NCBI GenBank assembly: GCA_965248195.1
Contig: CBDFIQ010000001.1
Coordinates: forward strand, 96,001 to 160,000
Reading direction: 5' to 3'
Length of the DNA stretch: 64,000 nucleotides
Origin: Longimicrobiales bacterium
GTDB lineage: Bacteria; Gemmatimonadota; Gemmatimonadetes; Longimicrobiales; Gaopeijiaceae
Shown here piece by piece: positions 1 to 64,000 of the stretch (position 1 is its first letter; the number at the start of each line of letters is the position of its first letter). The notes beneath the pieces are model-generated. The model had not been told where the DNA came from and ran no database searches. It worked only from the letters and a program-made list of their open reading frames with translations. Both the position numbers and the translations under genes were made by a program.

Positions 1-50
1 CCGACTGATCAGCCATGGCGATCTCTGAAGCTGGATGGGCGGACAGATGC

Positions 51-86
51 TATATGTCAATATTACATGTCACTGTTACATGTCAT
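51..86 (-). promoter_or_regulatory. Triple direct repeat TA(T/C)ATGTCA, putative operator in a cassette leader
   Basis: Copies at 51, 64 and 77 (13-bp period). The minus strand contains TTGACA. It lies upstream of a minus-strand ATG at 16 whose ORF runs off the window. Confidence 0.5.
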
Positions 87-105
87 ATGGGGGATGCTAC
101 GTGTC

Positions 106-198
106 ACTTAACGTTCAGAGGTTGCCGGCGCGGCGCCTCCGGCGCCGTGCTCTCCGGAGCGAACATAGTGAGCGTAGGCGGCAACCTACTTGTTATGA
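106..198 (-). repeat. attC-like cassette recombination site
   Basis: Minus strand: TCATAAC-AAGTA-GGTTGCCG...CGGCAACC-TCTGAAC-GTTAAGT, just downstream of the higA stop. Near-identical to the site at 1023-1115. Confidence 0.85.
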
Positions 199-220
199 GT
201 CGTGCGACCGATTGCACAAC

Positions 221-607
221 TCAATCGTCGATGCCAAGCAAGATATCGGCGGGGATCCCAAGGAGGCGCCTCAGTCCCTCAACCTGAGCCTTGGAAAGTT
301 CTCGTTTGCCATTCAGGAAGTCCGATACGCGGCTCTTTCCACCCATCACCTGATCGAGATCCGAGCGGTCCAGTTCCTTCTGCTCCAGCATGAACGTCAC
401 GGCCTGCTGGGGCGTCACCGAACCCATGGGGTAACGCTCGTCCTCGTAGTGCTCCACCAATACCGAGAGGAATTCCAGCCGGTCGTAGCCCTCACTCCCA
501 GGCTCGACGTCCTCGTCTACCAGTTGTTCGACCTCCGCAATCGCGGCCTCATACTCCGCGTCGCTCCTCAAGACATGTGGCTTCGAGAAGTCCAGTACCG
601 TTGTCAT
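221..607 (-). CDS. higA: HigA-type antitoxin (HTH)
   Basis: EYEAAIAEVEQL...RLEFLSVLVEHYE and C-terminal HTH GGKSRVSDFLNGKRELS. GGAGGAG RBS upstream of ATG 607; follows a HigB-like toxin. Confidence 0.85.
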   Translation of the reverse strand: MTTVLDFSKPHVLRSDAEYEAAIAEVEQLVDEDVEPGSEGYDRLEFLSVLVEHYEDERYPMGSVTPQQAVTFMLEQKELDRSDLDQVMGGKSRVSDFLNGKRELSKAQVEGLRRLLGIPADILLGIDD

Positions 608-626
608 AATGCGTCTCCTCCCGCGC

Positions 627-923
627 TCACAGCGCTCCTTCAATCGACTTCCGGTCGTACTCCTCATGCGTCAGCACGTGACGGACGTACACTCGTCTGA
701 GATCGTATCGCATATCGACGACCAATCGATACTTGTTCCCACCAATGTTGAAGATCGTCCGACGCGCACCTAGAAAGCTCGCCGTCGGAAAGTCCGCCCG
801 TAGCTCGTGGGGCGATCGATAGTCTTGCGACTTGATGATCCGGTACCACGCATCCAGTGGAGCCTCAGCGTCAGCGTGTTTCTCGGCGAACTGGCGTAAA
901 GGCCTCCGCGAGATGATCCGCAC
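627..923 (-). CDS. higB: HigB-type mRNA interferase toxin
   Basis: RIISRRPLRQF...FNIGGNKYRLVV...VLTHEEYD motifs; toxin-first operon with higA. Confidence 0.88.
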   Translation of the reverse strand: MRIISRRPLRQFAEKHADAEAPLDAWYRIIKSQDYRSPHELRADFPTASFLGARRTIFNIGGNKYRLVVDMRYDLRRVYVRHVLTHEEYDRKSIEGAL

Positions 924-1022
924 CGCCACTCCCCACCAAACAAGTTCCTGGATCGGAAATATACATTACCAACATGGGAACATCGTCACCTGAGGTCAAC
1001 TCCAGTCCGTAGGGAGCATGAC

Positions 1023-1115
1023 GCATAACGTTCAGAGGTTGCCGGCGCGGCGCCTCTGGCGCCGTGTCCTCCGGAGCGAACGTAGTGAGCGCAGGCGGCA
1101 ACCGCACTGTTATCG
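1023..1115 (-). repeat. attC-like site
   Basis: Minus strand: CGATAAC-AGTGC-GGTTGCCG...CGGCAACC-TCTGAAC-GTTATGC. Confidence 0.85.
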
Positions 1116-1148
1116 GACGGCGCTACCTTATCGCCAATCGCACCGGTC

Positions 1149-1229
1149 TTTAAACGAACTCGGCTGCTCTCCGCGGGCGCAGCACGCGACCCTCACGTTA
1201 TACGCGACAGTAGCAATCGCTTGTTATGC
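1149..1229 (-). repeat. Degenerate attC-like site of a more canonical type
   Basis: Minus strand GCATAAC-AAGCG-ATTGCTACTGTCGCG pairs imperfectly with CGCGGAGAGCAG. The distal core (GTTTAAA) is non-consensus. Confidence 0.45.
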
Positions 1230-1314
1230 GGCGATCCACCTGGATTAGCTCTTCGTGACGGGCGCGAGGCCGTGGAGCCCGCTTCCACGAGAGCTAGTCA
1301 TTATCCGACCACGG

Positions 1315-2028
1315 TCACGTGCAGGCACCGGACCTGAGAAGGAGCAAATGCTCGCGTCCGGGGACATCGATAAGGTGCTCTGAATTACTGAGACTGAAAC
1401 CCGGTACAGGAGTTAGCAGGCGATTACCGGGCTCGCAGTTCGTAAGGTTGGTCGTTCGGACTTGGCCAACGATCGGGATCTCCAGACACCGCCCGTTCTG
1501 ACTAACCAGGAGAGTACCGGCATCATCGTAAGCTAGACTTAGGAACTTGACGCCAACCAGAGTGAAATCAAAAGCGGGAGTGACCCCGGCGGGCATACGA
1601 ACGGAGCCGTCTCGCCTCGCGAGCTCCGCACAACTCGGACACCCCACCACCAAGGCGTCCCCTTCTAGAACCAACGTGCCCGTTGATGTCAACACGATCG
1701 GTTCGCGCTCGTTCGAGAAGCCTGCCACGGCGACAGAAGCCTGACCAAGGGATGTGCAATACATGCCGCCGGTGTAGCCCGACACAACTACCTCCAACGA
1801 GTCTGGTGAAGACCCGTCAGGCACGCGCACGCGAAATTCCGAGTAACCCCTTGCGTCCTCAGGCCCACGGCTGATGAGAATCGAGGCGAGATCTCGCACG
1901 CTAATCTCCATCTCCACGCAGCCCAGTTCATCACCAGGGCACTCTGAAAGCAGGCTGACTTCTTGGGATGAGCTCGGATGTGCGACGCAAGCAAGCGTAC
2001 TGACCAGAAGTATCGAAGACGAACGCAT
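1315..2028 (-). CDS. Cassette hypothetical exported protein or lipoprotein
   Basis: ORF between att-like sites. N-terminus MRSSSILLVSTLAC is signal/lipobox-like; Cys-rich. Start uncertain. Confidence 0.55.
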   Translation of the reverse strand: MRSSSILLVSTLACVAHPSSSQEVSLLSECPGDELGCVEMEISVRDLASILISRGPEDARGYSEFRVRVPDGSSPDSLEVVVSGYTGGMYCTSLGQASVAVAGFSNEREPIVLTSTGTLVLEGDALVVGCPSCAELARRDGSVRMPAGVTPAFDFTLVGVKFLSLAYDDAGTLLVSQNGRCLEIPIVGQVRTTNLTNCEPGNRLLTPVPGFSLSNSEHLIDVPGREHLLLLRSGACT

Positions 2029-2192
2029 GCGCTTTCTCCAATCGCGGGCCCAGGGCGAGTCCATTCTTAACGGTATGGAGCCCTTCTGTGAGGAACAAGC
2101 GTGATTACCGAAGAACCAACGACAATCTGCCGAAGATGCACACCTGCCGACCGCCGCATAACTACTGATTCTACCACACCCCACTCGTTCTC

Positions 2193-3568
2193 GGTCAAGT
2201 CCCGATTTGTGTGTAAAAGCGGAGGAAGCTCCTCGCCTTCGGCTAGGCTGCTTGGGCGACCTCCTGTTTCTGGAGGAGTGAGAGGTCGAGGTAACGCCGG
2301 TCGCCCCAGACGTGTGTGGTCCTGAGTGCGACGGCCGTGATGAGCCTGAGGGCGCTGGCCCGGTCCGGGAAGGCGCCGGCGGCCTTGATCCTGCGTTTGA
2401 TCTCGCCGTGCAGCCGCTCGAGGCTGTTGGTGGTACGCAGCCGGGGCCAGTGCGCCTCGGGGAACGCGTAGAACTGCGTCGCTGCCCCGAAGCCCCGCTC
2501 CAGGACCTCCACGGCCTCGGGCAGCTCCTTCTTCCAGCGTGCGCCGAACTCGCCCAGGAGCTTCTTCGCCTCGGCGAGTCCGGATGTCTGGAAGATCACC
2601 GAGACCTCACGCGCCACGCGCTTGCGTAGGCGGTGGGGGACCCTCGCCCCCACATTACGCTGCAGATGGACCGTACACCTCTGACGGCGTGCCTCGGGCA
2701 GGAAGCGGCGGACCGCAGCTGCCAGGCCTGCGTGCTCATCGGCGATCACGAGCTCGACACCGCCGAGGCCGCGGTCCTGGAGTTGCTCGAGGAGCTCCGA
2801 CCAGCTCTGCTGCGACTCCTCAGCGCCCAGCGTGACGGCCAGGAGCCGTCGGTGACCCTCAGGGCCCACTGCATACGCCACGAGCGCACTCACGTTCTCG
2901 ACTTTGCGGGCCCAGCGGGCGTCCAAGAACGTGGCGTCCAGGTACAGATAGGGGTGAGGCCCCTCGATCGGCGCACGGCGCAGCCCTTCCACGGCCTCGT
3001 CGAGCCGTTTTGCCACACGACTCACCGTCGAGCGCCCAACACGCTCGCCCATCAGCGCCTCGGTGACGTCGCCCATCTTGCGCTGTGACACGCCGCTCAC
3101 ATACGCCTCGACCATCATCTCGTCGAGCTCGGGGCTCCTGCGCTGGTAGCGGCCGATCACGTCGGCCGGCGAACCGTTGTCCCGGCTCCGGGGCATGGCG
3201 ACCTCGATCTGCCCCAGGCTCGTCAGCAGCCGCCTCAGGTATGTGCCGTTCCTATGGTCCTTCCGGCTTCCCACCCGCTCGAAGCGGCGTGCACCTACCA
3301 TGGCCTTCAGCTCCTCTTCCAGCACCATCTCGAGCGTCAGCCGGATCGCGCCTTGAAACAGCTCGCGCAAATCATCGCGTAGCTCGTCTTGCGTGGCCCG
3401 ACCGATCTCCACAATCTCTTGCATCGGAAGCTCCTCTCCGGTTCCGAGCCTGCTCTGCAGACCCGGACTCCCGGGTTCATGTGACAGTGAACAACAACAG
3501 AGGAGCTTCCGTTTTTCTTTCCCTCCTGTCCAGCTTATCCGCTTTTACACAAATCTAGGGACACTACC
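2193..3568 (-). mobile_element. IS256-family insertion sequence, copy 1 (1376 bp)
   Basis: Imperfect terminal IRs GGTCAAGTCCCGATTTGTGTGTAAAAGCGGA / GGTAGTGTCCCTAGATTTGTGTAAAAGCGGA. 9-bp target duplication CTCGTTCTC at 2184-2192 and 3569-3577. Confidence 0.93.
2243..3424 (-). CDS. IS256-family (mutator-type DDE) transposase
   Basis: RNG..R, YLDAT, IADEHAGL, QRCTVH and TTNSLERLHGEIKRR motifs; 393 aa. Confidence 0.93.
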   Translation of the reverse strand: MQEIVEIGRATQDELRDDLRELFQGAIRLTLEMVLEEELKAMVGARRFERVGSRKDHRNGTYLRRLLTSLGQIEVAMPRSRDNGSPADVIGRYQRRSPELDEMMVEAYVSGVSQRKMGDVTEALMGERVGRSTVSRVAKRLDEAVEGLRRAPIEGPHPYLYLDATFLDARWARKVENVSALVAYAVGPEGHRRLLAVTLGAEESQQSWSELLEQLQDRGLGGVELVIADEHAGLAAAVRRFLPEARRQRCTVHLQRNVGARVPHRLRKRVAREVSVIFQTSGLAEAKKLLGEFGARWKKELPEAVEVLERGFGAATQFYAFPEAHWPRLRTTNSLERLHGEIKRRIKAAGAFPDRASALRLITAVALRTTHVWGDRRYLDLSLLQKQEVAQAA

Positions 3569-3585
3569 CTCGTTCTCGCGCTGTC

Positions 3586-3739
3586 GTCTAACGTTCTAGA
3601 GTTCCGAACCGGCGCGTCCGCATGCGCACCGGTTCAGCTCTCTTCACTGACTTCCTGCACTGCTTCCTGGCTCACCACCGTTCGCGCCGGTTTCTCCGGA
3701 GCGGCCACAGGCCGCGTAGGCGGAACTCGTTTGTTAGGC
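3586..3739 (-). repeat. attC-like site (long form)
   Basis: Minus strand: GCCTAAC-AAAC-GAGTTCCG...CGGAACTC-TAGAAC-GTTAGAC. Confidence 0.85.
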
Positions 3740-3773
3740 GCTGCGCGCTCCAGGTCACCAGACCAAGCCTCAT

Positions 3774-4265
3774 TCACGACCCTTTTGGATCAAGGACCCG
3801 ATAGGGCACCCCAATCCACGCGCCGGTTGAATCGGTCCGGAGAAAGAACCGAACCTCGCATTCCCGCTCGAAGAGTCTGAAGAGGGGGATCCCTTCGAAT
3901 TCCCAACTGACCCTTACGACATCCGACTGCCCAGCGTCTAGCACGAAGGGCCCATAGGCCTCGGCCCCGGTCGAGAAGGTCCTCGCAGTGAAGACCTCAG
4001 TCCCCGCCGCGAGAGCGATTGAGTCAATCGCCACTGGGACGAGCGTTGGGTTTTCGAACCGGATCCGAACAGAGGCCCATTCGTTGCCGACTAGTCCACC
4101 AATTCGTCCGGTTTCCGCGACGATTAGACCAACCCTCCCAACCCATGTGGCAGAATCAGTTTGGGTCCATTCGGCTGGTGCGATGTCGATCCCTGGATCA
4201 CAGGCAAGGAGAGCGAGGATCATCCCGCTACACCCGATTCGACAGACTCGCCACCACCGCATCAT
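3774..4265 (-). CDS. Cassette hypothetical lipoprotein
   Basis: Lipobox-like ILALLAC. The cassette begins GTTAGGCGCT and ends AGCGCCTAAC (perfect complement). Confidence 0.6.
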   Translation of the reverse strand: MMRWWRVCRIGCSGMILALLACDPGIDIAPAEWTQTDSATWVGRVGLIVAETGRIGGLVGNEWASVRIRFENPTLVPVAIDSIALAAGTEVFTARTFSTGAEAYGPFVLDAGQSDVVRVSWEFEGIPLFRLFERECEVRFFLRTDSTGAWIGVPYRVLDPKGS

Positions 4266-4296
4266 CCCCTGAAATTCTCCTTAGGTATTGAGTAGC

Positions 4297-4455
4297 GCCT
4301 AACGTTTCAGGACTCCGAACTGGCCCCGTCCAAAACGATTCCAGCCTCAGCTCTCTGCGAAGCAACACCTTCGTTCCCCGACCCCATTCTGCCCATGGGC
4401 CAGTTGGGTCGAAGGCCGCCGTCAGGCGGCCGAAGCCGGAGTCCGATTGTTATAT
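4297..4455 (-). repeat. attC-like site (long form)
   Basis: Minus strand: ATATAAC-AATC-GGACTCCG...CGGAGTCC-TGAAAC-GTTAGGC. Related to 3586-3739. Confidence 0.85.
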
Positions 4456-4528
4456 GCCGTCGCTTCCAAGGGAGGTAGTCAGGCCAACCTACACGACCTT
4501 GCGAGTATGCGTCTCAGTCTTTGGGCTG

Positions 4529-5104
4529 CTACCACACCTTCCACCAAGGCCGTGACCTCCTCGGAGCAAGGTCGGCGAAGACCCTCGGGGCGGCCTTCAA
4601 GGGGCCCACTGGATCCTCGTCGTGCTTGAAGCCAGTGATCTCCTTCGCCGCGAGCAACGGCAAGTCGAACACGAAATCGACCTCGGCTCGACCTGCGTCC
4701 TCCTTCTTCTGCTCCTCGAATATGCCTTGGCGCAGTTCGTCAAAGCCCTCCGGCAGCTCCCCTCTCAGCTCGAGCTCGTACTTCCCCTTCTGGGCGTCAT
4801 GCGCCAGCCGCCAAACTTCGCTCCCGCCTTTCCAGTACGCGGCCGAGCTATACATGACGTGCTCCTCCACTGCGCAGGCGACACAGCTATACCGCTGAGA
4901 AAGGGACCTGAGGAACTCCGGGTCGACCAGACGATGGTCGCATCGCTGACCAACGAGCACGAACCATCCCCCTTCCAGGGCACAGCCTGAGATGGAGGCT
5001 TCGAAGTAGGGATCGGGCTCTGCACTCGGCTCGATACGTGCCTCTTGGAACAGCGCGGACGGATCCTCTGTCTCCACTGCAAGCCATGCGATGGCGTAGC
5101 CCAC
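4529..5104 (-). CDS. Cassette hypothetical protein
   Basis: 191-aa ORF with GGAGG RBS, ending RPWWKVW and filling the space between two att-like sites. Confidence 0.7.
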   Translation of the reverse strand: MGYAIAWLAVETEDPSALFQEARIEPSAEPDPYFEASISGCALEGGWFVLVGQRCDHRLVDPEFLRSLSQRYSCVACAVEEHVMYSSAAYWKGGSEVWRLAHDAQKGKYELELRGELPEGFDELRQGIFEEQKKEDAGRAEVDFVFDLPLLAAKEITGFKHDEDPVGPLKAAPRVFADLAPRRSRPWWKVW

Positions 5105-5175
5105 TATTCGGCCTCCCTGTTCAACTGCACGGGTCTAGTCATGGATCGCGTAGCCAAGCGCAGCCTGGCGATGGC

Positions 5176-5269
5176 GCATAACGTTCAAAGTTGCCGTCGC
5201 GGCTCGCGAACGCGAGCCGTGATCGTCGTAGTGAGCGCAGCGAACGAAGCCGGCAACTGTTTGTTAGCC
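5176..5269 (-). repeat. attC-like site
   Basis: Minus strand: GGCTAAC-AAAC-AGTTGCCG...CGGCAACT-TTGAAC-GTTATGC. Confidence 0.85.
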
Positions 5270-6563
5270 GGCGTCCGTAGCATCAAGACGACTCAGCAGT
5301 GCCACAACCTCCTCGGCAGTCGGCATCGGAGCGGATAGGACCTCGTCGATGACCACGCTTAGGTCCTGCCTGATCTCTTGCAGTAGTTCGTCGGCAAGGA
5401 GCACAGCAGTGGCTGAGAAGGACCGCCCGGCGTCCTCGAATTCGAGCCAGACGGGGTCCGTCACAAACGACCGTTGTTGAGGGATCTTGGTGAATCTGAC
5501 GTCTACGATCCAAGCACATCCGCGACGCAACGACGGGCGACACGGCTTCCCCCGCGATCCGCGTTCCGTAGGGCAGAATCCGCCGGAGCGACCCGTGCAA
5601 CGCCGTTCCCCTCGCCCGCAGTGGGTCGCCTGGAGGAGCAGGGGGCTTCGGTGGCCCATTCACGGTGGCCAGCGTGTGTACCTGCACACCAACCGGAAAG
5701 CTCACTCGAAGTGACACGTCACTAGCCGGCGCCGTCCCGTCGTTCCGCACCCTGAACCGCAGCGGTTGCAGGTGCACCGTGCTCTGGAGGTATTGATTCA
5801 GCGAATTCAGCCACGTGCCGACCGCTGCGAGATAGGTCGAGATTCTACGCTCCTCATCTCGCGCCTCCGGTGGAATGAGCGCAGGATCGAAGTTTTTGAA
5901 GCGCTTTGAGGGGTCGGGGTACTTGGCCTCTATAGAAGTCGCCACACCACGAATCAGAGAATCAGGGAAGCGGAGCGCCTGTCGCGGCCACTCGATTTCG
6001 AGTATCGGGCCCTCACCGAAATCCACGTGCAGGTCAGGGCGACGTGCCCTCTCCTTTTCAAGTTCGGCCTTTAGGCGCCTGATCTCATGGACCTGGGGGT
6101 CCTGCGATGCCGGTAGTGAGTAGCGAGACGGCATGTCCCACGCACGGATACCGACAAGCCCTGCGGCTATCCTGGGCGTAACATCATGAGTTACCAACCC
6201 CACCGCATGAGCTGACTCCTGCAGACGCAACCCGATCGCCACGAGGCGATGATCCGGGTTGGAGCGACTCAGGTTAAGCGCCTCGAAGTCCGCCTGAGGC
6301 TGCAGCGAGCAGAATTCTAGGAGCGTCCCATCGGACAGCTTGATCGGCGACCCTGACGACTGGATCTTCTCGATCAGCCCCAGGATCCGCCGAGCCCGGT
6401 CGCGGCGTCGCGCGTTCGGGTGGGCATCCTTGAGCTCGTCCAGCTCCTCGAGGTTGACCCAGGTCATCCTCACCGCTTCCACCTGACAACCTGCGACCTC
6501 CGCCCAGTCTGCGCCCTCGAAGTCGAAGTGCAGCAGGACGTTGGTATCGACGATGATATTCAT
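5264..6563 (-). pseudogene. PIN-domain protein cassette, apparently frameshifted (~5520-5640)
   Basis: N-terminal IIVDTNVLLH, EELDELK, NPDHRLV and LVTHD PIN motifs. The plausible C-terminus is in another frame, whose TAA falls in the att core GGCTAAC. Confidence 0.65.
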
Positions 6564-6616
6564 ACCAACTCTCACTCCTCAATCACCCGTCTCCACCTCC
6601 TCACAGTGCGGATGCC

Positions 6617-6709
6617 GGCTAACGTTCCAGGGTGCCGACGCGGCTCGCAACGCGAGCCGTGTTCTCCGGAGCGAACGCAGTGAGCGCAGGCGGCACCCGT
6701 GTGTTAACT
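6617..6709 (-). repeat. attC-like site
   Basis: Minus strand: AGTTAAC-ACAC-GGGTGCCG...CGGCACCC-TGGAAC-GTTAGCC. Confidence 0.85.
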
Positions 6710-6719
6710 GACGTGCGGC

Positions 6720-7541
6720 CTATCCCCCTGCGCCTATTCTGGACACCGTGTCGGCGGAGTCCGCCATGGCTCTCAACTTGGCCGGGAAGCCAGTTCCGCA
6801 GATCTGCTCCAGAGGATAAGGGGACTCCTGGGGTTTCTGAAACAAGGAGTCCATTTCTGCCGCCTTGCGTCGGTACACGTCGGCTCGAACTCTGTATCTT
6901 CCAGGGGGTGCCACTTCACTCAAGGACTCGCCAACTACCCGGAAGTACCTGGGCCAGTACGCTTCTTCGCCACAAATCGATGGAACGGCGCCTCCGCACT
7001 CGATCAGTGGGTATGCTCCGCCCTCGAATGTCTCGATGACATACTGACCGTCCTCTCGACGTAGGTTCCCGGCAATGCATTCGTCGAACGGGATTAAGAG
7101 CAACTCGGGCCCTTCATTGGTGGAGAGCACCGCCGCGGTGGCATTGGTCTCTTCGTAGCCCAACGACCAAAAGAGGTCTGTTCGACCATCCCCATTCAGG
7201 TCGGCGAGAGCGACCTCCGGCCTCCCTCCGTAGAGGTCTCCCGACCGCCAATATTCGTCGGTTCCAATAGCCCAAAGCACTTGGTGGTCATACACACCGA
7301 TCGGATCGAGGAACACGCTGTCCACACCCGTTGCGGAAATGAGCACTCGTTCGCGGCCCTGTTGAACGGACTGGGTAACGGGCGAATCTGCAACCAGATC
7401 TGCCGATCCCGCCTCAGTGGATCTTGCGGCTGAAGAGTTCTCCCCCCTTTGCGACTCCGGTCCGCACGCAACGAAACCCAACCCCGTCGCGGCTATCAGA
7501 AATGGCGTCAGCTTCAAAGACCTAATCCTCGTCGAAAGCAT
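6720..7541 (-). CDS. Cassette hypothetical lipoprotein
   Basis: Lipobox GLGFVAC and an FG-GAP/Ca-loop-like ADLNGDGRTDL. The cassette begins GTTAACTGAC and ends GTCAGTTAAC. Confidence 0.65.
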   Translation of the reverse strand: MLSTRIRSLKLTPFLIAATGLGFVACGPESQRGENSSAARSTEAGSADLVADSPVTQSVQQGRERVLISATGVDSVFLDPIGVYDHQVLWAIGTDEYWRSGDLYGGRPEVALADLNGDGRTDLFWSLGYEETNATAAVLSTNEGPELLLIPFDECIAGNLRREDGQYVIETFEGGAYPLIECGGAVPSICGEEAYWPRYFRVVGESLSEVAPPGRYRVRADVYRRKAAEMDSLFQKPQESPYPLEQICGTGFPAKLRAMADSADTVSRIGAGG

Positions 7542-7544
7542 GTC

Positions 7545-7631
7545 AGTTAACGAATAAGGATTGTTTCCGAACTCTACGGAAGAGCGGGCAGGAAGGCGAG
7601 GTAGTGCGAGTGCGGAAAGGATCCGTTGAAC
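7545..7631 (-). repeat. att-like site at the left end of the recombinase/Y2-transposase module
   Basis: Minus strand: GTTCAAC-GGATCC-TTTCCGCACTC...GAGTTCGGAAA-CAATCCTTATTC-GTTAACT; 10/11-bp stem. Confidence 0.7.
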
Positions 7632-7648
7632 GAAGCCGCTACGTGGTG

Positions 7649-9024
7649 GGTAGTGTCCCTAGATTTGTGTAAAAGCGGATAAGCTGGACAGGAGGGAAAG
7701 AAAAACGGAAGCTCCTCTGTTGTTGTTCACTGTCACATGAACCCGGGAGTCCGGGTCTGCAGAGCAGGCTCGGAACCGGAGAGGAGCTTCCGATGCAAGA
7801 GATTGTGGAGATCGGTCGGGCCACGCAAGACGAGCTACGCGATGATTTGCGCGAGCTGTTTCAAGGCGCGATCCGGCTGACGCTCGAGATGGTGCTGGAA
7901 GAGGAGCTGAAGGCCATGGTAGGTGCACGCCGCTTCGAGCGGGTGGGAAGCCGGAAGGACCATAGGAACGGCACATACCTGAGGCGGCTGCTGACGAGCC
8001 TGGGGCAGATCGAGGTCGCCATGCCCCGGAGCCGGGACAACGGTTCGCCGGCCGACGTGATCGGCCGCTACCAGCGCAGGAGCCCCGAGCTCGACGAGAT
8101 GATGGTCGAGGCGTATGTGAGCGGCGTGTCACAGCGCAAGATGGGCGACGTCACCGAGGCGCTGATGGGCGAGCGTGTTGGGCGCTCGACGGTGAGTCGT
8201 GTGGCAAAACGGCTCGACGAGGCCGTGGAAGGGCTGCGCCGTGCGCCGATCGAGGGGCCTCACCCCTATCTGTACCTGGACGCCACGTTCTTGGACGCCC
8301 GCTGGGCCCGCAAAGTCGAGAACGTGAGTGCGCTCGTGGCGTATGCAGTGGGCCCTGAGGGTCACCGACGGCTCCTGGCCGTCACGCTGGGCGCTGAGGA
8401 GTCGCAGCAGAGCTGGTCGGAGCTCCTCGAGCAACTCCAGGACCGCGGCCTCGGCGGTGTCGAGCTCGTGATCGCCGATGAGCACGCAGGCCTGGCAGCT
8501 GCGGTCCGCCGCTTCCTGCCCGAGGCACGCCGTCAGAGGTGTACGGTCCATCTGCAGCGTAATGTGGGGGCGAGGGTCCCCCACCGCCTACGCAAGCGCG
8601 TGGCGCGTGAGGTCTCGGTGATCTTCCAGACATCCGGACTCGCCGAGGCGAAGAAGCTCCTGGGCGAGTTCGGCGCACGCTGGAAGAAGGAGCTGCCCGA
8701 GGCCGTGGAGGTCCTGGAGCGGGGCTTCGGGGCAGCGACGCAGTTCTACGCGTTCCCCGAGGCGCACTGGCCCCGGCTGCGTACCACCAACAGCCTCGAG
8801 CGGCTGCACGGCGAGATCAAACGCAGGATCAAGGCCGCCGGCGCCTTCCCGGACCGGGCCAGCGCCCTCAGGCTCATCACGGCCGTCGCACTCAGGACCA
8901 CACACGTCTGGGGCGACCGGCGTTACCTCGACCTCTCACTCCTCCAGAAACAGGAGGTCGCCCAAGCAGCCTAGCCGAAGGCGAGGAGCTTCCTCCGCTT
9001 TTACACACAAATCGGGACTTGACC
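7649..9024 (+). mobile_element. IS256-family insertion sequence, copy 2 (1376 bp, inverted relative to copy 1)
   Basis: Same ends and identical transposase as copy 1. Flanks ACGTGGTG / ACGTGGGG (8-bp duplication, one mismatch). Confidence 0.93.
7793..8974 (+). CDS. IS256-family transposase
   Basis: Protein identical to that of 2243-3424. Confidence 0.93.
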   Translation: MQEIVEIGRATQDELRDDLRELFQGAIRLTLEMVLEEELKAMVGARRFERVGSRKDHRNGTYLRRLLTSLGQIEVAMPRSRDNGSPADVIGRYQRRSPELDEMMVEAYVSGVSQRKMGDVTEALMGERVGRSTVSRVAKRLDEAVEGLRRAPIEGPHPYLYLDATFLDARWARKVENVSALVAYAVGPEGHRRLLAVTLGAEESQQSWSELLEQLQDRGLGGVELVIADEHAGLAAAVRRFLPEARRQRCTVHLQRNVGARVPHRLRKRVAREVSVIFQTSGLAEAKKLLGEFGARWKKELPEAVEVLERGFGAATQFYAFPEAHWPRLRTTNSLERLHGEIKRRIKAAGAFPDRASALRLITAVALRTTHVWGDRRYLDLSLLQKQEVAQAA

Positions 9025-9214
9025 ACGTGGGGCTATGGAGATTGGAAGGCCGTCGAACTGGCTCCGGATGGCCTGAGGCACGCGAGATGGTGGACGGAGC
9101 CACCGAAGAGAGTGGGGATCGGGCTCCGACACGACCATGTGGGAAGTGATGAAGGGGCTGTGGCCGACGTAGGCACAGTCGGGTCCATCGCCGCCGTTGA
9201 GGAACAGCCACGTA

Positions 9215-10423
9215 TCAGGATGCGACACGGTGGACCCATGGGTTCGGAGGAGGAGGTCGCCCGAGGACCTGCACACACTGTAGCACGCCCTTTCTACAGC
9301 TGGGACAGACGTGCAGATCACGAGGCCGTAGATCGAGGAGGATCTCATCGCCATCGAGGGACTCTGGTTGCGGATCGAGGGAGACTGCTGGCTGCCCGAG
9401 TGCCTCGCGAGAGCATGCGAGCAGTCGAGCGCGGCTGGCGTTGGCGAAGATCCCGTAGTAGCGGATACGCACGAAGCCCTTCGGTAAGACGTGTAGCAGG
9501 AAGCGACGGGCGAACTCGTGGAGGGGAAGCATGAGAGTCCGGGCCCTGCGACCTCGGTAGTCCTTGTAGCGGAAGCACACAGACTGGTCGTCTACGTGGA
9601 GCAGACGATGGTTCGAGATCGCGACTCGGTGGGTATAGCGAGCCAGGTACTCGAGAACGGGCTTCGGACCGTCGAAGGGGGGTTTGGCATAGACGACCCA
9701 CTCAGTCTGGCGAGCCGCGTTGAGGTGGCGCGCGAACGCCGCGCGTGAGCGGTAGCGGGCGAGGGCACCGTGCAACTCGAGGCTCCCGTCCCGAAACGCA
9801 TCCCAGAGTCCTGCGGTGAACTTTCCCCGGAACAAACGACTGAGCACGCGCACCGGCAGGAAGAAGCCCGGCCGACAAGGACGCCATGTACGGTCACCTT
9901 CCGCCAGGCCGCCCGCTGGGACAACGCAGTGTACGTGCGGATGATGGACCAGCGTCTGGCCCCAAGTATGCAGGACGGCGAAGAACCCGATCCGTGCGCC
10001 GAGATGCTTCGGGTTCAGGGCGACATCCTGCAGCGTCCGCCCCACGGTACGAAGCAGGAGACCGTAGAAAACGCGTGGGTTCTGCAGCGCCAACGGTGCC
10101 AGGCTCTGCGGCACAGTGAAGACGACGTGCGCGTAGGGCACAGGTAACACCTCGGCCTGGCGTGCCTCGAGCCAGTCCGCTTGGGCACTACCCTGGCACT
10201 TTGGACAGTGACGGTTGCGGCACGAGTTGTACGAGATCCTCCGGTGACCGCAGGCGTCGCAGGCGTCGATGTGACCACCCAGCCGTGCGGTTCGGCAGGC
10301 GGTGATCGCCTCGACGACCGCACGTTGCTCCCAACTCCATCTCGCCCCGGATCCCAGCGAGCGCGGCGCTTCGCGGTACTCTTGGAAGACCTCGGCAAGC
10401 TCGTGCCGGGGTCGCTTGGTCAC
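9215..10423 (-). CDS. IS91-family Y2/HUH rolling-circle transposase with Zn-binding N-domain
   Basis: CDACG...SCRNRHCPKC zinc domain, LHTWGQ, HPHVH (HUH), YLARY (Y-x3-Y) and HVLPKGFVRIRYYG. Confidence 0.92.
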   Translation of the reverse strand: MTKRPRHELAEVFQEYREAPRSLGSGARWSWEQRAVVEAITACRTARLGGHIDACDACGHRRISYNSCRNRHCPKCQGSAQADWLEARQAEVLPVPYAHVVFTVPQSLAPLALQNPRVFYGLLLRTVGRTLQDVALNPKHLGARIGFFAVLHTWGQTLVHHPHVHCVVPAGGLAEGDRTWRPCRPGFFLPVRVLSRLFRGKFTAGLWDAFRDGSLELHGALARYRSRAAFARHLNAARQTEWVVYAKPPFDGPKPVLEYLARYTHRVAISNHRLLHVDDQSVCFRYKDYRGRRARTLMLPLHEFARRFLLHVLPKGFVRIRYYGIFANASRARLLACSREALGQPAVSLDPQPESLDGDEILLDLRPRDLHVCPSCRKGVLQCVQVLGRPPPPNPWVHRVAS

Positions 10424-11278
10424 CTACTCCGTTGGCTCGAACTCCGAGCTCAAGGCATCCAGAGGACTCTTAATCGAACGGAGCCGTGCCGTGGCCACGT
10501 GCGTGTAGATCGCCGTGGTCTGGAGCGCCCGGTGACCGAGCAGCGTTTGGATCATCCGCAGATCCGTGCCCGACTCCAGCAGGTGCGTCGCGTAGCTGTG
10601 ACGGAGCGTACGGGGTGTCACCCGCTTCGTGATCCCCGCTCGCGCACCGGCCGCCCCGATCACTCGTTGTACCGTCCGGCTCGTGAGCGGCTGGTCCGGA
10701 GCGCGTCCGTAGAACAGCAAGCTCCTTGGCCTGTACATACGCCAATATGCCCGCAGCGTCGCCAGCAACACGCCCGACAGGACCACCTGCCGGTCCTTGT
10801 CCCCCTTGCCGTGGCGCACGGTGATCACCATCCGGTCACTATCGATGTCGCGCACTTGCAGCCCCAGCACCTCGCTGGTCCTCAGCCCGCCACCGTACAG
10901 CGTCATTGCCATCGCCCGGTGCTTCAGGTTCCCTACCCCCTTGAGCAGACGTCCGACCTCCTCCGGGCTTAGCACCACCGGGTTGCGTCTCTTCTGTCGC
11001 GGGTAGGGGAGGTGGGGCAACAGCTCCGGCCGGTCCAGCGTCACACGGTACAGGAACCGCATTGCCCCCACCGCCTGCTTGAACGCCGAACGCGATACGT
11101 CCCGCTCCTCCTTCAGGTACCGCAGGTATCCGCGTATCTCTTCGCGGCCCAGCGTGTCCGGAGATCGCCCGAAGTGCTGCGCCATCTCGGCGACACGTCT
11201 GATGTAGATCGCCTGCGTGCGCTCTGCGTAGTTCCGGACCCTCAGATCCGTCAGCATCTTCTGCCGTAGCTCGCTCAT
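10424..11278 (-). CDS. Tyrosine recombinase (IntI/XerD-related, lacking the IntI-specific insertion)
   Basis: RNYAERT N-domain, YGGGLRTSE, HGKGDKDR, RTLRHSYATHLLE and LLGH...TTAIY; GAGGAGG RBS; 284 aa. The stop abuts the transposase start. Confidence 0.92.
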   Translation of the reverse strand: MSELRQKMLTDLRVRNYAERTQAIYIRRVAEMAQHFGRSPDTLGREEIRGYLRYLKEERDVSRSAFKQAVGAMRFLYRVTLDRPELLPHLPYPRQKRRNPVVLSPEEVGRLLKGVGNLKHRAMAMTLYGGGLRTSEVLGLQVRDIDSDRMVITVRHGKGDKDRQVVLSGVLLATLRAYWRMYRPRSLLFYGRAPDQPLTSRTVQRVIGAAGARAGITKRVTPRTLRHSYATHLLESGTDLRMIQTLLGHRALQTTAIYTHVATARLRSIKSPLDALSSEFEPTE

Positions 11279-11407
11279 CGGTCCCTCCTCGACTGGGTTG
11301 CGTTGGGGCACGCAACCTACTCGCCCAGTCCTCGGAACCTCGGCCCTACTCAGACACCGGAATCACCACCCACCGCGAGCCCTCACCACCCACCGCGTAG
11401 CGGTTTA

Positions 11408-11527
11408 GTTCAACGATTTCTTCCCGAACCATATCAGATTACCCGCCGACTCGCGATGCCATCACGACGGATGTCGCCTATGCTCGGCCAAGCCGGAACG
11501 TGTCGCCCTCCGGCCCAAACGTTATGG
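11408..11527 (-). repeat. Hybrid att-like site at the right end of the module
   Basis: Cores CCATAAC...GTTGAAC are present on the minus strand, but the two arms do not pair well. Confidence 0.5.
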
Positions 11528-11543
11528 GCCATCACGCCTCAAA

Positions 11544-11870
11544 CTAGGCCGGGGACTTCGCACCGCGTCCGCCAGGGTACCGTGGGATCTTCTTGAGGAC
11601 CTCGGCTTCTGACTTCCGCGCGTGGTAGAGGTCCCAAGCGAGTTGGAGATTGAGCCAGAAATCAGAGGAAGTTCCGAAATACTGAGATAGGCGAAGCGCA
11701 GTACTTGGGGTAACTCCGCGACGTCCATTAACGATCTCGTTCACACGCTGGTAGGGAACGGCGATCGCATCTGCCAGCTGCCTCTGGGTGATCCCCATCG
11801 GTGCTAGGAACTCCTCCAGGAGCATCACTCCGGGATGCGTCGGGAGGCGATGAGTGGGCACACGAACCAT
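11544..11870 (-). CDS. higA: HigA antitoxin (VapI/addiction antidote type)
   Basis: PTHPGVMLLEEFL...RVNEIVNGRRGVTPSTALRL...FWLNLQ. Confidence 0.92.
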   Translation of the reverse strand: MVRVPTHRLPTHPGVMLLEEFLAPMGITQRQLADAIAVPYQRVNEIVNGRRGVTPSTALRLSQYFGTSSDFWLNLQLAWDLYHARKSEAEVLKKIPRYPGGRGAKSPA

Positions 11871-11878
11871 AAGAAGCC

Positions 11879-12172
11879 TCAGTGGTAATCGACGACCTGT
11901 ACGTCCTCTGGGCCGTTCGGCGTCCATCGGAAACAGATCCGGTATTGATCGTTGATTCGAATGCTATGCTCCCCTTTGCGGTCACCCTTCAGGGCCTCGA
12001 GTCGGTTTCCTGGAGGGATCCGGAGATCCTCAAGAATAGCGGCGGCAGCAAGCGCATCTAGCTTTTTCCCACCCTGCCTCCAGAGGGACTGAGGAAGCGT
12101 CCTTCGGGCCAGTTTCGTGGGGCGCCCATAGAAGAGATCCTCTGTCGCTTCGTCCTTGAAGCTTCGAATCAT
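11879..12172 (-). CDS. higB: HigB/RelE-family toxin (plasmid maintenance killer type)
   Basis: MIRSFKD...DLRIPPGNRLEALKGDRKGEHSIRINDQYRICFRW...VDYH. Confidence 0.92.
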   Translation of the reverse strand: MIRSFKDEATEDLFYGRPTKLARRTLPQSLWRQGGKKLDALAAAAILEDLRIPPGNRLEALKGDRKGEHSIRINDQYRICFRWTPNGPEDVQVVDYH

Positions 12173-12173
12173 A

Positions 12174-12200
12174 TAGCATGATAGCCGGGATATCGTGCTA
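12174..12200. promoter_or_regulatory. Palindromic operator upstream of higBA
   Basis: TAGCATGATA-N7-TATCGTGCTA (9/10 inverted repeat) directly before the higB ATG. HigA autorepression is typical of the family. Confidence 0.6.
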
Positions 12201-12235
12201 ACACAAGAAGAACCAATTACCTGTTCGGTGATGTC

Positions 12236-12306
12236 CGATAACGGTCCAGGCGCTCCCGACGTGGAGCGAAGCGTAGGTCCGCGGAGCGGCCAGGCCCTCG
12301 TTGGGG
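12236..12306 (-). repeat. attC-like site (short)
   Basis: Minus strand CCCCAAC...CGCTCC...GGAGCG...GTTATCG. The cassette start GTTATCGGACATCAC matches the cassette end at 11521 (GTTATGGGCCATCAC) at 13/15. Confidence 0.7.
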
Positions 12307-12482
12307 TCAACGGCGGCGCGAAGTGAGCCGTCCTTGGCGCGGCAACCAACGACCGCGACAAAGTCACGGACCCTAAACCCATAACGGCTCCAGCCACGGC
12401 GGACCGAAGCGTTGGGACCAGTCTTCAGGTTCTCCAGCCGTTCGCACGTGATCCAAGTCGCGCACGGGTGGCGACTCTGACA

Positions 12483-13355
12483 CTAGCGGGCCGGTCGGCC
12501 CTCCGCTTCCCGGAGCATCGCTTCGAAGCTGGCCTCGACACCCGCCACGAGACTCCTCCACCCTTCCGCGTCAAAGCAGGTCACACACCTCGGGTCGACA
12601 GGAAGAGCCGGGTCCAACTCGCGGGGCGGATCCTGCGGGTGATTGTGGAGGAAGAGGTCGGGAGGTTCGAGCTCCTTCAGCCTTTGAAGCGTCCTCTCCG
12701 TGTCGGCGACAACCGTCGGGTGCCGGGGATTGTTGAAGAGCTGAGCCCCCGCGTTCGGAATTTCGCCGCCGCGGAAGGCGACGGAGTAGGTGTCCCCACC
12801 CTCCTGGACGGTTGTCATCCACATCGTTGCTCCTTGCGTGTGGCCCCCCGTCCAGAGGGCGTGCAACGTCACCCCACCCAGCGTGACCGTGTCACCGTCC
12901 TCGACCACGCGATCCACCGTGACAGGCTCCCAGTCTCGGGCCCCGATAGCCGAGTTGTCCTGGCCTGATTGGAGCGCCACGGCGTCGCCGCCGAGCGCAA
13001 CAACCTGCGCACCGGTCACTCGCTTCATAGCCGCGTGTCCCTCGACGTGGTCCCAATGCGCATGGCTCGAAATCATGATCCGGATGTCGCGGACGTTGAA
13101 CCCGAGTTTCTCGACGTTCGAGACGATGAGCGCGTGCATATCGGCGCTGCCCGTGTCGTGGAGAATGTGGCCCTCCGGCGTGGTGATGAGGTAGGAGCCA
13201 TATTGGCCGCCGACATAGTAGATATCGCCTATGACGCGGAACGGTTCTATGGCTTCGCTCGCCTCCTGAATGCGCTCCCCTCGTTCCGCTGCACCACACG
13301 CCGACATAGATACCATCGCTGCACTCAGCACCACCAAGGCATATATCAGACGCAT
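12483..13355 (-). CDS. Subclass B3-like metallo-beta-lactamase fold protein, exported
   Basis: EPFRVIGDIYYVG, SHAHWDH, GGHTQG and LHNHP motifs; signal peptide. Confidence 0.8.
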   Translation of the reverse strand: MRLIYALVVLSAAMVSMSACGAAERGERIQEASEAIEPFRVIGDIYYVGGQYGSYLITTPEGHILHDTGSADMHALIVSNVEKLGFNVRDIRIMISSHAHWDHVEGHAAMKRVTGAQVVALGGDAVALQSGQDNSAIGARDWEPVTVDRVVEDGDTVTLGGVTLHALWTGGHTQGATMWMTTVQEGGDTYSVAFRGGEIPNAGAQLFNNPRHPTVVADTERTLQRLKELEPPDLFLHNHPQDPPRELDPALPVDPRCVTCFDAEGWRSLVAGVEASFEAMLREAEGRPAR

Positions 13356-13617
13356 ACGGCCTCCTTACAAAACGTGTGTGTCGCCCGTCCGCTTCGGCAA
13401 GCGGTATCAATTAAGATCTTCCTCAGCCGGGGAAATCAGCTTACCGAGGAGTGTGCCGATCTCGTAGTGGCCGAGTTTGGAGCCGGATTCTATGGGATGA
13501 ATAAGACTACAGGTGGGATCTCAGGTCAACGAAACTGTCACATGTCCGTGTTGGGATGCTGTGCCTCCGGCGCATGCTCCTCGAGCATGCTCGCAAATCC
13601 CGCAATACGCGAACGGC

Positions 13618-14112
13618 CTAACCCCCAACTAGGAGGATGTGGACGTTCTCGAGCCCGGGGCTCGACCATTGCGGATACTTGGCCACGAAGCTCGCGTGAA
13701 CCGCCTCATGCTTCTCGGCGTCGGTCACGTGGCTTACGGTCTGATCGAAGATTCGATCACCGATCTTCAGGCGCACCCTCGGGTCGCGCATCACATTGCG
13801 GTTCCAGCCGCGCTCGTCTGGAAACACCCCGCCCTGGTAGTAGGCGGAGAACAAGTAGAGGTCGCCCTCATGGACCGTGCAGTACGTGGTCACGGAATGG
13901 GGAATCAGGTAGGGCGTGCGGGTTTGAACGAAGATCTCCTGATGGTTTCCCGTGAACGCCCAATCGGTAACCGGCTCGGTAACCCGGTCCCCAGCCAACC
14001 ACAACCCAGGGCGCTGATCGCTGGGCTCGTAGCCAAGAAGGCGCAGTGAGACGAGCCCGCCGCCCACCAACAGCAGCAGGGCGAATCCAGCCGTCATAAG
14101 GGTTTTCTTCAT
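13618..14112 (-). CDS. Hypothetical membrane-anchored split-barrel-like protein
   Basis: N-terminal TM segment; WNRNVMRDPRVRLKIG motif. Confidence 0.6.
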   Translation of the reverse strand: MKKTLMTAGFALLLLVGGGLVSLRLLGYEPSDQRPGLWLAGDRVTEPVTDWAFTGNHQEIFVQTRTPYLIPHSVTTYCTVHEGDLYLFSAYYQGGVFPDERGWNRNVMRDPRVRLKIGDRIFDQTVSHVTDAEKHEAVHASFVAKYPQWSSPGLENVHILLVGG

Positions 14113-14134
14113 CTTTGACTCGCTTCGCCGACCA

Positions 14135-15010
14135 CTAGCGACTCCGCGGCTGGTAGCCATCCATGGACGGCCCGCCGTAGAAGAACCGCCAGTCGGCCGC
14201 ATCAGGACGGCCGTTGGGCCCCGTCGACGCATAGCCGGCACTGGTGGATCCCACGAACTTGCCAGCCCTCAGCGCCGCGTCCTTGACCTTGTCGAACATC
14301 GCGTGCCATTCCGGCGAGGTCGGCGACAGTCCGGTGAAGCTTCCCAGATCTCCGTTCGACGCCCAGAGCACGTCGATCCCCGCCACCCGTGCGATGTGGT
14401 AAGCGTTTTCCACCGCGATGGGCGTCTCGATCTGAGCGACCACCAGCATGTTGTCGTTGATGGTCTGCCGGTAGTTGATGCCTGATCCACCCCAAATCCG
14501 CGCCGCCTGATTGCGACCTGCGCTCCGGCGACCGTCGGGCGGGAATCTCGCAAAGTTGGCCAGCGCCGTCGCTTGCTCCACCGTGTTGACGGTCGGCCCG
14601 ATCACCCCGAGCGCGCCGATATCCGTCGCCTTCTGAATTGATCCTTCCAGCACATCCGGCAGCCGGACCATCGGAATGCCGACTCCGGGACACGCTGCGA
14701 TCATCGCCTCGACGTCGGCCCAGCTCATTGTGCTGTGCTGCATCTCGAAGAAAATGAAGTCGTAGTGTGGCGCCACCTCACAATAGAATTCCGGATCCCG
14801 GCTGGCGATGGTATACGTGAAGACCTGCTCGCCGTCGAGCAGCTTCTGCTTCGCCGTGTTGTACAAGGGGACGCCCGGACTCGTGAGGCTTTCTCTCACG
14901 GCCCAGCCCTGTTCGCGTGTGAAGCTTTGACGCGCCGCAGCCGGCCAGGCGACCACCAGACCGACGGCAGTGGCAATGGCGCCGGCCAGAATGACTCTTC
15001 GTCCTCGCAT
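14135..15010 (-). CDS. HpcH/HpaI aldolase-family protein with signal peptide
   Basis: FFEMQHS, KATDIGALGVIGPTV and VAQIETP motifs. Confidence 0.8.
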   Translation of the reverse strand: MRGRRVILAGAIATAVGLVVAWPAAARQSFTREQGWAVRESLTSPGVPLYNTAKQKLLDGEQVFTYTIASRDPEFYCEVAPHYDFIFFEMQHSTMSWADVEAMIAACPGVGIPMVRLPDVLEGSIQKATDIGALGVIGPTVNTVEQATALANFARFPPDGRRSAGRNQAARIWGGSGINYRQTINDNMLVVAQIETPIAVENAYHIARVAGIDVLWASNGDLGSFTGLSPTSPEWHAMFDKVKDAALRAGKFVGSTSAGYASTGPNGRPDAADWRFFYGGPSMDGYQPRSR

Positions 15011-15099
15011 TCGTTCCTCCTTTGTGGACTGCCCCATTCGATCTAGTCGGGAGCTTGACTCCTCGCCAGTGGAGCTTCGCTATTGTCATGGCCATATGG

Positions 15100-15276
15100 T
15101 TGCACATGACCGAACTGACGCGGCCCATTCTGGTCGAGAGCTGCCGGCTACCGGGCGACTTTCACGGCGATCTAGCGGACCAGATGATCGTGGCGACGGC
15201 TCGACACCACGGGGCCGTCCTGGTCACGACGGACCGCGCGATCCGCGACTACGAGCACGTTCGCTCCGTCTGGTAA
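15100..15276 (+). pseudogene. C-terminal fragment of a VapC/PIN toxin
   Basis: LPGDFHGDLADQMIVATAR...LVTTDRAI...HVRSVW; the N-terminal DT motif is absent. Confidence 0.7.
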
Positions 15277-15372
15277 CCCGGCGCGGTGTAGACGGATCGC
15301 TGACGGGCCCGGCAAGCGCGACACGGGTAGCGCCCTCGCGCGCGTTACGCGGCCGCTCCATCTTCTCCAGTC

Positions 15373-16023
15373 ATGACCGCAACACGCACGACGGTGCATC
15401 TCGACGTCTTCAGCGACTACACCTGCCCTTGGTGCTACGTGGGCTGGGCCCGTCTCGAGTCGGCGCTCCTCCGTATTCCGGAAGGGGTGGATGTGGACGT
15501 CCGATGGAGACCGTACGAAATCCACGCCGAGGTCCCGCCGGAGGGGATGCCGGTCGAAGACCTGCCGTACACCCCGGAGCAGTGGGCCCGAATGCAGGAA
15601 GCGCTGCGCCTAAGCGCCGCTGAGGAAGGGCTCGACGTCGGGAAGCGACCCAGGGTCTCGAACACGCACCGAGCCCTCATGGCCGGTGAATACGTGCGAG
15701 TGGAGGAACCCGAGCGCTTTCCCGCGTTTCATGCGGCGCTGTTCAAGGAATACTTCGCCGAGGGTCGCGACTTGGGCGACCCGACTGTGGTCGAAGACGT
15801 CGCGCGTTCATCCGGACTCGACGTCGGCCGGATGACGAAGGCGCTCGACGACGGGGAGTACGAGGGGGCGATCACCACGACCACCGACGCGGCGAGGGAG
15901 CTTGGCATCACCGGCACACCCACCTTCGTCTTCGACAAGCGCTTCGCGGTGGTCGGGGCGCAGCCGATCGAGGCCCTGCTCCAAGCAATTGAGGCGGCGC
16001 TGAAGCACAGCGAGGAGGAATGA
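15373..16023 (+). CDS. DsbA/FrnE-family oxidoreductase
   Basis: SDYTCPWCYVG, GITGTPTFVF and GAQP motifs. Confidence 0.88.
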   Translation: MTATRTTVHLDVFSDYTCPWCYVGWARLESALLRIPEGVDVDVRWRPYEIHAEVPPEGMPVEDLPYTPEQWARMQEALRLSAAEEGLDVGKRPRVSNTHRALMAGEYVRVEEPERFPAFHAALFKEYFAEGRDLGDPTVVEDVARSSGLDVGRMTKALDDGEYEGAITTTTDAARELGITGTPTFVFDKRFAVVGAQPIEALLQAIEAALKHSEEE

Positions 16024-16121
16024 GATAATGAACTGGACGGCACGCGGGTCCTCCCCTTAGACTGCGATCAAGCAGTTATTCCGGACGTCAATCCAACCCC
16101 TCGAGGCGGCGATACGGTTCG

Positions 16122-18491
16122 ATGCTCAGGTCAACGCACTCTGCGGCCGCCGTCGTGGCGGCCCTGGCGGCTGGCTGGCTGGCCAGCGACGTCGCGGCGC
16201 AGAGCGCGACGGGGTATCGCGCCTTGCTCGACGAGTACTGCGTCACCTGTCACAACCAGCGCACGGTCGACGACCGGAGTGAGCAGATCACCCCCCTGAG
16301 GTCACAGCTCCGCGCGGTCGGTCTGGCGCTCGACGCGCTGGAGCTGTCCGCGGTGGCTACCGACGCCGCCCACTGGGAGCCGGTCGTGCGCAAGCTGCGG
16401 GCCGGGCTGATGCCGCCCGCCGGGCGGCGGCGTCCCGACCAGGCGACGCTCGACGAGTTCCGCGCTTGGCTCGAGACCGAGCTCGATGAGGCAGCCGCGG
16501 CCCGTCCGGACCCGGGACGGACAGCCACGTTCCACCGGCTGAACCGGGCCGAGTACAGCAACGCCATCCGCGACTTGCTGGCGCTGGAGATCGACGTCGA
16601 CGACTTCCTTCCGGCAGACGACGCCGGCTTCGGGTTCGACAACATCGGCGGCGTGCTGCGCATGTCGCAGTCGTTGCTGGAGCGTTATCTGGACGCATCA
16701 CGCACCATCAGCCGGCTCGCGGTCGGTAGCCCACCGCCGGCGCCGTTCTCCCAGACGTTCCGGACCGCTCAGGACGAGCAGCAGCATGAGCGGGCCGGCG
16801 AGCTGCCGTTCGGCACGCGTGGCGGGATGCTCGTGTCCTACCAGTTTCCGCTCGATGCCGACTACGACCTGAGTATCCAGCTGAGCGGCACCCGCGGGTT
16901 GCGGGAGGAGCACCGGCTCGAGGTGACGGTCGATGGCGAGCCGGTCGAGCTGCCCACCCTGGAGCCCGGTTCCACCATCGAGCTGCGGGTGCCGGTGGCG
17001 GCCGGACGGCGCGACATCGGGGTGGCGTTCTATCGCAATCCACCGGTGCTCGTCGAGCAGGTCCGGGAACGCTTTCAGAATCCGCGCACATCAGGGAACA
17101 GCGGCGGGCCGGGCGGCTCGATGCCGTTCGTCACTAGCCTCACCATCGCTGGTCCGTACGACGCTCGCGGTCCAGGCAGTACGCCGAGCCGTGACCGGAT
17201 CTTCGTCTGCCGACCGGCGACGGTCTCCGAGGAGACGGGATGCGCCCGCACGATCCTGTCCGGTCTGGCCCGGCAGGCCTATCGTCGGCCGGTCACCGAT
17301 GCCGACATCGAGGTTCTGCTCGAGTTCTACGAGATGGGCCGAGCCAATGGCGCGCACTTCGAGAGCGGCGTCGAGCTGGCGCTCAGGCGGTTGCTCGTCA
17401 GCCCAGAGTTCCTGGTCCGCATCGAGGCGGACCCATCAGGCGTTGCGCCCGACACTCCCTACAAGGTGACTGACATCGAGCTGGCCTCCCGCTTGTCGTT
17501 CTTCCTTTGGAGCAGCATCCCGGACGCCGAGCTGCTTGATGTGGCCGAGCGAGGAGCGCTCAGCCAGCCGGCGGAGCTCGAGCGGCAAGTGCGTCGCATG
17601 ATCGCCGATCCTCGCTCGAAGGCGCTGACCACCAACTTTGCCGGCCAGTGGTTGCAGCTCAGGAACCTCGCGACCGTGATTCGGCCGGGTGATCCCTACT
17701 CGCTCGCGTTCGATGAGACGCTACGTCAGGCGATGATCACCGAGACGGAGCTGTTCTTCGACCACGTGGTACGACAGGACCGCGGGGTCCTCGAGCTGCT
17801 GACCGCCGACTACACGTATCTGAACGGACGCCTGGCCGGGCACTACGACATCCCCAACGTCCAAGGCGCACACTTCCGGCGGGTCGTGTTCCTGGCTAAT
17901 AGCCCCCGCGGGGGGCTGCTGGCACACGGCAGCATCCTGACCCTGACCTCGCACGCGATCCGGACGTCGCCGGTGCTGCGTGGCAAGTGGATCCTGAACA
18001 CCATCCTCGGCACACCGCCGCCCGATCCGCCGCCGAACGTCCCGGCGCTCGTCGACCAGAAGACCCAGGCCAAGTTGGGAACGATGCGTGAGCGGATGGA
18101 TGCCCACCGGTCCAACCCGGTGTGTGCGGCGTGCCACGCGATGATCGACCCGGCCGGGTTCGCTCTCGAGGGCTTCGACGCCATCGGCCGGTCCCGGGTG
18201 GTCGACGAGTCGTTCAACGACCTCGACACCTCCGGGACGCTCCCCGACGGTACCGCGTTCGACGGCGCAGCGGAGCTCCGGGCCGCATTGGTCGCGCACC
18301 CGGAGCGGTTCGTCGGCACCGTCACCGAGAAGCTGATGACCTACGCGCTGGGTCGGGGCCTCGACTACTACGATATGCCGGCGGTCCGCCGTATCGTTCG
18401 AGAAGCGGAGACCGAGGGCTACGGCATGCAGTCGATCATCGTCGGCATCGTAAACAGCTATCCGTTCCTGCACAGGAGATCCGAGTCATGA
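16122..18491 (+). CDS. DUF1592/DUF1588-type (planctomycete PSD/PSCyt) cytochrome c domain protein
   Basis: CVTCH and CAACH heme motifs; RLNRAEYSNAIRDLL, ELASRLSFFLW and TSPVLRGKW. Confidence 0.88.
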   Translation: MLRSTHSAAAVVAALAAGWLASDVAAQSATGYRALLDEYCVTCHNQRTVDDRSEQITPLRSQLRAVGLALDALELSAVATDAAHWEPVVRKLRAGLMPPAGRRRPDQATLDEFRAWLETELDEAAAARPDPGRTATFHRLNRAEYSNAIRDLLALEIDVDDFLPADDAGFGFDNIGGVLRMSQSLLERYLDASRTISRLAVGSPPPAPFSQTFRTAQDEQQHERAGELPFGTRGGMLVSYQFPLDADYDLSIQLSGTRGLREEHRLEVTVDGEPVELPTLEPGSTIELRVPVAAGRRDIGVAFYRNPPVLVEQVRERFQNPRTSGNSGGPGGSMPFVTSLTIAGPYDARGPGSTPSRDRIFVCRPATVSEETGCARTILSGLARQAYRRPVTDADIEVLLEFYEMGRANGAHFESGVELALRRLLVSPEFLVRIEADPSGVAPDTPYKVTDIELASRLSFFLWSSIPDAELLDVAERGALSQPAELERQVRRMIADPRSKALTTNFAGQWLQLRNLATVIRPGDPYSLAFDETLRQAMITETELFFDHVVRQDRGVLELLTADYTYLNGRLAGHYDIPNVQGAHFRRVVFLANSPRGGLLAHGSILTLTSHAIRTSPVLRGKWILNTILGTPPPDPPPNVPALVDQKTQAKLGTMRERMDAHRSNPVCAACHAMIDPAGFALEGFDAIGRSRVVDESFNDLDTSGTLPDGTAFDGAAELRAALVAHPERFVGTVTEKLMTYALGRGLDYYDMPAVRRIVREAETEGYGMQSIIVGIVNSYPFLHRRSES

Positions 18492-19837
18492 GGATCATCA
18501 CCAGGAAGGCGTTGTCGCGTCGCACGGCGCTCAAGGGCATGGGGGCCATGGTGGCCCTGCCGTTCCTCGACTCGATGGTGCCCGCGCTGACGCCCCTCGC
18601 CCGGACGGCGGCCGCGCCCGCCATCCCGCGGCTGGGGTTCGTCTATGCACCGAACGGGATGTTCCTGCCGAACTTCCATCCCGCCGGCGAGGGCGGACGC
18701 AACTATGCCATGACCCGAATCCTGCGGCCGCTGGAGGCCTACCGCGAGCAGATGGTGGTGGTCACCGGGCTGAGCAACAGAGGGATCGTAAGTCCCAACG
18801 AGGGCGGCGGCGTGCACACCCGCGCCCACGGTGGCTGGCTGAGCGGGGTGCTGCCGAAGCGCACCGAGGGTGCCGACATCCAGGCCGGCAAGACGGTCGA
18901 CCAGTATGCCGCCGACGTGCTCGGTGCCGATACCTCGCTGCGGTCGCTTGAGCTGACCACCGAGTCGAACTTCACCGTCGGCAACTGTGAGAACGGATAC
19001 AGCTGCACATACCAGAACTCCACCTCCTGGCGCTCCCCGACCACGCCCCTGCCCCACGAGCGCGACCCGCGCGTGGTGTTCCAGCGGCTCTTCGGCGACG
19101 GCGGAAGCGTGGACACGCGGTTGGCCCAGATGCAGACCGACCGCAGCATCCTCGACTCGGTCACCGAGAGCATCAACCAGCTCGAGCGCCAACTGGGCCA
19201 AAGCGACCGCGCCGCGGTGGAGGAGTATCTGAACGCCGTGCGGGAGATCGAACGCCGGATCCAACTCGCCGAGGAGAACAACGCCTCGACGCCGCTTCCG
19301 GCCCTGGACCAGCCGGCCGGTGTGCCCGACGAGTACGACGAGCACGTGGAGATGCTGTTCGACATGCTGGCGCTGGCCTATCAGGCCGACGTCACCCGGG
19401 TGAGCTGCTTCCAGATGGCCCGCGAGCTGAGCGGCCGCACCTACCCGAACATCGGGGTGCCGGAGGCGCACCACAGCATATCGCATCACCAGCTCCAGCC
19501 ACACAACATCGAGCAGTACACCAAGATCAACACCCACCACGTCTCGCTGTTCAGCAAGCTGATCGAGCGCATGCACAACATCCCGGACGGCGACGGCACA
19601 CTGCTGGACCACACGATCATGCTGTATGGCACCGGCATGGGGGATGGTGATCACCACACCCCCTACAACCTCCCGGTGATCCTGGTCGGTGGCGGCGGCG
19701 GGACGCTCGAAGGCGGTCGCCACATGAAGTACGAGATGGACACGCCGTTCATGAACCTCGGACTGACGCTGCTCGACAAGGTCGGCGTCGAGCTCGACCG
19801 GATCTCGGACAGCACGGGGCGGTTGACGGATCTCTGA
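18488..19837 (+). CDS. DUF1552 (HXXSHH) protein, Tat-exported
   Basis: SRRTALKG twin-arginine motif and HHSISHH; ATGA overlap with the upstream gene. Confidence 0.88.
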   Translation: MRIITRKALSRRTALKGMGAMVALPFLDSMVPALTPLARTAAAPAIPRLGFVYAPNGMFLPNFHPAGEGGRNYAMTRILRPLEAYREQMVVVTGLSNRGIVSPNEGGGVHTRAHGGWLSGVLPKRTEGADIQAGKTVDQYAADVLGADTSLRSLELTTESNFTVGNCENGYSCTYQNSTSWRSPTTPLPHERDPRVVFQRLFGDGGSVDTRLAQMQTDRSILDSVTESINQLERQLGQSDRAAVEEYLNAVREIERRIQLAEENNASTPLPALDQPAGVPDEYDEHVEMLFDMLALAYQADVTRVSCFQMARELSGRTYPNIGVPEAHHSISHHQLQPHNIEQYTKINTHHVSLFSKLIERMHNIPDGDGTLLDHTIMLYGTGMGDGDHHTPYNLPVILVGGGGGTLEGGRHMKYEMDTPFMNLGLTLLDKVGVELDRISDSTGRLTDL

Positions 19838-19898
19838 TGCTGCACTCGAGGAAGGCAGGGATCAGAAGCCGAAAGGCAGAAGGCCGAAGGTCGGGGCC

Positions 19899-21674
19899 GT
19901 GAAGACCGCCGGGGCGATGAGCACGGTCTGGGTGGCTGTGGCGGCGTTGCTGTTCAGCGGCGCCACGCTGGCGGGGCCGGAGGTGCCGCTGGTGGACGTG
20001 CCACTGCCGGGCATCCCTCTCCTAGACCTGCCCCCTGTGGACGTCCCGCCGCCGGACGTCCCGCTAATCGACGCGGTGCGGCGTGGTGACACCGACGCAG
20101 CACGCGCCCTGCTTGACGGCGGTGCCGACGTCGATGCGACAGCGCCGGACGGCGCCACGGCTCTGCTGTGGGCCGTGCACACCGACCAGCCCGAACTGGT
20201 GGGGCTGCTGCTCGAGGCCGGGGCCGATGTCGAGATCACCAACCGCTACGGGGTCGGCCCGGCGTCGCTGGCGGCCGAGAACGGCAACGCGGAGATTCTC
20301 GAGCGTCTCCTCCAGGCCGGTGTCTACGCCAATCACGCGCTGCCGGGCGGTGAGACGCTGCTGATGACCGCCGCTCGTACGGGCGAGCCGGAGACGGTGC
20401 GGACCCTGCTGGCGCACGGGGCCGATCCGAACCACCGGGAGATTACCCGGGGCCAGACGGCGCTGATGTGGGCCGCCGCCAACAACAACGCCGCTGCAAT
20501 CGGAGTGCTTGCTGAGCAGGGTGCGGACATCCACGCGAAGACCGATTACCCGTCGGGGAGCACCGACCGCACGTTCGCCTATGCGCCCCCCACCGGCTTC
20601 TCACCGTTGATGTTCGCGGTCCGCGCTGGGCACATCGAGGCCACCCGGGTACTGCTCAATGCCGGGGCGGACGTTAACGACGCCGTGTCGGACGGACAAA
20701 GCGCCTTAGTCGTGGCGACGGCCAACGCCAACTGGGAGCTGGCGGCTTATCTTCTCGACCGCGGCGCCGATGCCACCCGCGCCGAGGCCGGCTGGAACGC
20801 CCTGCACCAGACCGTGCGAACTCGCAGGATGAACCTCGGGTTCGGCACACCGGGCCCGTTCTCGTCCGGGACGCTCGACAGCATCGACCTGATCCGGAGG
20901 CTCCTGGACGCCGGAGTCGACGTGAACGCCCGGATGACCCGCAACGGGATGCGTGACGGACAGCGCAACCGGTTCAACCGGCTCGGGGCCACCGCGTTCA
21001 TGCTGGCGGCCAAAGTGACCGACGTCGAGGCGATGCGGCTGCTACTTGGGGCGGGCGCCAACCCGACGATTCCGACCGCCGACGGCACCACCCCGTTGAT
21101 GGTCGCCGCCGGTCTGGCCATCTGGAACCCGGGCGAGGATGGCGGCTCGTTTACCGGGCAGGAAGCGGAGGTCCTCGAGGCGGTCCGGATCACTCTCGAG
21201 GGCGACAACGACGTCAACGCTCGCAACTACCGTGGCGAGACCGCCCTCCATGGGGTCGGCTTCCGGGGCGTGAACATCGTGCTCGACTATCTCGTGGAGC
21301 AGGGTGCCGACCTGACTGCGCTGACCGTCGACGGCTGGTCGGCCCTCGCGATCGCCCGGGGGCTCAGCTACACGGACTTCTATAAGGCCCAGGTGCACAC
21401 CGCGGCCCGGCTCGAGGAGCTGATGGAGGCCCGCGGGCTCGACACCGAGGGCGGGGCGCACCGGGTGCCGGGGTCCGTCTGCTACGACTGCCTGCAGACC
21501 CGGCGCGACCAGATCCGCACGGTAGCGGAGCGCGACGAGTGGATGGAAGCCAACTTCGACCCCGCCAGCCACGCCATCCAGATGATGCCCGAGTGGAGCT
21601 CGCTACCGTTTCCGCCCTCCGCCGAGCACGTAGACACGGCCACACTGGGCCGCAGGCCTGCAGGACCCTTTTGA
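19899..21674 (+). CDS. Ankyrin-repeat protein
   Basis: Repeated G.TAL.WA / LL.AGADVN motifs; usual third gene of this cluster. Confidence 0.88.
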   Translation: MKTAGAMSTVWVAVAALLFSGATLAGPEVPLVDVPLPGIPLLDLPPVDVPPPDVPLIDAVRRGDTDAARALLDGGADVDATAPDGATALLWAVHTDQPELVGLLLEAGADVEITNRYGVGPASLAAENGNAEILERLLQAGVYANHALPGGETLLMTAARTGEPETVRTLLAHGADPNHREITRGQTALMWAAANNNAAAIGVLAEQGADIHAKTDYPSGSTDRTFAYAPPTGFSPLMFAVRAGHIEATRVLLNAGADVNDAVSDGQSALVVATANANWELAAYLLDRGADATRAEAGWNALHQTVRTRRMNLGFGTPGPFSSGTLDSIDLIRRLLDAGVDVNARMTRNGMRDGQRNRFNRLGATAFMLAAKVTDVEAMRLLLGAGANPTIPTADGTTPLMVAAGLAIWNPGEDGGSFTGQEAEVLEAVRITLEGDNDVNARNYRGETALHGVGFRGVNIVLDYLVEQGADLTALTVDGWSALAIARGLSYTDFYKAQVHTAARLEELMEARGLDTEGGAHRVPGSVCYDCLQTRRDQIRTVAERDEWMEANFDPASHAIQMMPEWSSLPFPPSAEHVDTATLGRRPAGPF

Positions 21675-21692
21675 TAAGGGCCTATTCAGCGG

Positions 21693-22238
21693 CTACACGC
21701 TGAGGAACACCGACGCCAACTCCGTTTCGGCACACGGTTGTAGGATCTTCCGCGCGTCCTTAACGAGCTGCCACAACACATCGTGTTCCGCCGTCCTATC
21801 TTCACACACGACCGGCTCAACGAAGCACTCCCACCAGCTGTCGGCCTCCCGGTACCCTACCGTGACCTGAAGGCAAACCGCAGTTCGGGGAATCTCCATA
21901 CAACCCGCGTATTCCTTAGCCTCCCGGAGGGCGGAAACCCGCGCCAAGCAGTCCGACCGCTCCAGATAGCTCGGCTCGTCCAAGTGTAGCTGCGACCGCT
22001 CCGACACCATGATGAATCCGGTCCCCAGCGGAGCGATCGAACCATCCCCGGGCGACACCGCGGCCTCCGGGCTCCCGGAAGCAGCCGCCTCTGAAGACTC
22101 GCCGCCGCCACATGCGGAGACACAGATCACCGCGCCCATGAAAAGCGTGGCGCTCGAGCCACCTCGTTTGAAGATGTTCCGTCCTACGGTTGGCGGGTTC
22201 ATCCAACTTTTCGGTTCCAAATGAGAAAGTTCATCCAA
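21693..22238 (-). CDS. Hypothetical Cys-rich protein, possible lipoprotein
   Basis: 181-aa ORF with a VSACGG lipobox-like segment; start uncertain. Confidence 0.45.
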   Translation of the reverse strand: MDELSHLEPKSWMNPPTVGRNIFKRGGSSATLFMGAVICVSACGGGESSEAAASGSPEAAVSPGDGSIAPLGTGFIMVSERSQLHLDEPSYLERSDCLARVSALREAKEYAGCMEIPRTAVCLQVTVGYREADSWWECFVEPVVCEDRTAEHDVLWQLVKDARKILQPCAETELASVFLSV

Positions 22239-22340
22239 ATGATAAGGCGGTGGATCACCGACGTCGATCCTCTGGAGCGCATTGCATCAGAACCACTGAC
22301 GATCGCGTTGATGGCCGCCTTCCGGTATGATGGGCACGCC

Positions 22341-23672
22341 ATGCGACCGATGCCCGTTGCTCTTGCTGCTGTGTTCATCGCCGCTCTCCCCGGAGCGGTG
22401 TTGTTGCCGCTGTTCGCTCAAGAGGCGGCCTCGGTCAATCGCGTCATCGAGCAACTACGGCAGGGGCGGCCGGCCATTGGCACCTTCACACGCACAGCCC
22501 GCCCCGACCTCGACTTCGCGGTCATCGACGAACAGTACGGCGATTTCGATATCGACGGGGTTCGCGAGGCTGTGGTCGCGGTAGGGGCGGGCGACGATGC
22601 GCCCACCGTCACGCCGGTCGTGCGTATTCCGCTCGCGGCGAGAGACGCGCCCGAGGCGGTGGTCAAGCAGGTGCTCGACGCGGGTGCGTTGAGTGTGATG
22701 TTCCCCGACATCGAGACGAAGGAACAGGCCATGACGGCGATCAGTTCGATGCGATTCGCGCAGGCCGAAGACGACTACCGCGCACGTGCCGATGTCTGGC
22801 CGCTCGATCCTTCCGGGAAGCTGGTTGCCATGCTTCAGATCGAATCGCTGGCCGGGATCGAGCATCTCGATGAGATTCTCGACGTGCCGGGGATCGGCGT
22901 GATCTTCCTGGGGCCCACCGACCTCGCCACGTCGGCCGGCGAGGAGGGTCCCAACGCCCCGAGGGTCGAGGCGCTCGTGCAAGAGGTCCTCGAGGCGTGC
23001 CTCGCGAGGAACGTCTCTTGTGGGTATCCGATCGTGGCACCCACGCGCGCGCTCGAAGTTATCTCGGGCAAGTACTCCGGTCACGAATCCATGGGGAAGA
23101 TCATCCTTCGACGGCTGGACGTCTCTGGGCTCGACCCCGAGTTTCAGGCCTCCGAGATCGCAGAGCTCTCGGAGGTGAAGCGGGACGGTCGGTTCCCGAT
23201 AGGCGCGATTCGTCGACACTTCGCTCGCATCGCCGATGGCCAGCACCTCGTGCAGGTCGACTTGGCCACAGACTCCTTCCAGGCCGCACACCTCCCGTTT
23301 GTCTTAGGATCACTCTACCTCGGGCCCGTCACCGTTGCGTGCCGAGCGAATCGTCCCGAAGAGAACGTCGGCTTCATCGACTACCAGGAGATGCTCGGAG
23401 ACGCCGTGCAAACGGTGGAAGCCCAGGCAGCTTGCGTCATAGTAGCGAAGCATGCGCTCCGAGAGATGCGCCGCATCGTCGGACCCTCGGGACGCATCGT
23501 TGCCAACGTCTGGGCCCGTCCCCAATCCGAGGCCCCGGGGCGCGTCCGCATGAGCGACACACCAGTGACACCAAAGGCGTTCGATGAGTTACTGTCGGGC
23601 TCTTTACGCCTGTTCTCGGGAAACCCCCAGCCAAGCCTCCCGATGGCTCTGGGACACGTGTTCCAATGGTGA
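22341..23672 (+). CDS. HpcH/HpaI aldolase-like N-part fused in frame to unrelated sequence after ~23045
   Basis: KQVLDAGA, MLQIES and FLGPTDL motifs up to GYP, then an abrupt change in sequence character. Confidence 0.6.
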   Translation: MRPMPVALAAVFIAALPGAVLLPLFAQEAASVNRVIEQLRQGRPAIGTFTRTARPDLDFAVIDEQYGDFDIDGVREAVVAVGAGDDAPTVTPVVRIPLAARDAPEAVVKQVLDAGALSVMFPDIETKEQAMTAISSMRFAQAEDDYRARADVWPLDPSGKLVAMLQIESLAGIEHLDEILDVPGIGVIFLGPTDLATSAGEEGPNAPRVEALVQEVLEACLARNVSCGYPIVAPTRALEVISGKYSGHESMGKIILRRLDVSGLDPEFQASEIAELSEVKRDGRFPIGAIRRHFARIADGQHLVQVDLATDSFQAAHLPFVLGSLYLGPVTVACRANRPEENVGFIDYQEMLGDAVQTVEAQAACVIVAKHALREMRRIVGPSGRIVANVWARPQSEAPGRVRMSDTPVTPKAFDELLSGSLRLFSGNPQPSLPMALGHVFQW

Positions 23673-23785
23673 CCTTGCGATGACGGCGTCGGAAGACGCC
23701 TTTGGCTGATGGCAGGCTGGGCAAGGTATTTCGCCTCGCCTCGCCCGCTATCGCAATGGCTAGTGAGTTGCTGGTTATGGGCGCC

Positions 23786-24520
23786 CTAGGGAGTGAAGTA
23801 CGGCCGCTGCTCCTCGTGGCCTAGTTCCTCTAGTTCCTGAGCAAGCGCAAAGGCGGCGTCGGCTTCCTCGTTACGCTCAAGATCTATTAGCACCATGCCC
23901 CGGTTACCGTGAACCACGGCGATTTCCGGATCCAACCTCACGGCTTCGTCGTACGCCGCCAACGCATCCTCATGACGCCCAAGATTTCTTAGCACGTTGC
24001 CCCGGTTATCGTGAACCACGGCGATTTCCGGATCCAACCTCACGGCTTCGTCGTACGCCGCCAGCGCGTCCTCGTAACGCCCAAGATCTCTTAGCACCAT
24101 GCCTCGGCTATTGGGAACGGCCGCCTCTCGTGGATCCAACTCCGCAGCCTTGTCGAAATAAGTCAGCGCTTCCTCGAACTCACCCCTAGCCTGGTGATAA
24201 TTTCCCCACCGACGGTGGACCTTCGACACTTCTGGATACAGCAACAGGGCTCGCCTGAGGAGGCGGCGCGCCTCTTCAAGCTGCTGCGGATTCCTGTTGT
24301 ACTCCGAAATCATCTCTGTGAACGCTGCACCCCCCAGCAAGTCCCACACTTCGTTCAAGATAGCATCTGCTTCTGCCCGCTCGATCCGCGCTTGAGCCAG
24401 CTCGCTCTGCGCCCGATCACGCTGCGCTTGAACGAAATTGAAGACGCCGAAGAGCATCGCAACGCTTGCGAACCCGAAAGACACCCAGGCTCGAATCTTG
24501 ACTGCCTTCTCACCCTCCAT
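23786..24520 (-). CDS. Membrane-anchored TPR protein
   Basis: 34-aa repeats RG.VLR.LGR.EDALAAYDEAVRLDP; N-terminal TM segment. Confidence 0.85.
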   Translation of the reverse strand: MEGEKAVKIRAWVSFGFASVAMLFGVFNFVQAQRDRAQSELAQARIERAEADAILNEVWDLLGGAAFTEMISEYNRNPQQLEEARRLLRRALLLYPEVSKVHRRWGNYHQARGEFEEALTYFDKAAELDPREAAVPNSRGMVLRDLGRYEDALAAYDEAVRLDPEIAVVHDNRGNVLRNLGRHEDALAAYDEAVRLDPEIAVVHGNRGMVLIDLERNEEADAAFALAQELEELGHEEQRPYFTP

Positions 24521-25042
24521 GCGTCTTTCCTCCCGTGAATCCAGCGCCGTAGCCGATGTCGAGGAATGATCGTCCTTTGGTATCGAGCAGTACCCCGTCG
24601 ACGAAGATGATGATAGCCGCTACGATTATACACACGCCAGTGAAGGTCACCATCTCGGGGTTTATGCCCCCTGAACCCCATTCGCCCTTAGAAGTAGGCG
24701 AATCACGGCAAGAAACCACATAAACCCTTGGCAGGGCACATGATCTGCTAATCTTCCTGCCAACCGATGCTCACATCTGCCGCTTTGAATCGACACATAA
24801 ACCGGCCCAAATCAGCCCTCCGAGCCGAGCGTCACTGAGTCCTCGAAGATCCGAATGTTTTCCCCGAGACGAGCGAGGATCTCCGAAAGCGACCGCAGCT
24901 CAGTTCGGCCGTCCCGACTAGGCGGCGCAAAGGCCGCCGTCATCGCTGGCGCTCCAGTGGAGCAGGTAGCTATACTCAGGGTGGCTTTGATCTTGTCTGT
25001 GGTCGCATCATGTCACAATGGCTTGATAAACGGAGGGCACTC

Positions 25043-26509
25043 ATGACCAAGGAGAGGAGATCACACTTCTGGGTGGAGCGATGCGTCTCGGTAACCATCG
25101 CGATGTTCGCCCTCGCTGCGCTCCTGTGGTTTCCCGGCGGGACGTCAGCGCAAACCCACGACGACGTCACGTTTACGCGGGACGTGGCGCCGATCCTTCA
25201 GCAGAAATGTGAGGTTTGCCATCGCCCCGGCTCGATCGCGCCGATGCCCCTCCGCACCTATGACGAGGTGAGGCCGTTTGCGCCGCTGATCAGGGAGAAG
25301 GTGGTGAGCCGAGTGATGCCTCCCTGGCCCATCGATGTGACCGTGGGAATCCAGAAATTCAAGAACGACCGTTCTCTCTCGGATGAGGAGATTCAGACCA
25401 TCGCCCTCTGGGTCGATTCGGGCACACAGATGGGTGACGCAGCGGATATGCCGCCCGGCCTCGAGTGGCCGGACTGGTCAACGGCGTGGCGGTTCGAAGA
25501 AGATCTAGGCCGACCGCCGGATGTCGTGGTATCCACGCCGTCCTACAGGGTACTCGCGAACAGTGGGGACGACTGGCCTTGGTTGGAGTCAGAGATAACG
25601 GGACTCACAGAGACCCGCTGGATCAAGGCGGCCGAGTTTAGGCCCGCGACCGCGGAAACGTGGAATGTCTTCCATCACGCCAACCCCGGCATTATCAAGC
25701 TGGACGGGACCCAGGATGGCTCGCTGAGGCAGGTCCGGGGAAACGAGGGGACGATCTACGCGGAAGATTCCGGCCAGCCGGTCGATCCGGGGGATATTGT
25801 CCGATGGAATATGCACATGTATGCGAACGACATGGACGTGGATGCCGTCCTGCAGCTCGGCTTATGGCTTTATCCGAAGGACGAGCCCCCGAAGTACAGG
25901 GCCGCAGGTGCGGACGGATTCAGCTGTAGCCAGTACACGGGACATGGCTTCGAGTCTAGCCCGCTCCCGGGACGTTTTGGCCCGAATCTGAGGGGAGGGA
26001 GCCGGGGACTGAGTAGCGATCCTCAAATCGTACGCCAGGGCGATCTCCTCCTACCACCCAATACCTGGTCGACCTACCGCGGGGTCTACGTAATGGACCG
26101 GCCGGCCCGGCTCGAGCTCGCCCGAGCGCATATGCACCTCCGGGGTCGGTATCAAATCCTGGAGGCGATCTATCCGGACGGCCGGTGGGAGGTCATCAAC
26201 AAGTTCGACTTCGACCACAACTGGCAGACGGCGTTCCTTTACGAGGACGACGTGATGCCCTTGTTCCCGAAGGGGACGGTGCTGATCGTGACCGGCGTCT
26301 TCGACAACACGGCGGGCAACCCCCACAACCCCGATCCCAACCAGTGGGTTGTGAGGGGCGACCGGACCAGCGACTCGATGTGCCACTTCCGGATGGGTCT
26401 GACCTATTTTGATGACCAAGCGGAGTTCGAGAGGGTGGTGCAGGAGAGGGAAGAGTTCTTGGCGAGGCAGCTCGCGGCGGAAGAGGAGGGCGGTAGCGGA
26501 GGCGGGTGA
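25043..26509 (+). CDS. Cytochrome c plus copper type II monooxygenase-like (PHM/DBH-like) exported protein
   Basis: VTFTRDVAPIL..CEVCH; FHHA, NMH, AHMHLRG and SMCH candidate Cu ligands. Confidence 0.7.
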   Translation: MTKERRSHFWVERCVSVTIAMFALAALLWFPGGTSAQTHDDVTFTRDVAPILQQKCEVCHRPGSIAPMPLRTYDEVRPFAPLIREKVVSRVMPPWPIDVTVGIQKFKNDRSLSDEEIQTIALWVDSGTQMGDAADMPPGLEWPDWSTAWRFEEDLGRPPDVVVSTPSYRVLANSGDDWPWLESEITGLTETRWIKAAEFRPATAETWNVFHHANPGIIKLDGTQDGSLRQVRGNEGTIYAEDSGQPVDPGDIVRWNMHMYANDMDVDAVLQLGLWLYPKDEPPKYRAAGADGFSCSQYTGHGFESSPLPGRFGPNLRGGSRGLSSDPQIVRQGDLLLPPNTWSTYRGVYVMDRPARLELARAHMHLRGRYQILEAIYPDGRWEVINKFDFDHNWQTAFLYEDDVMPLFPKGTVLIVTGVFDNTAGNPHNPDPNQWVVRGDRTSDSMCHFRMGLTYFDDQAEFERVVQEREEFLARQLAAEEEGGSGGG

Positions 26510-26548
26510 GAAGCGGCGCAGGGCGAGAAGCGGCGTAGGTAGGAGAGA

Positions 26549-27442
26549 ATGATGAAGCTGGGGTATTTGCTCGCGGTGGGAGTTCTCGCGGTCGCGGTTC
26601 TCGCGGAGGGCACAATACCTCTCCGGGCGCAGACCAACATACCGGGCGCTGCCGGACCGGAGATGGTTCGAAATCTTCGTCCGTCCGGTCGGCCGGTGAT
26701 CCCGCTTTTTGACGGTTGGCACCCTAATCCCGACGGTTCCCACGGGCTGTGCTTCGGATACTTCAATCTGAACCTGGAGGAGGTGCTGGACATCCCATTG
26801 GGGCCGGACAATTTCATCGAGCCGACCCGTTTTGACGGGGGTCAGCCGACCCACTTCAGGCCGGTACCAACTCGCCTCGAGGGCTACGACCGGCGCTATT
26901 ACTGCGTCTTCAGCGTGAACTTGCCGCCAGGCTCCGAGAGTGAACGAGTGGTCTGGACGCTCCGGATCGACGGCGAGAGCTACTCGGTCCCTGGTCACAT
27001 TCAAGCGCCCTCCTACAAGATCGAAGAGCCGGACCAGCCTGGGAGAAACAGTGTGGCACCGTTGGTCCGGTTCCTCGATCCGGCGGGGCCGGAGGGAACA
27101 GGCCGGAGCCGGAGTGGCGACTTGATGGCCGGGCCCGTTACAACGAGGGTCGGCGATCCGCTGTCGCTCAGGATCTCCGTGAGCGCGCCGATGACGGGCA
27201 ATCCACATTCTGGATTTGAGCGGGTGAGGGCCCTTTGGGTGAAGCATCGCGGGCCTGGCAACGTGACTTTTCGCCCGACCGATCAAATGTCGATCCCCGA
27301 CGGAATGGAGGTACTGACGACCGGGACATTTAGTGAGCCCGGTGATTACGTGCTGCGCGTCCAGGCCTACGAGGGTAGAAGTCCGTGGGGCGCCCAATGC
27401 TGCTGGACCAACGCATACATCGAGGTTACCGTCACGCCCTAA
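26549..27442 (+). CDS. Exported hypothetical protein with Ig-like C-terminus
   Basis: Signal peptide; FGYFNLN and FSEPGDYVLRV motifs. Confidence 0.65.
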   Translation: MMKLGYLLAVGVLAVAVLAEGTIPLRAQTNIPGAAGPEMVRNLRPSGRPVIPLFDGWHPNPDGSHGLCFGYFNLNLEEVLDIPLGPDNFIEPTRFDGGQPTHFRPVPTRLEGYDRRYYCVFSVNLPPGSESERVVWTLRIDGESYSVPGHIQAPSYKIEEPDQPGRNSVAPLVRFLDPAGPEGTGRSRSGDLMAGPVTTRVGDPLSLRISVSAPMTGNPHSGFERVRALWVKHRGPGNVTFRPTDQMSIPDGMEVLTTGTFSEPGDYVLRVQAYEGRSPWGAQCCWTNAYIEVTVTP

Positions 27443-27510
27443 GTTCCAGGTCAGGTGCAGGACTCCGGCCTTGATTCCCCCGAAGGAGGTGCAGGACTCT
27501 GGTCTCGCCG

Positions 27511-28503
27511 TTGATAGGCAGGCTGGCGCTCGCGGTTCTGATCTCGAGCGTGTCCGCGTCCTGTGTCGACAGGGCGGGGGACCTTCCGTCCGGCACGGAG
27601 CAGAGCGCTGGCCCCATGGGACCGAGCGGGGGCTACAATCAGCGAGATCTCGACGTGGCGCGCCCGTTCGGCGGGCGGGCGCAGGCGGCGGTGGCGCGTG
27701 CGCTCGAAGGATCGGTCGACATCCACATGCACACGCACCCGGACATCGCCGAGCGCCCGGTTGACGCCTTCGAGGCAGCCGACCTCGCCAGTTTCTACGG
27801 ACTCCGTGCAGTCGTGCTCAAGAATCACTACGAGTCGACGGCCGCTCAGGCGTCTCTGGTGCGCAAGGTGGTATCGGGGGTCGAGATTTTCGGCGGGATC
27901 ACCATGGAGTTGACCAATGGCGGCGTCAATGCCGCGGCCGTGGAGCACATGGCCAACCTCGAGGGAGGGTTCGGACGCCTCGTCTGGATGCCGACCTACG
28001 ACGCTGAAGCCGTGGTTCGTAGGAGACAGAGTGATCAACCGTTCGCGCCGGTGTCGCGGAGCGGTGAGCTGCTGCCGGAAACGAAGGCCGTAATCTCGGT
28101 GATTGCCGAGTATGGGCTGGTGCTCGCCACGGGCCACGTGTCCCCCGAGGAGGGTCTCATGCTGGTCCGCGAGGGCCGTCGCCAAGGTGTCGAGCACGTG
28201 GTGGTCACCCACGCGATGGATACGGGTTGGACCGTGCCGGAGATGCGAGAGGCCGCCAACATGGGCGCCTTCATCGAGTGGGCGAAGCCGCTTGGAGGGA
28301 TCAGCATCGACGAGTACGCAGAGGGGATCCGGTTGCTCGGACCGGAGTTCACTATCCTCTCGCAGGTGGGCGTGTCACACCTGCCGCCGGAGCTCGTGGG
28401 TGCGTTCGTCGTTGCCCTTCTCGAGCGCGGCTTCACGGATCGGGAGCTCGATCGCATGATGAAGGAGAACCCGGCACGTCTGCTGGGGCTTTCGGTGCCG
28501 TAA
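27511..28503 (+). CDS. Amidohydrolase-superfamily (DUF6282-like) protein
   Basis: DIHMHTHPD, LKNH, ATGH, VTH and KENPARLLG motifs. Confidence 0.75.
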   Translation: MIGRLALAVLISSVSASCVDRAGDLPSGTEQSAGPMGPSGGYNQRDLDVARPFGGRAQAAVARALEGSVDIHMHTHPDIAERPVDAFEAADLASFYGLRAVVLKNHYESTAAQASLVRKVVSGVEIFGGITMELTNGGVNAAAVEHMANLEGGFGRLVWMPTYDAEAVVRRRQSDQPFAPVSRSGELLPETKAVISVIAEYGLVLATGHVSPEEGLMLVREGRRQGVEHVVVTHAMDTGWTVPEMREAANMGAFIEWAKPLGGISIDEYAEGIRLLGPEFTILSQVGVSHLPPELVGAFVVALLERGFTDRELDRMMKENPARLLGLSVP

Positions 28504-28571
28504 GGCATAGCCAGCACAAACGCCTTAGACAGGTCGCGGCAAAGATCTCGGCCGCCCGGGGAACACGGCTA

Positions 28572-29732
28572 CTAGTACCGGCTGACCGTCAGGCTGAACC
28601 CACCCGGTTGTGGCCTGTCGGAGGCGTTCGCGAAGTATGCGGTCGCACGGAGGAGCGACCCGCGCGGGACCACGACCGGGTCGCGGAAGATATAGGGTGT
28701 CGGCCAATCCAGCCGGATGTCCTTGGCAAACAAGAGGATCTCGGTGCCGCCATCGGGCCGGCGAAGGGACACTTCGAGCGACTGGATGCCCGGATCGAGC
28801 CGAGGCAGGAGGGACAAGAGTCGGGTCCCGTCGTCGATGGGCGTCTCGGACCGAAAACGCTGCATGGTCGCGCCTGCCGGAACCTCGCCCCTCACCTCGA
28901 GAACCAGGTCGGAGGGTATACTCGGTCCCGTTGCCGGCTCATCGGAGAAGAACAATGCGAGCCTTCCCTCGTCAACCACGCGTTCATCGGAAGTCGCGTA
29001 GTAGACGTCGGCGAGGACCCTCGCTCCGGCGGCCAGGCTGTAGGTTACGCCTCCAGGCAGGGCCGCGGATGTGTGCCAGGGTGTCCAGCTTCCCAGCCAT
29101 TGGCCGGTCCCGTCCACGAAGAACGTCGCTCCACGTACGACGCGGCGATCGCCCGGCTTGAACTCGATCCCACGAACCCGGCGCTCGGAAGTCAGTCCGA
29201 GATCGAGGATGATCCGCTCGACGCGCTCTTCTTGCTCCGGCTCGACGACCCTCGCTTCGAGGGTGCGGATCAGGCTGGGCTCGCCAAGCTCCCATGGGTC
29301 GAGGTCGGCACTCGAATTCGGGGCCTCGGGCGCCGCATCGGGATCTCTGACATTGAGGAATACCTCCCCCGCGTTTCGTGGACCGAGCCCCTCCACCCAT
29401 GAGACGACGAACTGCGTCTCCCGCAGCGTGAGGCCGTTGTCGTTGGCGAACTCTCCATAACCCGGGACGGCTGCCCACGGGGGCATGTGCCGGGACAGGG
29501 TGGCGGCACGAATTGCATCCCGACTCAGCCATGTCTCCTCGAACGTCACGAGCGGCGATGCCAGCCCCCCGCCGACGTGACATGCCACGCAGTGAGCGTC
29601 GAGGATCCGGACGATCTCGCGCTCGAAGAGGACCGTGTTGGTCGTCGTCACGTGGGTCAGCCCCTGCGGCGGCCAGAACACCCAGCTCCCCACAACGAAC
29701 AGAGCAACGATCACGGGGACAGCCTTCTTCAT
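28572..29732 (-). CDS. Cytochrome c / monooxygenase-like paralogue
   Basis: CVACH, MPPW and WVEG, similar in layout to the 25043 protein; His ligands absent. Confidence 0.65.
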   Translation of the reverse strand: MKKAVPVIVALFVVGSWVFWPPQGLTHVTTTNTVLFEREIVRILDAHCVACHVGGGLASPLVTFEETWLSRDAIRAATLSRHMPPWAAVPGYGEFANDNGLTLRETQFVVSWVEGLGPRNAGEVFLNVRDPDAAPEAPNSSADLDPWELGEPSLIRTLEARVVEPEQEERVERIILDLGLTSERRVRGIEFKPGDRRVVRGATFFVDGTGQWLGSWTPWHTSAALPGGVTYSLAAGARVLADVYYATSDERVVDEGRLALFFSDEPATGPSIPSDLVLEVRGEVPAGATMQRFRSETPIDDGTRLLSLLPRLDPGIQSLEVSLRRPDGGTEILLFAKDIRLDWPTPYIFRDPVVVPRGSLLRATAYFANASDRPQPGGFSLTVSRY

Positions 29733-29738
29733 GGTCCG

Positions 29739-30782
29739 CTACTCCGAGGCCGTGACCGTAAAGGTATAGGCGAAGGTGTAGACCTCATCGCGACGCTGGA
29801 ACTGTGCCCACGCACGGTACAGCCCCGGCCTCGGCATCAGCCCCTCGAAAGTGATCTCCGGCCCACCGCGCAACCTCGAAGCATCGACTCCCATCGGGAG
29901 CATCAAAGCCAACGGCCCCGTCTCGTCGTCGGAGTTCTCCATGTCGAGGGGGTGGGAGTGGACGTAGTGGACCAGGTCGTCACTCATGATCAGCATATGA
30001 CCGAACGAGCCGAGGTACGGCCGGAGATCCGTCACCGGGCGCCCGGTTTCCGTCTCGGTCAGCTCGAGCTTCAGGTGACCGTACAGTCCCGCAACGAACG
30101 TCTCGGGATCATAGGAGGCCGTGGCGGTGAGATCGTCGACCGACTTGGTGGGGCCGCTATCGGCGACCACACGCGCCGCGTCGGCCATCAGATCGCCGTC
30201 ATAGTTCGCCGTGACCAATGGCCGGGCGATGAATTGGGACGACCCACCGTTCGGGACGAAGTCGGAAAGCAGCTTGTAATACCCGTCTTCGGGAAACGTC
30301 ACGTCTATGGACCAGGAGCCATCGGGACCCTGCTCCGGGTGAAGGTGCTCGAAGTGCTCCATGTCCTGGCTGATGACGAACAGGTGATAGCGCCTGTCGT
30401 GAACGGTCACGAAGTCCCTCACCAACTGGCCCGTCCCGGGGTGGAAGATCCGGAACCTCAAGCTCGCAGCCTCACCGGCGCGGATCACCGCGGGTTCGGT
30501 CTCGAGCTCCAGCTCGTAGTCACGAACGTCATACGGGTTCGCCTCGACCAGCATCATGCCGTCGCGGGGACAGGTGCCGCCGATCTCAGACGTATAGTCC
30601 GGATGGATCGGGCACACATACGCGACTTCTTCATCGGGATCCAGAATGGGAGGGCCCATCTGAATCTCCGTGACCGGCGGGGCGCTTCGTCGTACGATCG
30701 CGAACGTTGCCGCCGCCGCCACGAGCAGGACCAGAACGATCCTGGGTGTCAGTCTGGACCCGGCTGTCAGTCTGGACTTCAT
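29739..30782 (-). CDS. Heavy-metal-binding domain protein
   Basis: YVCPIHP...GTCPRDGMML, HLHP, GHM and YVHSHP motifs. Confidence 0.75.
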   Translation of the reverse strand: MKSRLTAGSRLTPRIVLVLLVAAAATFAIVRRSAPPVTEIQMGPPILDPDEEVAYVCPIHPDYTSEIGGTCPRDGMMLVEANPYDVRDYELELETEPAVIRAGEAASLRFRIFHPGTGQLVRDFVTVHDRRYHLFVISQDMEHFEHLHPEQGPDGSWSIDVTFPEDGYYKLLSDFVPNGGSSQFIARPLVTANYDGDLMADAARVVADSGPTKSVDDLTATASYDPETFVAGLYGHLKLELTETETGRPVTDLRPYLGSFGHMLIMSDDLVHYVHSHPLDMENSDDETGPLALMLPMGVDASRLRGGPEITFEGLMPRPGLYRAWAQFQRRDEVYTFAYTFTVTASE

Positions 30783-30797
30783 TCGAGCCGGAGCCCG

Positions 30798-32777
30798 CTA
30801 CCGGTGCGGGCTTGTCGCATTGCCCTCGTAGGTGCCCGACCCCTGACCCGGCAGCTCGTCGCTGCGGGGCCCCGTGTACCGGGCCACGCGGAGTCCCGTG
30901 TTGCTATCGGTCCAGTAGATGAGTCCATCCTTGAAGACCGGGTAGCTTCGCGTGACGCCGTGGGGAAGGGTAAGCGCGTACCCGACCTCGCGCGGATTGT
31001 AGGGGTTCGAAATGTCGATCGCGCGAAGCCCGTGCCCATACCAGGTTGTAAACACCAGGTTTCTGAAGACGGTAGGGTTGTGATTCTGCTGCGGAACCCT
31101 CCGCCGCGGCTCACCGTCGGGCTCGGTGTTCGCCTGGGTCAGACATTCATCCATCTGGTTGTCCGGGATAGCGAACGCTCCGACCATGACCGGTGTCGTT
31201 TCCGACTCGACGGAAACGATGCGGGCGTGCATCAACGGACATCCACGGTTCTCATCGCTCAGCCATACATATGCGGGCCGGCCGTTCGTGTTGCCCCGTA
31301 CTTGGGCAGGACGTTCGGGCACGAAGACGGCACTGTGAATGCCGGTCGGGAGGGAGGGGAAGGGCGGGTGCACATCGATCCGGGAACGCGTCATCAGCAC
31401 CAGGTATCGTGCGGTCTTCGCGGCGTCCGAGGCTGCGGACCCGAGAAACGCCTCGAGGCCTGGATCGTCGTTCACGACCATGTGCAGGCAATCGCGGGCG
31501 ATCCCGCCCAACCGGGCAGCGTCAAGGACTCCGCGGGCCGACGCCACCGTGGAGCGTGGGTTGCAACCGGCCGTGCCCGTAACCAGGTCCTCGTTTCGGT
31601 TATGGGCAACGCCTGAAGAGTTCAGCACGTAGAAACCTGCGTTGCCTCCCGCGACGTATACACGCTCACCATCATCAGACACGGACAACGAGTGCAACAT
31701 GTTGACTTGCTGCTCCTGGTTGTTGCCCGGCCTGCCGGAGCGGTTGGTCGAAGCGCTGAAGTCGGCGAACCGGCCATCACCAAAAAGCCCGGTCTCATCC
31801 GCGCGCTCGTTGAGCGGGGGGCCACCCACGTCCTGTAAGCTGAAGCCTGCAAGGACCAGCGGATGTTGTAGCAGTTCCCCGCTGTCTTCGTCCGTCACCC
31901 CCAGAACGATCGCGTCGGGGATGCTGAGGGCGGGATTCGCCGGATCGGGCAATCCGCCGCCCGCAAACATCGCCACGTAGACGAGGATGCGGTCGGGGTT
32001 CGCGGGGTCATGCCAGAGGAAGAACTCGTGCGATGGTCCGCTGAAATCGTACGGCTCGCTCTGTTGGATGGGCAAGCAGGTATCCATGTCGACTTCGTAG
32101 GTTTCCAGCGTTCCGACGGTATTCGTGGTAGCGTTACGCACTAGAATCTGACGTTCTTCCCCCGCCGACGTCGTATAGACGAGAGAGCGAAGCTCACGAT
32201 CATCGAATCCCTCGTTGCCGATCACCATCGCGGGGATCTCTCCCACCTGGACAGGGGGCATCGTCTCCGGATCCGGCTGGATCCTGAAGATGTTGATCGG
32301 GTGTGTCGAGCCCGGTCCGTTGCGATGGCCGACGTATAGGCACTGACCGGCAATACCGAGCCCGCGTGCGTCCCCGGCTCCCTCGAGATCACCACCGCGC
32401 CAGGCACCGGTGCCTGGATCGCGCTCCGAGGGGACGGTAAGGACCCAATGGATTCTCTCGAAATTCCGGAAGAGGTGGAGCTCCGTCTCGAGTGCGGCGA
32501 ATCCCGCCCGGGCGTCCGCTTCCGACGAGAAAGGATCCAGCCCTCCCTGAGCATCCACACGGACCGAGGGCATCTGTCCGATTGGCGTGTCGAAGGTGCT
32601 CGGCTGGCATCCGGCCGGATCACCCGAGTAATCGACGCACTGTCCGCTATCTGACGACCCGGGTCGAATCGCGCTGCGCGACTGGCCGGTTTCACTCGAG
32701 CAACTCGCGACAAAGACGGCCAGGAGGCAGCACGTCGTGAGGCGGCGGAAGAAAGGAGTAACTCCTTGGATAGCCAT
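30798..32777 (-). CDS. Exported LVIVD-like beta-propeller lipoprotein
   Basis: Lipobox VASC; GLRAIDISNPYNPREVG repeat motif. Confidence 0.65.
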   Translation of the reverse strand: MAIQGVTPFFRRLTTCCLLAVFVASCSSETGQSRSAIRPGSSDSGQCVDYSGDPAGCQPSTFDTPIGQMPSVRVDAQGGLDPFSSEADARAGFAALETELHLFRNFERIHWVLTVPSERDPGTGAWRGGDLEGAGDARGLGIAGQCLYVGHRNGPGSTHPINIFRIQPDPETMPPVQVGEIPAMVIGNEGFDDRELRSLVYTTSAGEERQILVRNATTNTVGTLETYEVDMDTCLPIQQSEPYDFSGPSHEFFLWHDPANPDRILVYVAMFAGGGLPDPANPALSIPDAIVLGVTDEDSGELLQHPLVLAGFSLQDVGGPPLNERADETGLFGDGRFADFSASTNRSGRPGNNQEQQVNMLHSLSVSDDGERVYVAGGNAGFYVLNSSGVAHNRNEDLVTGTAGCNPRSTVASARGVLDAARLGGIARDCLHMVVNDDPGLEAFLGSAASDAAKTARYLVLMTRSRIDVHPPFPSLPTGIHSAVFVPERPAQVRGNTNGRPAYVWLSDENRGCPLMHARIVSVESETTPVMVGAFAIPDNQMDECLTQANTEPDGEPRRRVPQQNHNPTVFRNLVFTTWYGHGLRAIDISNPYNPREVGYALTLPHGVTRSYPVFKDGLIYWTDSNTGLRVARYTGPRSDELPGQGSGTYEGNATSPHR

Positions 32778-33004
32778 CGATCCTCCACGGGTCGGCGGTG
32801 GCGACATCACGTGACCAATCAAAAGCCCTTTGACGGCTCGGGGCAAGGTGAGGGGCTGCGGAAAAAGGAGTGCCCCGCAGCCCCGGTCGCATCACCTCGC
32901 ACCCGAGAGTACCTTACGCCGGACACGAAGAAGGTCGGGGGGTCTGCCGGACAGCCCGACCCGCACCGCGAAAGTCGGAGGACAGCTTGAAGATTCGAAC
33001 GGTC

Positions 33005-34720
33005 ATGCTTGAACGCACTGTTTCTTGGGCGATTTCTTGGGCGATGCTCGCCATCTTGGTTGCGGGCACGGCGGCAGTCGCGCAAACAGAGCTACCGGAG
33101 TGGGATCCGATCACGATGGAGCGGCTGCTGAACCCGGAGGACGGCGACTGGCTGAACTACCGGCGCACCTATGACGTGTTCGGCTTCAGCCCCCTGGACC
33201 AGATCAACAGGACGAACGTTCGAGATCTCCGACCTGTCTGGGCCTACTCGATGCGGGATAACAGCCGATGGGTACCGACGCCGATCATCGCGAACGGGCG
33301 CATGTACGTCGCCGAGGGCAGCGGCCGTGTCGTCGCCTTCGACGTAGTCTCCGGCGACGTCGCGTGGATACACGAACGGACCTATCCCGAGGACATTCAG
33401 CTTTCCCAGGCCTACCGCCGGCACCGTGGCGTCTCCGTCTACGACGACAAGATCTACTGGGGGACGGCCGACTCTTACCTGGTCGCGCTGGACGCGCGCA
33501 CGGGGGAACAGATCTGGGAGGCCAGGACTGGTGACTACCATACGGGCATAGGCCACAACCACCCTCCCTTGATCGCCGGTGGCAAGATCATCCTGGGATT
33601 CACCGGGGGTGACCGTGGCGCCCGCGGTGCAATCGCCGCGTACGATCCCCAAAATGGTGACCTGATCTGGAGGACCTATACCGTTCCCGCCCCGGGGGAG
33701 CCCGGTTCGGAGAGCTGGAAGGATAGTGACTACCCACCACTCGGTGGGGCGACGTGGGGCACGATCAGTTACGATCCCGAGTTGGGGTTCGTCTACTTCG
33801 GCACCGGTCAGCCTAGGCCCTGGTCTTCGACGCTTCGCGGTCTTGGCGATGCGTTGTACACGAACTCGGTCATCGCGCTCGACATCGAGAACGGCCAGAT
33901 GGAGTGGTACTTTCAGGTCGTCCCGGAAGACAACTGGGACATGGACTCACCGTACGAAAGCACCTTGCTCGATATGATCATCAACGGTGAGGTCCGTAAG
34001 GTGCTCATCCATACCAGCAAGATTGGTTGGGGCGTCGTGTTGGACCGGGAGACGGGCCAGTTCATTCACTCATTCAGGACCGCCTACGACAACCTTATTA
34101 TGGGTTGGACCGAAGAGGGGCGCCCGATCTTCAACCCGGATCAGATCCCTACAGCGGCGGACGTCGACTCCGACAAGGTCTTCGAGGTGTGCCCGCACTA
34201 TCACGGGGCGAGGAATCTGAATTCGCCGAGCTACAGTCCGCTCACAGGACTGTATTACATGGGCCTCAACAACAGCTGCATGGATGTCAATTTCGTCTCG
34301 GAGGAGCCGGGTGGGAGATACGCTGGTATGAGGTCTCGCGTAAAGATGGTGCCCGGCTACGACTACGTGGGAGAGTTCGTGGCCTTCGATCCGATCACGG
34401 GGGAGCGGGCATGGGAGTACCGACTGCCCGGCGGGGCCGCGATGACGGCCGCGGCGTTGGCGACGGCAGGTGGCATCGTGTTTGGGGGAGCTGCGGATCG
34501 TCGTTTTTTCGCGCTCGACACGGACACGGGGGAGGCCCTTTGGGAGATGCGCTTGAACGGTGACATATCAGGTGCCCCGGTCACCTTCGAGGTCGGGGGA
34601 AGGCAGTACGTCGCCGTCGGCGCGGGAGGTCGTATCGGCCAGACGACTTCCTACGCGCCGTTGACGGGTACGGACGTTCCGCAAGGAAGCGGCGTCATAT
34701 GGGTGTTCGCGCTGCCATAG
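33005..34720 (+). CDS. PQQ-dependent dehydrogenase (alcohol dehydrogenase-like)
   Basis: FSPLDQIN, ALDARTGEQIW tryptophan-docking repeats, DNWDMD and GRQYVAV. Confidence 0.88.
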   Translation: MLERTVSWAISWAMLAILVAGTAAVAQTELPEWDPITMERLLNPEDGDWLNYRRTYDVFGFSPLDQINRTNVRDLRPVWAYSMRDNSRWVPTPIIANGRMYVAEGSGRVVAFDVVSGDVAWIHERTYPEDIQLSQAYRRHRGVSVYDDKIYWGTADSYLVALDARTGEQIWEARTGDYHTGIGHNHPPLIAGGKIILGFTGGDRGARGAIAAYDPQNGDLIWRTYTVPAPGEPGSESWKDSDYPPLGGATWGTISYDPELGFVYFGTGQPRPWSSTLRGLGDALYTNSVIALDIENGQMEWYFQVVPEDNWDMDSPYESTLLDMIINGEVRKVLIHTSKIGWGVVLDRETGQFIHSFRTAYDNLIMGWTEEGRPIFNPDQIPTAADVDSDKVFEVCPHYHGARNLNSPSYSPLTGLYYMGLNNSCMDVNFVSEEPGGRYAGMRSRVKMVPGYDYVGEFVAFDPITGERAWEYRLPGGAAMTAAALATAGGIVFGGAADRRFFALDTDTGEALWEMRLNGDISGAPVTFEVGGRQYVAVGAGGRIGQTTSYAPLTGTDVPQGSGVIWVFALP

Positions 34721-34741
34721 ACCGCGCCCCGCGACGTGAGC

Positions 34742-36466
34742 TTATTTCTCGTCCAACGCCTGGAGCGCGATGAGCGAGGCGCTGTGGTTACTTCCGATCC
34801 AGAACGTCACCGGCGTCGTTGAATCGTCCACGAACACACGGCGAATGTTGACGCCCTTTTCGGGTAGCAGATACTCGACAAACTCCCCCGTCCCGGGAAT
34901 GAGCCGCACCACGCGATCGGTGAACATCGACCCGGTCCAAAGGTCGCCGTTCCTGTCCACGACGGTATCGTACGGCTTGGTGCGGGGCGTTGGCGGCTGC
35001 CACTCCTGGAATTCCTCGGTCCGAGGGTCGAACATGCCGATCACGTTACCACCAAATCCAGCGTACCAGACGCGGTCTTGCGAGTCGACCCCGCCCCTGC
35101 GCGGGCGCGACCCGAGCGTCGGTGTCTCATAGAGGGTGATTCCCCCGGTCTTGGCATCGATCCGACCGATGTGCTCGTTCGAGAAATCCATGAACCACAA
35201 GTTGTTCTCTGAGTCCGGCTGAATACCGTACAGGTTGTGCGAGCTACGTGTCGAGTTGAGGAACGGCTCGAAGGACTCGAATTCACCGGTCGCCAGGTCC
35301 AGACGATGAACCCCGGCGATCGACCGGTTTTGTAGCCAGACCTTTCCGTCCACGTGGGAGCTCTCCGGAGCCGCGTGGTTTATTTGAAAAAGGCGGGTGC
35401 CATGCGGCCCCTTGGGCTGCTCCAGCTCATCGGGAACCTTCCACACCCGGAACTCCTCGGTCTGCCGGTCAAATTTGAAGATGGACCCCTGGAACATGTT
35501 GCCTCCCCAGGGATTGCCGTCTCGGTCCAACTTCAAGGCCAGGATGCCGGTGGGATTTCCAGGCCTCGCCTCGGGAACTTGGTATTCCGTGACCTCACCC
35601 GTCCGTGGGTCGAGCTTGCCCAAGTACTGTTGCCCGAAGTCGACGTACCACACCATGCCGTCCGGATCGACTTCCGCGTCGTGCGGCGCTGTCGATGGGT
35701 TCGGAAGATCATACTCCGTAATGATGACTTGTGTGGCCCGTCCTGTAGGACGGGGGAAGGTCTCGAGGTCGTACTCCCGTTTGCCTGAGCTCAGATTGAT
35801 GCTGGCCAGATAGTCGGCCTGCCGCCGTCGAGCTTCCTGCTGCCGCTCGCTCCGCTCGGCGAACGGTGTCACCTGCTCGGCGGGACGCCTCTGCGGGTTG
35901 CCGGGGAAAGCCGACGTCACATAACCATCCATTCGTTCCAGGACGCCCAGCCAGGCGTCCGCATCGTACTGCGACCGCATGACTCGATCGATGGTATGGC
36001 AGCGCACACAGGACTCGAACATGCGCTTCTGCGCTTCTGTCCCGGGAATGCTCTCGAGCCACTCCGCGTTCGTGAGCTGAGCCTCGAGATCCTGGGTCGG
36101 GCGGAGGGCGAGATCGACTGTGGCCGTCCCCGACACTCCGACTTCCGCGGCCTTCGGGCCCTCAAGATCATAACCCACGGCACGGATGCTGAGTGTATGC
36201 GGCCCTGCTTGCAATCTGCCCTCAGGGAAGTGATACCGGCCCTGGGCATCGCTGATCACGCTGACCGCGATCGTGGAACCCTCCCGCTTTGCGGTGACGA
36301 CCACCCCTTCCATTGAGCCTTCCGCCGCAGAGGTGACCTGTCCGGTCACCGCGACCTCAGCTTGCGGGAGAGGAGCAAGTTCTCTTTGAGAGGCGAGAGC
36401 GATCAGCGCGCCGGCAAGAACCGCCAGGCTCGCAATGACTCCGAAAAACATGCGATTCGTCAGCAT
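34742..36466 (-). CDS. Carboxypeptidase-regulatory-like domain plus cytochrome c plus Vgb-lyase-like propeller
   Basis: Signal peptide, CVRCH and repeated GKLDP.TGEVTEY motifs; AAGGAGG RBS. Confidence 0.78.
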   Translation of the reverse strand: MLTNRMFFGVIASLAVLAGALIALASQRELAPLPQAEVAVTGQVTSAAEGSMEGVVVTAKREGSTIAVSVISDAQGRYHFPEGRLQAGPHTLSIRAVGYDLEGPKAAEVGVSGTATVDLALRPTQDLEAQLTNAEWLESIPGTEAQKRMFESCVRCHTIDRVMRSQYDADAWLGVLERMDGYVTSAFPGNPQRRPAEQVTPFAERSERQQEARRRQADYLASINLSSGKREYDLETFPRPTGRATQVIITEYDLPNPSTAPHDAEVDPDGMVWYVDFGQQYLGKLDPRTGEVTEYQVPEARPGNPTGILALKLDRDGNPWGGNMFQGSIFKFDRQTEEFRVWKVPDELEQPKGPHGTRLFQINHAAPESSHVDGKVWLQNRSIAGVHRLDLATGEFESFEPFLNSTRSSHNLYGIQPDSENNLWFMDFSNEHIGRIDAKTGGITLYETPTLGSRPRRGGVDSQDRVWYAGFGGNVIGMFDPRTEEFQEWQPPTPRTKPYDTVVDRNGDLWTGSMFTDRVVRLIPGTGEFVEYLLPEKGVNIRRVFVDDSTTPVTFWIGSNHSASLIALQALDEK

Positions 36467-36534
36467 TGAAGCACCTCCTTGCACCCCCGCATCCAAGCCG
36501 AAACCGTCGGAAAGCTACCGTCGGAATGTGGCAC

Positions 36535-36620
36535 TCGCTAGAGGGCCTCCTGCGTTCCCTGGCCCAGGTGCCCGACGTGGAGATCCCTGTTCCCGACCAT
36601 ACGACTCTGTCCCGGCGCCC
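36535..36620 (+). pseudogene. IS5-family (IS903-like) transposase fragment
   Basis: LEGLLRSL...EIPVPDHTTLSRR signature in a short isolated stretch. Confidence 0.65.
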
Positions 36621-36786
36621 CAGTGAAAGTCTGAGACTCTTGCAGCCCCACACGTCTTCGCCGCATGTTCTCCATCAGGTCTGATCCTATCTCCCGCCTG
36701 ACCGCCGCCCTTGAGGAGGATTATACGATCGAACATGAGTTGGGTGAGGGAGCGGATGTCTCTCTGGCAGGTGCCGGGCATCTAGA

Positions 36787-39555
36787 TTGAAGGCTGTCCC
36801 ATGGCTTCTTGCCTCGTGCGCGATCGCGGGGTCCGTGCTCTTCTGTGCCGCCCAAGTGGTGCTGGCCCAGGCGACCGAGCCGATCGCGGAAGCTACGGGT
36901 GCGTCGAGCGAGACCCCGGCGTCGTATTCTCACGACCCGATGGCCCCCCGGGCACAGGCCATTCGAACGGCCCAAGCGATTGTGGTCGATGGACTGTTGG
37001 ACGAGCTCGTATGGATGACCGCGCCGGCGATCACCGAGTTCCTCCAGACGATTCCCGACGAAGGTCAGTCGGTCAGCGAAGAGACAGAGGTCCGTCTTCT
37101 CTATGACGACGATTATATCTATGTCGGTGCCTGGCTGTGGGACCAAGGAGAGGTGCTCAATCGCATGGATAGGAGGGATTCGGCGGTGCCGGACGCTGAT
37201 TTCTTCGCGGTTGTGTTTGACAGCTACCATGATCACCGTACTGCCTATCGATTCGGTACGTGGCCATCAGGCGTCAAGAAAGATCAAATCATGACCGCGG
37301 GAGGAGGGCTGGGGGGGGACACCTCGTGGGACCCGGTTTGGGACCTCGAAACCACGATCACCGACGAGGGCTGGTTCGTGGAGATGAGGATTCCGTTCAG
37401 CCAGCTTCGATACCGGGCGAACGAAGTTCAGAATTGGGGATTTCAGGTCGAGCGCAAGATCAGGCGCAGGGGCGAAGACGCCGCCTGGGCGTTCACTCCC
37501 CGTAACCAGCCCCGCGGGGTAGCCCGCTATGGCCATCTGGACGGGGTCGAGGGGATTGGGCAAGGAAAGCGTCTGGAGCTTCTTCCTTACGTCACAGGTC
37601 GTGCAGAGTACTTGCGGGTTCCGCGTAGCGAGGCCGCGGGGTTCGACAACCCATTCCGGAGCGGATCGGACTTCTTCGGGAACGCGGGACTGGATCTGAA
37701 ATACCGGCTCGGAACGAACCTCACGCTGGACGCCACGGTCAACCCCGACTTCGGCCAAGTCGAGCTGGACCCGGCAGTGATCAACCTGACGGCGTTCGAG
37801 ACGCGGTTCGAGGAGAAGCGGCCCTTCTTCGTGGAGGGTGCCGAGATCTTCCGCTTCGGAGACCTTGGAGGCCGGCCAGGCGGATCGGAGGTGCAGTTAC
37901 TCTACTCCAGACGCATAGGAAGGACGCCGCAGGGGCTCCTGCCGGGCGGGGCAGCGTATATGGACGTTCCCGGTTCAACGACCATTCTTGGGGCGATGAA
38001 ACTTTCCGGAAAAACGGCGAGCGGCTGGTCGTTGGGATTTCTGGATGCGGTGACCGATCGGGTACGGGCCCCCTGGGTGGATGTGGATGGCGTGAGGGGG
38101 GAGACGGCAGTCGAGGCACGGGCGAACTACATGGCGGCGCGGCTGAGACGCGATATCCGTCAAGGGACGGGCTCGTTCGGGGTGGTGGCGACCGGTGTGA
38201 ATCGGGCTCTCGGCACCGAGGCACTGGAGGCACGGTTGCGGTCGTCGGCGTATTCGATCGGGGTGGACGGCCGGATCGAATGGAACAGCCAGAAATGGAT
38301 GCTCGCCGGGAAGTTATCGGGGAGCACAGTGAACGGGAGCGTCGATGCGATCGCACGTGCGCAAGAGAGTTCGGCACGCTACCTGGACCGGCCGGACGCT
38401 ACCCATCTCCGGTTCGACCCGGCGGCCACATCGCTCACCGGCTTCTACGGGAAGCTCGACTTGGTCAAGCAGGCGGGGAGTTGGCAGGGCAACCTCGGAG
38501 TGACGGGGATCAGTCCGGGCTACGAGGTAAACGACCTGGGGTTTCAGAGCTGGGCCGACCGGATCGAACTGAGGTCGAGTTTCGGGTACGAACAGCCCAC
38601 GGCTGGGCAGCATTTTCGGACGTTGAGCGTCAGCGCGGGCACGACCGGTAGGCTCAACTTCGGCGGTGAGGCGTTGGCGGCCGAGACCAGCCTCTCTCTC
38701 CGGGCACAGCACGTGAGCTTCAACCAATTCAATGCCCGCATCGCGCGTCAGTTCGGAGTCTGGAACGACAGGCTGACCCGCGGTGGCCCGCTGACCCGTC
38801 AGCCCGCCGGTTATTCTGGGAGCGTCGGGTTCAACACCGATCGGCGCAAGGTCTGGCAGCTTCAGGCCGGGTTTTCATTGGGGGAGGACGACGAAGGGGG
38901 ATGGACCCGAGGGGGGAATCTCACCCTGGGGGTCCGATTCTGGGAGAGCTACGAGCTCCAGGTCGGGCCGAATGTGAGCCGTACTCGAACCTCCGCTCAA
39001 TATGTCATGACCGTTTCGGATCCGGCTGCCACTCAAACTTTTGGCCGGCGTTACGTGTTCGCCCCTCTTGACCAAACCACCGTCGGTGTGGAGACGCGAC
39101 TCAACGTTACGTGCACTCCGGACCTTACGTTCGAGCTGTACGCACAACCGTTCGTTTCAAGTGGGAACTACTCCGGACTCATGGAGCTCGCCGCACCGCG
39201 AAGCTTCGATTTCCTTCGCTACGGACAGGACCTCGGCACGGTGACCCGCAGCAGTGACGGCGGGTTCACGGTCGATCCCGATGGCACCGGCTCCAGCATC
39301 TTTCAAGTGAGCGCCCTCGACTTCAACTTCCGGTCACTCCTCGGTAACGCCGTGCTCCGATGGGAGTGGCGCCCTGGGAGCACCCTGTTTCTCGTGTGGC
39401 AGCAGACTCGCTCGCAGCAGCTGGTACGCACGGGCGGGGGTGGGCTGGAGGACGACGTCGGCGAGTTCAGGCTTGGACGGGACACACGTGCCCTGTTCGG
39501 CCTGAAGCCCGACAACGTCTTCATGCTCAAGGTCACCTACTGGTTGAATCCCTGA
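36787..39555 (+). CDS. DUF5916 / CBM9-like outer-membrane protein
   Basis: EMRIPFSQLRY, DATVNPDFGQVE, EKRPFFVEG, LRWEWRPGSTLFLVW and a terminal YWLNP. Confidence 0.82.
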   Translation: MKAVPWLLASCAIAGSVLFCAAQVVLAQATEPIAEATGASSETPASYSHDPMAPRAQAIRTAQAIVVDGLLDELVWMTAPAITEFLQTIPDEGQSVSEETEVRLLYDDDYIYVGAWLWDQGEVLNRMDRRDSAVPDADFFAVVFDSYHDHRTAYRFGTWPSGVKKDQIMTAGGGLGGDTSWDPVWDLETTITDEGWFVEMRIPFSQLRYRANEVQNWGFQVERKIRRRGEDAAWAFTPRNQPRGVARYGHLDGVEGIGQGKRLELLPYVTGRAEYLRVPRSEAAGFDNPFRSGSDFFGNAGLDLKYRLGTNLTLDATVNPDFGQVELDPAVINLTAFETRFEEKRPFFVEGAEIFRFGDLGGRPGGSEVQLLYSRRIGRTPQGLLPGGAAYMDVPGSTTILGAMKLSGKTASGWSLGFLDAVTDRVRAPWVDVDGVRGETAVEARANYMAARLRRDIRQGTGSFGVVATGVNRALGTEALEARLRSSAYSIGVDGRIEWNSQKWMLAGKLSGSTVNGSVDAIARAQESSARYLDRPDATHLRFDPAATSLTGFYGKLDLVKQAGSWQGNLGVTGISPGYEVNDLGFQSWADRIELRSSFGYEQPTAGQHFRTLSVSAGTTGRLNFGGEALAAETSLSLRAQHVSFNQFNARIARQFGVWNDRLTRGGPLTRQPAGYSGSVGFNTDRRKVWQLQAGFSLGEDDEGGWTRGGNLTLGVRFWESYELQVGPNVSRTRTSAQYVMTVSDPAATQTFGRRYVFAPLDQTTVGVETRLNVTCTPDLTFELYAQPFVSSGNYSGLMELAAPRSFDFLRYGQDLGTVTRSSDGGFTVDPDGTGSSIFQVSALDFNFRSLLGNAVLRWEWRPGSTLFLVWQQTRSQQLVRTGGGGLEDDVGEFRLGRDTRALFGLKPDNVFMLKVTYWLNP

Positions 39556-39629
39556 GATTCGAGGCGTCGTGGCGTTACCCCCGTACTTCTCGCTTCTCCC
39601 CGAAGTCGTTGAAGCCGGGGCCCTGTGGC

Positions 39630-40775
39630 TCACATCGCGGACCTGGGCTGCATCCCCGTAAGGGTGAACTTCTGGACCCTCCGGTTCACGGGCTCGAGGG
39701 GTGTGACCTCTGTGACGTAGAGGTTGCCCCTCGAATCCACGTCCATGTGGTGAAGGGTGCCGAAGTCGCCCGGCGCCGATCCCCACCTCCCAAACGAATC
39801 CAGGATCTCCAGCGTTTCACGCTCGAGCACCATGACCCGCGCCTGACTGCGGTTGCCGACGTAGAGGAAGCGCTGCTCAGGGTCCGACGAAAACGCCGTG
39901 CTCGCGGCCGTCGTGCCATTGCCGCATTCCGGCGCCAGGCACTCGCGGCCAATGAACACCTGTGATACGTACTCCCCTTCGAGCGTGAAGACCTGCACGC
40001 GCTTGCCGCCACGGTCGGAGACGTAGACGAGCCCGTCGTCCGATACCTTGGCCGCGTGCACCGGCTGGGAGAAGTGCGGGGGGCCGGGCCCCTCCTGCTC
40101 CCGGGCCCAGGCCGGGTCCGCCTCGACGCCCTCGCTCACCTCGTCGCCGAACGCACCCCACATCCTCTTGAACTCCCCCGTGTCAGCGTCGTAGACGATG
40201 ATGCGCCGGTTGCCGTACCCGTCGGCGATGAAGAGCTCGTTCGTCGTGCGATGGACCCAGACGTCCGCCGGCCGGCCCAGGTTCTGCGTGTCCAGGTTGC
40301 CCTGGCTCTCACCGGGCCGACCGATCTGCATGACGAGCTCCCCGCCCATCGTGAACTTGAGCACCTGGTCCTCCGGACCGTTGCCCCCGACCCAGACATA
40401 GTCGTTGTGGTCCACGAAGATGCCGTGCTCCGACTGGGGCCAGTGGTACTCCGGGTTCGGTCCGCCCCACCCCTGCACGTAGTTGCCTTCAGGGTCGAAC
40501 TCGAGCACCGGCGGCGCGGCCATCGACATCTCGTCGGGCTCCAGCGTACCCGGCCGCTGCAGCACCCATACGTGGTCCCTGCTGTCGACGGCCACGCTGG
40601 CCACCTGGCCCAGGACCCACCCGTCCGGAATCGTCGGCCAGTCCCGGTCGACCTCGAACGTCGGCACCTCGCCACCCGGCGCCACAGTCGCGGTTTCGCC
40701 ACCGTCGCAGCCTAGGAAGATCACTGAGGTGACCGACACCAGAAGAAACATTCCTACCCACACCATCCGCTTCAT
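39630..40775 (-). CDS. NHL-repeat protein (PAL-like amidating lyase fold)
   Basis: VAVDSRDHVWVLQR, EHGIFVD, ADGYGNRR and VDSRGNLYVTE motifs. Confidence 0.8.
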   Translation of the reverse strand: MKRMVWVGMFLLVSVTSVIFLGCDGGETATVAPGGEVPTFEVDRDWPTIPDGWVLGQVASVAVDSRDHVWVLQRPGTLEPDEMSMAAPPVLEFDPEGNYVQGWGGPNPEYHWPQSEHGIFVDHNDYVWVGGNGPEDQVLKFTMGGELVMQIGRPGESQGNLDTQNLGRPADVWVHRTTNELFIADGYGNRRIIVYDADTGEFKRMWGAFGDEVSEGVEADPAWAREQEGPGPPHFSQPVHAAKVSDDGLVYVSDRGGKRVQVFTLEGEYVSQVFIGRECLAPECGNGTTAASTAFSSDPEQRFLYVGNRSQARVMVLERETLEILDSFGRWGSAPGDFGTLHHMDVDSRGNLYVTEVTPLEPVNRRVQKFTLTGMQPRSAM

Positions 40776-40952
40776 GACCGATCTCCCAGAAAAGAGGATC
40801 TCAGCGCAATGTAACCGCTAGGCGTCGTCGGTGAATGGCTCCGAGGCTGGCCCTGGCTCGAGTTGACAATAACTTCCGAGCTTCGGAGGTTGCTCAAACG
40901 GGTCAGTCGAAAGTTCGTATGCATCGTTCCCAGCTCTTCTCGAGGAGGAAGC

Positions 40953-43088
40953 ATGATAACGCGATCCCGGATCGCTTGTGGCGTCCTGGCTCTCACGGCC
41001 TTCCTGGGTGGCACCTCAGCAGGTTCCGCGCAGCTGACGGGCCTCGAGAACGGGGAGTGGCATTACTTGGGAGGCGACGCCGGGCACACCCGGTCCGCTC
41101 CGCAGCTGAACCAGATCAACGCGTCCAACTTCTCCGATCTTGAGGTAGCCTGGATCTGGCGGGGAGACAACTTCGGGCCGAGCGTCGAGTACACGGTCCG
41201 GTCCACGCCGGTCTTCGTGGACGGCGTGTTGTACACGGTGGTCGGCCAGCGGCGGCAGGTGGTGGCGATCGACGCCGCCAGTGGCGAGACGATCTGGGTG
41301 TTCCGGGAGCCCGAGACGATGAGGTATCTGCGCTCGCCGAGGACGGATTTCGGAAAGGGCGTCGCCTATGCGGAGGTGGACGGACGGGGCGTGATCTACG
41401 TCACGTCGCCCGCCTACTTCCTCTGGGCGCTGGACGCCAAGACGGGGCGGCCTCTGGAGGACTGGGGCGCGCCCGTACCGGTGGAGGATTTCTCCGGGAC
41501 CGGGGTCGTTGATCTGATACCGGACCTCGTGGCAGACTGGGGCCCGTGGCAGGAATTCATGGCCGACCGGGGCATCTACGACCCGGACCACGGGATCCCG
41601 AGGCAGTTGGGTATGGTCACCAGCTCGTCGCCGCCCATCGTGGTGAACGGCGTGGTCGTGGTGCTCGTCGGCCACGAGCCCAGCTACGACCAGACCCGGA
41701 TCGAGAACGTCCCGGGCGACATCATGGGCTACGATGCCAGAACCGGAGAGCACCTCTGGAAGTTCCACGTCATCCCGCGGCCCGGCGAGTTCGGCCACGA
41801 GACGTGGGAGAACGACGCCTGGCAGTGGTCGGGAGACATGTCGTCGTGGGCTCCCGCGTCCGCCGACCCCGAGCTGGGGCTCGTGTACATCGTGACGAAC
41901 GCCTCCACGGTCCAGTCGTACGCGGGCCATCGCCCCGGGCACAACCTGTTCGGCGGCAGCGTCATCGCGTTGGACGTCCAGACGGGCGAGCGGAGGTGGC
42001 ACTTCCAGATCCACCACAGTGACCAGTGGAACTACGACATTCCTACCGCGCCCATTCTGATGGATCTCACGGTGGACGGACTGGAGATTCCCGCGCTGAT
42101 CCAGAACACGAAGCAAGGCCTCGTCTTCGCGTTCAACCGGGAGACCGGCGAGCCGATTTGGCCGATCGAGGAGCGTCCGGTCATGCAGACTCAGGTCCCC
42201 GGCAACTACACAGCGCCCACGCAGCCCTATCCGACCCGGCCGGAGCCGTTGGACCGCATCGTAACGGATGGGCTCACAGAGGAGTTCGTCATCGACTACA
42301 CGCCGGACCTGAATGCGCAGGCGCAGATTATCCTGAGTCAGTTCCAGATCGGGGGCCTCTACGTGCCGCCGCTTCCCTACCCCCACGACAACGACTACCG
42401 CAATGTCGTCGGCTGCATGGGCGGGTTGAACATCTACCATCCGCCCATCGCGGATCCCTCCACGGGAATGATGTATGCGTCGCACAACCGGCAATGCAGC
42501 GCCCCCGGGTTCATGGTGCCCACGAACGGAGAGGACGAGGAGCGGGGGTTGCCCGGACTGAGTGAGGAGGCCTGGAGGGGGCGGGAGCGACATACGCCCA
42601 CCACGGGTACGACGGTGGCAAGGTACGCGCCGGGCGGTCCTCGCGTGCCACTGCCGCTCATTCAGGGCCTGCCGCTCTACAAACCTCTGTACCAGGCTCT
42701 CGCCGCCTACGACATGAACACGGGCGAAAAGCTCTGGGACATTCCGATCGGCGAGACTCCCGAGCGGATCAGGAACCACCCTCTTCTGGCGGGAGCGGAC
42801 ATTTCCACGGGAGGAACCGGCAACTCCATCCAGATGGTCGTGGGCGACCTCCTTGTGCAAACCACGGAGGACCTGCGGGGCAATACCGAAGTGAACGAGA
42901 ACGGCATGGCGGTCCTGAATGCCCGCAACAAGCGGACGGGTGAAATCCTGGCGCGCGTGGAGCTCCCGAGGCCCGGCCTGTACGGGATGATGAGCTTCAT
43001 GCACGAAGGAAAGCAGTACATCGTGGTGCAGTCGGGCAGCGCGAGACGCGGCCAGCCGGGCGCGCTGATGGCGCTGACGCTTCCCTAG
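40953..43088 (+). CDS. PQQ-binding quinoprotein (glucose/quinate dehydrogenase-like)
   Basis: YLGGDAGHTR, RRWHFQIHHSDQWNYD, PIWPIEERPV and GKQYIVV; GAGGAGG RBS. Confidence 0.85.
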   Translation: MITRSRIACGVLALTAFLGGTSAGSAQLTGLENGEWHYLGGDAGHTRSAPQLNQINASNFSDLEVAWIWRGDNFGPSVEYTVRSTPVFVDGVLYTVVGQRRQVVAIDAASGETIWVFREPETMRYLRSPRTDFGKGVAYAEVDGRGVIYVTSPAYFLWALDAKTGRPLEDWGAPVPVEDFSGTGVVDLIPDLVADWGPWQEFMADRGIYDPDHGIPRQLGMVTSSSPPIVVNGVVVVLVGHEPSYDQTRIENVPGDIMGYDARTGEHLWKFHVIPRPGEFGHETWENDAWQWSGDMSSWAPASADPELGLVYIVTNASTVQSYAGHRPGHNLFGGSVIALDVQTGERRWHFQIHHSDQWNYDIPTAPILMDLTVDGLEIPALIQNTKQGLVFAFNRETGEPIWPIEERPVMQTQVPGNYTAPTQPYPTRPEPLDRIVTDGLTEEFVIDYTPDLNAQAQIILSQFQIGGLYVPPLPYPHDNDYRNVVGCMGGLNIYHPPIADPSTGMMYASHNRQCSAPGFMVPTNGEDEERGLPGLSEEAWRGRERHTPTTGTTVARYAPGGPRVPLPLIQGLPLYKPLYQALAAYDMNTGEKLWDIPIGETPERIRNHPLLAGADISTGGTGNSIQMVVGDLLVQTTEDLRGNTEVNENGMAVLNARNKRTGEILARVELPRPGLYGMMSFMHEGKQYIVVQSGSARRGQPGALMALTLP

Positions 43089-43113
43089 CCTCCAACCGCC
43101 CTCCACACTCGAC

Positions 43114-43152
43114 GAGGCCGGGCCCGAGGGAACTCCCGGGCCCGGCCTCTTT
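43114..43152 (+). terminator. Intrinsic terminator-like hairpin
   Basis: GAGGCCGGGCCCG...CGGGCCCGGCCTC followed by TTT, after the stop codon. Confidence 0.7.
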
Positions 43153-43223
43153 CCCTAGTGGTGCTTTTTTCTTGAGTTACGGACGAACAAGAACCCACTC
43201 GGCAAGCTTAGGGTAAACACCAG

Positions 43224-43526
43224 ATGGAAGATGTACCGTCACAGGAAGAACAAGCGGTCCGCCTGATTGCCGACCAGAAAGCCGTGGAGCTGGGGTTCGA
43301 CCCGGAGACCACCGGGCCCGAGGTCCTCAGAGAGCTGCGGTCCCACGATCATGACTTCTTGGATGACGAGGGAATCGACGAGCGTGATTCTCTGTGGGCG
43401 GTCAACTACGCTCCCCCCTCTACCTTCTTCCTCGACGGCCAGGAATATGCCACGGCGGGCAGGGATCTGACGGTGTACGTCCATGTCCCCTCGCGGAGAG
43501 TAGTGGCCTATTGGTTGGGGGAATGA
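43224..43526 (+). CDS. Hypothetical protein
   Basis: 100-aa acidic ORF filling an intergenic gap. Confidence 0.5.
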   Translation: MEDVPSQEEQAVRLIADQKAVELGFDPETTGPEVLRELRSHDHDFLDDEGIDERDSLWAVNYAPPSTFFLDGQEYATAGRDLTVYVHVPSRRVVAYWLGE

Positions 43527-43595
43527 TGTCAAGGGGGATCACCGGCGTGGGCCGGTTGTCGGGGAGGCGGTGAAACGGTGAGGCGGTGAGACGGG

Positions 43596-44841
43596 TCAGG
43601 GCGTGAATAACTCGAGGGGAACGGCGCCGCCCATCTCGAAATAGCCGCGCGGATTGGGATGGATACCGTCGCAGTCGAACGGCGGGGCGATCCGGTCAGG
43701 GTCGGCGGGATCCCGCACTACGGCGTCGAAGTCGAGCACCCCGTCGAACGCTCCGCCGGCACGGATCCAGTCGTTGACCTCCCGGCGGATGCGGGTCTTT
43801 GCCGGAGTCCATACCCGAATTCGAGGCGGTGGGCGGGCGGTTGTGGCGTGGAATGATCGTGGTGCCGATGATGCTCATCCCCCGTGCCCTGACCCGCTCG
43901 GCGATATCCCGCATACCCGCGATGAGGCGCGCCGCCGAGCTCTCCCGGCGAATGTCGTTGGTGCCCATGAACAGGACGACGTGCGTGACGCCGGAGTGCG
44001 ACAGGACGTCCCGCTCGAGCCGCTCGAGCCCCGGCGGCGTGGTTGGCGGAGGCCGTAGCCCCTCATCGGAGATCGTGTTGCCGCCGATCCCCTCGTTCAC
44101 GACCGCGGGGTGCGCGTCAGGCGCTGCGAGATAGAGACGCGTGGCGAGCCAGTCCTCCCACCGGTCGTGGGCATCGAGCGTGGTGCAGCTACCGTCTGTG
44201 ATAGAATCGCCAAAGCCCACGACCGTGCCGGTGGCGGACCGGGAGCGGACGTCGATCGCTTTCAGCCAGAAGGTGGAGGTGGTCGTACCGGTGAAGGCCT
44301 CCGCCGACTCGTCGGCGGTCACGTTGCCGGAGCCGCTGTCGCTCAGATACGACGTCACGTTCGCCTGGCCATGCTGGCTCGGCCGCACGTCGGCCTCCGG
44401 AATGTACAGACTGACCGCCAGATCCTGGCGCGCGATGACGCGCATCGGGACCGGATCGCTCTCGACCGACCCTCCGGGCACGACGGTCACGCTCGGCGAA
44501 CCACCGAAGCGCACAGTCCGGTTGGACCCGGGTGTGAGCGCGGCACCGCGCATGACCGGGCCCACATAGGCCGCCCCGATGACGAGCGGGTCCGTGCCGA
44601 ACGTATTGTCGAGCCGCACGCGCACAGACTCGCCTCCCGCCGTCACGCGCACGATCATGCGCACCGTGGCGTTCGTGATCCGGGTGGTGCCGAGGCCCTG
44701 CTGCGATGTCGCCCACGCGGTCACCCAGCGGGTGCCCTCGGTCTCTTGTGCAGAGCCACCGGAGGGCGCTCCGAACCCGACCACGGCGGCGATCACCGCC
44801 AAGAACGCCACTATCCTGCTGACCCTCGTCGTTCTCATCAT
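43596..44841 (-). pseudogene. SGNH/GDSL hydrolase, frameshifted near 43813
   Basis: GFGDSITDG, NEGIGGN and GTNDI. The catalytic DGIHP lies in a shifted frame; removing one base restores WTPAKTRIRREVNDWIR. Confidence 0.78.
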
Positions 44842-44866
44842 CGCCGTACTCGTCCTGGTCGCCCTG

Positions 44867-44948
44867 ATTGCCTCGGTCGGCCCAATATTACCTCGGTCGG
44901 CCCGATATTGCCTCGGTGGGCCCGATATTGCCCTCGGTTCGCCCGATA
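44867..44948. repeat. Four tandem ~20-bp repeats ATTGCCTCGGTCGGCCCGAT
   Basis: Directly visible, with 1-3 differences per copy. Confidence 0.85.
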
Positions 44949-45117
44949 AGGATAACCAAACAAAATCCCCTTGACTGGTCGGGATAACGTGAGGGGCGGG
45001 ACCGAGCGTTGCAACCTTCCCGCCCTTCGCGCCGTCCGAGTAGGTATCCCCTCGTAAGCGACCCCGCCGCGGCGACGGGAAGGAGACCACGTGCGGGCGA
45101 CGCTGTGACGGTGAGGG

Positions 45118-47745
45118 GTGGTGCGGATAACGGGGTCTGTGACGGGTCGCGTGCTGATGGTTCTCCTTTTGGGGCTTCCGTACGGGGCAGCCTCCGCTCA
45201 ACAACCCCGTGTCGACGAGGCGCTGGCTCGAGATGTTCCGGCCGATGAGGCCGACACACCCGCCCCGCCAGCCCTGCTCACCATGGCCACCGCCACCCGT
45301 GCGTTAGACCCCCCGGTGATCGACGGCCAGAATACCGATGCGATCTGGCGAACCGCCCCCCAGTTTTCCGACTTCCGGCAGTTCGCGCCCCGCGTCGACG
45401 CGGATCCGTCATTCCGCACCGAGTTTCAGGTGGCCTTCGACCAGGATCGGCTCTACGTCTACGTAAGAGCATGGGACCCCCACCCCGACAGCATCATGCG
45501 TGCGCTGACACGTCGCGACGTGCGCGGACCCTCCGACCAGATCGGGGTCATCGTCGACTCCTACAACGACCGCCGGAGCGGGTTCGAATTCTATGTGAAC
45601 CCCGATGGGGTAAAACGGGACCTGGCGATCTACAACGATGTGCAAGAGGACCGCTCCTGGGATGGAGTATGGGACGTGAGGACGGTCGTCGATTCGGAGG
45701 GATGGACCGCCGAGTTCAGCATTCCACTGTCTCAACTGCAGTATGCGGACGCTCCCCGTCACACGTTCGGGTTCAGCATACGGCGCGACATCGAACGCTT
45801 CGCGGAGCGGGTGGCATGGCCGGAATATTCGCCCACACGACAGGGACTCGCCTCCCAGCTCGGACGACTCGAGGGCATCTCCGAGATCGGTTCGGCTCAG
45901 TCGGTCGAACTGACCCCCTATCTCCTGACGGAGAACGTCACGATGCCGTCCCCGAATGGCGGTTTCGGGCGGGAGCAAAGACTCGCGGTCGGGGGCGACC
46001 TCAAGTTCGGCATCACCCCGGGCGTGACGCTCGACGCGACTGTGAACCCGGACTTCGGACAGGTCGAAGCGGACCCAGCCGTCCTCAACCTGAGTGCGTT
46101 CGAGACATTTTTTCCCGAGCGGCGACCCTTCTTCGTGGAGGGCACGGGACTCTACCGATTCCGCCTCAACTGCTACATCGTCGTCGACTGCAGCACGAAT
46201 GAGGGCCTGTTTTACTCCCGTCGCATCGGTCGCGCCCCCGCGTTGCTAGGCGCGAATGGTGGCCCGGACACCCCGACCGCTACACCCATCGCCGGAGCGG
46301 CCAAGCTCACGGGACGGACACCGGGGGGGCTGTCGTTCGGTTTGCTGGACGCCGTCACTCGGCACGTAGGGGGTATCGACGACCGCACGGCCGAGCCGCG
46401 CACGAACTTCGCGGTCTTACGTGCCCAGCAGGACCTCCGGGGCGGAGAGGCCGACATCAGCGTGATCGGTACCGCGGTGAACCGTTCCCTCGACGCGTGG
46501 ACCCGCCCATGGATGCACGAGAGTGCTTACGCCACCGGCTTGAGCGCCCGCAATCGGTTCGGCGACGGGAATTACGAAGTGACCGGCTCGGTGACCGCCT
46601 CCCGTGTCGCGGGCGAACCCGAAATGATCACACGAACCCAGCTCAACTCGGTGCACTACTACCAACAGCCCGGAGACGACCTGGAGCTGGACTCCACACG
46701 TACGTCGCTCGCTGGCCATGCAGAACAGATCAAGATCGGGAAGTACGGCGGCGGGTACACCCGCTTCGAGAGTAGCCTGGTCCACCAGTCCGCCGGCTTC
46801 GACGTGAACGACCTAGGGTTTCTGCGTCGGGCGGACCGGCTGAATTGGAGCACCTGGGCGTCCCTGAACTTCCGGGATCAACGCTGGATCTATCGGTGGG
46901 CCCTGGTGAACGCCAATCACTGGCAGACGTGGACCACGTCCGGGCTCCAGACCGAGAACGACTGGAACTTCAATGGTCACATGGGCCTGAACAACAACTG
47001 GAACATCCACGTCGGAGGGACCTTCGGCGCGCTCGGACAAACCTTTTGCGATCGCTGCACCCGTGGCGGGCCCGCGCTGCGCCAATCCCGTGGCTTCTAC
47101 CCCTGGTTCGGCTTCAATGGGGACAACCGGCGGACCCTCATCCCGTCCGTGTGGGTGAACCTGCGGTACACCGACGAGGGCGCGACGCATAGCTCGTCGA
47201 TCAGTCCCAGCCTCTCGATCCGGCCCTCCTCCCAGCTTCAAATGTCATGGGGCTTCAACATCAGCCGGGGCCAAACGGACAGCCAGTGGTACGGCAACAT
47301 CGTCGACGGCGCGGGCGCTACCCACTACACCTTCGCCCACCTCGACCAACGCACCCTCTCGCTGACCGCGCGCATCAACTACACCGCGAGCCCTGATTTG
47401 ACCGTCGAGTTCTACGCGCAGCCATTCGTGAGCACCGGCACCTACTCGGATATACGGGAGGTGAGCGCCACGCCCGAGGCTGACTCGTACGAGAATCGCT
47501 TCCAGCCGTTCACGCCGCCGGTAGGCTCACAGAACGCGTTCAAGTCCAGGCAGTTTCGCACGAACACGGTCCTACGTTGGGAGTATCTGCCCGGCTCCAC
47601 CCTGTTCCTCGTGTGGGCCCACGGCCGCGAGGCCTACACGGGTGAAGAAAACCGGCGTTCCTGGGGGAATGAGTTCCTCGACATCTTCGACGTTCACGCC
47701 GACAACACATTCCTGATCAAGGTGGCGCACTGGTTCAACTGGTGA
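45118..47745 (+). CDS. DUF5916 / CBM9-like outer-membrane protein (second paralogue)
   Basis: DATVNPDFGQVEADP, ERRPFFVEG and LRWEYLPGSTLFLVW. Confidence 0.82.
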   Translation: MVRITGSVTGRVLMVLLLGLPYGAASAQQPRVDEALARDVPADEADTPAPPALLTMATATRALDPPVIDGQNTDAIWRTAPQFSDFRQFAPRVDADPSFRTEFQVAFDQDRLYVYVRAWDPHPDSIMRALTRRDVRGPSDQIGVIVDSYNDRRSGFEFYVNPDGVKRDLAIYNDVQEDRSWDGVWDVRTVVDSEGWTAEFSIPLSQLQYADAPRHTFGFSIRRDIERFAERVAWPEYSPTRQGLASQLGRLEGISEIGSAQSVELTPYLLTENVTMPSPNGGFGREQRLAVGGDLKFGITPGVTLDATVNPDFGQVEADPAVLNLSAFETFFPERRPFFVEGTGLYRFRLNCYIVVDCSTNEGLFYSRRIGRAPALLGANGGPDTPTATPIAGAAKLTGRTPGGLSFGLLDAVTRHVGGIDDRTAEPRTNFAVLRAQQDLRGGEADISVIGTAVNRSLDAWTRPWMHESAYATGLSARNRFGDGNYEVTGSVTASRVAGEPEMITRTQLNSVHYYQQPGDDLELDSTRTSLAGHAEQIKIGKYGGGYTRFESSLVHQSAGFDVNDLGFLRRADRLNWSTWASLNFRDQRWIYRWALVNANHWQTWTTSGLQTENDWNFNGHMGLNNNWNIHVGGTFGALGQTFCDRCTRGGPALRQSRGFYPWFGFNGDNRRTLIPSVWVNLRYTDEGATHSSSISPSLSIRPSSQLQMSWGFNISRGQTDSQWYGNIVDGAGATHYTFAHLDQRTLSLTARINYTASPDLTVEFYAQPFVSTGTYSDIREVSATPEADSYENRFQPFTPPVGSQNAFKSRQFRTNTVLRWEYLPGSTLFLVWAHGREAYTGEENRRSWGNEFLDIFDVHADNTFLIKVAHWFNW

Positions 47746-47775
47746 GCGGACGTTGCGGCAGCTTACGCTCGGCTG

Positions 47776-49185
47776 CTACGCCCTCCGCTCCCACGGCCCG
47801 ATGATCGCCAGGGTGAGACCCTGAAGCTGCATATTCACGAACAGCGTCGTGCCGTCCGGTGAGAAGCACGACCCGGCGAACTCCCCAGTCCCCGCCTGAT
47901 TGTGGCCGAACTCATATATCTCACCCGCGGGCGTGACACCGAAGAGATAGTCGTCTCCGGTGCCATCCTCGCACACGATGAGGTCGCCCCATGGGGCAGC
48001 GGTCAGGTTATCGGCGTTTTCGACCAAAGTGCCGTCGTTGGGCTCGATGAAGAGCTCTAGGGTGCCTGATTCTTCCGACTCGCGCGACGTGCCCTCGTAC
48101 GGACTGGGCACGTAGCGCCAGATCTGTCCCTTCCTCGCATCGCCGCCGTTCGTGCAGGTGAAGTACACTGCGTTGTTGGCCCACCACATCCCCTCACCCC
48201 GCGCGAAGCGGGCGGCCCCAGCCGCAAAGCCCCGAAAGCGCAGGTCGTCGTCCGGCGATTCCACGTCGCTCATGTCGATCCAGCTCACCGCGAGGAGCGA
48301 GCCGGGCCGGACGGTCTGCGCCTCCCAGTTTCGCGTGTCCATCGAAGACTGATCGAGGACGCGGAGGGTTTGCAGGCGGCCGCCGGCCGCGAGCTCACCC
48401 GGGCGGTCGGGAATGAAGCGATAGATCAGTCCGTTCCCCTGGTCTTCGGTTTGGTAAACGATGCCGGACGCGGGGTGCACCGCCACGGCCTCGTGCTCGA
48501 AGCGTCCCATCGCTTTGAGGGCCACAGGCGTGACCACCCCTCCGTCCCAGGTCGCAGGCACCTCGAAGTTGTAGCCGTGATCCTCGAGGCGACCTTCGCC
48601 CGCGTTGTCCACTGTCTCCTCGCAGCTGATCCAGCTTCCCCACGGGGTCGGGCCTCCGGCGCAGTTGACGAGCGTGCCCGCGAGGCTCAGCCGGTGCCCG
48701 ACCAGGCGCTGCTCGCGCGTGTCGAACAGGAGCGTCGTAGCTCCGCCCAGCGCCGCCCGCCCGCTCTCTCCGATGTCGTAGACCGCCCCCGGGTCGAGGC
48801 GCCCGAGAAGCTCGTTATCGAGTCCGAACGGCCCCAACCGCCCTGGAGTATCCCAACGCAGCTCGTGATTGCGTACCAGGAGTGTGTATCCGTCGGGCCC
48901 GGGGAACGTGGCCATCCCGTCGTGTCTGGCGGGTACGTAGAAACCGTCGTTCATGCGCTCGCCCACGCGAGAGACGACCGTGTAGCTGAAGCCCTCCGGC
49001 AGCGCGAGCAGACCCTCGGGGTCGTCCATCAGTGGGCCGAAGCCGAGGACAGGTGCGGGAAGCAGGCCATCCAGGCCATAGGAACGCCTCAGACCGGCGA
49101 GGCCCAGGGACATGGCGCCGGCGGCTGCGAAGAAGCTCCTTCGCGAAAGCGACGACTGCGGCGCGGTCATGGCGCGACGTGGCAT
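47776..49185 (-). CDS. phoX: PhoX-family (DUF839) alkaline phosphatase, Tat-exported
   Basis: SRRSFF, NCAGG.TPWGSWISCEE, MGRFEHEA, ARGEG, DNL and CED motifs. Confidence 0.82.
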   Translation of the reverse strand: MPRRAMTAPQSSLSRRSFFAAAGAMSLGLAGLRRSYGLDGLLPAPVLGFGPLMDDPEGLLALPEGFSYTVVSRVGERMNDGFYVPARHDGMATFPGPDGYTLLVRNHELRWDTPGRLGPFGLDNELLGRLDPGAVYDIGESGRAALGGATTLLFDTREQRLVGHRLSLAGTLVNCAGGPTPWGSWISCEETVDNAGEGRLEDHGYNFEVPATWDGGVVTPVALKAMGRFEHEAVAVHPASGIVYQTEDQGNGLIYRFIPDRPGELAAGGRLQTLRVLDQSSMDTRNWEAQTVRPGSLLAVSWIDMSDVESPDDDLRFRGFAAGAARFARGEGMWWANNAVYFTCTNGGDARKGQIWRYVPSPYEGTSRESEESGTLELFIEPNDGTLVENADNLTAAPWGDLIVCEDGTGDDYLFGVTPAGEIYEFGHNQAGTGEFAGSCFSPDGTTLFVNMQLQGLTLAIIGPWERRA

Positions 49186-49487
49186 GGTGTCTCGATGATG
49201 AGGGGTTTCAAAAGTCGAGGCTAACCTCGCGCCCGCATCGATCTTTGACCAGGGGTCCTCGGATGATCAGCGCCGTCCATCGATCACAATGAGGCATACC
49301 GTCACCTCTGTCCCTGGGCCCCTCCGCACGCGAGACCAAGGTAGGCCGTGATATACGAGGATACCGGAACACGCCATTCTGGGCCTGTGACGGGCCCTTG
49401 CTTGTGCCTACCGGTGGCAACAACCGGGTTCCGTACATACTTTTGTGGCACACATCCGTAGTCCACAGCTCATGCCAGGGGGGCTCA

Positions 49488-49985
49488 ATGAAATCGCTCG
49501 CGACCGCTGTCGTAATCGGGATCCTCGGCTTTGTGGCCACTTCGAATCCTCTTTCTGCGCAGGCGGTGTGGATCGGAGGCGGAGGAACGTTCCCCACGAG
49601 CGACTACGGGGACTTTGCGAACACTGGGTTCCTGTTCATGGCCGGAGCGGGTCTCCCGGTCGGAGACCAAGGCGTGTCCGTTGGCGTGGGCGGTTACTAC
49701 GGTCAGAACAATCACGAGGCCGTCGACGGAGATAAGACCAACCCGTACGGCTTTACGGGCTATGTGGAATATGACTTTGCGGGCCGAGACGCGGAGCGCA
49801 CCTTCTACGTGCTTGGGGAGTTGGGCGTCCTCTGGCACAAGTTCGGTTCAGACACATCCCCGGAGTCGACGGAGTCCGGCTTCGCGTACGGGGGTGCGGC
49901 GGGCTACGCCTTCCCGCTTGGCGGTGTCACCGGATGGGCGGAAGGGCGATTCACGCAGGCAAGCATCTCTGACGCGAACACTCAG
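49488..49985 (+). pseudogene. Truncated outer-membrane beta-barrel protein, in frame with the downstream cyclase
   Basis: Signal peptide and alternating beta-strands; no terminal strand or stop codon. Confidence 0.55.
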
Positions 49986-50054
49986 ATCATCGAGACGGTC
50001 TACAAGGTCGGGTACCGCCTGATCGCGGATGTCGCTCGCGTAAGAGCCCAGACC

Positions 50055-51977
50055 ATGCGACGACTGACGGCCATCATGTTCACGGACATGGTGGGCTACA
50101 CGGCCCTCATGCAGGAGGACGAATCCAGCGCCACAACGTTGCGGGATCGTCACCGGACGGTGCTACGCGAGAGCATCGAAGCGCACCAGGGTGAGATCGT
50201 CCAGTTCTACGGCGACGGAACCCTCAGTGTGTTTCCGAGCGCGGTACAGGCGGTGGACGCCGCCGTCGACATCCAGCGACGCTTCCAGCGGGACCCCCCC
50301 ATCCCCGTCCGAATCGGCCTCCACATCGGCGACATCGTGCACGACCGGGACGGCGTGCACGGCGACGGTGTCAACGTCGCCGCCCGCGTGCAGGCGCTTG
50401 CGGTTCCGGGATCGGTGCTCATCTCGGGCGGGGTCTACGAGGAGCTCAAGAACCATCCTCGTCTTCCCACACGAGCCCTGGGGGACTTCGAGCTCAAGAA
50501 CGTCGAGAGGCCTCTGAGCATCCACGCCGTGGCCGCGTCCGCACTCGCAGTTCCTTCGCCCGCCGATCTGTCGTCGAGCCGCGACCGGACCCAGAAGTCC
50601 ATCGCAGTGCTCCCCTTCGTCAATATGAGCTCGGACCTCGAGAACGAATATTTCACCGACGGGATCACCGAGGAGATTCTCAACACCCTGGTCAAGTTCG
50701 ACGACCTGAAGGTGACCGCGCGCACCTCGTCCTTCGTCTTCAAGGGGAGGCACGAGGACGTCCGGGAGATCGGCCGGGCGCTGAACGTCGGGGCCGTGCT
50801 CGAGGGCAGCGTCCGCAAAGCGGGAAACCGCGTGCGCATCACCGCGCAACTCGTCGACACCGCCGACGGCTACCACCTCTTCAGCAACAGCTACGACCGG
50901 GTGCTCGAAGACATCTTTGCGGTCCAGGACGAGATCGCGCGCACCATCGCGGGGGAGCTGCGCGTCCTGTTCCCCGTGGCGGGGGCGCACACGCCCACCA
51001 CGGTGCGGAAGCCCACCGAGAGCTCCGAGGCCTACAGCCTATACCTCCGGGGTCTGCACTGCTGGAACCAAATGACGCCTGAGACGACTCAGGAGGCGCT
51101 CCGCCATTTCCGCGATGCCTTGGCGCTGGATCCGGACTTCGCCCTCGCCCATACCGGGGTCGCTCGCTGCTACACCCACCTCGGGGCCCAAGGCCGACTC
51201 CCCAGCGAAGAGGCCTACCCTGCGGCGCAAGAGGCCGCCCAACGCGCCATCGAGCTAGATCCGGAGATCGCCATGGGTCACGTGTCGCTGGGGATGGTGA
51301 GGCTCTTCTACGACTGGGACCTGGAGGCGGCCCGGAGCTGCCTGGAGCGTGCCATCGAACTGAACCCGGGATCCGCGGAAGTCCGCCACTGGGCTGGCTA
51401 CTACTACATGGTCTCGGGGCACTTCGACGAGTTTCTGGAAACCGCACAGGTGGCCGCGTCGCTCGACCCACTCTCGTTGCTCTCCCTCGACCTCTTGGGT
51501 ACTGCGAACATCTTCGCGGGAAGGCCCCGGGACAGCCTGATCCACTACGATCGCGCACTCGAAATCGACCCCACCTTCCGCACCGCCATCGAGGGGCGTG
51601 CCATGGCCTACGACCGCCTGGGAGAACACGACCGGGCCATCGAAGAATTCCTGCGCTACCGGGCGCTGACGCCCGGAGGCGTGGGGGGCCTGGGCTCCGG
51701 AGCGTCCTTGTTCGCGCGGGCGGGCCGGACGGAGGAGGCGCTGGGCTACCTCGCCGAGCTCGAGGAGCTGGAGCGGACCAGCCCGGAACTCACCCTCCAT
51801 TTCGACTTCATGGTCGCCCTCACCGCCCTCGGTCGTATCGACGAGGCGGTCGAGCGGCTGGAACGAGCCATCGAGGCCCGCATCGGCTTCGTGGTCTTCG
51901 TCCGACACACATTCCCCTGGGAGAACCTGCGCCCCGATCCCCGTATGGACGAGATCCTGGCCGCCGTGGGGCTGTAG
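50055..51977 (+). CDS. Class III adenylate/guanylate cyclase plus TolB-N-like domain plus TPR
   Basis: AIMFTDMVGYT, GDG, RIGLHIGD, GDGVNVAARVQ, SIAVLPF and TPR repeats. Confidence 0.88.
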   Translation: MRRLTAIMFTDMVGYTALMQEDESSATTLRDRHRTVLRESIEAHQGEIVQFYGDGTLSVFPSAVQAVDAAVDIQRRFQRDPPIPVRIGLHIGDIVHDRDGVHGDGVNVAARVQALAVPGSVLISGGVYEELKNHPRLPTRALGDFELKNVERPLSIHAVAASALAVPSPADLSSSRDRTQKSIAVLPFVNMSSDLENEYFTDGITEEILNTLVKFDDLKVTARTSSFVFKGRHEDVREIGRALNVGAVLEGSVRKAGNRVRITAQLVDTADGYHLFSNSYDRVLEDIFAVQDEIARTIAGELRVLFPVAGAHTPTTVRKPTESSEAYSLYLRGLHCWNQMTPETTQEALRHFRDALALDPDFALAHTGVARCYTHLGAQGRLPSEEAYPAAQEAAQRAIELDPEIAMGHVSLGMVRLFYDWDLEAARSCLERAIELNPGSAEVRHWAGYYYMVSGHFDEFLETAQVAASLDPLSLLSLDLLGTANIFAGRPRDSLIHYDRALEIDPTFRTAIEGRAMAYDRLGEHDRAIEEFLRYRALTPGGVGGLGSGASLFARAGRTEEALGYLAELEELERTSPELTLHFDFMVALTALGRIDEAVERLERAIEARIGFVVFVRHTFPWENLRPDPRMDEILAAVGL

Positions 51978-52078
51978 TGAGACCGGATCCAGGTTCCCGA
52001 CCGGGCTCCTCTATAGAATTGGAAACTCGTCTATCGACTGCCCGGCTGCGGGCGTGTGGGACGTCTCAGAGCGGTCGA

Positions 52079-54412
52079 CTACTTCGGGGAATCAGTGGGA
52101 GACTCTGCTTCGGCCGTCACGATCGGTCGAGACTGTTCAAGCGTGGCCGCACGTAAGCGCTGGGGGCTCCAGCGTCGTCGGGCGCTTTCGGGAATCGCGT
52201 GAGCGGCGCCACGTATCACACCTTCTGTATGGAGCTCGGAGAAGCATTCAACCAGCTTGGGCTCCAGGGCGCCGCCCGACTCCGACTGCACGAACTCCAG
52301 CGCCCACTCCTCAGTCTTGGCTTTTCGGTAGGCGCGCTCGGCGGTGAGAGCGTCGAAGATGTCAACCACAGCGAGTATTCGTGCGCCGAGGGGGATCTGC
52401 TCGTCTTTTAACCCATCTGGATAGCCGTTTCCGTCCCAGCGCTCGTGATGATGCAGGACGCACATCTTAGCCGTTTCGCTGATGGGCGCGTCCTTGAGGA
52501 TTCGGTATCCGAGGACCGTGTGCTGCTTCATGATCTCGAACTCTTTACTCGTCAGCTTGCGGGGCTTGAGAAATACGGAGTCAGGAACGCCGACCTTGCC
52601 GATGTCGTGAAGACTCGCGCCCATCCAGAGACCCTCGAGGAAGTCGTCCTCATGGCCGAGCTCGTCGGCGAGAGCGCACGAATAGGTGGCCAGACGTTGG
52701 CAGTGTGCCTCCGTCCCCTGATCCCGCGCCTCGACCGCCGTGCTGATACCCGTCAGGATCCCCAGATAGGCTTCCTCCAAGCTGCGTGTGAGCGCCCGGT
52801 TGTGGAAGCCCAGATGGAGACCCGAGGCAACGGACAGTAGCGTGTGCCTGTCCAGCGGGCCGAGGCTGCGGCTCGCGTGCACGTAGAGCACCCGGCGGCG
52901 CTCATCCTGGTCGACGACAATCGGCACGAAGGCCTCATTTCCGCCTGGCCCGACCGTAGCTTCGCCGTTGTTCTTCGCCACGACTCGTCGAAGCTCGCTC
53001 CAGTCCTGTGGCGGAGCACCGATCCCGCCCACAACCTCCCAGAACTCACCGCCCTCCTGGAGGAGCAGCACCGAGCTGGCGTCCAGCGCACCACCCAGGG
53101 TCTCGAGCAGTGGCGTAAGGGTCTCGGCGAGTTGAAGCTCGTCGAACCGGATGTCCCGGAGTCTGGCGATTACCTGGATGCTTCGGTCACGGGCGAGGAC
53201 GTCCACTCCGGAGACGTGAAGCCGATAGCCCATCGTCATCGGGAATATGAGCCCCCAGGCGAACGTGGGGCCCGCAACGCCGAAGACCAACCCGGCGGCG
53301 AACGGTAGCCAGAATAAAAGCAGCAAGCCCCCCCAACCCATCGCCCAGATCAGGAAGCCCGTTCCGGGAGACCGCCTGAGGAACACAGTGGCGCCCGCGA
53401 GCGCGAGGACCCAGACCAGCAAGATCTCCAGACCCGGCGGTACGTCGTATCGTATTCGTCCGTCGAGCAGCGTGGCGAGGTCGCTGGCGTCCACGAAGAA
53501 GCGAGGGATCGAGGCATGCATCGGAGTGGTGACCGTTTCGACTCCCGGGCCGTTCGGGCCCACCAGCACGATGGCGTTCTCGAATAGCGGGCGAGCCCGT
53601 GCGGGCAGCTCGCTGCCGCGCAGCAGGTTCTCAAGGGAGAAGGGCGGAAGGACCGTTCGATGGTCGATGTAAGACTCGCGCCCCACCTCGATTCGGTGCT
53701 CGCCAAGCTCGAGGATCCCGCTCGCGAGTCGGACTTGACCAAAAGGCACGTCCAGATGCACGCGCAGGGCTTCCACCGCGAGCGACCAGTAGGGTAGGCC
53801 CAGAACCTGTGACTGGGGCTGAGCCCGCCGGACGACGGAGTCGGGGTCCAAGCTTGCCGAACGGACGCCCACTCCGGTCGCCGCCTCAGTGAAGAGGGGC
53901 GGTGGAAGCGAGGCCTCCTGCACGGAAAGCGCCGTCGCCCCATTGCCCGAGGGCTGGACCCACTTCACGTCGGCGGCCAGCACGATGTCCTCATGCGCCG
54001 ACAGCAAGCTGGCGAAAGCGGAATCCGCTGCCGGGTCACCGCTGTTCTCTGTCAGGATCACATCGAGCACGATCACTGACGCTCCGGCATCACGGACCCG
54101 CTGGATGAACTCCCCCAGCATCCCCCACGGCACACTCCACTCGCTGGCTCTACCCGCTCCAGCTGACGGGCTTGTTCCTACCACCAGCAGGTTGTCCGGC
54201 AGCTCGCGCTCGAGAGCTCGCTGCCGGACGTCGAATGCCCAGCGGTCCAAACCCGCAGTCCACGCGGTGATCGGGAAGCGGTCGCCACCCAGGATGGCCA
54301 AGGTCAACATGGCGGCCAGGCCTCCCCCAGCGCTCACGGCGAAATAGCTGGATCTTCGGCGCAGGGTAAACCGTGGCATGGCGGCGAACAGCTTTTTGAG
54401 TAAACGACGCAC
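52079..54412 (-). CDS. CHASE2 plus HD-GYP cyclic dinucleotide phosphodiesterase
   Basis: DPDSVVRR (CHASE2), TM segments, LHDIGK, HHERWDGNGYP and VVDIFDAL. Confidence 0.88.
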   Translation of the reverse strand: MRRLLKKLFAAMPRFTLRRRSSYFAVSAGGGLAAMLTLAILGGDRFPITAWTAGLDRWAFDVRQRALERELPDNLLVVGTSPSAGAGRASEWSVPWGMLGEFIQRVRDAGASVIVLDVILTENSGDPAADSAFASLLSAHEDIVLAADVKWVQPSGNGATALSVQEASLPPPLFTEAATGVGVRSASLDPDSVVRRAQPQSQVLGLPYWSLAVEALRVHLDVPFGQVRLASGILELGEHRIEVGRESYIDHRTVLPPFSLENLLRGSELPARARPLFENAIVLVGPNGPGVETVTTPMHASIPRFFVDASDLATLLDGRIRYDVPPGLEILLVWVLALAGATVFLRRSPGTGFLIWAMGWGGLLLLFWLPFAAGLVFGVAGPTFAWGLIFPMTMGYRLHVSGVDVLARDRSIQVIARLRDIRFDELQLAETLTPLLETLGGALDASSVLLLQEGGEFWEVVGGIGAPPQDWSELRRVVAKNNGEATVGPGGNEAFVPIVVDQDERRRVLYVHASRSLGPLDRHTLLSVASGLHLGFHNRALTRSLEEAYLGILTGISTAVEARDQGTEAHCQRLATYSCALADELGHEDDFLEGLWMGASLHDIGKVGVPDSVFLKPRKLTSKEFEIMKQHTVLGYRILKDAPISETAKMCVLHHHERWDGNGYPDGLKDEQIPLGARILAVVDIFDALTAERAYRKAKTEEWALEFVQSESGGALEPKLVECFSELHTEGVIRGAAHAIPESARRRWSPQRLRAATLEQSRPIVTAEAESPTDSPK

Positions 54413-54709
54413 GGCGTTCCTCAGCCTATCTATGACGTACGATCCCGGCCGCTAGCAAACGGTAACTTCCGCCCGCAGGCTGGTTTTCGGGCGCGGACCA
54501 TATTTAGAGGCAGGGAATATTTAGAGGCAGAGAATCTTTAACGTTGCTGCCTCGCCCGCGGAGATGCAATGATTACGGTCGAAAGGCTCGACGCGGGCCT
54601 CTTCGAGGTCTATTTGGTATCCCTACGCCCGCCCCGGCAGGCCGGAGTACTCCCCCCGGTTGAGGTGTCGGTTGGGCCGGTTTTGTGTGTCGATTCGTCG
54701 CTGATCCGG

Positions 54710-56029
54710 CTAGCGTCCTTCTTTCCTCGCGATCCGTCCGTTGACGCGAACCCAGGTGACGGCTCCGCTTTCGTCACGGATGAATTCGACCGGCATGCCG
54801 GTATATGCGCGCGGCGGGCCGGAATACGCGAGGTCGGGCCCCCAGAAGACCAGCCGGTAGGCATTCTGGCCGCTTCCGACGACGAGCCGTCCGGCTGTGG
54901 CGCGGATCTCCACGACACTCCCAGGCGGTCTCAAGTAGCGCCCTACGTACTCCTCGAGCGGCGGCTGCGTGGCGAGCGGCTCGGCATGGAGCGTCATCCG
55001 CTCGTTGCCGCCTCGGTTGCCGCCGGTCGTCTGATTAGGCGAGAGCGCGAGTCCTTCGTAGGTGTCGAGGATGACGGTCGCGACGTCTTCGTTGAGCCTC
55101 CAGCCGACTCGGTGATTCGTGAGGATCGCGAAGGCGAGATTCCGGTCCGGCACGAGCTGGACGTGCAGACAGTGGCCGCCGAGCGAGCCCCCGTGCTGCG
55201 CGGTGAGCACACCGTTCAGCCTGCGGAGGTGCCACCCGAGACCCATCTCGTCGGTCGTGCTGTTCTTCTGGATTCGTGCGGTGCGTGTCGCTTCGAGCGA
55301 CGACCGCTGCAGGAGCCGCTGGTCATCTCCGGTCGTGCCGTCACCGAGGTGGAATTCGGCGTAGCGTAACAGGTTCTCGATGCTCATCGCGCAGCCACCC
55401 GCCGGGACGTTCGCCGGAAGCTGGAACGGCCGGATGACGACCGTCTGGCTCCCCTGCTCCCGGTGCGGCGCAGCGAAGCGGTGCGTCATCGCCTCGCCGG
55501 TGCGCGTGAAGGCTCGGTCGAGCCCGAGCGGATCGAAGACCAGGTCGCTCAGCGCCTCGCCGATGGTGCTGTCCGTCACGACCTCCAAGACACGTCCCGC
55601 TACGCCGAAGCCCGCGTTGTTGTAACTCCAAACCTCGCCGGGCCTCGCGAGCTGCGGCAGGTCGGTGAGCCCATCGGTGAAGCTGGCGAGCGTCGCGGGT
55701 CCGCGGTCCGGAGTCCCGAGCTGGCCGTGCCACCCCGGCGTGTGCGTGAGGAGATGCCAGATCCGCACCCCGCGGCTTGCCGCCTCGTCCGCGACACGGA
55801 AGTCAGGCAGGTACTCCCGCACCGGTGCCTCGACGTCGACGCGGCCCGCGTCGTGGAGTCGCATCATCGCGGTCGCGACAACCGTCTTGGAGATCGAGGC
55901 GATCGGGAAGACCGTGTCGGGCGAGACCGGCTGAGGGTTGTCGACGTTCGTGAGGCCGAAGCCCCGCCTCTGTGACCCCCCGTTCCTGGAGAGGCCGAAG
56001 GCGACGCCCGTGACCCGGTACTCGGCCAT
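54710..56029 (-). CDS. Serine hydrolase (class C beta-lactamase family), N-terminus probably truncated
   Basis: IASISK, LLTHT, YNN and HGG motifs; no signal peptide or clear RBS. Confidence 0.82.
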   Translation of the reverse strand: MAEYRVTGVAFGLSRNGGSQRRGFGLTNVDNPQPVSPDTVFPIASISKTVVATAMMRLHDAGRVDVEAPVREYLPDFRVADEAASRGVRIWHLLTHTPGWHGQLGTPDRGPATLASFTDGLTDLPQLARPGEVWSYNNAGFGVAGRVLEVVTDSTIGEALSDLVFDPLGLDRAFTRTGEAMTHRFAAPHREQGSQTVVIRPFQLPANVPAGGCAMSIENLLRYAEFHLGDGTTGDDQRLLQRSSLEATRTARIQKNSTTDEMGLGWHLRRLNGVLTAQHGGSLGGHCLHVQLVPDRNLAFAILTNHRVGWRLNEDVATVILDTYEGLALSPNQTTGGNRGGNERMTLHAEPLATQPPLEEYVGRYLRPPGSVVEIRATAGRLVVGSGQNAYRLVFWGPDLAYSGPPRAYTGMPVEFIRDESGAVTWVRVNGRIARKEGR

Positions 56030-56229
56030 CTTCGCTTCGATGAGCCCACTGATGTCGTCGAAGCGCGGGTCGAGCTGGGGGGCGCCCCGTCCACGCTGCC
56101 ATCCCCTGCCGTAAGGATTAGGTAAACCAAAAGCCCTTTGACGGGTCGGGATAACGTGAAGGGCAGGAGCAAAGCGGTCAAATCAAATATCGGGCGATGC
56201 GTCAATGGGATTCATGCCTCTCCCCGCCC

Positions 56230-56375
56230 CGCAACTCGGGAGTCCCGGCATTGGCGATCACGATATTGCCGTTGCTGAGCCGTCGCGCTCCGCTCGCCTG
56301 AAAGAGCAGATACTCCTCCGGGCCATCGAACGCGCCGATCGTGAGGGTCGGGTCGCTCGACAACCGCCACGCCGT
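56230..56375 (-). pseudogene. Fragment of a 6-bladed beta-propeller protein
   Basis: WRLSSDPTLTIGAFDGPEEYLL...RLSNGNIVIANAG, truncated on both sides. Confidence 0.55.
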
Positions 56376-56698
56376 CGCCTCCGGGCACTCCTCCTCAAAG
56401 TTTTCGTAGATCGTGACGCCGGAGCTCGTCCTCGATCGCGGCCAGATCCTTGCCGGTCTGTCGGTGGAATCGCCCCAGCAAGGCATCCAGCTCGGGACCG
56501 AGGTCGACAGGCAACGAGTCGCCCCGGACGATGAGCGTTCGGGGGTGCGCTTGCATCTCGTCCAGTACGATGAGCTCGCGAAGGAGTCCCTGCGAAGCCC
56601 CGTCGAGGAACACGACGACGAGCGTTGCACGACGAATCAGCTCGTCGGCGACGGTGCCCCAGAGCGGATCTTCCCCTTCCGGGCGTGGTTGAGCAGTC

Positions 56699-59588
56699 AT
56701 GTCACCTGACAACGACCCATCTTGGGACGTCTTTCTCTCCTACGCTCGGAAGGACGACGAGAAGTTCGTCAAAAAGCTCAGAGACGACCTGGTATCCGAG
56801 GGCAAGAGCGTCTGGTGGGACCGCGAGGCGATGGAGAGTCGCGGCCGGGGATTCCCGCTCGAGATCCGAGACGCCATCTGGCATTCCAATAGGGTGGTCG
56901 CTGTGCTCGGTCCGGTAGCTCTCCAGTCCGACTACGTGCGGTTCGAATGGTCGCACGCTCATCTCTACGCGAAGGCCGTCGTTCCGATCCTGAGGAAGGG
57001 AGCGTACGACGGCCTGGGGCAGGATACGGCGACGCTTCTGTTCCGCGACGAGATGGAGGGCCTCACCGAAGAGCTACGACCCGCCGAGTTGGCGGAGCGG
57101 CACTGCATCGACTTCACTGATGACGAGAAGTATCCGGACGCCCTCGAGGAGTTGTTGGACAAGCTGGAGGGAGAGATTCTCCCGCTGGCCGACCTTCATG
57201 CTGCGCCCAGGTTCCCTCCACCAAACTTCGTGCCGCTCCCGAAGATCGTGGGCATGCTGTCCGATCTCCTGATCTACGACGTCGATGACCCGCGGTCACT
57301 GCGCACGGACATCAGGACCACCGTCTTGCGCGGGCGAGGGGGAATGGGCAAGTCCGTCATGGCGAACGCCTTCGCCAATGCGGTCAAGACTCGGTGGGCG
57401 TTCCTGGATGGGATCTTCTGGGTGCCCATCGGGCGGAGTCCCAACGATGAGAGACTGCTCGAGGCTCTTCGCCACATCGCGCTCCACGTAGACAGGAACC
57501 AGCTACCGACATACACGGACCGGCGGATCGCGAGGACGCTTCTGACTGAAGCCCTCAGCGAAACGCGATGTCTTCTGATCTTGGACGACGTGTGGGAAGC
57601 CGGAGACGTCCGGGACTTCACAGACGTCCTCGGACCCGCTTGTTCACTGCTCATCACGACCCGGAACGACGACGTCGCGGCTGGTCTGGGTGCGAGCCGC
57701 GTCGACCTGGAGACGTTGCCGCTCAAGAAAAGTGTCGCCCTTCAGCTGCTTGGCGATTGGGCCAAACAGTCGCCCGAGACTCTCCCACCCGAGGCCGAAG
57801 TGGTGGTGAAATTCTGCGATCACGTTCCGCTGGCTCTTGCCCTGTGCGGTGCGCTCATCCAGAAGGGTGAGACCTCGTGGCCGCGACTGCCGACCGTTCT
57901 GGCCGAGGCGAGGGAGCGAGTCCTGGACTCCTCGCTCCCCGCGTACGATCCGAAGGAGATCAACGTCTTCACGCCTATCGCCGCCAGCCTTCAATACCTG
58001 AAGGAGCTCGATCAGGAGGACGAGAAGGTCGGCAAGGAGCCGCTTCATCGATACGACAGCTATGTCGACCTGGCCGTCCTGCCCAACGATGCCCTGACCC
58101 CGGAAGCGGTCGTGTGCGCCCTCTGGATCGCCAACCAGGCCTTGGACCAGGATCTGTCGGTGAAGCTCCTCAGCCAATTGGACAGCAGAGCCCTGCTGCG
58201 GTTCCTTGGGGACCCTCCACTCGGGGAGATCCTGCTCCACAACCTGCAACACTTCTTCCTCGCCTCCCGGATCGACGCGGAGGAGACGACGGTGCTCCAC
58301 GGTGTGCTCGGGAGGGCATTGATGCAGCTATGGAGCACCGATCGGTCCCGGGGGGGGGGGGGGGGGGGGGCCGGAACCGGAGCGAGCTCTGGAGCTGGAG
58401 GAAGACGACACGGTGACGAGCTACTGCGTACGGTTCCTATGTCGGCATCTCCGGGAAGGCTGCTGTTGGGAAGAGCTGGGACGGCTTCTGGCAGATGTCC
58501 GATTCCTGCGGAGGAAGCAGGAGCCGGCCGCCCAGCTCGGATTGGAGGAGGAGATCCTGGATCTGTTGGCCGATGAGGAGGCGCCGATGGAGCGTGTCCT
58601 CGAGGGCATCGCTTCGGCCATCATGGATGGGATGGAGCTGTCGCGGGAGAAGGCGGATTGGCTGGACACGCTCGCCTATTGGATGGGCAGTGCGAAGCCG
58701 GCCGGTGACGAGCGACGCCGGGAAGGCCTGAAGCGGGTCGCGATCGAGTTGGATGAGGCCTGCGGCGAAGTATCGAGGGACCTTGCTGAGAAATACCTGA
58801 ACGAGGGGGAGCTCGATTCGGCTATGCGCTTCGCGGAGTTGCGAACCTGGGTTTGCCAGCGGAGAGGGGACTACCGGGCACTGGTCGACGCGTGCGACGC
58901 AGGCGAGGCGATGTGCAGGACGGAGCAAGTTGCGGCAGGGTACCGAACACTGGGACTCTCCGAGTTCATACGCATGCGGGCGTACGCACTAACGCATCTG
59001 GCCGGGACGGCTGGCGGCGATGGCAAAGACGTGCGGGCGCGCGTCGCGCCGGAGTTCGATGAGCTGAGTCGGGTCTTTGCCGAGATCGGAACTGAGGGAT
59101 GGAGGCTCAGCAGAGAGGAGTGGCTGGCCCTGCAGGAGAGGGGAGCCGGAGGCTTCGCGCTGTCACATCGGCGTTCCCGCGATGACTCGATGACCTTCAA
59201 AGCAAACGTCGTCTCCAACGAACATGACGCCATCGGTGCGATGTATCTGATTCAGGTCCTGGAGAGTCGCGGGGGTTTCGTGAACTGGATCCACCATAAG
59301 GACTTCGAGCCCGGGCAACTCGATCAGGAGGGTGCCCGGCTCACCGTCCTGCTCGGCGGCCCCAAGACTCCCGATTTCTCAGACGTGGCACACCGCTTCT
59401 ACGAATCCGACCGCGACGCCTACCTGCGAATGTACTCGGGGCTTCACTTCGGGCCTATCGCTCTCAAGCTCGTGGACGAGGAGACTCGCTCCGTGGCGTT
59501 CATGTTAGGGGGGGCCTCCAAGCTCCACACGTTGCAGGCGGTCCACGACTTCGCGAATAGCGATGAGGTGACCCACATCATCGGCTAG
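56699..59588 (+). CDS. TIR plus NB-ARC (STAND NTPase) protein, split by a G21 tract at 58350-58370
   Basis: DVFLSYAR and SDYVRFEW (TIR); GRGGMGKS (Walker A), LLILDDVW (Walker B), LLITTR, VPLAL and LHNL. The downstream frame is open from the G tract to 59588. Confidence 0.8.
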
Positions 59589-59650
59589 TATCGGGCCTCT
59601 TTGTTATTCCGGGGGCTGACGATCACCACGCCTTCCACGAAGACGCCAGG

Positions 59651-61339
59651 CTAGCGTCCGTCCGCCTCGACCGGGAGGGCGAAGACGTAGATCGCGTTGC
59701 TCCGATTGCCCCCAACCGGCGCCGCCACGTATTGCCTGCCGTCGACCGCGTAGGTGATCGGGAACCCCTGCACCGAAGCGGGCAATCGCGTCCGGAACAG
59801 GACGTCGCCGGTGGCGGCATCGTGGAAGTACAGATTACGGTCGGTGTCGGCACTGACCACCAGGCCGCCGCCCGTCGTAAGCGCCGCCGCGTGCGGGGCC
59901 GTGGGCGTGGAGTGCCGCCACAGGATCTCGCCGCTGTTGATGTCCATGGCGATCAGGTGGCCGCGGTGGTCCGGGCTGTCGGGGTGCGCCGTGGTTCCTT
60001 CCGAGCGCCACCCGCTGTTCGAGTAGTAGGGCGCTTGGATTACCTTTTCGATCTCGGTGAACGTCCCCCGTACACAGGTCGGGTGTATGGGGATGTATAG
60101 CGCCTGCGTCTGCGGGTGATACGCCGACGCCGGCCAGTTCCTGATGCCTCGGAAGTCGGGGCAGAACCCGAGCTCCACCCCTACCTGAGGGATCGTTCCG
60201 GGCCGGTAGGTCACCTCGCCCGTCCGTGGGTCTACGTCGATCAGAGTTTGATACCCGAGGTCGTGCGCCGCCACGAACGCTCCACTCGTCCGATCGATCT
60301 CCCAGAGGATGCCCATCTTACCCATCTTGAAGAGCGAGCGTCGGCCGTCGTGGTCGATGAGCACGCTCTCGAACACGTCATCAAGATCATGGGTCTCGCC
60401 CGGCACGAACTGGTAATACCACTCCAGCTCGCCGGTCGCCGGATCGAGCGCGAGCACGCTGTTGCTGTAGAGCGCGTCGCCGTCGGTCCCCCGGGTCAAT
60501 CGGGCCCAGGGCTTGGCCTGTGACGTCGACCAGTACGTCAAGTTGGTCTCCGGGTCGTAGCTGCCCGGAATCCACGAGTCGGCGCCGGCTCGATATTCGA
60601 GGAGCAGGTCGCCCCAGGTGTCACCTCCGGGCTCGCCGGGAGCCGCGATGGTCGAGGTACGCCAGACCTCTTCGCCCGTGTCGGCGTCATGGGCCGAGAT
60701 GAAGCACACATCCTCCTTGAAGCGCTCGCACCCGCTCATTCCGGCCACGATGTTTCCGTTCACCACGATCGGGCCACTGGTGTACCGGTAGCCGAGCGCT
60801 CGGTCCGCCACGGTGTGATCCCAGGCCACCTCGCCCGTGCGGGCGTCGAGCGCCACGATGTGCGCGTCCGAGGCGTTGAGATAGATCTTGTCGCCGTAGA
60901 TCGCGATCGACCGGGAGCGGCTGCTCAAGGTCTCGTCCGGGGGGCCCTCCAACACACGGTCGTACTGCCATAGCAGGTCTCCCGTGACGGCGTCGATCGC
61001 CTGAATGATGTTGTTCGGATTCGCGATGTACATCACGCCATCGTAGACGAGCGGCGTCGGCTGGCTGGCGCCCGGCTCCATACGCCAAGCCCAGACGAGC
61101 TGGAGCCGATGCACGTTGTCGGTGTTGATCTGGTCCAGCGGGCTGTACCCCCACGCATCTAATGTGCGCCGCCAGTTCAGCCAGTCTGCCGGGTCGGGGT
61201 TCGCCAGCATCGCTGACGTGACCGGGGTGAATTCGCGATCCTGGGCGGCGGCTCCGGTCGCCCCCACTGCTGCGAACAGTACCGTCGCCGTAATCGTGAT
61301 GGGCGACCCGAAAAGTGAAGTCCGATTCCGAATGCTCAT
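59651..61339 (-). CDS. PQQ-dependent dehydrogenase
   Basis: YSPLDQIN, ALDARTGEVAW, WYYQFVPGETHDLD and GRQYVA. Confidence 0.88.
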   Translation of the reverse strand: MSIRNRTSLFGSPITITATVLFAAVGATGAAAQDREFTPVTSAMLANPDPADWLNWRRTLDAWGYSPLDQINTDNVHRLQLVWAWRMEPGASQPTPLVYDGVMYIANPNNIIQAIDAVTGDLLWQYDRVLEGPPDETLSSRSRSIAIYGDKIYLNASDAHIVALDARTGEVAWDHTVADRALGYRYTSGPIVVNGNIVAGMSGCERFKEDVCFISAHDADTGEEVWRTSTIAAPGEPGGDTWGDLLLEYRAGADSWIPGSYDPETNLTYWSTSQAKPWARLTRGTDGDALYSNSVLALDPATGELEWYYQFVPGETHDLDDVFESVLIDHDGRRSLFKMGKMGILWEIDRTSGAFVAAHDLGYQTLIDVDPRTGEVTYRPGTIPQVGVELGFCPDFRGIRNWPASAYHPQTQALYIPIHPTCVRGTFTEIEKVIQAPYYSNSGWRSEGTTAHPDSPDHRGHLIAMDINSGEILWRHSTPTAPHAAALTTGGGLVVSADTDRNLYFHDAATGDVLFRTRLPASVQGFPITYAVDGRQYVAAPVGGNRSNAIYVFALPVEADGR

Positions 61340-61565
61340 CTAACGTCCTCCGGGTCGATGGGACTCGTAACGTCTCGTCGTCGGGGCGGGCGTCCTATAG
61401 GCGTCTACAGCGGCGGCGGGAGCAGAAGGCCCCATTTGCTCAAGCTCTGATGATAGATGGCTCGCACCTCCTGCGCCATCCGTCGCGGATGCGACCCGAA
61501 AGCTACTGAATTAGGCGGGGGTGCCATGGCTTGTGGCTAACATCAGGGCAGAGTAGTATCTCAGA

Positions 61566-62594
61566 ATGCGAAGAGTGCTTATGTCGCTTAGACGGCCTCG
61601 GGTCGGCCCGATTTTCGCCCTTTGCCTCGCGACCTCGTTGGTGGGGCCGGTCTCGTCTCTAGGGGCGCAGACCGCGTGGGTCGTGCCCCGGACGCCCGAC
61701 GGCCACCCGGATCTCCAGGGTAACTGGACCAACGAGACACTCACTCCGCTCGAGCGCCCGCGTGACCAAGGTCGCATTCTCACCCCGGAAGAGGTGACCA
61801 GGATCGAGCAGGGACAAGCGGGTGGGACCGACGCGGTCTGTTTCTATGGACCCGGGACATGTACCGACCGTATCACGCTAGTCGAAGGAGTCGACTTCCA
61901 TGTGGCCACCGTGAATGGTGAGCCCAGGAGCTCGCTCGTCACGCATCCGCCTGATGGCCGTGTGCCGTCGCTGATTCCTGAGGCGCTTATGCGGTCCGAG
62001 GACCCTCGGGCGCCCTGGAACCGGTTCGGGCAGTACGACCATCCGGAGCTCGCACCCCTCTCCGAGCGGTGCCTCATGTCCTTCGGTAGCAGCGCCGGTC
62101 CACCGATGATCCCCAACCGCCGCCTGTACAACAACAACTACACGATTGTGCAGACCGCCTTACACGTGCTGATCATGGCGGAGATGATCCACGATGCGCG
62201 CATCATCCGGATCGGCGATGGCCCGCGGCTTCCCGCACACATGAGACCGTGGATGGGTGACTCGTGGGGCCATTGGGAAGTTGATGTGCTCGTGGTCGAG
62301 ACCACCAACTTCCATCCGTTTCAGCGGTTCCGTGGCAACGCATCGGACAATCTGAAGGTGACCGAGCGGTTCCGCCGGGTCGACGAGGAGACCATCCTGT
62401 ACGAGTTCACGATCGACGACCCGACGACGTACGCCGAGCCCTGGGGAGGCGAAGTCCCGATGAAGGCGCTACACGACCGACTCTACGAGTACGCGTGTCA
62501 CGAAGGGAATCATAACCTGGTGGGTATACTGCGCGGCGCACGCTATCAGGAACGCCTGGAGGCCCAGAGCCGAGCGTCGGCGAGCCTTCGATAG
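61566..62594 (+). CDS. Conserved exported hypothetical protein
   Basis: PRTPDGHPDLQGNW, GDSWGHWE..VLVVETTNF and YEYACHEGN motifs. Confidence 0.75.
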   Translation: MRRVLMSLRRPRVGPIFALCLATSLVGPVSSLGAQTAWVVPRTPDGHPDLQGNWTNETLTPLERPRDQGRILTPEEVTRIEQGQAGGTDAVCFYGPGTCTDRITLVEGVDFHVATVNGEPRSSLVTHPPDGRVPSLIPEALMRSEDPRAPWNRFGQYDHPELAPLSERCLMSFGSSAGPPMIPNRRLYNNNYTIVQTALHVLIMAEMIHDARIIRIGDGPRLPAHMRPWMGDSWGHWEVDVLVVETTNFHPFQRFRGNASDNLKVTERFRRVDEETILYEFTIDDPTTYAEPWGGEVPMKALHDRLYEYACHEGNHNLVGILRGARYQERLEAQSRASASLR

Positions 62595-62709
62595 ATCCAA
62601 ATGTCCTCCGCGAGACGAGCGGAGGGCGCCGAAGGCGCCCGAAGCTCAATCCGGATGAGCCCAGGTAAGCTTCCCTGGCCGCCTTGCCACCTGCGGGTGC
62701 GGATCTAAC

Positions 62710-63606
62710 TCAGGAGAGAGCCGCTTCGTACAGCTCGATCAGCTTGCCCCAAGCTCGCTCGGCATCGGCCTCATCGTAGATCGGCGTTCCGCCCTGAGCC
62801 GGCATGTCCGTGACGCACCAGCCGTGGGCACCGGAATACACTTCGACCTCGGCCTCGACGCCCGCGTCCGCGAAGCTCTCTCGTAGTACGTCCTTGGCTT
62901 CAGGCTGTTGTGCGTCGTCGTTGGAGGCGATGCCGAAATACATGCGTGCCTGGATGTTCGGCGCCAGCAGATGCGGGCTATTCGGGTTGTCGGTCACCAG
63001 TCCCCCTCCGTGGAAGGATGCGGCGGCGCCGATGCGATCCGGCAGGGCGGCGGCGGTCCTGACGATCAGCGGTCCGCCCATGCAGTAGCCCTGCGTGCCG
63101 ATCTTCTTCGATGTATCCACCTGCGGTTGCGCGTCCAGAAACGCGATGTAGGGGGCGGCGTCCCGTTCGGCTGCGCCCGGCGCGGTCACCGAGCCCATCA
63201 GCGGACCCAGCCTCGCCCGGTCCTCTTGATTCGAGAAGTCGAAGGAGGCGACGTCGTCGAACACCGGCGCCCTCTCGACCCGATAGAACGGGTTCGGCAC
63301 CAGCACGGAGTACCCTTCCGCTGCCAGCCGCCTCCCCATTGCGCGAAAAGAGGGCCGCAGTCCGAATGCGTCCGTCCAGATAAGCACGCCCGCATAGGCA
63401 CCTGTCCGCGGGTGAATATAGGCAGCGTCCGCGGTCCCATCGGGGGTCGTAATCTCGACGTCCTCTTCGACCACCTCAATGCCTTGTGCCGTGCAGCCCG
63501 CGGTGACTGCAACGCCCGCGGTCACCGAGAAAGCTACAAAGTCGCGGCGCGTCATCTCGCCAGGCTGCGCATCGCGTTTCGGTTGCTTCGCTGGACCTTT
63601 GGCCAT
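62710..63606 (-). CDS. Dienelactone hydrolase-family protein, Tat signal
   Basis: TRRDF, GYCMGG nucleophile, SFHGG and HGW motifs. Confidence 0.88.
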   Translation of the reverse strand: MAKGPAKQPKRDAQPGEMTRRDFVAFSVTAGVAVTAGCTAQGIEVVEEDVEITTPDGTADAAYIHPRTGAYAGVLIWTDAFGLRPSFRAMGRRLAAEGYSVLVPNPFYRVERAPVFDDVASFDFSNQEDRARLGPLMGSVTAPGAAERDAAPYIAFLDAQPQVDTSKKIGTQGYCMGGPLIVRTAAALPDRIGAAASFHGGGLVTDNPNSPHLLAPNIQARMYFGIASNDDAQQPEAKDVLRESFADAGVEAEVEVYSGAHGWCVTDMPAQGGTPIYDEADAERAWGKLIELYEAALS

Positions 63607-63754
63607 GGTTACCCCCTTTGGAGGAAGGTATCATCCGGTTTCCTCTCGTGCTTGAGGTCGTCCGCCAGAGTTGTGTTAGATGGGTCGGGTACAACCTAGG
63701 ACGGGAACCAAGAGCCACGAGACGCCAATCCCCACCTCGACCCTTGGACCTACC

Positions 63755-64000
63755 ATGACCGCACGGACTGCTCGTCGGCTTCGCTCCACCTTCTGGATTA
63801 CGGTGGTGTGCGTGATTTACGGGACTACTTTCGACATGCTCCTGACCCTTTACGAGACCGGAGCCGTCGGCCGGCCCGCGTTCGGCGCCAGCGTCGGGGT
63901 GGGCCTCGGGGTCTGTCTCGCACTTCTGGAGCACTCCAGGTTCGCCGGATGGATGGTGCGTCTTCCGTTTACCGTCGCTCTCCTAACCAAGACGATCACC
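63755..64000 (+). CDS. Partial membrane protein running off the window
   Basis: ATG at 63755 opens a hydrophobic frame (FWITVVCVIYG) with no stop seen before the window end. Confidence 0.4.
   Translation, partial: MTARTARRLRSTFWITVVCVIYGTTFDMLLTLYETGAVGRPAFGASVGVGLGVCLALLEHSRFAGWMVRLPFTVALLTKTIT

Follow-up and report, generated by a model that had tools for sequence, protein, structure and literature searches.

Bulge-free attC-like cassette sites in a Longimicrobiales genome and a proposed IntI-like recombinase partner that lacks I2

The 64,000-nucleotide stretch of Longimicrobiales DNA analysed here (the window) carries six attC-like sites between positions 109 and 6706, each with TAAC/GTTA ends, an 8-bp inner box and an asymmetric spacer. 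Integrons are defined by the I2 element of IntI, which reads the extrahelical bases (EHBs) of attC. We consider it fairly probable that the window repeats are cassette sites of the attC kind belonging to a distinct family, and we propose as their cognate enzyme an IntI/XerA-like recombinase without I2. The observed part of this explanation comprises the anatomy of the sites, their covariation, the cassette layout, the adjacency of sites and recombinase in relatives and the absence of the insertion from that recombinase.

Anatomy and covariation of the sites

Read on the minus strand the six sites have the form TAAC-N4/5-box...box'-N6/7-GTTA, and all six, with their boxes, are as a preliminary description of this DNA had given them. 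Site 1 (109..195, plus strand, as are all the sites; 95.7 bits), which ends a HigB/HTH cassette, has a TAAC/GTTA R box, an 8-9 bp bulge-free L box and an inner hairpin. Sites 2 (1026..1112; 96.7 bits), 5 (5179..5266; 97.7 bits) and 6 (6620..6706; 103.3 bits) are accompanied by two long forms, site 3 (3589..3736; 89.5 bits), with two inner hairpins, and site 4 (4300..4452; 63.2 bits); the bit scores are those of a covariance model of the window site family. In a MAFFT alignment the eight inner-box pairs are paired in all six sites, three of them (CCG/CGG) being invariant and 5/8 positions changing on both arms, so that the exact complementarity and compensatory changes described earlier are borne out. 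The observed covariation score was reached by none of 500 column shuffles, and box pairing drops from 96% to 33-52% when the partner is slid by 1-3 columns. Since the strict site pattern is found at only nine places in the 4.86-Mb genome, six of which are the window sites, chance origin of the six-site pattern is negligible; of the three extra places, the covariance model assigns two to the family. A third site element, beyond those in the preliminary description, is a co-varying hairpin that begins one mismatch past the box.

The attC R box consensus (RYYYAAC/GTTRRRY) is represented by TAAC/GTTA in all six sites, three of which have an exact GTTRRRY on the cassette strand. The central spacers between the R and L boxes are unpaired, as in attC, with 6-7 nt on one arm versus 4-5 nt on the other, and, again as in attC, the sites lie at the 3' ends of cassette ORFs that share one orientation. 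The extrahelical base expected in the L box of an attC bottom strand is missing, and the alignment has no indel or bulge inside the L box in any of the six window sites. Unconstrained folding of sites 1 and 2 leaves one base of the 3' arm unpaired, the result of a 2-bp mini-helix within the spacer.

Of 101 related genomes, 33 gave matches to the covariance model of the family, and 70 sites from 8 genomes were used for family statistics. None of the 70 has an L-box indel, in agreement with the earlier observation that the canonical extrahelical base is absent; 55 have wholly Watson-Crick L boxes, and there are 26 distinct boxes. Two other regularities reported for the window loosen across the family: CCG/CGG is not invariant in the relatives, where the commonest box is GGTTGGCG (27/70 sites), and the right spacer, always 2 nt longer in the window, corresponds to a 5' spacer that is longer in 69 of the 70 sites, with an excess of 2-3 nt in 65. 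Folding of both strands, which had been suggested as a check, gave the model strand as the more stable in 31/70 sites and the complement in 38/70 (Wilcoxon p = 0.2), so folding energy is not decisive for the strand. Forty G.T cells versus 15 A.C cells, together with the G after AAC, lean to the window's plus strand.

Cassettes and inserted elements

Each window site lies 3' of one minus-strand ORF or toxin-antitoxin pair, in the style of integron cassettes, and the cassette stop codons are 14-200 nt ahead of the site. Cassette 1 (221..929) includes a HigB-type toxin gene (627-929; PF09907, 5.3e-30) and an HTH antitoxin-like gene (221-667; weak PF01381 match). The ORFs of cassettes 2 (1315..2184; 289 aa), 3 (3774..4265; 163 aa) and 4 (4529..5104; 191 aa) have no family match, that of cassette 5 (5283..6575; 430 aa) encodes an N-terminal PIN domain (PF13638, 2.8e-9), and that of cassette 6 (6720..7541; 273 aa), whose start codon is 9 nt past the GTTA of an IS91-type element end at 7548, has a weak FG-GAP repeat. 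A second HigB-like/HTH pair on the minus strand (11544..12397) probably represents one more cassette, where the head of the array has decayed, and the 5' half of a second-subtype site (12239..12303, plus strand), with the box GCGCTCCCG and without a 3' partner, marks the decayed array end ahead of chromosomal genes. Third-position GC is 0.60-0.76 in the cassettes, versus mostly 0.75-0.88 (range 0.55-0.88) in the window genes beyond 14 kb. No T6SS immunity family is found among the Pfam matches of the window cassettes. A tblastn search of 13 cassette proteins against 51 loci from relatives gave no match for the window cassettes; only three C2 ORFs gave matches, to a repeated element near IntI in genomes G006 and G011.

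An IS256-family copy (2193..3569, minus strand; C1:98193-99569) is inserted 20 nt inside cassette 2, directly past site 3, and is 100% identical to the copy at 7648..9024 (plus strand), which is inserted inside the IS91-type element; the genome has more than 100 IS256 copies. The IS91-type element (7545..11414, minus strand) has cassette-like ends, with an attC-like end at 7545-7632 and ~27-bp terminal inverted repeats that start GTTGAAC at 7626-7650 and 11391-11414. It encodes the Y2 HUH transposase typical of the IS91 family (9215-10423, minus strand; NF033538, 425.6 bits against a cut-off of 125; PF04986, PF14319) and, directly ahead of it, an I2-less tyrosine recombinase (10424-11311, minus strand) that matches TIGR02249 with 215.7 bits in two stretches (cut-off 265). 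IS91-family elements with an upstream tyrosine-recombinase gene exist (ISfinder descriptions), and the window element is like them in having its transposase gene directly after that of the recombinase (9215-11311); as part of an array it differs in being a guest with cassette-like ends and not the array platform. Elsewhere on C1 there is a second copy that IS256 has disrupted, as well as a 5'-end fragment whose junction falls exactly on the GTT of the site past a broken array recombinase, and it looks as if the element uses attC-like sites as targets. The region upstream of the element (11405-11530) was considered as an attC and rejected, as it is not a hairpin on folding (z = 0.17, -0.44).

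Four public runs contain the stretch, all from one sample and as Logan contigs, which break at the sites. A contig joint that links 1226/1233 with 7548 has only 21 letters behind it and probably reflects a related copy elsewhere, so it says nothing about excision either way. In another 15 public runs the share of the stretch's sampled words present is 0.05-0.17; as IS256 accounts for 0.18 of the stretch, these runs may contain IS256 alone. No recombination event was seen in the public runs, which gave only contigs of one sample.

The recombinase at array heads and the alternatives

The array starts 0.5-1.5 kb downstream of a co-directional tyrosine recombinase gene in eight genomes (G082, G096, G074, G084, G055, G064, G047 and the Gemmatimonadaceae MAG record L095). 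The encoded protein is IntI-like, lacks the ~40-residue insertion that bears the I2 element and has an extra N-terminal segment; it matches TIGR02249 in two stretches only (1-178 and 235-314), under the cut-off, and has 21 residues opposite 63 in IntI4 (2a3v). In a tree the 17 canonical IntI proteins form their own clade (SH-aLRT 100) with the I2-less forms outside it. In 10 of the 11 loci read the recombinase gene has a GTTA-type site behind it, 90-250 nt past the stop codon, and an Ignavibacteriota MAG and Flavobacteriaceae records show the same architecture downstream of members of this recombinase family. In G006, G045 and G033 the recombinase gene is on a large contig with no clear array downstream; that of G006 is the closest relative of the remnant in the present genome (91% identity) and has a half-site ~700 bp downstream. 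This genome has no intact cognate recombinase gene, both copies being broken: a C-terminal remnant lies at C1:1062064-1062555 and an N-terminal remnant at C2 ~3190-3760, the latter head-to-head and not co-directional with the C2 array. Because both copies are broken and IS256 has fragmented the locus, the window array is an orphan fragment, probably a frozen one.

At genome level the I2-less recombinase, called at a 300-bit line set after the scores were seen, is present in 15/33 genomes with model matches versus 13/68 without, and canonical IntI in 12/33 versus 15/68; co-occurrence does not discriminate between the two recombinases.

It is unlikely that the sites are ordinary attC of a classical integron, with IntI acting in trans and the array a CALIN left after intI decay, even though several observations would suit that origin. 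The R box is canonical, and on the non-coding strand its AAC is followed by G; canonical IntI is found in 27 of the 101 relatives, including the 12 genomes with model matches counted above; and the only IntI-like remnant of this genome, ~1 Mb from the window array, keeps its insertion region (238.7 bits over profile positions 120-307, with 2 TAG stops). An adjacent IntI with the insertion and at least 265 bits to TIGR02249, the mark of a complete integron, is missing here. Family sites number zero in 23 IntI loci, where the best model match is 18.4 bits and the weak matches fail to fold, against 32-103 bits for family members; a contig end lies within 800 bases on the 3' side at 11 of these loci, so that their cassettes are unreadable and arrays could lie there. 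Five attC sites do adjoin IntI, in G049 and G096, but they represent a different type, each having two consecutive single-base 3'-arm bulges. Such paired bulges occur in none of the 70 family sites, six of which have one single-base bulge. In G096 the family arrays stand by the I2-less recombinase and bulged attC lies downstream of IntI in the same genome, and in G049 the family sites are on a different contig from the bulged attC. The earlier suggestion that the hairpins are tuned to a different recombinase gains partial support from these loci, the sites adjoining an I2-less IntI-like enzyme in eight genomes and IntI in none of 23 loci. I2 is described as existing 'to accommodate EHBs' (PMC4792948), and in the available account of IntI sites (PMC2727003) attC x attC excision is abolished if both sites lack EHBs, which argues against IntI as the partner; by the same account the spacer bulge can set the strand when EHBs are lacking, and IntI inserts EHB-deleted sites at attI just ~6-fold less well, so that IntI may have captured the cassettes in trans.

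The preliminary description had also pointed to the recombinase-Y2 module (9215-11311), whose own I2-less recombinase would then build or maintain the array with the sites as its substrates. We regard this as improbable. In its favour, the insertion is missing from that recombinase too, its identity to an array-head recombinase is 40%, and the element has the attC-like hairpin end, the GTTGAAC start and the exact GTT joint of its 5'-end fragment; nevertheless the recombinase scores low: it falls in a lower HMM tier (271 versus 309-598 bits), no Y2 family match was found among the ORFs scanned near five array-head recombinases in relatives, and the element is a repeated mobile insertion on C1. 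The pair belongs to an inserted IS91-type element that looks like a guest and is probably not the array's partner. A role as structured intergenic repeats (terminators or REP-like sequences) without any part in recombination is very improbable: the sites do lie directly past stop codons and fold stably, but their AAC/GTT ends are conserved, changes are compensatory over 26 box variants, there is strictly one site per cassette, and the sites are found repeatedly beside members of one recombinase family, whose genes are followed by a GTTA site.

In the distinct-family explanation that we favour, each site would close one promoterless minus-strand cassette of a sedentary integron-like array. The site type has an AAC/GTT R box, a fully paired L box without an extrahelical base and a branched tip, and on the non-coding strand its unpaired spacer is longer by 2-3 bases on the 5' arm. 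The cognate enzyme would be not IntI but the IntI/XerA-like tyrosine recombinase with an extra N-terminal segment and no I2 insertion, encoded in relatives at the array head in the direction of the cassettes and followed by a simple GTTA site. It would bind a folded single strand, probably the window's plus strand; crossover may fall between the G and the TT of GTT, and polarity might be read from the spacer bulge and branched tip in place of extrahelical bases. In the present genome the platform has been split up by IS256 copies, and an IS91-type element has landed in the array.

Relation to known systems

Classical integrons, including those with intI co-directional with the cassettes, resemble this system in the AAC/GTT R box, unpaired spacer, paired L box and variable tip of their sites, in one ORF per cassette, probably promoterless here, and in an IntI/Xer-type recombinase at the head followed by a GTTA site. 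Unlike integron attC, the family has no extrahelical bases in the L box (0/70) and has a branched tip; unlike IntI, the recombinase lacks the ~40-residue I2 insertion, falls below the TIGR02249 cut-off and has an N-terminal extension. The window array is like integrase-less cassette clusters (CALIN) in having no working recombinase gene nearby, and unlike them in its bulge-free sites and in lacking, as its partner, not IntI but an I2-less recombinase that is broken.

Among published systems the closest is rAID-1, the Bacteroidales arrays for recombinase-associated acquired interbacterial defence (Ross et al. 2019; 10.1101/471110; 10.1101/2025.05.03.651265). According to the available descriptions (10.1101/471110), the 5' gene encodes a XerD-like tyrosine recombinase and is followed by at least two co-directional genes with repetitive intergenic sequences and skewed GC, and the definition calls for a recombinase that shares at least 44% identity with the reference from B. 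fragilis and for an array of immunity genes. That layout is present in the eight related genomes, whereas here the recombinase gene is broken and elsewhere; the window array shares the repetitive intergenic sequences and skewed GC, and the nearest protein-atlas clusters of the array-head recombinase are commonest in Bacteroidota. The host, unlike that of rAID-1, is in Gemmatimonadota, Bacteroidales relatives of the recombinase are 34-38% identical to it as against the 44% cut-off in that description, the window cassettes are toxin-antitoxin, PIN and family-less genes with no T6SS immunity family found, and the available descriptions of rAID-1 do not mention the hairpin architecture.

The question touched by these arrays is how the pairing of I2 with extrahelical bases arose from Xer-like enzymes, and bulge-free sites with an insertion-less enzyme make it testable, with classical integrons in the same genomes as controls. 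We offer only tentatively, as a possibility, that I2-less IntI relatives, paired with bulge-free attC hairpins, are a lineage sister to integrons that is widespread and may be ancestral. If so, it would span Gemmatimonadota, Ignavibacteriota, Bacteroidota (where rAID-1 would be a branch of it) and perhaps archaea, the strand would be chosen through the asymmetric spacer and branched tip, and classical integrons would have arisen from it when I2 and extrahelical bases were acquired jointly. Both systems, with a site type for each, coexist within individual genomes, G096 for example. The finding also suggests that tools keyed to the IntI C-terminal signature under-count cassette arrays, and may mislabel arrays of the present kind as integrase-less clusters, and it connects the rAID-1 arrays of Bacteroidales with a wider class present across phyla.

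Hairpin sites and cassettes of the array

The six attC-like sites, at 109-195, 1026-1112, 3589-3736, 4300-4452, 5179-5266 and 6620-6706, read on the plus strand as TAAC, six or seven bases, an 8-base box (the L box), a middle part that varies, the box's exact complement, four or five bases and GTTA; on the minus strand the order is TAAC-N4/5 ... N6/7-GTTA. In an alignment of the six the box is paired in 6/6, both sides vary in a compensatory manner at five of the eight pairs, none of 500 shuffles reached the observed covariation, and the pairing is lost when the partner is slid. The site architecture given in the preliminary description, with an exact complement for each box, is confirmed. A second helix of nine pairs, also co-varying in this alignment, starts on the 5' arm one mismatch past the box, and ~30 partly conserved bases separate it from the 3' box, folding as a further small hairpin in the long sites. 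The strict site pattern has no other occurrence within the 64 kb window; the 4.86-Mb genome contains it nine times in all.

Each interval between sites holds a single unit, and all the open reading frames are on the minus strand; they include genes for a HigB toxin plus an HTH protein, a PIN-domain protein and a weak FG-GAP protein, as well as three ORFs without a family. They stop 14-200 nt ahead of a site and start 35-97 nt past the preceding one, and their third-position GC is below that of most window genes beyond 14 kb. This arrangement matches that known from integron cassettes, the minus strand being the coding ("top") strand. Two more GTTAT motifs (1195-1235) lie in the 200 bases between the cassette 2 stop codon and site 2, and Logan contigs join 1226/1233 to 7548, a joint backed by 21 letters only.

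Leftward, the array runs on beyond the window start; a second-subtype site (box GCGCTCCCG, architecture as in the main family) lies at 95046-95185 of contig 1 (C1), the contig that contains the window. Its rightward end is a second-subtype half-site at 12239-12303, followed by ordinary chromosomal genes; just past the array are genes for a 789-aa protein with the full PSD/PSCyt set (DUF1585, 1587, 1588, 1592 and 1595; 16122-18491) and a 591-aa ankyrin-repeat-rich protein (19899-21674). The array is damaged, with one IS256-family copy inside cassette 2 and another inside the IS91-type element at the array head. This 1.38-kb IS256-family element (2193-3569 and 7648-9024) is present on both contigs in >100 near-identical copies, mostly of 99.9-100% identity, and Logan contig depth over it is ~100-200x that of its flanks. 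Its expansion is massive and recent, and is probably the cause of the fragmented array platform.

The site family and the recombinase at the array head

The six sites were used to build a covariance model, which has nine matches in the window's genome: the six themselves and three where contig 2 (C2) begins. The latter belong to a second small array (C2:1-11700) whose cassettes contain pentapeptide-repeat, SIR2-like and Fic genes. Among related genomes the model matches in 33/101, a tally that takes in one genome (G080) flagged as unpublished; by family, matches occur in 23/60 genomes of the same family, 0/20 of a second and 9/20 of a third. The same site architecture is present in records of an Ignavibacteriota MAG and of Flavobacteriaceae. 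In an alignment of 70 sites from eight genomes, which was fitted to the model and leans towards its structure, the L box has no indels (0/70), is fully Watson-Crick in 55 sites and occurs as 26 distinct sequences. The 5' spacer is the longer one in 69 of the 70; the constant 2-nt excess claimed from the window holds for its six sites (6-7 versus 4-5 bases), but across the family the excess is 2-3 bases, in 65/70.

In five relatives (G082, G096, G074, G084 and G055) a tyrosine-recombinase gene, sharing its strand with the cassettes, precedes the array, which starts 0.5-1.4 kb downstream of it. G064, G047 and a named Gemmatimonadaceae MAG record, the last with eight sites, show the same order. 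The best named relatives point to Gemmatimonadota as the probable phylum of the window's genome. These array-head recombinases align to the integron-integrase (IntI) model only over positions 1-178 and 235-314. Their best solved relative is Vibrio cholerae IntI4, matched in two stretches, and 21 residues stand in place of IntI4 residues 177-239, so that they have no I2-bearing insertion; the catalytic motifs are kept and a conserved N-terminal extension is present. A rapidly searched tree without bootstrap unites 17 canonical IntI sequences in a single clade (SH-aLRT 100). Around it the 25 array-type sequences and that of the IS91-type element are arranged as an unresolved comb, and all of these split from XerC/D of the window's genome (SH-aLRT 98). 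In 10 of 11 loci the recombinase stop codon is followed, after 90-250 nt, by a small inverted repeat and, 8-10 bases further on, by GTTA(Y), a plausible counterpart of attI. Three of the recombinase genes, all in large contigs, are not followed by a clear array. We note that a Thermodesulfobacterium MAG record from a distant phylum (L092) has a weak model match (23.1 bits) at 7105-7196, in the expected orientation and 1.2 kb downstream of an array-type recombinase gene.

The proposed cognate recombinase genes of the window's genome are broken. A C-terminal half at C1:1062064-1062555 is 91% identical to a gene of the related genome G006, and C2 ~3190-3760 holds the N-terminal half of another paralogue, head-to-head with the C2 array. 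This N-terminal half sits within a 1301-aa open frame that is probably spurious past residue 245.

Candidate partner recombinases

Three enzymes may be considered as partners of these hairpins: the array-head recombinase, canonical IntI, and the recombinase of the recombinase-Y2 module at 9215-11311. The last is a 295-aa tyrosine recombinase (10424-11311) that scores 215.7 bits, in two stretches, on the integron-integrase model (cut-off 265 bits) and is directly followed by an IS91-family Y2 transposase. The pair is flanked by ~27-bp inverted repeats starting GTTGAAC, and an attC-like hairpin (7545-7632) ends the element. A second copy at C1:215.7-219.4 kb is itself split by IS256, and for a 227-bp piece of the 5' end at C1:1062757-1062983 the junction falls exactly on the GTT of a GTTA-type site after a broken array-type recombinase gene (C1:1062560-1062983, outside the window). 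In the window's genome this IS91-type element is an insertion targeting recombination sites, and the evidence suggests that it integrates via the same crossover point as the cassettes. The pair was rejected as the array platform, since it is a guest element with its own ends and with a second copy and a fragment elsewhere on C1.

Canonical IntI, scoring above the cut-off in 27/101 relatives, provides an internal control. A search with the model, filters off, of 23 IntI loci in 21 genomes (one locus in G061, flagged as unpublished) found no family sites; the top match was 18.4 bits versus 32-103 for members, and 11 of the 23 loci have a contig end within 800 bases on their 3' side. The weak matches beside IntI were tested by folding and gave no hairpin. 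Cassettes are readable downstream of IntI in G049 and at two G096 loci, where each of five sites folds with a pair of consecutive 1-nt bulges in its 3' arm, separated by 5-7 pairs. Two such bulges are found in none of the 70 family sites. The lack of a canonical extrahelical base reported in the preliminary description is confirmed; a single bulge is seen in 6/70 sites, window sites 1 and 2 among them, and arises from a 2-bp spacer helix. G096 has both systems, each site type adjoining its own recombinase, and in G049 the two recombinase types and the two site types are all present, the family sites being on another contig. In the survey with the model, arrays adjoin the I2-less enzyme in eight related genomes and none occur at the 23 IntI loci; scoring the two recombinases genome by genome does not separate them. 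The suggestion that the hairpins are tuned to a different recombinase is supported by this adjacency and control, though not with the Y2 module as the partner.

We note that beside canonical intI in two same-genus genomes (L181, G006:C7; L180, G011:C2) a repeated unit, present 2-4 times within 15 kb of the intI genes, encodes a 191-aa protein that is 98% and 68% identical to an ORF at C2:6655-7230; it may be another mobile element targeting integron sites.

Relation to integrons and rAID-1

The role ascribed to the I2 domain is to accommodate extrahelical bases, which are said to guide which strand is chosen and to prevent the second strand exchange (passages of PMC4792948). With IntI1 and VchIntIA, deletion of the bulged bases is reported to cut attI insertion ~6-fold and partly depolarise the site, deletion in both partners abolishes attC x attC excision, and without these bases a spacer bulge can set the strand (passages of PMC2727003). 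Bulge-free sites with an asymmetric spacer and an adjoining I2-less enzyme agree with these results. Folding and pair-type comparison of the sites gave no settled choice of folded strand, and no recombination events were seen in public sequence contigs or in cassette comparison across the fetched arrays. A tyrosine recombinase survey states that conservation of the insertion is incomplete within its integron-like subgroup (passage of PMC8138268), and Gemmatimonadota are among the phyla listed with integrons (PMC8618304). Full-text searches of openly available main texts turned up no account of attC-like hairpins without bulges that are linked to an I2-less recombinase, nor of such arrays in Gemmatimonadota. 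Among described systems the nearest is Bacteroidales rAID-1, which has co-directional genes together with a 5' XerD-like recombinase and whose repeats are called "reminiscent of integrons" (bioRxiv 10.1101/471110). A preprint of 2025 still places it within Bacteroidales (10.1101/2025.05.03.651265).

Adjacency and the internal control support the array-head I2-less enzyme, rather than IntI, as the recombinase that the hairpins serve. The site structure fits a situation in which excision of such cassettes would hardly be feasible for IntI and would be feasible for an enzyme that reads the spacer. The system is integron-like and related to rAID.

Follow-up and report, generated by a model that had tools for sequence, protein, structure and literature searches.

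The module analysed here is, almost certainly, a single IS91-family insertion sequence of the subgroup in which an Xer/IntI-like tyrosine recombinase gene directly precedes the gene of a Y2 HUH transposase. It lies in a window of 64,000 nucleotides from a Longimicrobiales bacterium and is a selfish mobile gene unit of the IS91 family in a gene-cassette slot, not a new type of integron. On the minus strand the element extends from 11414 to 7552 and measures about 2,479 bp (~2.48 kb) if a nested IS256 copy and the duplicated 8 bp are subtracted. Sequence comparison shows its anatomy, its two ends, how it is conserved, where it lies and that its targets are biased. In element order the parts are IRL, tyrosine recombinase, Y2 transposase, IRR and a 73-nt tail hairpin:

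11386..11414, minus strand: IRL, the terminal inverted repeat on the recombinase side and outer element end; its tip GTTGAAC, read directly, is a GTTRRRY-type box
11364..11399, minus strand: a 14-nt subterminal repeat present twice in direct orientation, read directly, the outer copy within the IRL
10424..11311, minus strand: tyrosine recombinase gene, Xer/IntI-like type, 295 aa with the GTG start, 284 aa with the ATG at 11278
9215..10423, minus strand: IS91-family Y2 HUH transposase gene, 402 aa, adjoining the stop codon of the recombinase gene
9033..9214, minus strand: subterminal non-coding stretch from the Y2 stop to the IS256 insertion point, including a few inner IRR bases, delimited by alignment with copy 2 (the only other element copy in this genome), uninterrupted here
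7649..9024, plus strand: nested IS256-family IS, 1,376 bp with 25-bp inverted repeats, not part of the IS91-type element
7625..7648, minus strand: outer 24 bp of the IRR, the Y2-side inverted repeat, which the IS256 copy has severed from the remaining element
7552..7624, minus strand: element tail, folding as an imperfect hairpin (arms approximately 7608-7618 and 7564-7574), then 12 unpaired nt; 87% shared with copy 2

The Y2 protein matches the Pfam families Y2_Tnp (225 bits) and Zn_Tnp_IS91 (111 bits) and reaches 425.6 bits on the IS91 model NF033538, whose cut-off is 125. Both motifs that the first-pass annotation had listed for it, HPHVH and YLARY, were found again. The 284-aa recombinase reported next to it was likewise seen as an open reading frame with Phage_integrase (128 bits) and Phage_int_SAM_4 (68 bits), and thus has the same catalytic domain and SAM_4-type N-terminal domain as IntI and Xer enzymes. 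Scored on integron-integrase and generic models, it stayed under the cut-off of every curated one. Its best NCBIfam match is the integron-integrase model TIGR02249 with 215.7 bits against a cut-off of 265, split into two stretches; the XerD and XerC models gave 177 and 172 bits, with cut-offs of 330-335. In an alignment with the IntI remnant of the same genome the recombinase is 40% identical over 176 aligned positions and lacks about 41 positions of the remnant, the IntI-specific insert. IntI uses this extra domain on folded attC; its absence from the element's recombinase is an observation that runs counter to the mechanism proposed below.

The proposal of two abutting genes between two repeats stands as far as the genes and the 21/24-bp repeats are concerned, but an IS256-family IS is nested within one of the repeats, and the module end given as 11527 overshoots the real element end at 11414 by 113 nt. 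The arms 7625-7648 and 11391-11414 agree at 21/24 positions with their GTTGAAC tips pointing inward, direct reading confirmed GTTCAAC-N9-CCG outward at both ends, and the tips fit the att core consensus as claimed. The left arm ends at 24 bp because the IS256-family IS inserted in the Y2-side repeat; in copy 2, where this repeat is not interrupted, 28/31 positions match. The intruder encodes a 393-aa Mutator-type transposase (Transposase_mut, 7793-8974), is bordered inside the Y2-side repeat by a target duplication (7641-7648 and 9025-9032, 7/8 matching), and occurs in 103 full-length copies at ≥99% identity in the genome. It split the IRR after the element was in place. Copy 2 is cut by two further IS256 copies, and both element copies in this genome are probably immobile.

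At the outer end of the IRL, homology to C1:1062757-1062983 (a third fragment, in the same genome), to locus L010 and to seven copies in the sister genome G005 ends exactly; L010 is 87% identical to the element and has the same doubled 14-nt subterminal repeat. At the other end the attC-like site 7545-7631 is mostly the element's own tail, and IRR tip, tail and next GTT box together resemble attC. The tail arms of the diverged copies in G004 and G005 are altered on both sides compared to the window, with pairing retained. Comparison of same-genome copies in distant relatives revealed 77-92 nt of element beyond the IRR, folding as a hairpin. The att-like hairpin thus belongs to the element, with which it travels.

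The surroundings are made up of the following features:

98..6712, minus strand: array of six attC-type sites with cassette open reading frames on the minus strand
98-199, 1015-1116 and 3576-3745: attC-type sites a1, a2 and a3
4285-4460, 5166-5270 and 6607-6712: attC-type sites a4, a5 and a6
6720..7541, minus strand: cassette open reading frame on the Y2 side, 273 aa, signal peptide with Cys, weak FG-GAP match
7545..7551, minus strand: GTTAACT, an R'-type box belonging to the array; the next cassette open reading frame has its start codon 3 nt further on
11415..11520, minus strand: flank a8, a 106-nt target-side unit adjoining the IRL, not part of the element, its last 21 nt resembling the tail 3' arm
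11544..12397, minus strand: pair of HigB-like toxin and HTH antitoxin (Pfam HigB-like_toxin, HTH_3), the cassette on the recombinase side

Judged from the reading frames and the asymmetry of the attC spacers, the array lies on the same strand as the element. It is the genome's only cluster of at least five sites in our home-made scan, and nhmmer with an array model returned just 5 sites in the genome, none of them at the element. The slot described between a HigBA and a lipoprotein cassette was recovered, with HigB/HigA on the right (94% homologue in G007) and the signal-peptide protein with its weak FG-GAP match on the left. The element is placed directly 5' of the GTT in box 7545-7551, the exact joint being ambiguous within GTT. 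This box shares the extended R' pattern GTTA-N3-G-N-CA with a1-a6, and GTTATCG, GTTAGGC or GTTAG-R comes directly after element copies elsewhere.

Both junctions have the exact cassette geometry, G|TT on either side. Co-orientation with the cassettes and a position immediately 5' of an R'-type GTT give the element the look of a cassette: its start is (G)TTGAAC, and its end is an attC-like structure (IRR tip, tail hairpin, GTTAACT). The fallback reading of the first-pass annotation, a selfish cassette mimic, is thereby supported: cassette slot, GTTRRRY-type tip and an attC-like far end with the next GTT box are all present. We looked for an attC-type fold in a8 and found none, and a8 scores 5 on our home-made attC scale where real sites score 8-11; therefore only an R'-type box between cassettes, not a true attC, can be claimed for the element. 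A homologue of a8 (84%) in G006 is free of the element and continues with GTTAGCG.

To describe the family, 594 matched stretches were collected, 590 of which encode relatives, and 80 were kept. The recombinase is directly upstream of Y2 in 79 of the 80 loci, across phyla, and the architecture is unchanged in relatives from other phyla. Of 79 homologous loci, which come from several phyla, 41 carry the tip motif TTGAAC-NAA-NCCGC at both ends, more than expected by chance. Group II introns sit at the tips of the inverted repeats, right after GTTC, in two relatives, which is a hint from outside that the tips are att-like.

The seven G005 copies (2,494 bp, 99-100% identity) have different flanks at every site, and both ends are thus fixed. 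Element copies have no target duplication beyond the ambiguous GTT, and all seven G005 insertions are orientation-specific, 5' of GTTA or GTTAG. One of the seven lies 186 nt after an intI scoring over cut-off, the first position after it, co-oriented with a downstream open reading frame and four attC sites; the other six are scattered over the chromosome at sites failing the attC scan. G004 has one copy 234 nt after a full intI, and these two genomes are the genus members with intI over cut-off. A Mesorhizobium genome carries 4 copies (99.2-100% identity) at 4 sites and has no intI over cut-off.

Like an integron cassette, the element starts right after the G of a GTT box, ends in a bulged hairpin between RYYYAAC- and GTTRRRY-type boxes, and is co-oriented with the two cassettes between which it lies, the G005 copy being first after intI. 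In contrast to a cassette it encodes its own mobility enzymes, has an end complementarity of 28-31 bp instead of 7 and a 3' spacer of 12 nt compared to approximately 6 in the array sites, and spreads in genomes that have no integron. Known attC-targeting parasites are the IS1111-attC elements and the group IIC-attC introns, which rely on a DEDD transposase or on a ribozyme and reverse transcriptase (for these see in part the excerpted text of PMC9229058). Our element likewise lodges at integron recombination sites, but with an HUH enzyme and a tyrosine recombinase; the attC-like structure is its own, and among the sampled homologues it is not attC-restricted. Both parasite types were observed beside members of its family, the one as IS110-family ISs in the G005 array, the other as group II introns at the tips of the inverted repeats.

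A mechanistic aspect arises from the fold of the joined ends. In three lineages these fold to one long stacked hairpin (-36 to -45 kcal/mol), part of which is a given, since IRL and IRR complement each other. According to this model the ends of a circularised element would fold into an attC-like hairpin that has GTT where they meet. A circle joint was sought in the assembled contigs without a hit, and neither an excision product nor an empty site of the element was seen, which counts against the mechanism proposed below. On the target side, the IRL-side flanks of 39 loci share 5.26 of 14 positions with the tail arm, compared to 3.46 for random places, with p<0.05 at 10 of the 39. Hairpins are not enriched in these flanks (duplex energy -9.1 vs -11.3 in controls), and local folds are no stronger than in controls (-2.35 vs -3.11 and -4.22 vs -5.19); this, too, counts against the mechanism.

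We tentatively propose that the Y2 enzyme nicks the DNA beside the tail hairpin and, by rolling-circle replication, produces a single-stranded copy of the element. In the resulting circle the IRL would pair with the IRR and this stem would stack on the tail hairpin, giving an attC look-alike, one long bulged hairpin in which GTT marks the joint. The element's own recombinase could then exchange a strand between the folded site and a target GTT box preceded by A-rich sequence resembling the tail 3' arm, much as IntI does with cassettes. The R' boxes of attC fit such a target, and cassette arrays would therefore be one favoured landing place among others. Circle formation, the enzyme for each step and the use of single strands are what we infer, and taken as a whole the mechanism has, in our estimation, somewhat less than an even chance of being correct.

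Possible, although rather unlikely, is a plain IS91-style transposition in which Y2 alone nicks at the tail (ori-type) end beside GTT, transfers the strand to a target cut 5' of a comparable GTT box and terminates at the IRL. The recombinase might then be an accessory for multimer or cointegrate resolution or for regulation, with no part in insertion, and the attC likeness a by-product of an ori hairpin beside a GTT target. No recombinase is known to take part when canonical IS91 relatives move, and these too insert 5' of a GTT-type tetranucleotide, so that the junctions could be the work of Y2 alone. The element agrees with IS91, IS801 and IS1294 (rolling-circle, Y2 HUH) in transposase family, as the strong IS91 equivalog score and intact HUH and double-Tyr motifs indicate, in the lack of target duplication, in orientation-specific insertion 5' of a short GTT-type target (7/7 G005 sites), and in the target-adjoining end, which is downstream of the transposase gene and carries a hairpin. 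A target like the element's own cleavage context is expected of a single nuclease cutting both sites, and the excerpted text of PMC10288648 names "a tetranucleotide target" as the sequence 5' of which IS91 inserts and describes terminal hairpins as a general trait of Rep-type transposons.

Different from canonical IS91 are the added recombinase gene, the long inverted repeats (28-31 bp) followed by a 73-92-nt tail, and a target context of more than four bases that resembles the tail arm. The retention of the recombinase gene next to Y2 in 79/80 loci argues for a core role; HUH enzymes are not known to need inverted repeats of 28-31 bp; and the joined ends give a two-box hairpin of a type on which an IntI/Xer-group tyrosine recombinase could act. 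ISfinder holds a subgroup of IS91-family members with an upstream integrase-type orf, whose two-gene layout is the same and from which layout alone a shared subgroup is deduced. The searched literature on such elements, as far as its excerpts go, yielded one passing remark, on ISShvi3, called IS91-like in PMC9229058; tail hairpin, attC-like joined form and target bias were not found described in it.

That a host IntI recombines the attC-like site of the circular element with attI or attC, as with any cassette, the window copy being a captured cassette, we consider improbable. The G|TT geometry and the copies 186 and 234 nt after intI, where new cassettes enter, are in agreement with this view, and the copies beside intact intI in G004 and G005, which also fit insertion by host IntI, likewise run counter to our mechanism. 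As first noted, the array in the window has no intI, and a search of the whole genome found as its only IntI-like match a broken remnant approximately 1 Mb away; the gene is missing because of decay, the remnant being cut by IS256. Besides this broken intI, the six scattered G005 copies, the Mesorhizobium genome without intI, and the 12-nt tail bulge (about 6 nt in the array's 3' spacers) speak against host IntI. The same holds for the test of flanks for att-like arrays, in which, among 51 homologue loci whose flanks span 4 kb or more, the home-made attC scan gave two or more hits at one locus and no array at 50.

The main proposal of the first-pass annotation, a non-IntI integron-like platform whose recombinase captures or shuffles neighbouring cassettes via single strands made by Y2, is close to refuted and in our view very improbable: an array without nearby intI in a genome with a broken one, a best, albeit sub-cut-off, match to the integron-integrase model and tips matching the core-site consensus stand against a self-contained multi-copy IS found mostly away from arrays, an att-like hairpin unlike the array's attC family, two local copies broken by IS256, an intI absence accounted for by decay, and surroundings of the two copies in which no common cassette was found. 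Modules mostly without arrays, copies in Mesorhizobium without intI and a recombinase without the IntI insert leave it unsupported. No links were found between this recombinase and the other cassettes of the array.

Recombinase homologues, counted alone and irrespective of Y2 pairing, occur on 423 plasmid records with rhizobial genera at the top of the tally, which likewise speaks against such a platform. In the G005 array, three attC sites are occupied by IS110-family ISs.

The two genes described in the first-pass annotation, a tyrosine recombinase and an IS91-type Y2 transposase, are borne out by their open reading frames and domain matches. They abut at 10423/10424 on one strand, which matches the IS91 subgroup with a tyrosine recombinase orf.

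10424-11311, minus strand: tyrosine recombinase, 295 aa from GTG or 284 aa from ATG at 11278, with Phage_integrase and Phage_int_SAM_4 domains
9215-10423, minus strand: IS91-type Y2 transposase, 402 aa, with Y2_Tnp and Zn_Tnp_IS91 domains and HPHVH and YLARY in the translation
7649-9024: IS256-family element, 1,376 bp, within the Y2-side repeat, with a Mutator-type transposase and 25-bp inverted repeats
2193-3568: second IS256 copy in the window, with a 9-bp target duplication

The Y2 transposase matches PF04986 with 225 bits and PF14319 with 111 bits (Pfam) and reaches 425.6 bits against NF033538 (cut-off 125), and thus combines the Y2 HUH transposase with the N-terminal zinc-binding domain of the IS91 family. 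The insertions are also of the IS91 type: there is no target-site duplication, and they are oriented at a short conserved target with the end downstream of the transposase gene. Integrase-type orfs are listed for some members of the family (ISfinder). The arms at 7625-7648 and 11391-11414 agree at 21 of 24 positions and have GTTGAAC tips, and reading outward from either end gives GTTCAAC-N9-CCG; both had been noted correctly, as had the two flanking cassettes, of which one encodes HigB/HigA and the other a signal-peptide protein. A 14-nt direct repeat in two copies lies just inside the recombinase-side repeat (IRL; window 11364-11399), and the same doubling is seen in L010, a locus of a Gemmatimonadetes MAG; the repeat could be a protein-binding site.

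While genes and repeats stand as first described, the content of the span is not restricted to two genes, as the IS256 copy at 7649-9024 in the Y2-side repeat (IRR) had been overlooked. It has the Mutator-type DDE transposase (PF00872, 335 bits), terminal inverted repeats and target duplication of the IS256 family, the duplication agreeing at 7 of 8 positions (7641-7648 and 9025-9032). Because this copy interrupts the Y2-side repeat, the left arm appears to end at 24 bp; in a second copy of the element in the same genome (copy 2), where the repeat is uninterrupted, it reaches 28/31. Genome-wide we counted 103 full-length IS256 copies of at least 99% identity plus 10 partial ones, and they cut the window element, copy 2 and the genome's intI remnant. 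The halves of copy 2 now lie 840 kb apart, so the burst has apparently rearranged the chromosome. The 103 copies account for the array's missing integrase and for the inactivity of the element.

The true ends of the element were obtained by comparing copies. Copy 2 (C1:215730-219397) is cut by two IS256 copies, and its recombinase-side end is detached at C1:1062757-1062983. The homology breaks off precisely at 11414 on the recombinase side: in this detached end, in L010, whose element is 87% identical to that of the window, and in seven copies of G005, a complete genome of the same genus. On the Y2 side the homology with copy 2 (87%) continues for 87 nt past the repeat, to 7538. The seven G005 copies comprise 2,494 bp each and share 99-100% identity, while their flanks differ from site to site. 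Each starts with GTTGAACTAAACCGC and finishes with a hairpin plus ...CAATCCTTAATC-GTTAG; GTTAG follows in all seven, with no duplication beyond GTT. The bases after the element are GTTAACT for the window copy and GTTATCG for copy 2. A copy in G004, another member of the genus, is 74-77% identical and has the same tail with both arms altered and the pairing kept at 11 bp, where the window's tail has one mismatch. From these comparisons with copy 2, G005 and G004 it follows that the attC-like site at 7545-7631 consists of the IRR tip, the element's own 73-nt tail and the next GTT box. As this site travels with the element, we rejected it as an ordinary attC of the array. The element thus extends from 11414 to 7552, approximately 2,479 bp without its IS256 passenger.

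Next to the detached end of copy 2, a 195-aa C-terminal fragment of another recombinase of the element's type (L003 1162-1749; G000:C1:1061974-1062561) ends 195 nt ahead of the IRL. It was considered as intI and rejected, the IntI insert being absent; copy 2 may have landed within an older relative.

Among curated models, the integron integrase fits the window's recombinase best: the match reaches 215.7 bits, below the cut-off of 265, and is split into two pieces that leave out model positions 178-236. The scores for XerA, XerD and XerC come close to this one and are all under their cut-offs, so the comparison of IntI with generic models that had been advised earlier places the protein below every threshold. 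It shares 40% identity with the genome's IntI remnant; the alignment has 41 gap positions, every one of them on the recombinase's side, so the IntI-specific region is missing from this protein. An IntI with the additional domain above the curated cut-off, as an integron platform would require, was not found. The reported absence of intI holds for the window, and the whole genome (estimated completeness 91.8%) has no match above the cut-off. The best genomic match is a broken 186-aa C-terminal piece (C1:1112708-1113266) whose N-terminal part is missing and whose end is cut by an IS256 copy. Given this truncated remnant and the lack of any match above the cut-off, the sequence indicates that the array is integrase-less through decay and not by design.

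The array itself comprises six attC-type sites between 98 and 6712, each with R''/R' boxes and paired arms, and is a CALIN in the sense of at least two attC in a row with no nearby intI. By our home-made scan it is the sole cluster of at least five sites in the genome. Its cassette ORFs lie on the minus strand and begin 3-10 nt past each R' box; read in this orientation, the 5' spacer of the attC sites measures 4 nt and the 3' spacer 6 nt. Since attC sites are near-palindromes, strand calls by the scan alone are unreliable (a3 and a6 were called on both strands), and we deduce from the ORF direction and the spacer asymmetry that the top strand of the array is the minus strand, which it shares with the element. 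Among the cassette ORFs, 5283-6575 encodes 430 aa with an N-terminal PIN domain, and 12483-13355 codes for 290 aa with a signal peptide and a metallo-beta-lactamase fold (Lactamase_B, 50 bits).

The element lies exactly 5' of an R'-type GTT. Its tail is followed by GTTAACT-GAC-ATG, in agreement with the array's extended R' pattern GTTA-N3-G-N-CA, and this stretch supplies the start codon of the next ORF. As the element also starts with GTT, the joint is ambiguous over three bases; in its geometry the junction is the same as for a cassette integrated at G|TT. The element shares with gene cassettes the G|TT boundaries and the paired boxes. It differs from their definition in a 3' spacer of 12 nt, in a score of 5 on our home-made attC scale versus 8-11 for real sites, and in encoding two mobility enzymes.

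Two relatives lie next to intact integrase genes. In the G005 integron (L144, G005:C1:2203000-2219000) an element copy lies 186 nt after an intI of 278 bits, above the curated cut-off, and points the same way as the 162-aa ORF and the four canonical attC sites that follow it, which again places the element in cassette orientation and at the R' side. In G004 the copy is separated by 234 nt from a preceding full-length intI (358 bits). At six of the seven G005 sites a co-oriented ORF of at least 122 codons starts at most 110 nt past the tail, which is weak evidence in GC-rich DNA. In L144 the intI (1476-2417) is on the same strand as the cassettes, the attC sites at 5628, 7771, 8512 and 13894 show 91-100% identity, and three IS110-family copies with a 369-aa or 396-aa ORF lie beside attC sites (6149-7258, 9033-10142 and 14415-15605).

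On the IRL side the element adjoins a flank of 106 nt (a8, 11415-11520) that contains no ORF, lies between the HigBA cassette and the element and, in plus-strand reading, has AAC at each border. It was tried as the attC of the HigBA cassette and rejected: it scores 5 on the home-made scan, real sites scoring 8-11, and neither strand gave an attC fold, whether taken by itself or joined again to the R' box. The window element thus has an array-type R' box at its 3' junction and a 5' flank without an attC fold. A homologue of a8 in the sister genome G006 (L093 1496-1605; 84%) is element-free with GTTAGCG next, and is analogous to an empty site. The flank could be a relic or a cassette devoid of an ORF. 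Over its last 21 nt it is similar to the 3' arm of the tail, which explains the N9-CCG symmetry seen earlier. As a side observation, the HigBA cassette homologue in the compared genome G007 (94%; L090 2100-2200) diverges directly after the ...ATAAC box at 11521-11527 and not at the attC end, which would not be expected if the array is read on the minus strand; in the window, this box is flanked by a perfect 6-bp palindrome.

The likeness between flank and tail recurs among homologues. At 39 loci the 14-nt flank by the IRL agrees with the tail arm at 5.26 positions on average, compared to 3.46 for random places of the same loci, with p<0.05 in 10 of the 39. Mismatched pairings of flank and tail still give 4.36, so that the signal is partly a shared consensus. 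It reflects a target preference and not a part of the element, because the 99.9% identical copies L051 and L052 have different flanks. The target also differs from that of IS91 itself. Compared to controls there is no hairpin excess in the target flanks (duplex energy −9.1 versus −11.3) and no excess structure upstream of the insertions (local folds −2.35 versus −3.11 and −4.22 versus −5.19). A lax "closing hairpin" test was passed by 29 of 36 sites and by 172 of 216 controls, and as a criterion is uninformative. Two of the seven G005 insertion sites score at least 6 on the home-made attC scale. A unit of 87-96 nt, 78-85% alike, precedes four of the seven G005 copies (e.g. L124 405-500) and occurs once alone (C1:3537689-3537757); it has a small stem, GTACAGT and an A-rich end, with GTTAG after it. 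It may be the preferred landing site of the G005 lineage.

To describe the family we scanned one genome per species: 594 stretches matched, 590 of which code for proteins related to the Y2 transposase, and we retained 80 loci. In 79 of these the Y2 gene is immediately preceded, on its own strand, by a gene for a recombinase homologue, L062 being the exception. Both ends carry the tip motif TTGAAC-NAA-NCCGC in 41 of 79 loci, which belong to Acidobacteriota, Alpha- and Betaproteobacteria, Planctomycetota and further groups. In pairs of copies from the same genome the element always extends 77-92 nt beyond the Y2-side repeat, and this stretch folds into a long imperfect hairpin with a few unpaired bases after it, likewise in a four-copy Mesorhizobium lineage. 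Recombinase homologues were found on 423 plasmid records with rhizobial genera at the top of the tally, a count of recombinase matches irrespective of an adjoining Y2. Circularizing the element in silico makes IRL pair with IRR and brings this stem into a stack with the tail hairpin in three lineages, giving a single bulged hairpin of −36 to −45 kcal/mol with the joint at GTT. One must keep in mind that the pairing of the inverted repeats is given by construction, which does not apply to the stacking or to where the bulge lies.

Beside the observed anatomy, ends, conservation, cassette-like position and target bias stands a proposed mechanism. By analogy with IS91, the Y2 enzyme would copy the element out by rolling circle, the joined ends of the circle would fold, and strand exchange would take place at GTT. 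We tentatively favor that the recombinase mediates the paste-in, because it is kept in 79 of 80 loci and because long repeats and a two-box folded joint suit an enzyme of the IntI/Xer type. That the Y2 enzyme does everything alone ranks behind this and seems rather unlikely. Capture of the element as a cassette by a host IntI is improbable; it accounts for the copies adjoining intI, but scattered copies and copies in intI-free genomes, such as a Mesorhizobium genome with four copies of 99.2-100% identity and no intI match above the cut-off, do not fit. The weakest reading is that of the first-pass annotation, a non-IntI system whose recombinase shuffles cassettes: it had named homologous modules without att-like neighbors as evidence against itself, and the homologue flanks are mostly array-free, which makes it very improbable. 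Here a strict attC scan, rule-based, home-made, tuned on the window array alone and probably missing other attC types, recovered five of the six window sites at a background of 0.05-0.19 hits per 10 kb and gave 14 hits in 442 kb of flanks, with at least one hit at 10 of 51 loci and at least two at a single one. A covariance model of the array's attC was dropped, as its alignment failed to bring the arms of the two long sites, a3 and a4, into register.

Returning to paste-in by the recombinase, a wider and doubtful generalization would be that recombinase-bearing IS91 elements are self-mobilizing cassettes, with an HUH single-stranded DNA circle, an attC-type joint and IntI/Xer-like paste at GTT boxes through single-strand exchange. 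If so, they would be a free-living relative, or a model for the ancestor, of integron cassette recombination, and the long-unexplained recombinase of this subgroup would gain a function. The conserved tail hairpin, the attC-like joined ends, the landing 5' of GTT and the cassette orientation yield a concrete testable proposal for this enzyme; if true, single-strand recombination of folded sites is not unique to integrons, which bears on integron origin. The literature searched, including passages of PMC10288648, PMC5714925, PMC7923331 and PMC9229058, gives no account of the recombinase's role or of attC mimicry, with a remark on ISShvi3 in the passages of PMC9229058 as the sole exception, and nothing on tail hairpin, folded joint or target bias. 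For annotation it follows that such elements make additional attC-like sites and cassette look-alikes that can mislead integron finders.

In the contigs of four out of 23 public runs, the element is covered at 6-10-fold depth and adjoins several differing flanks. No tail-to-IRL circle joint was found in them, which in assembled contigs weighs neither for nor against circles. In run X21 a contig of depth 2 links position 525 of the G005 element (L123) to 2957, omitting 2,431 bases, and might represent a miniature derivative or an assembly artefact. Finally, group II introns, recognized by RF02001, RF01998 and RF00029 together with an RT-maturase ORF, lie directly after GTTC at the IRR tip in L010 (4724-~6700) and, on the other strand, at the IRL tip in G004 (L130 ~975-2958). 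Their placement suggests that other structure-seeking elements may read the element's ends as stem-loop targets.
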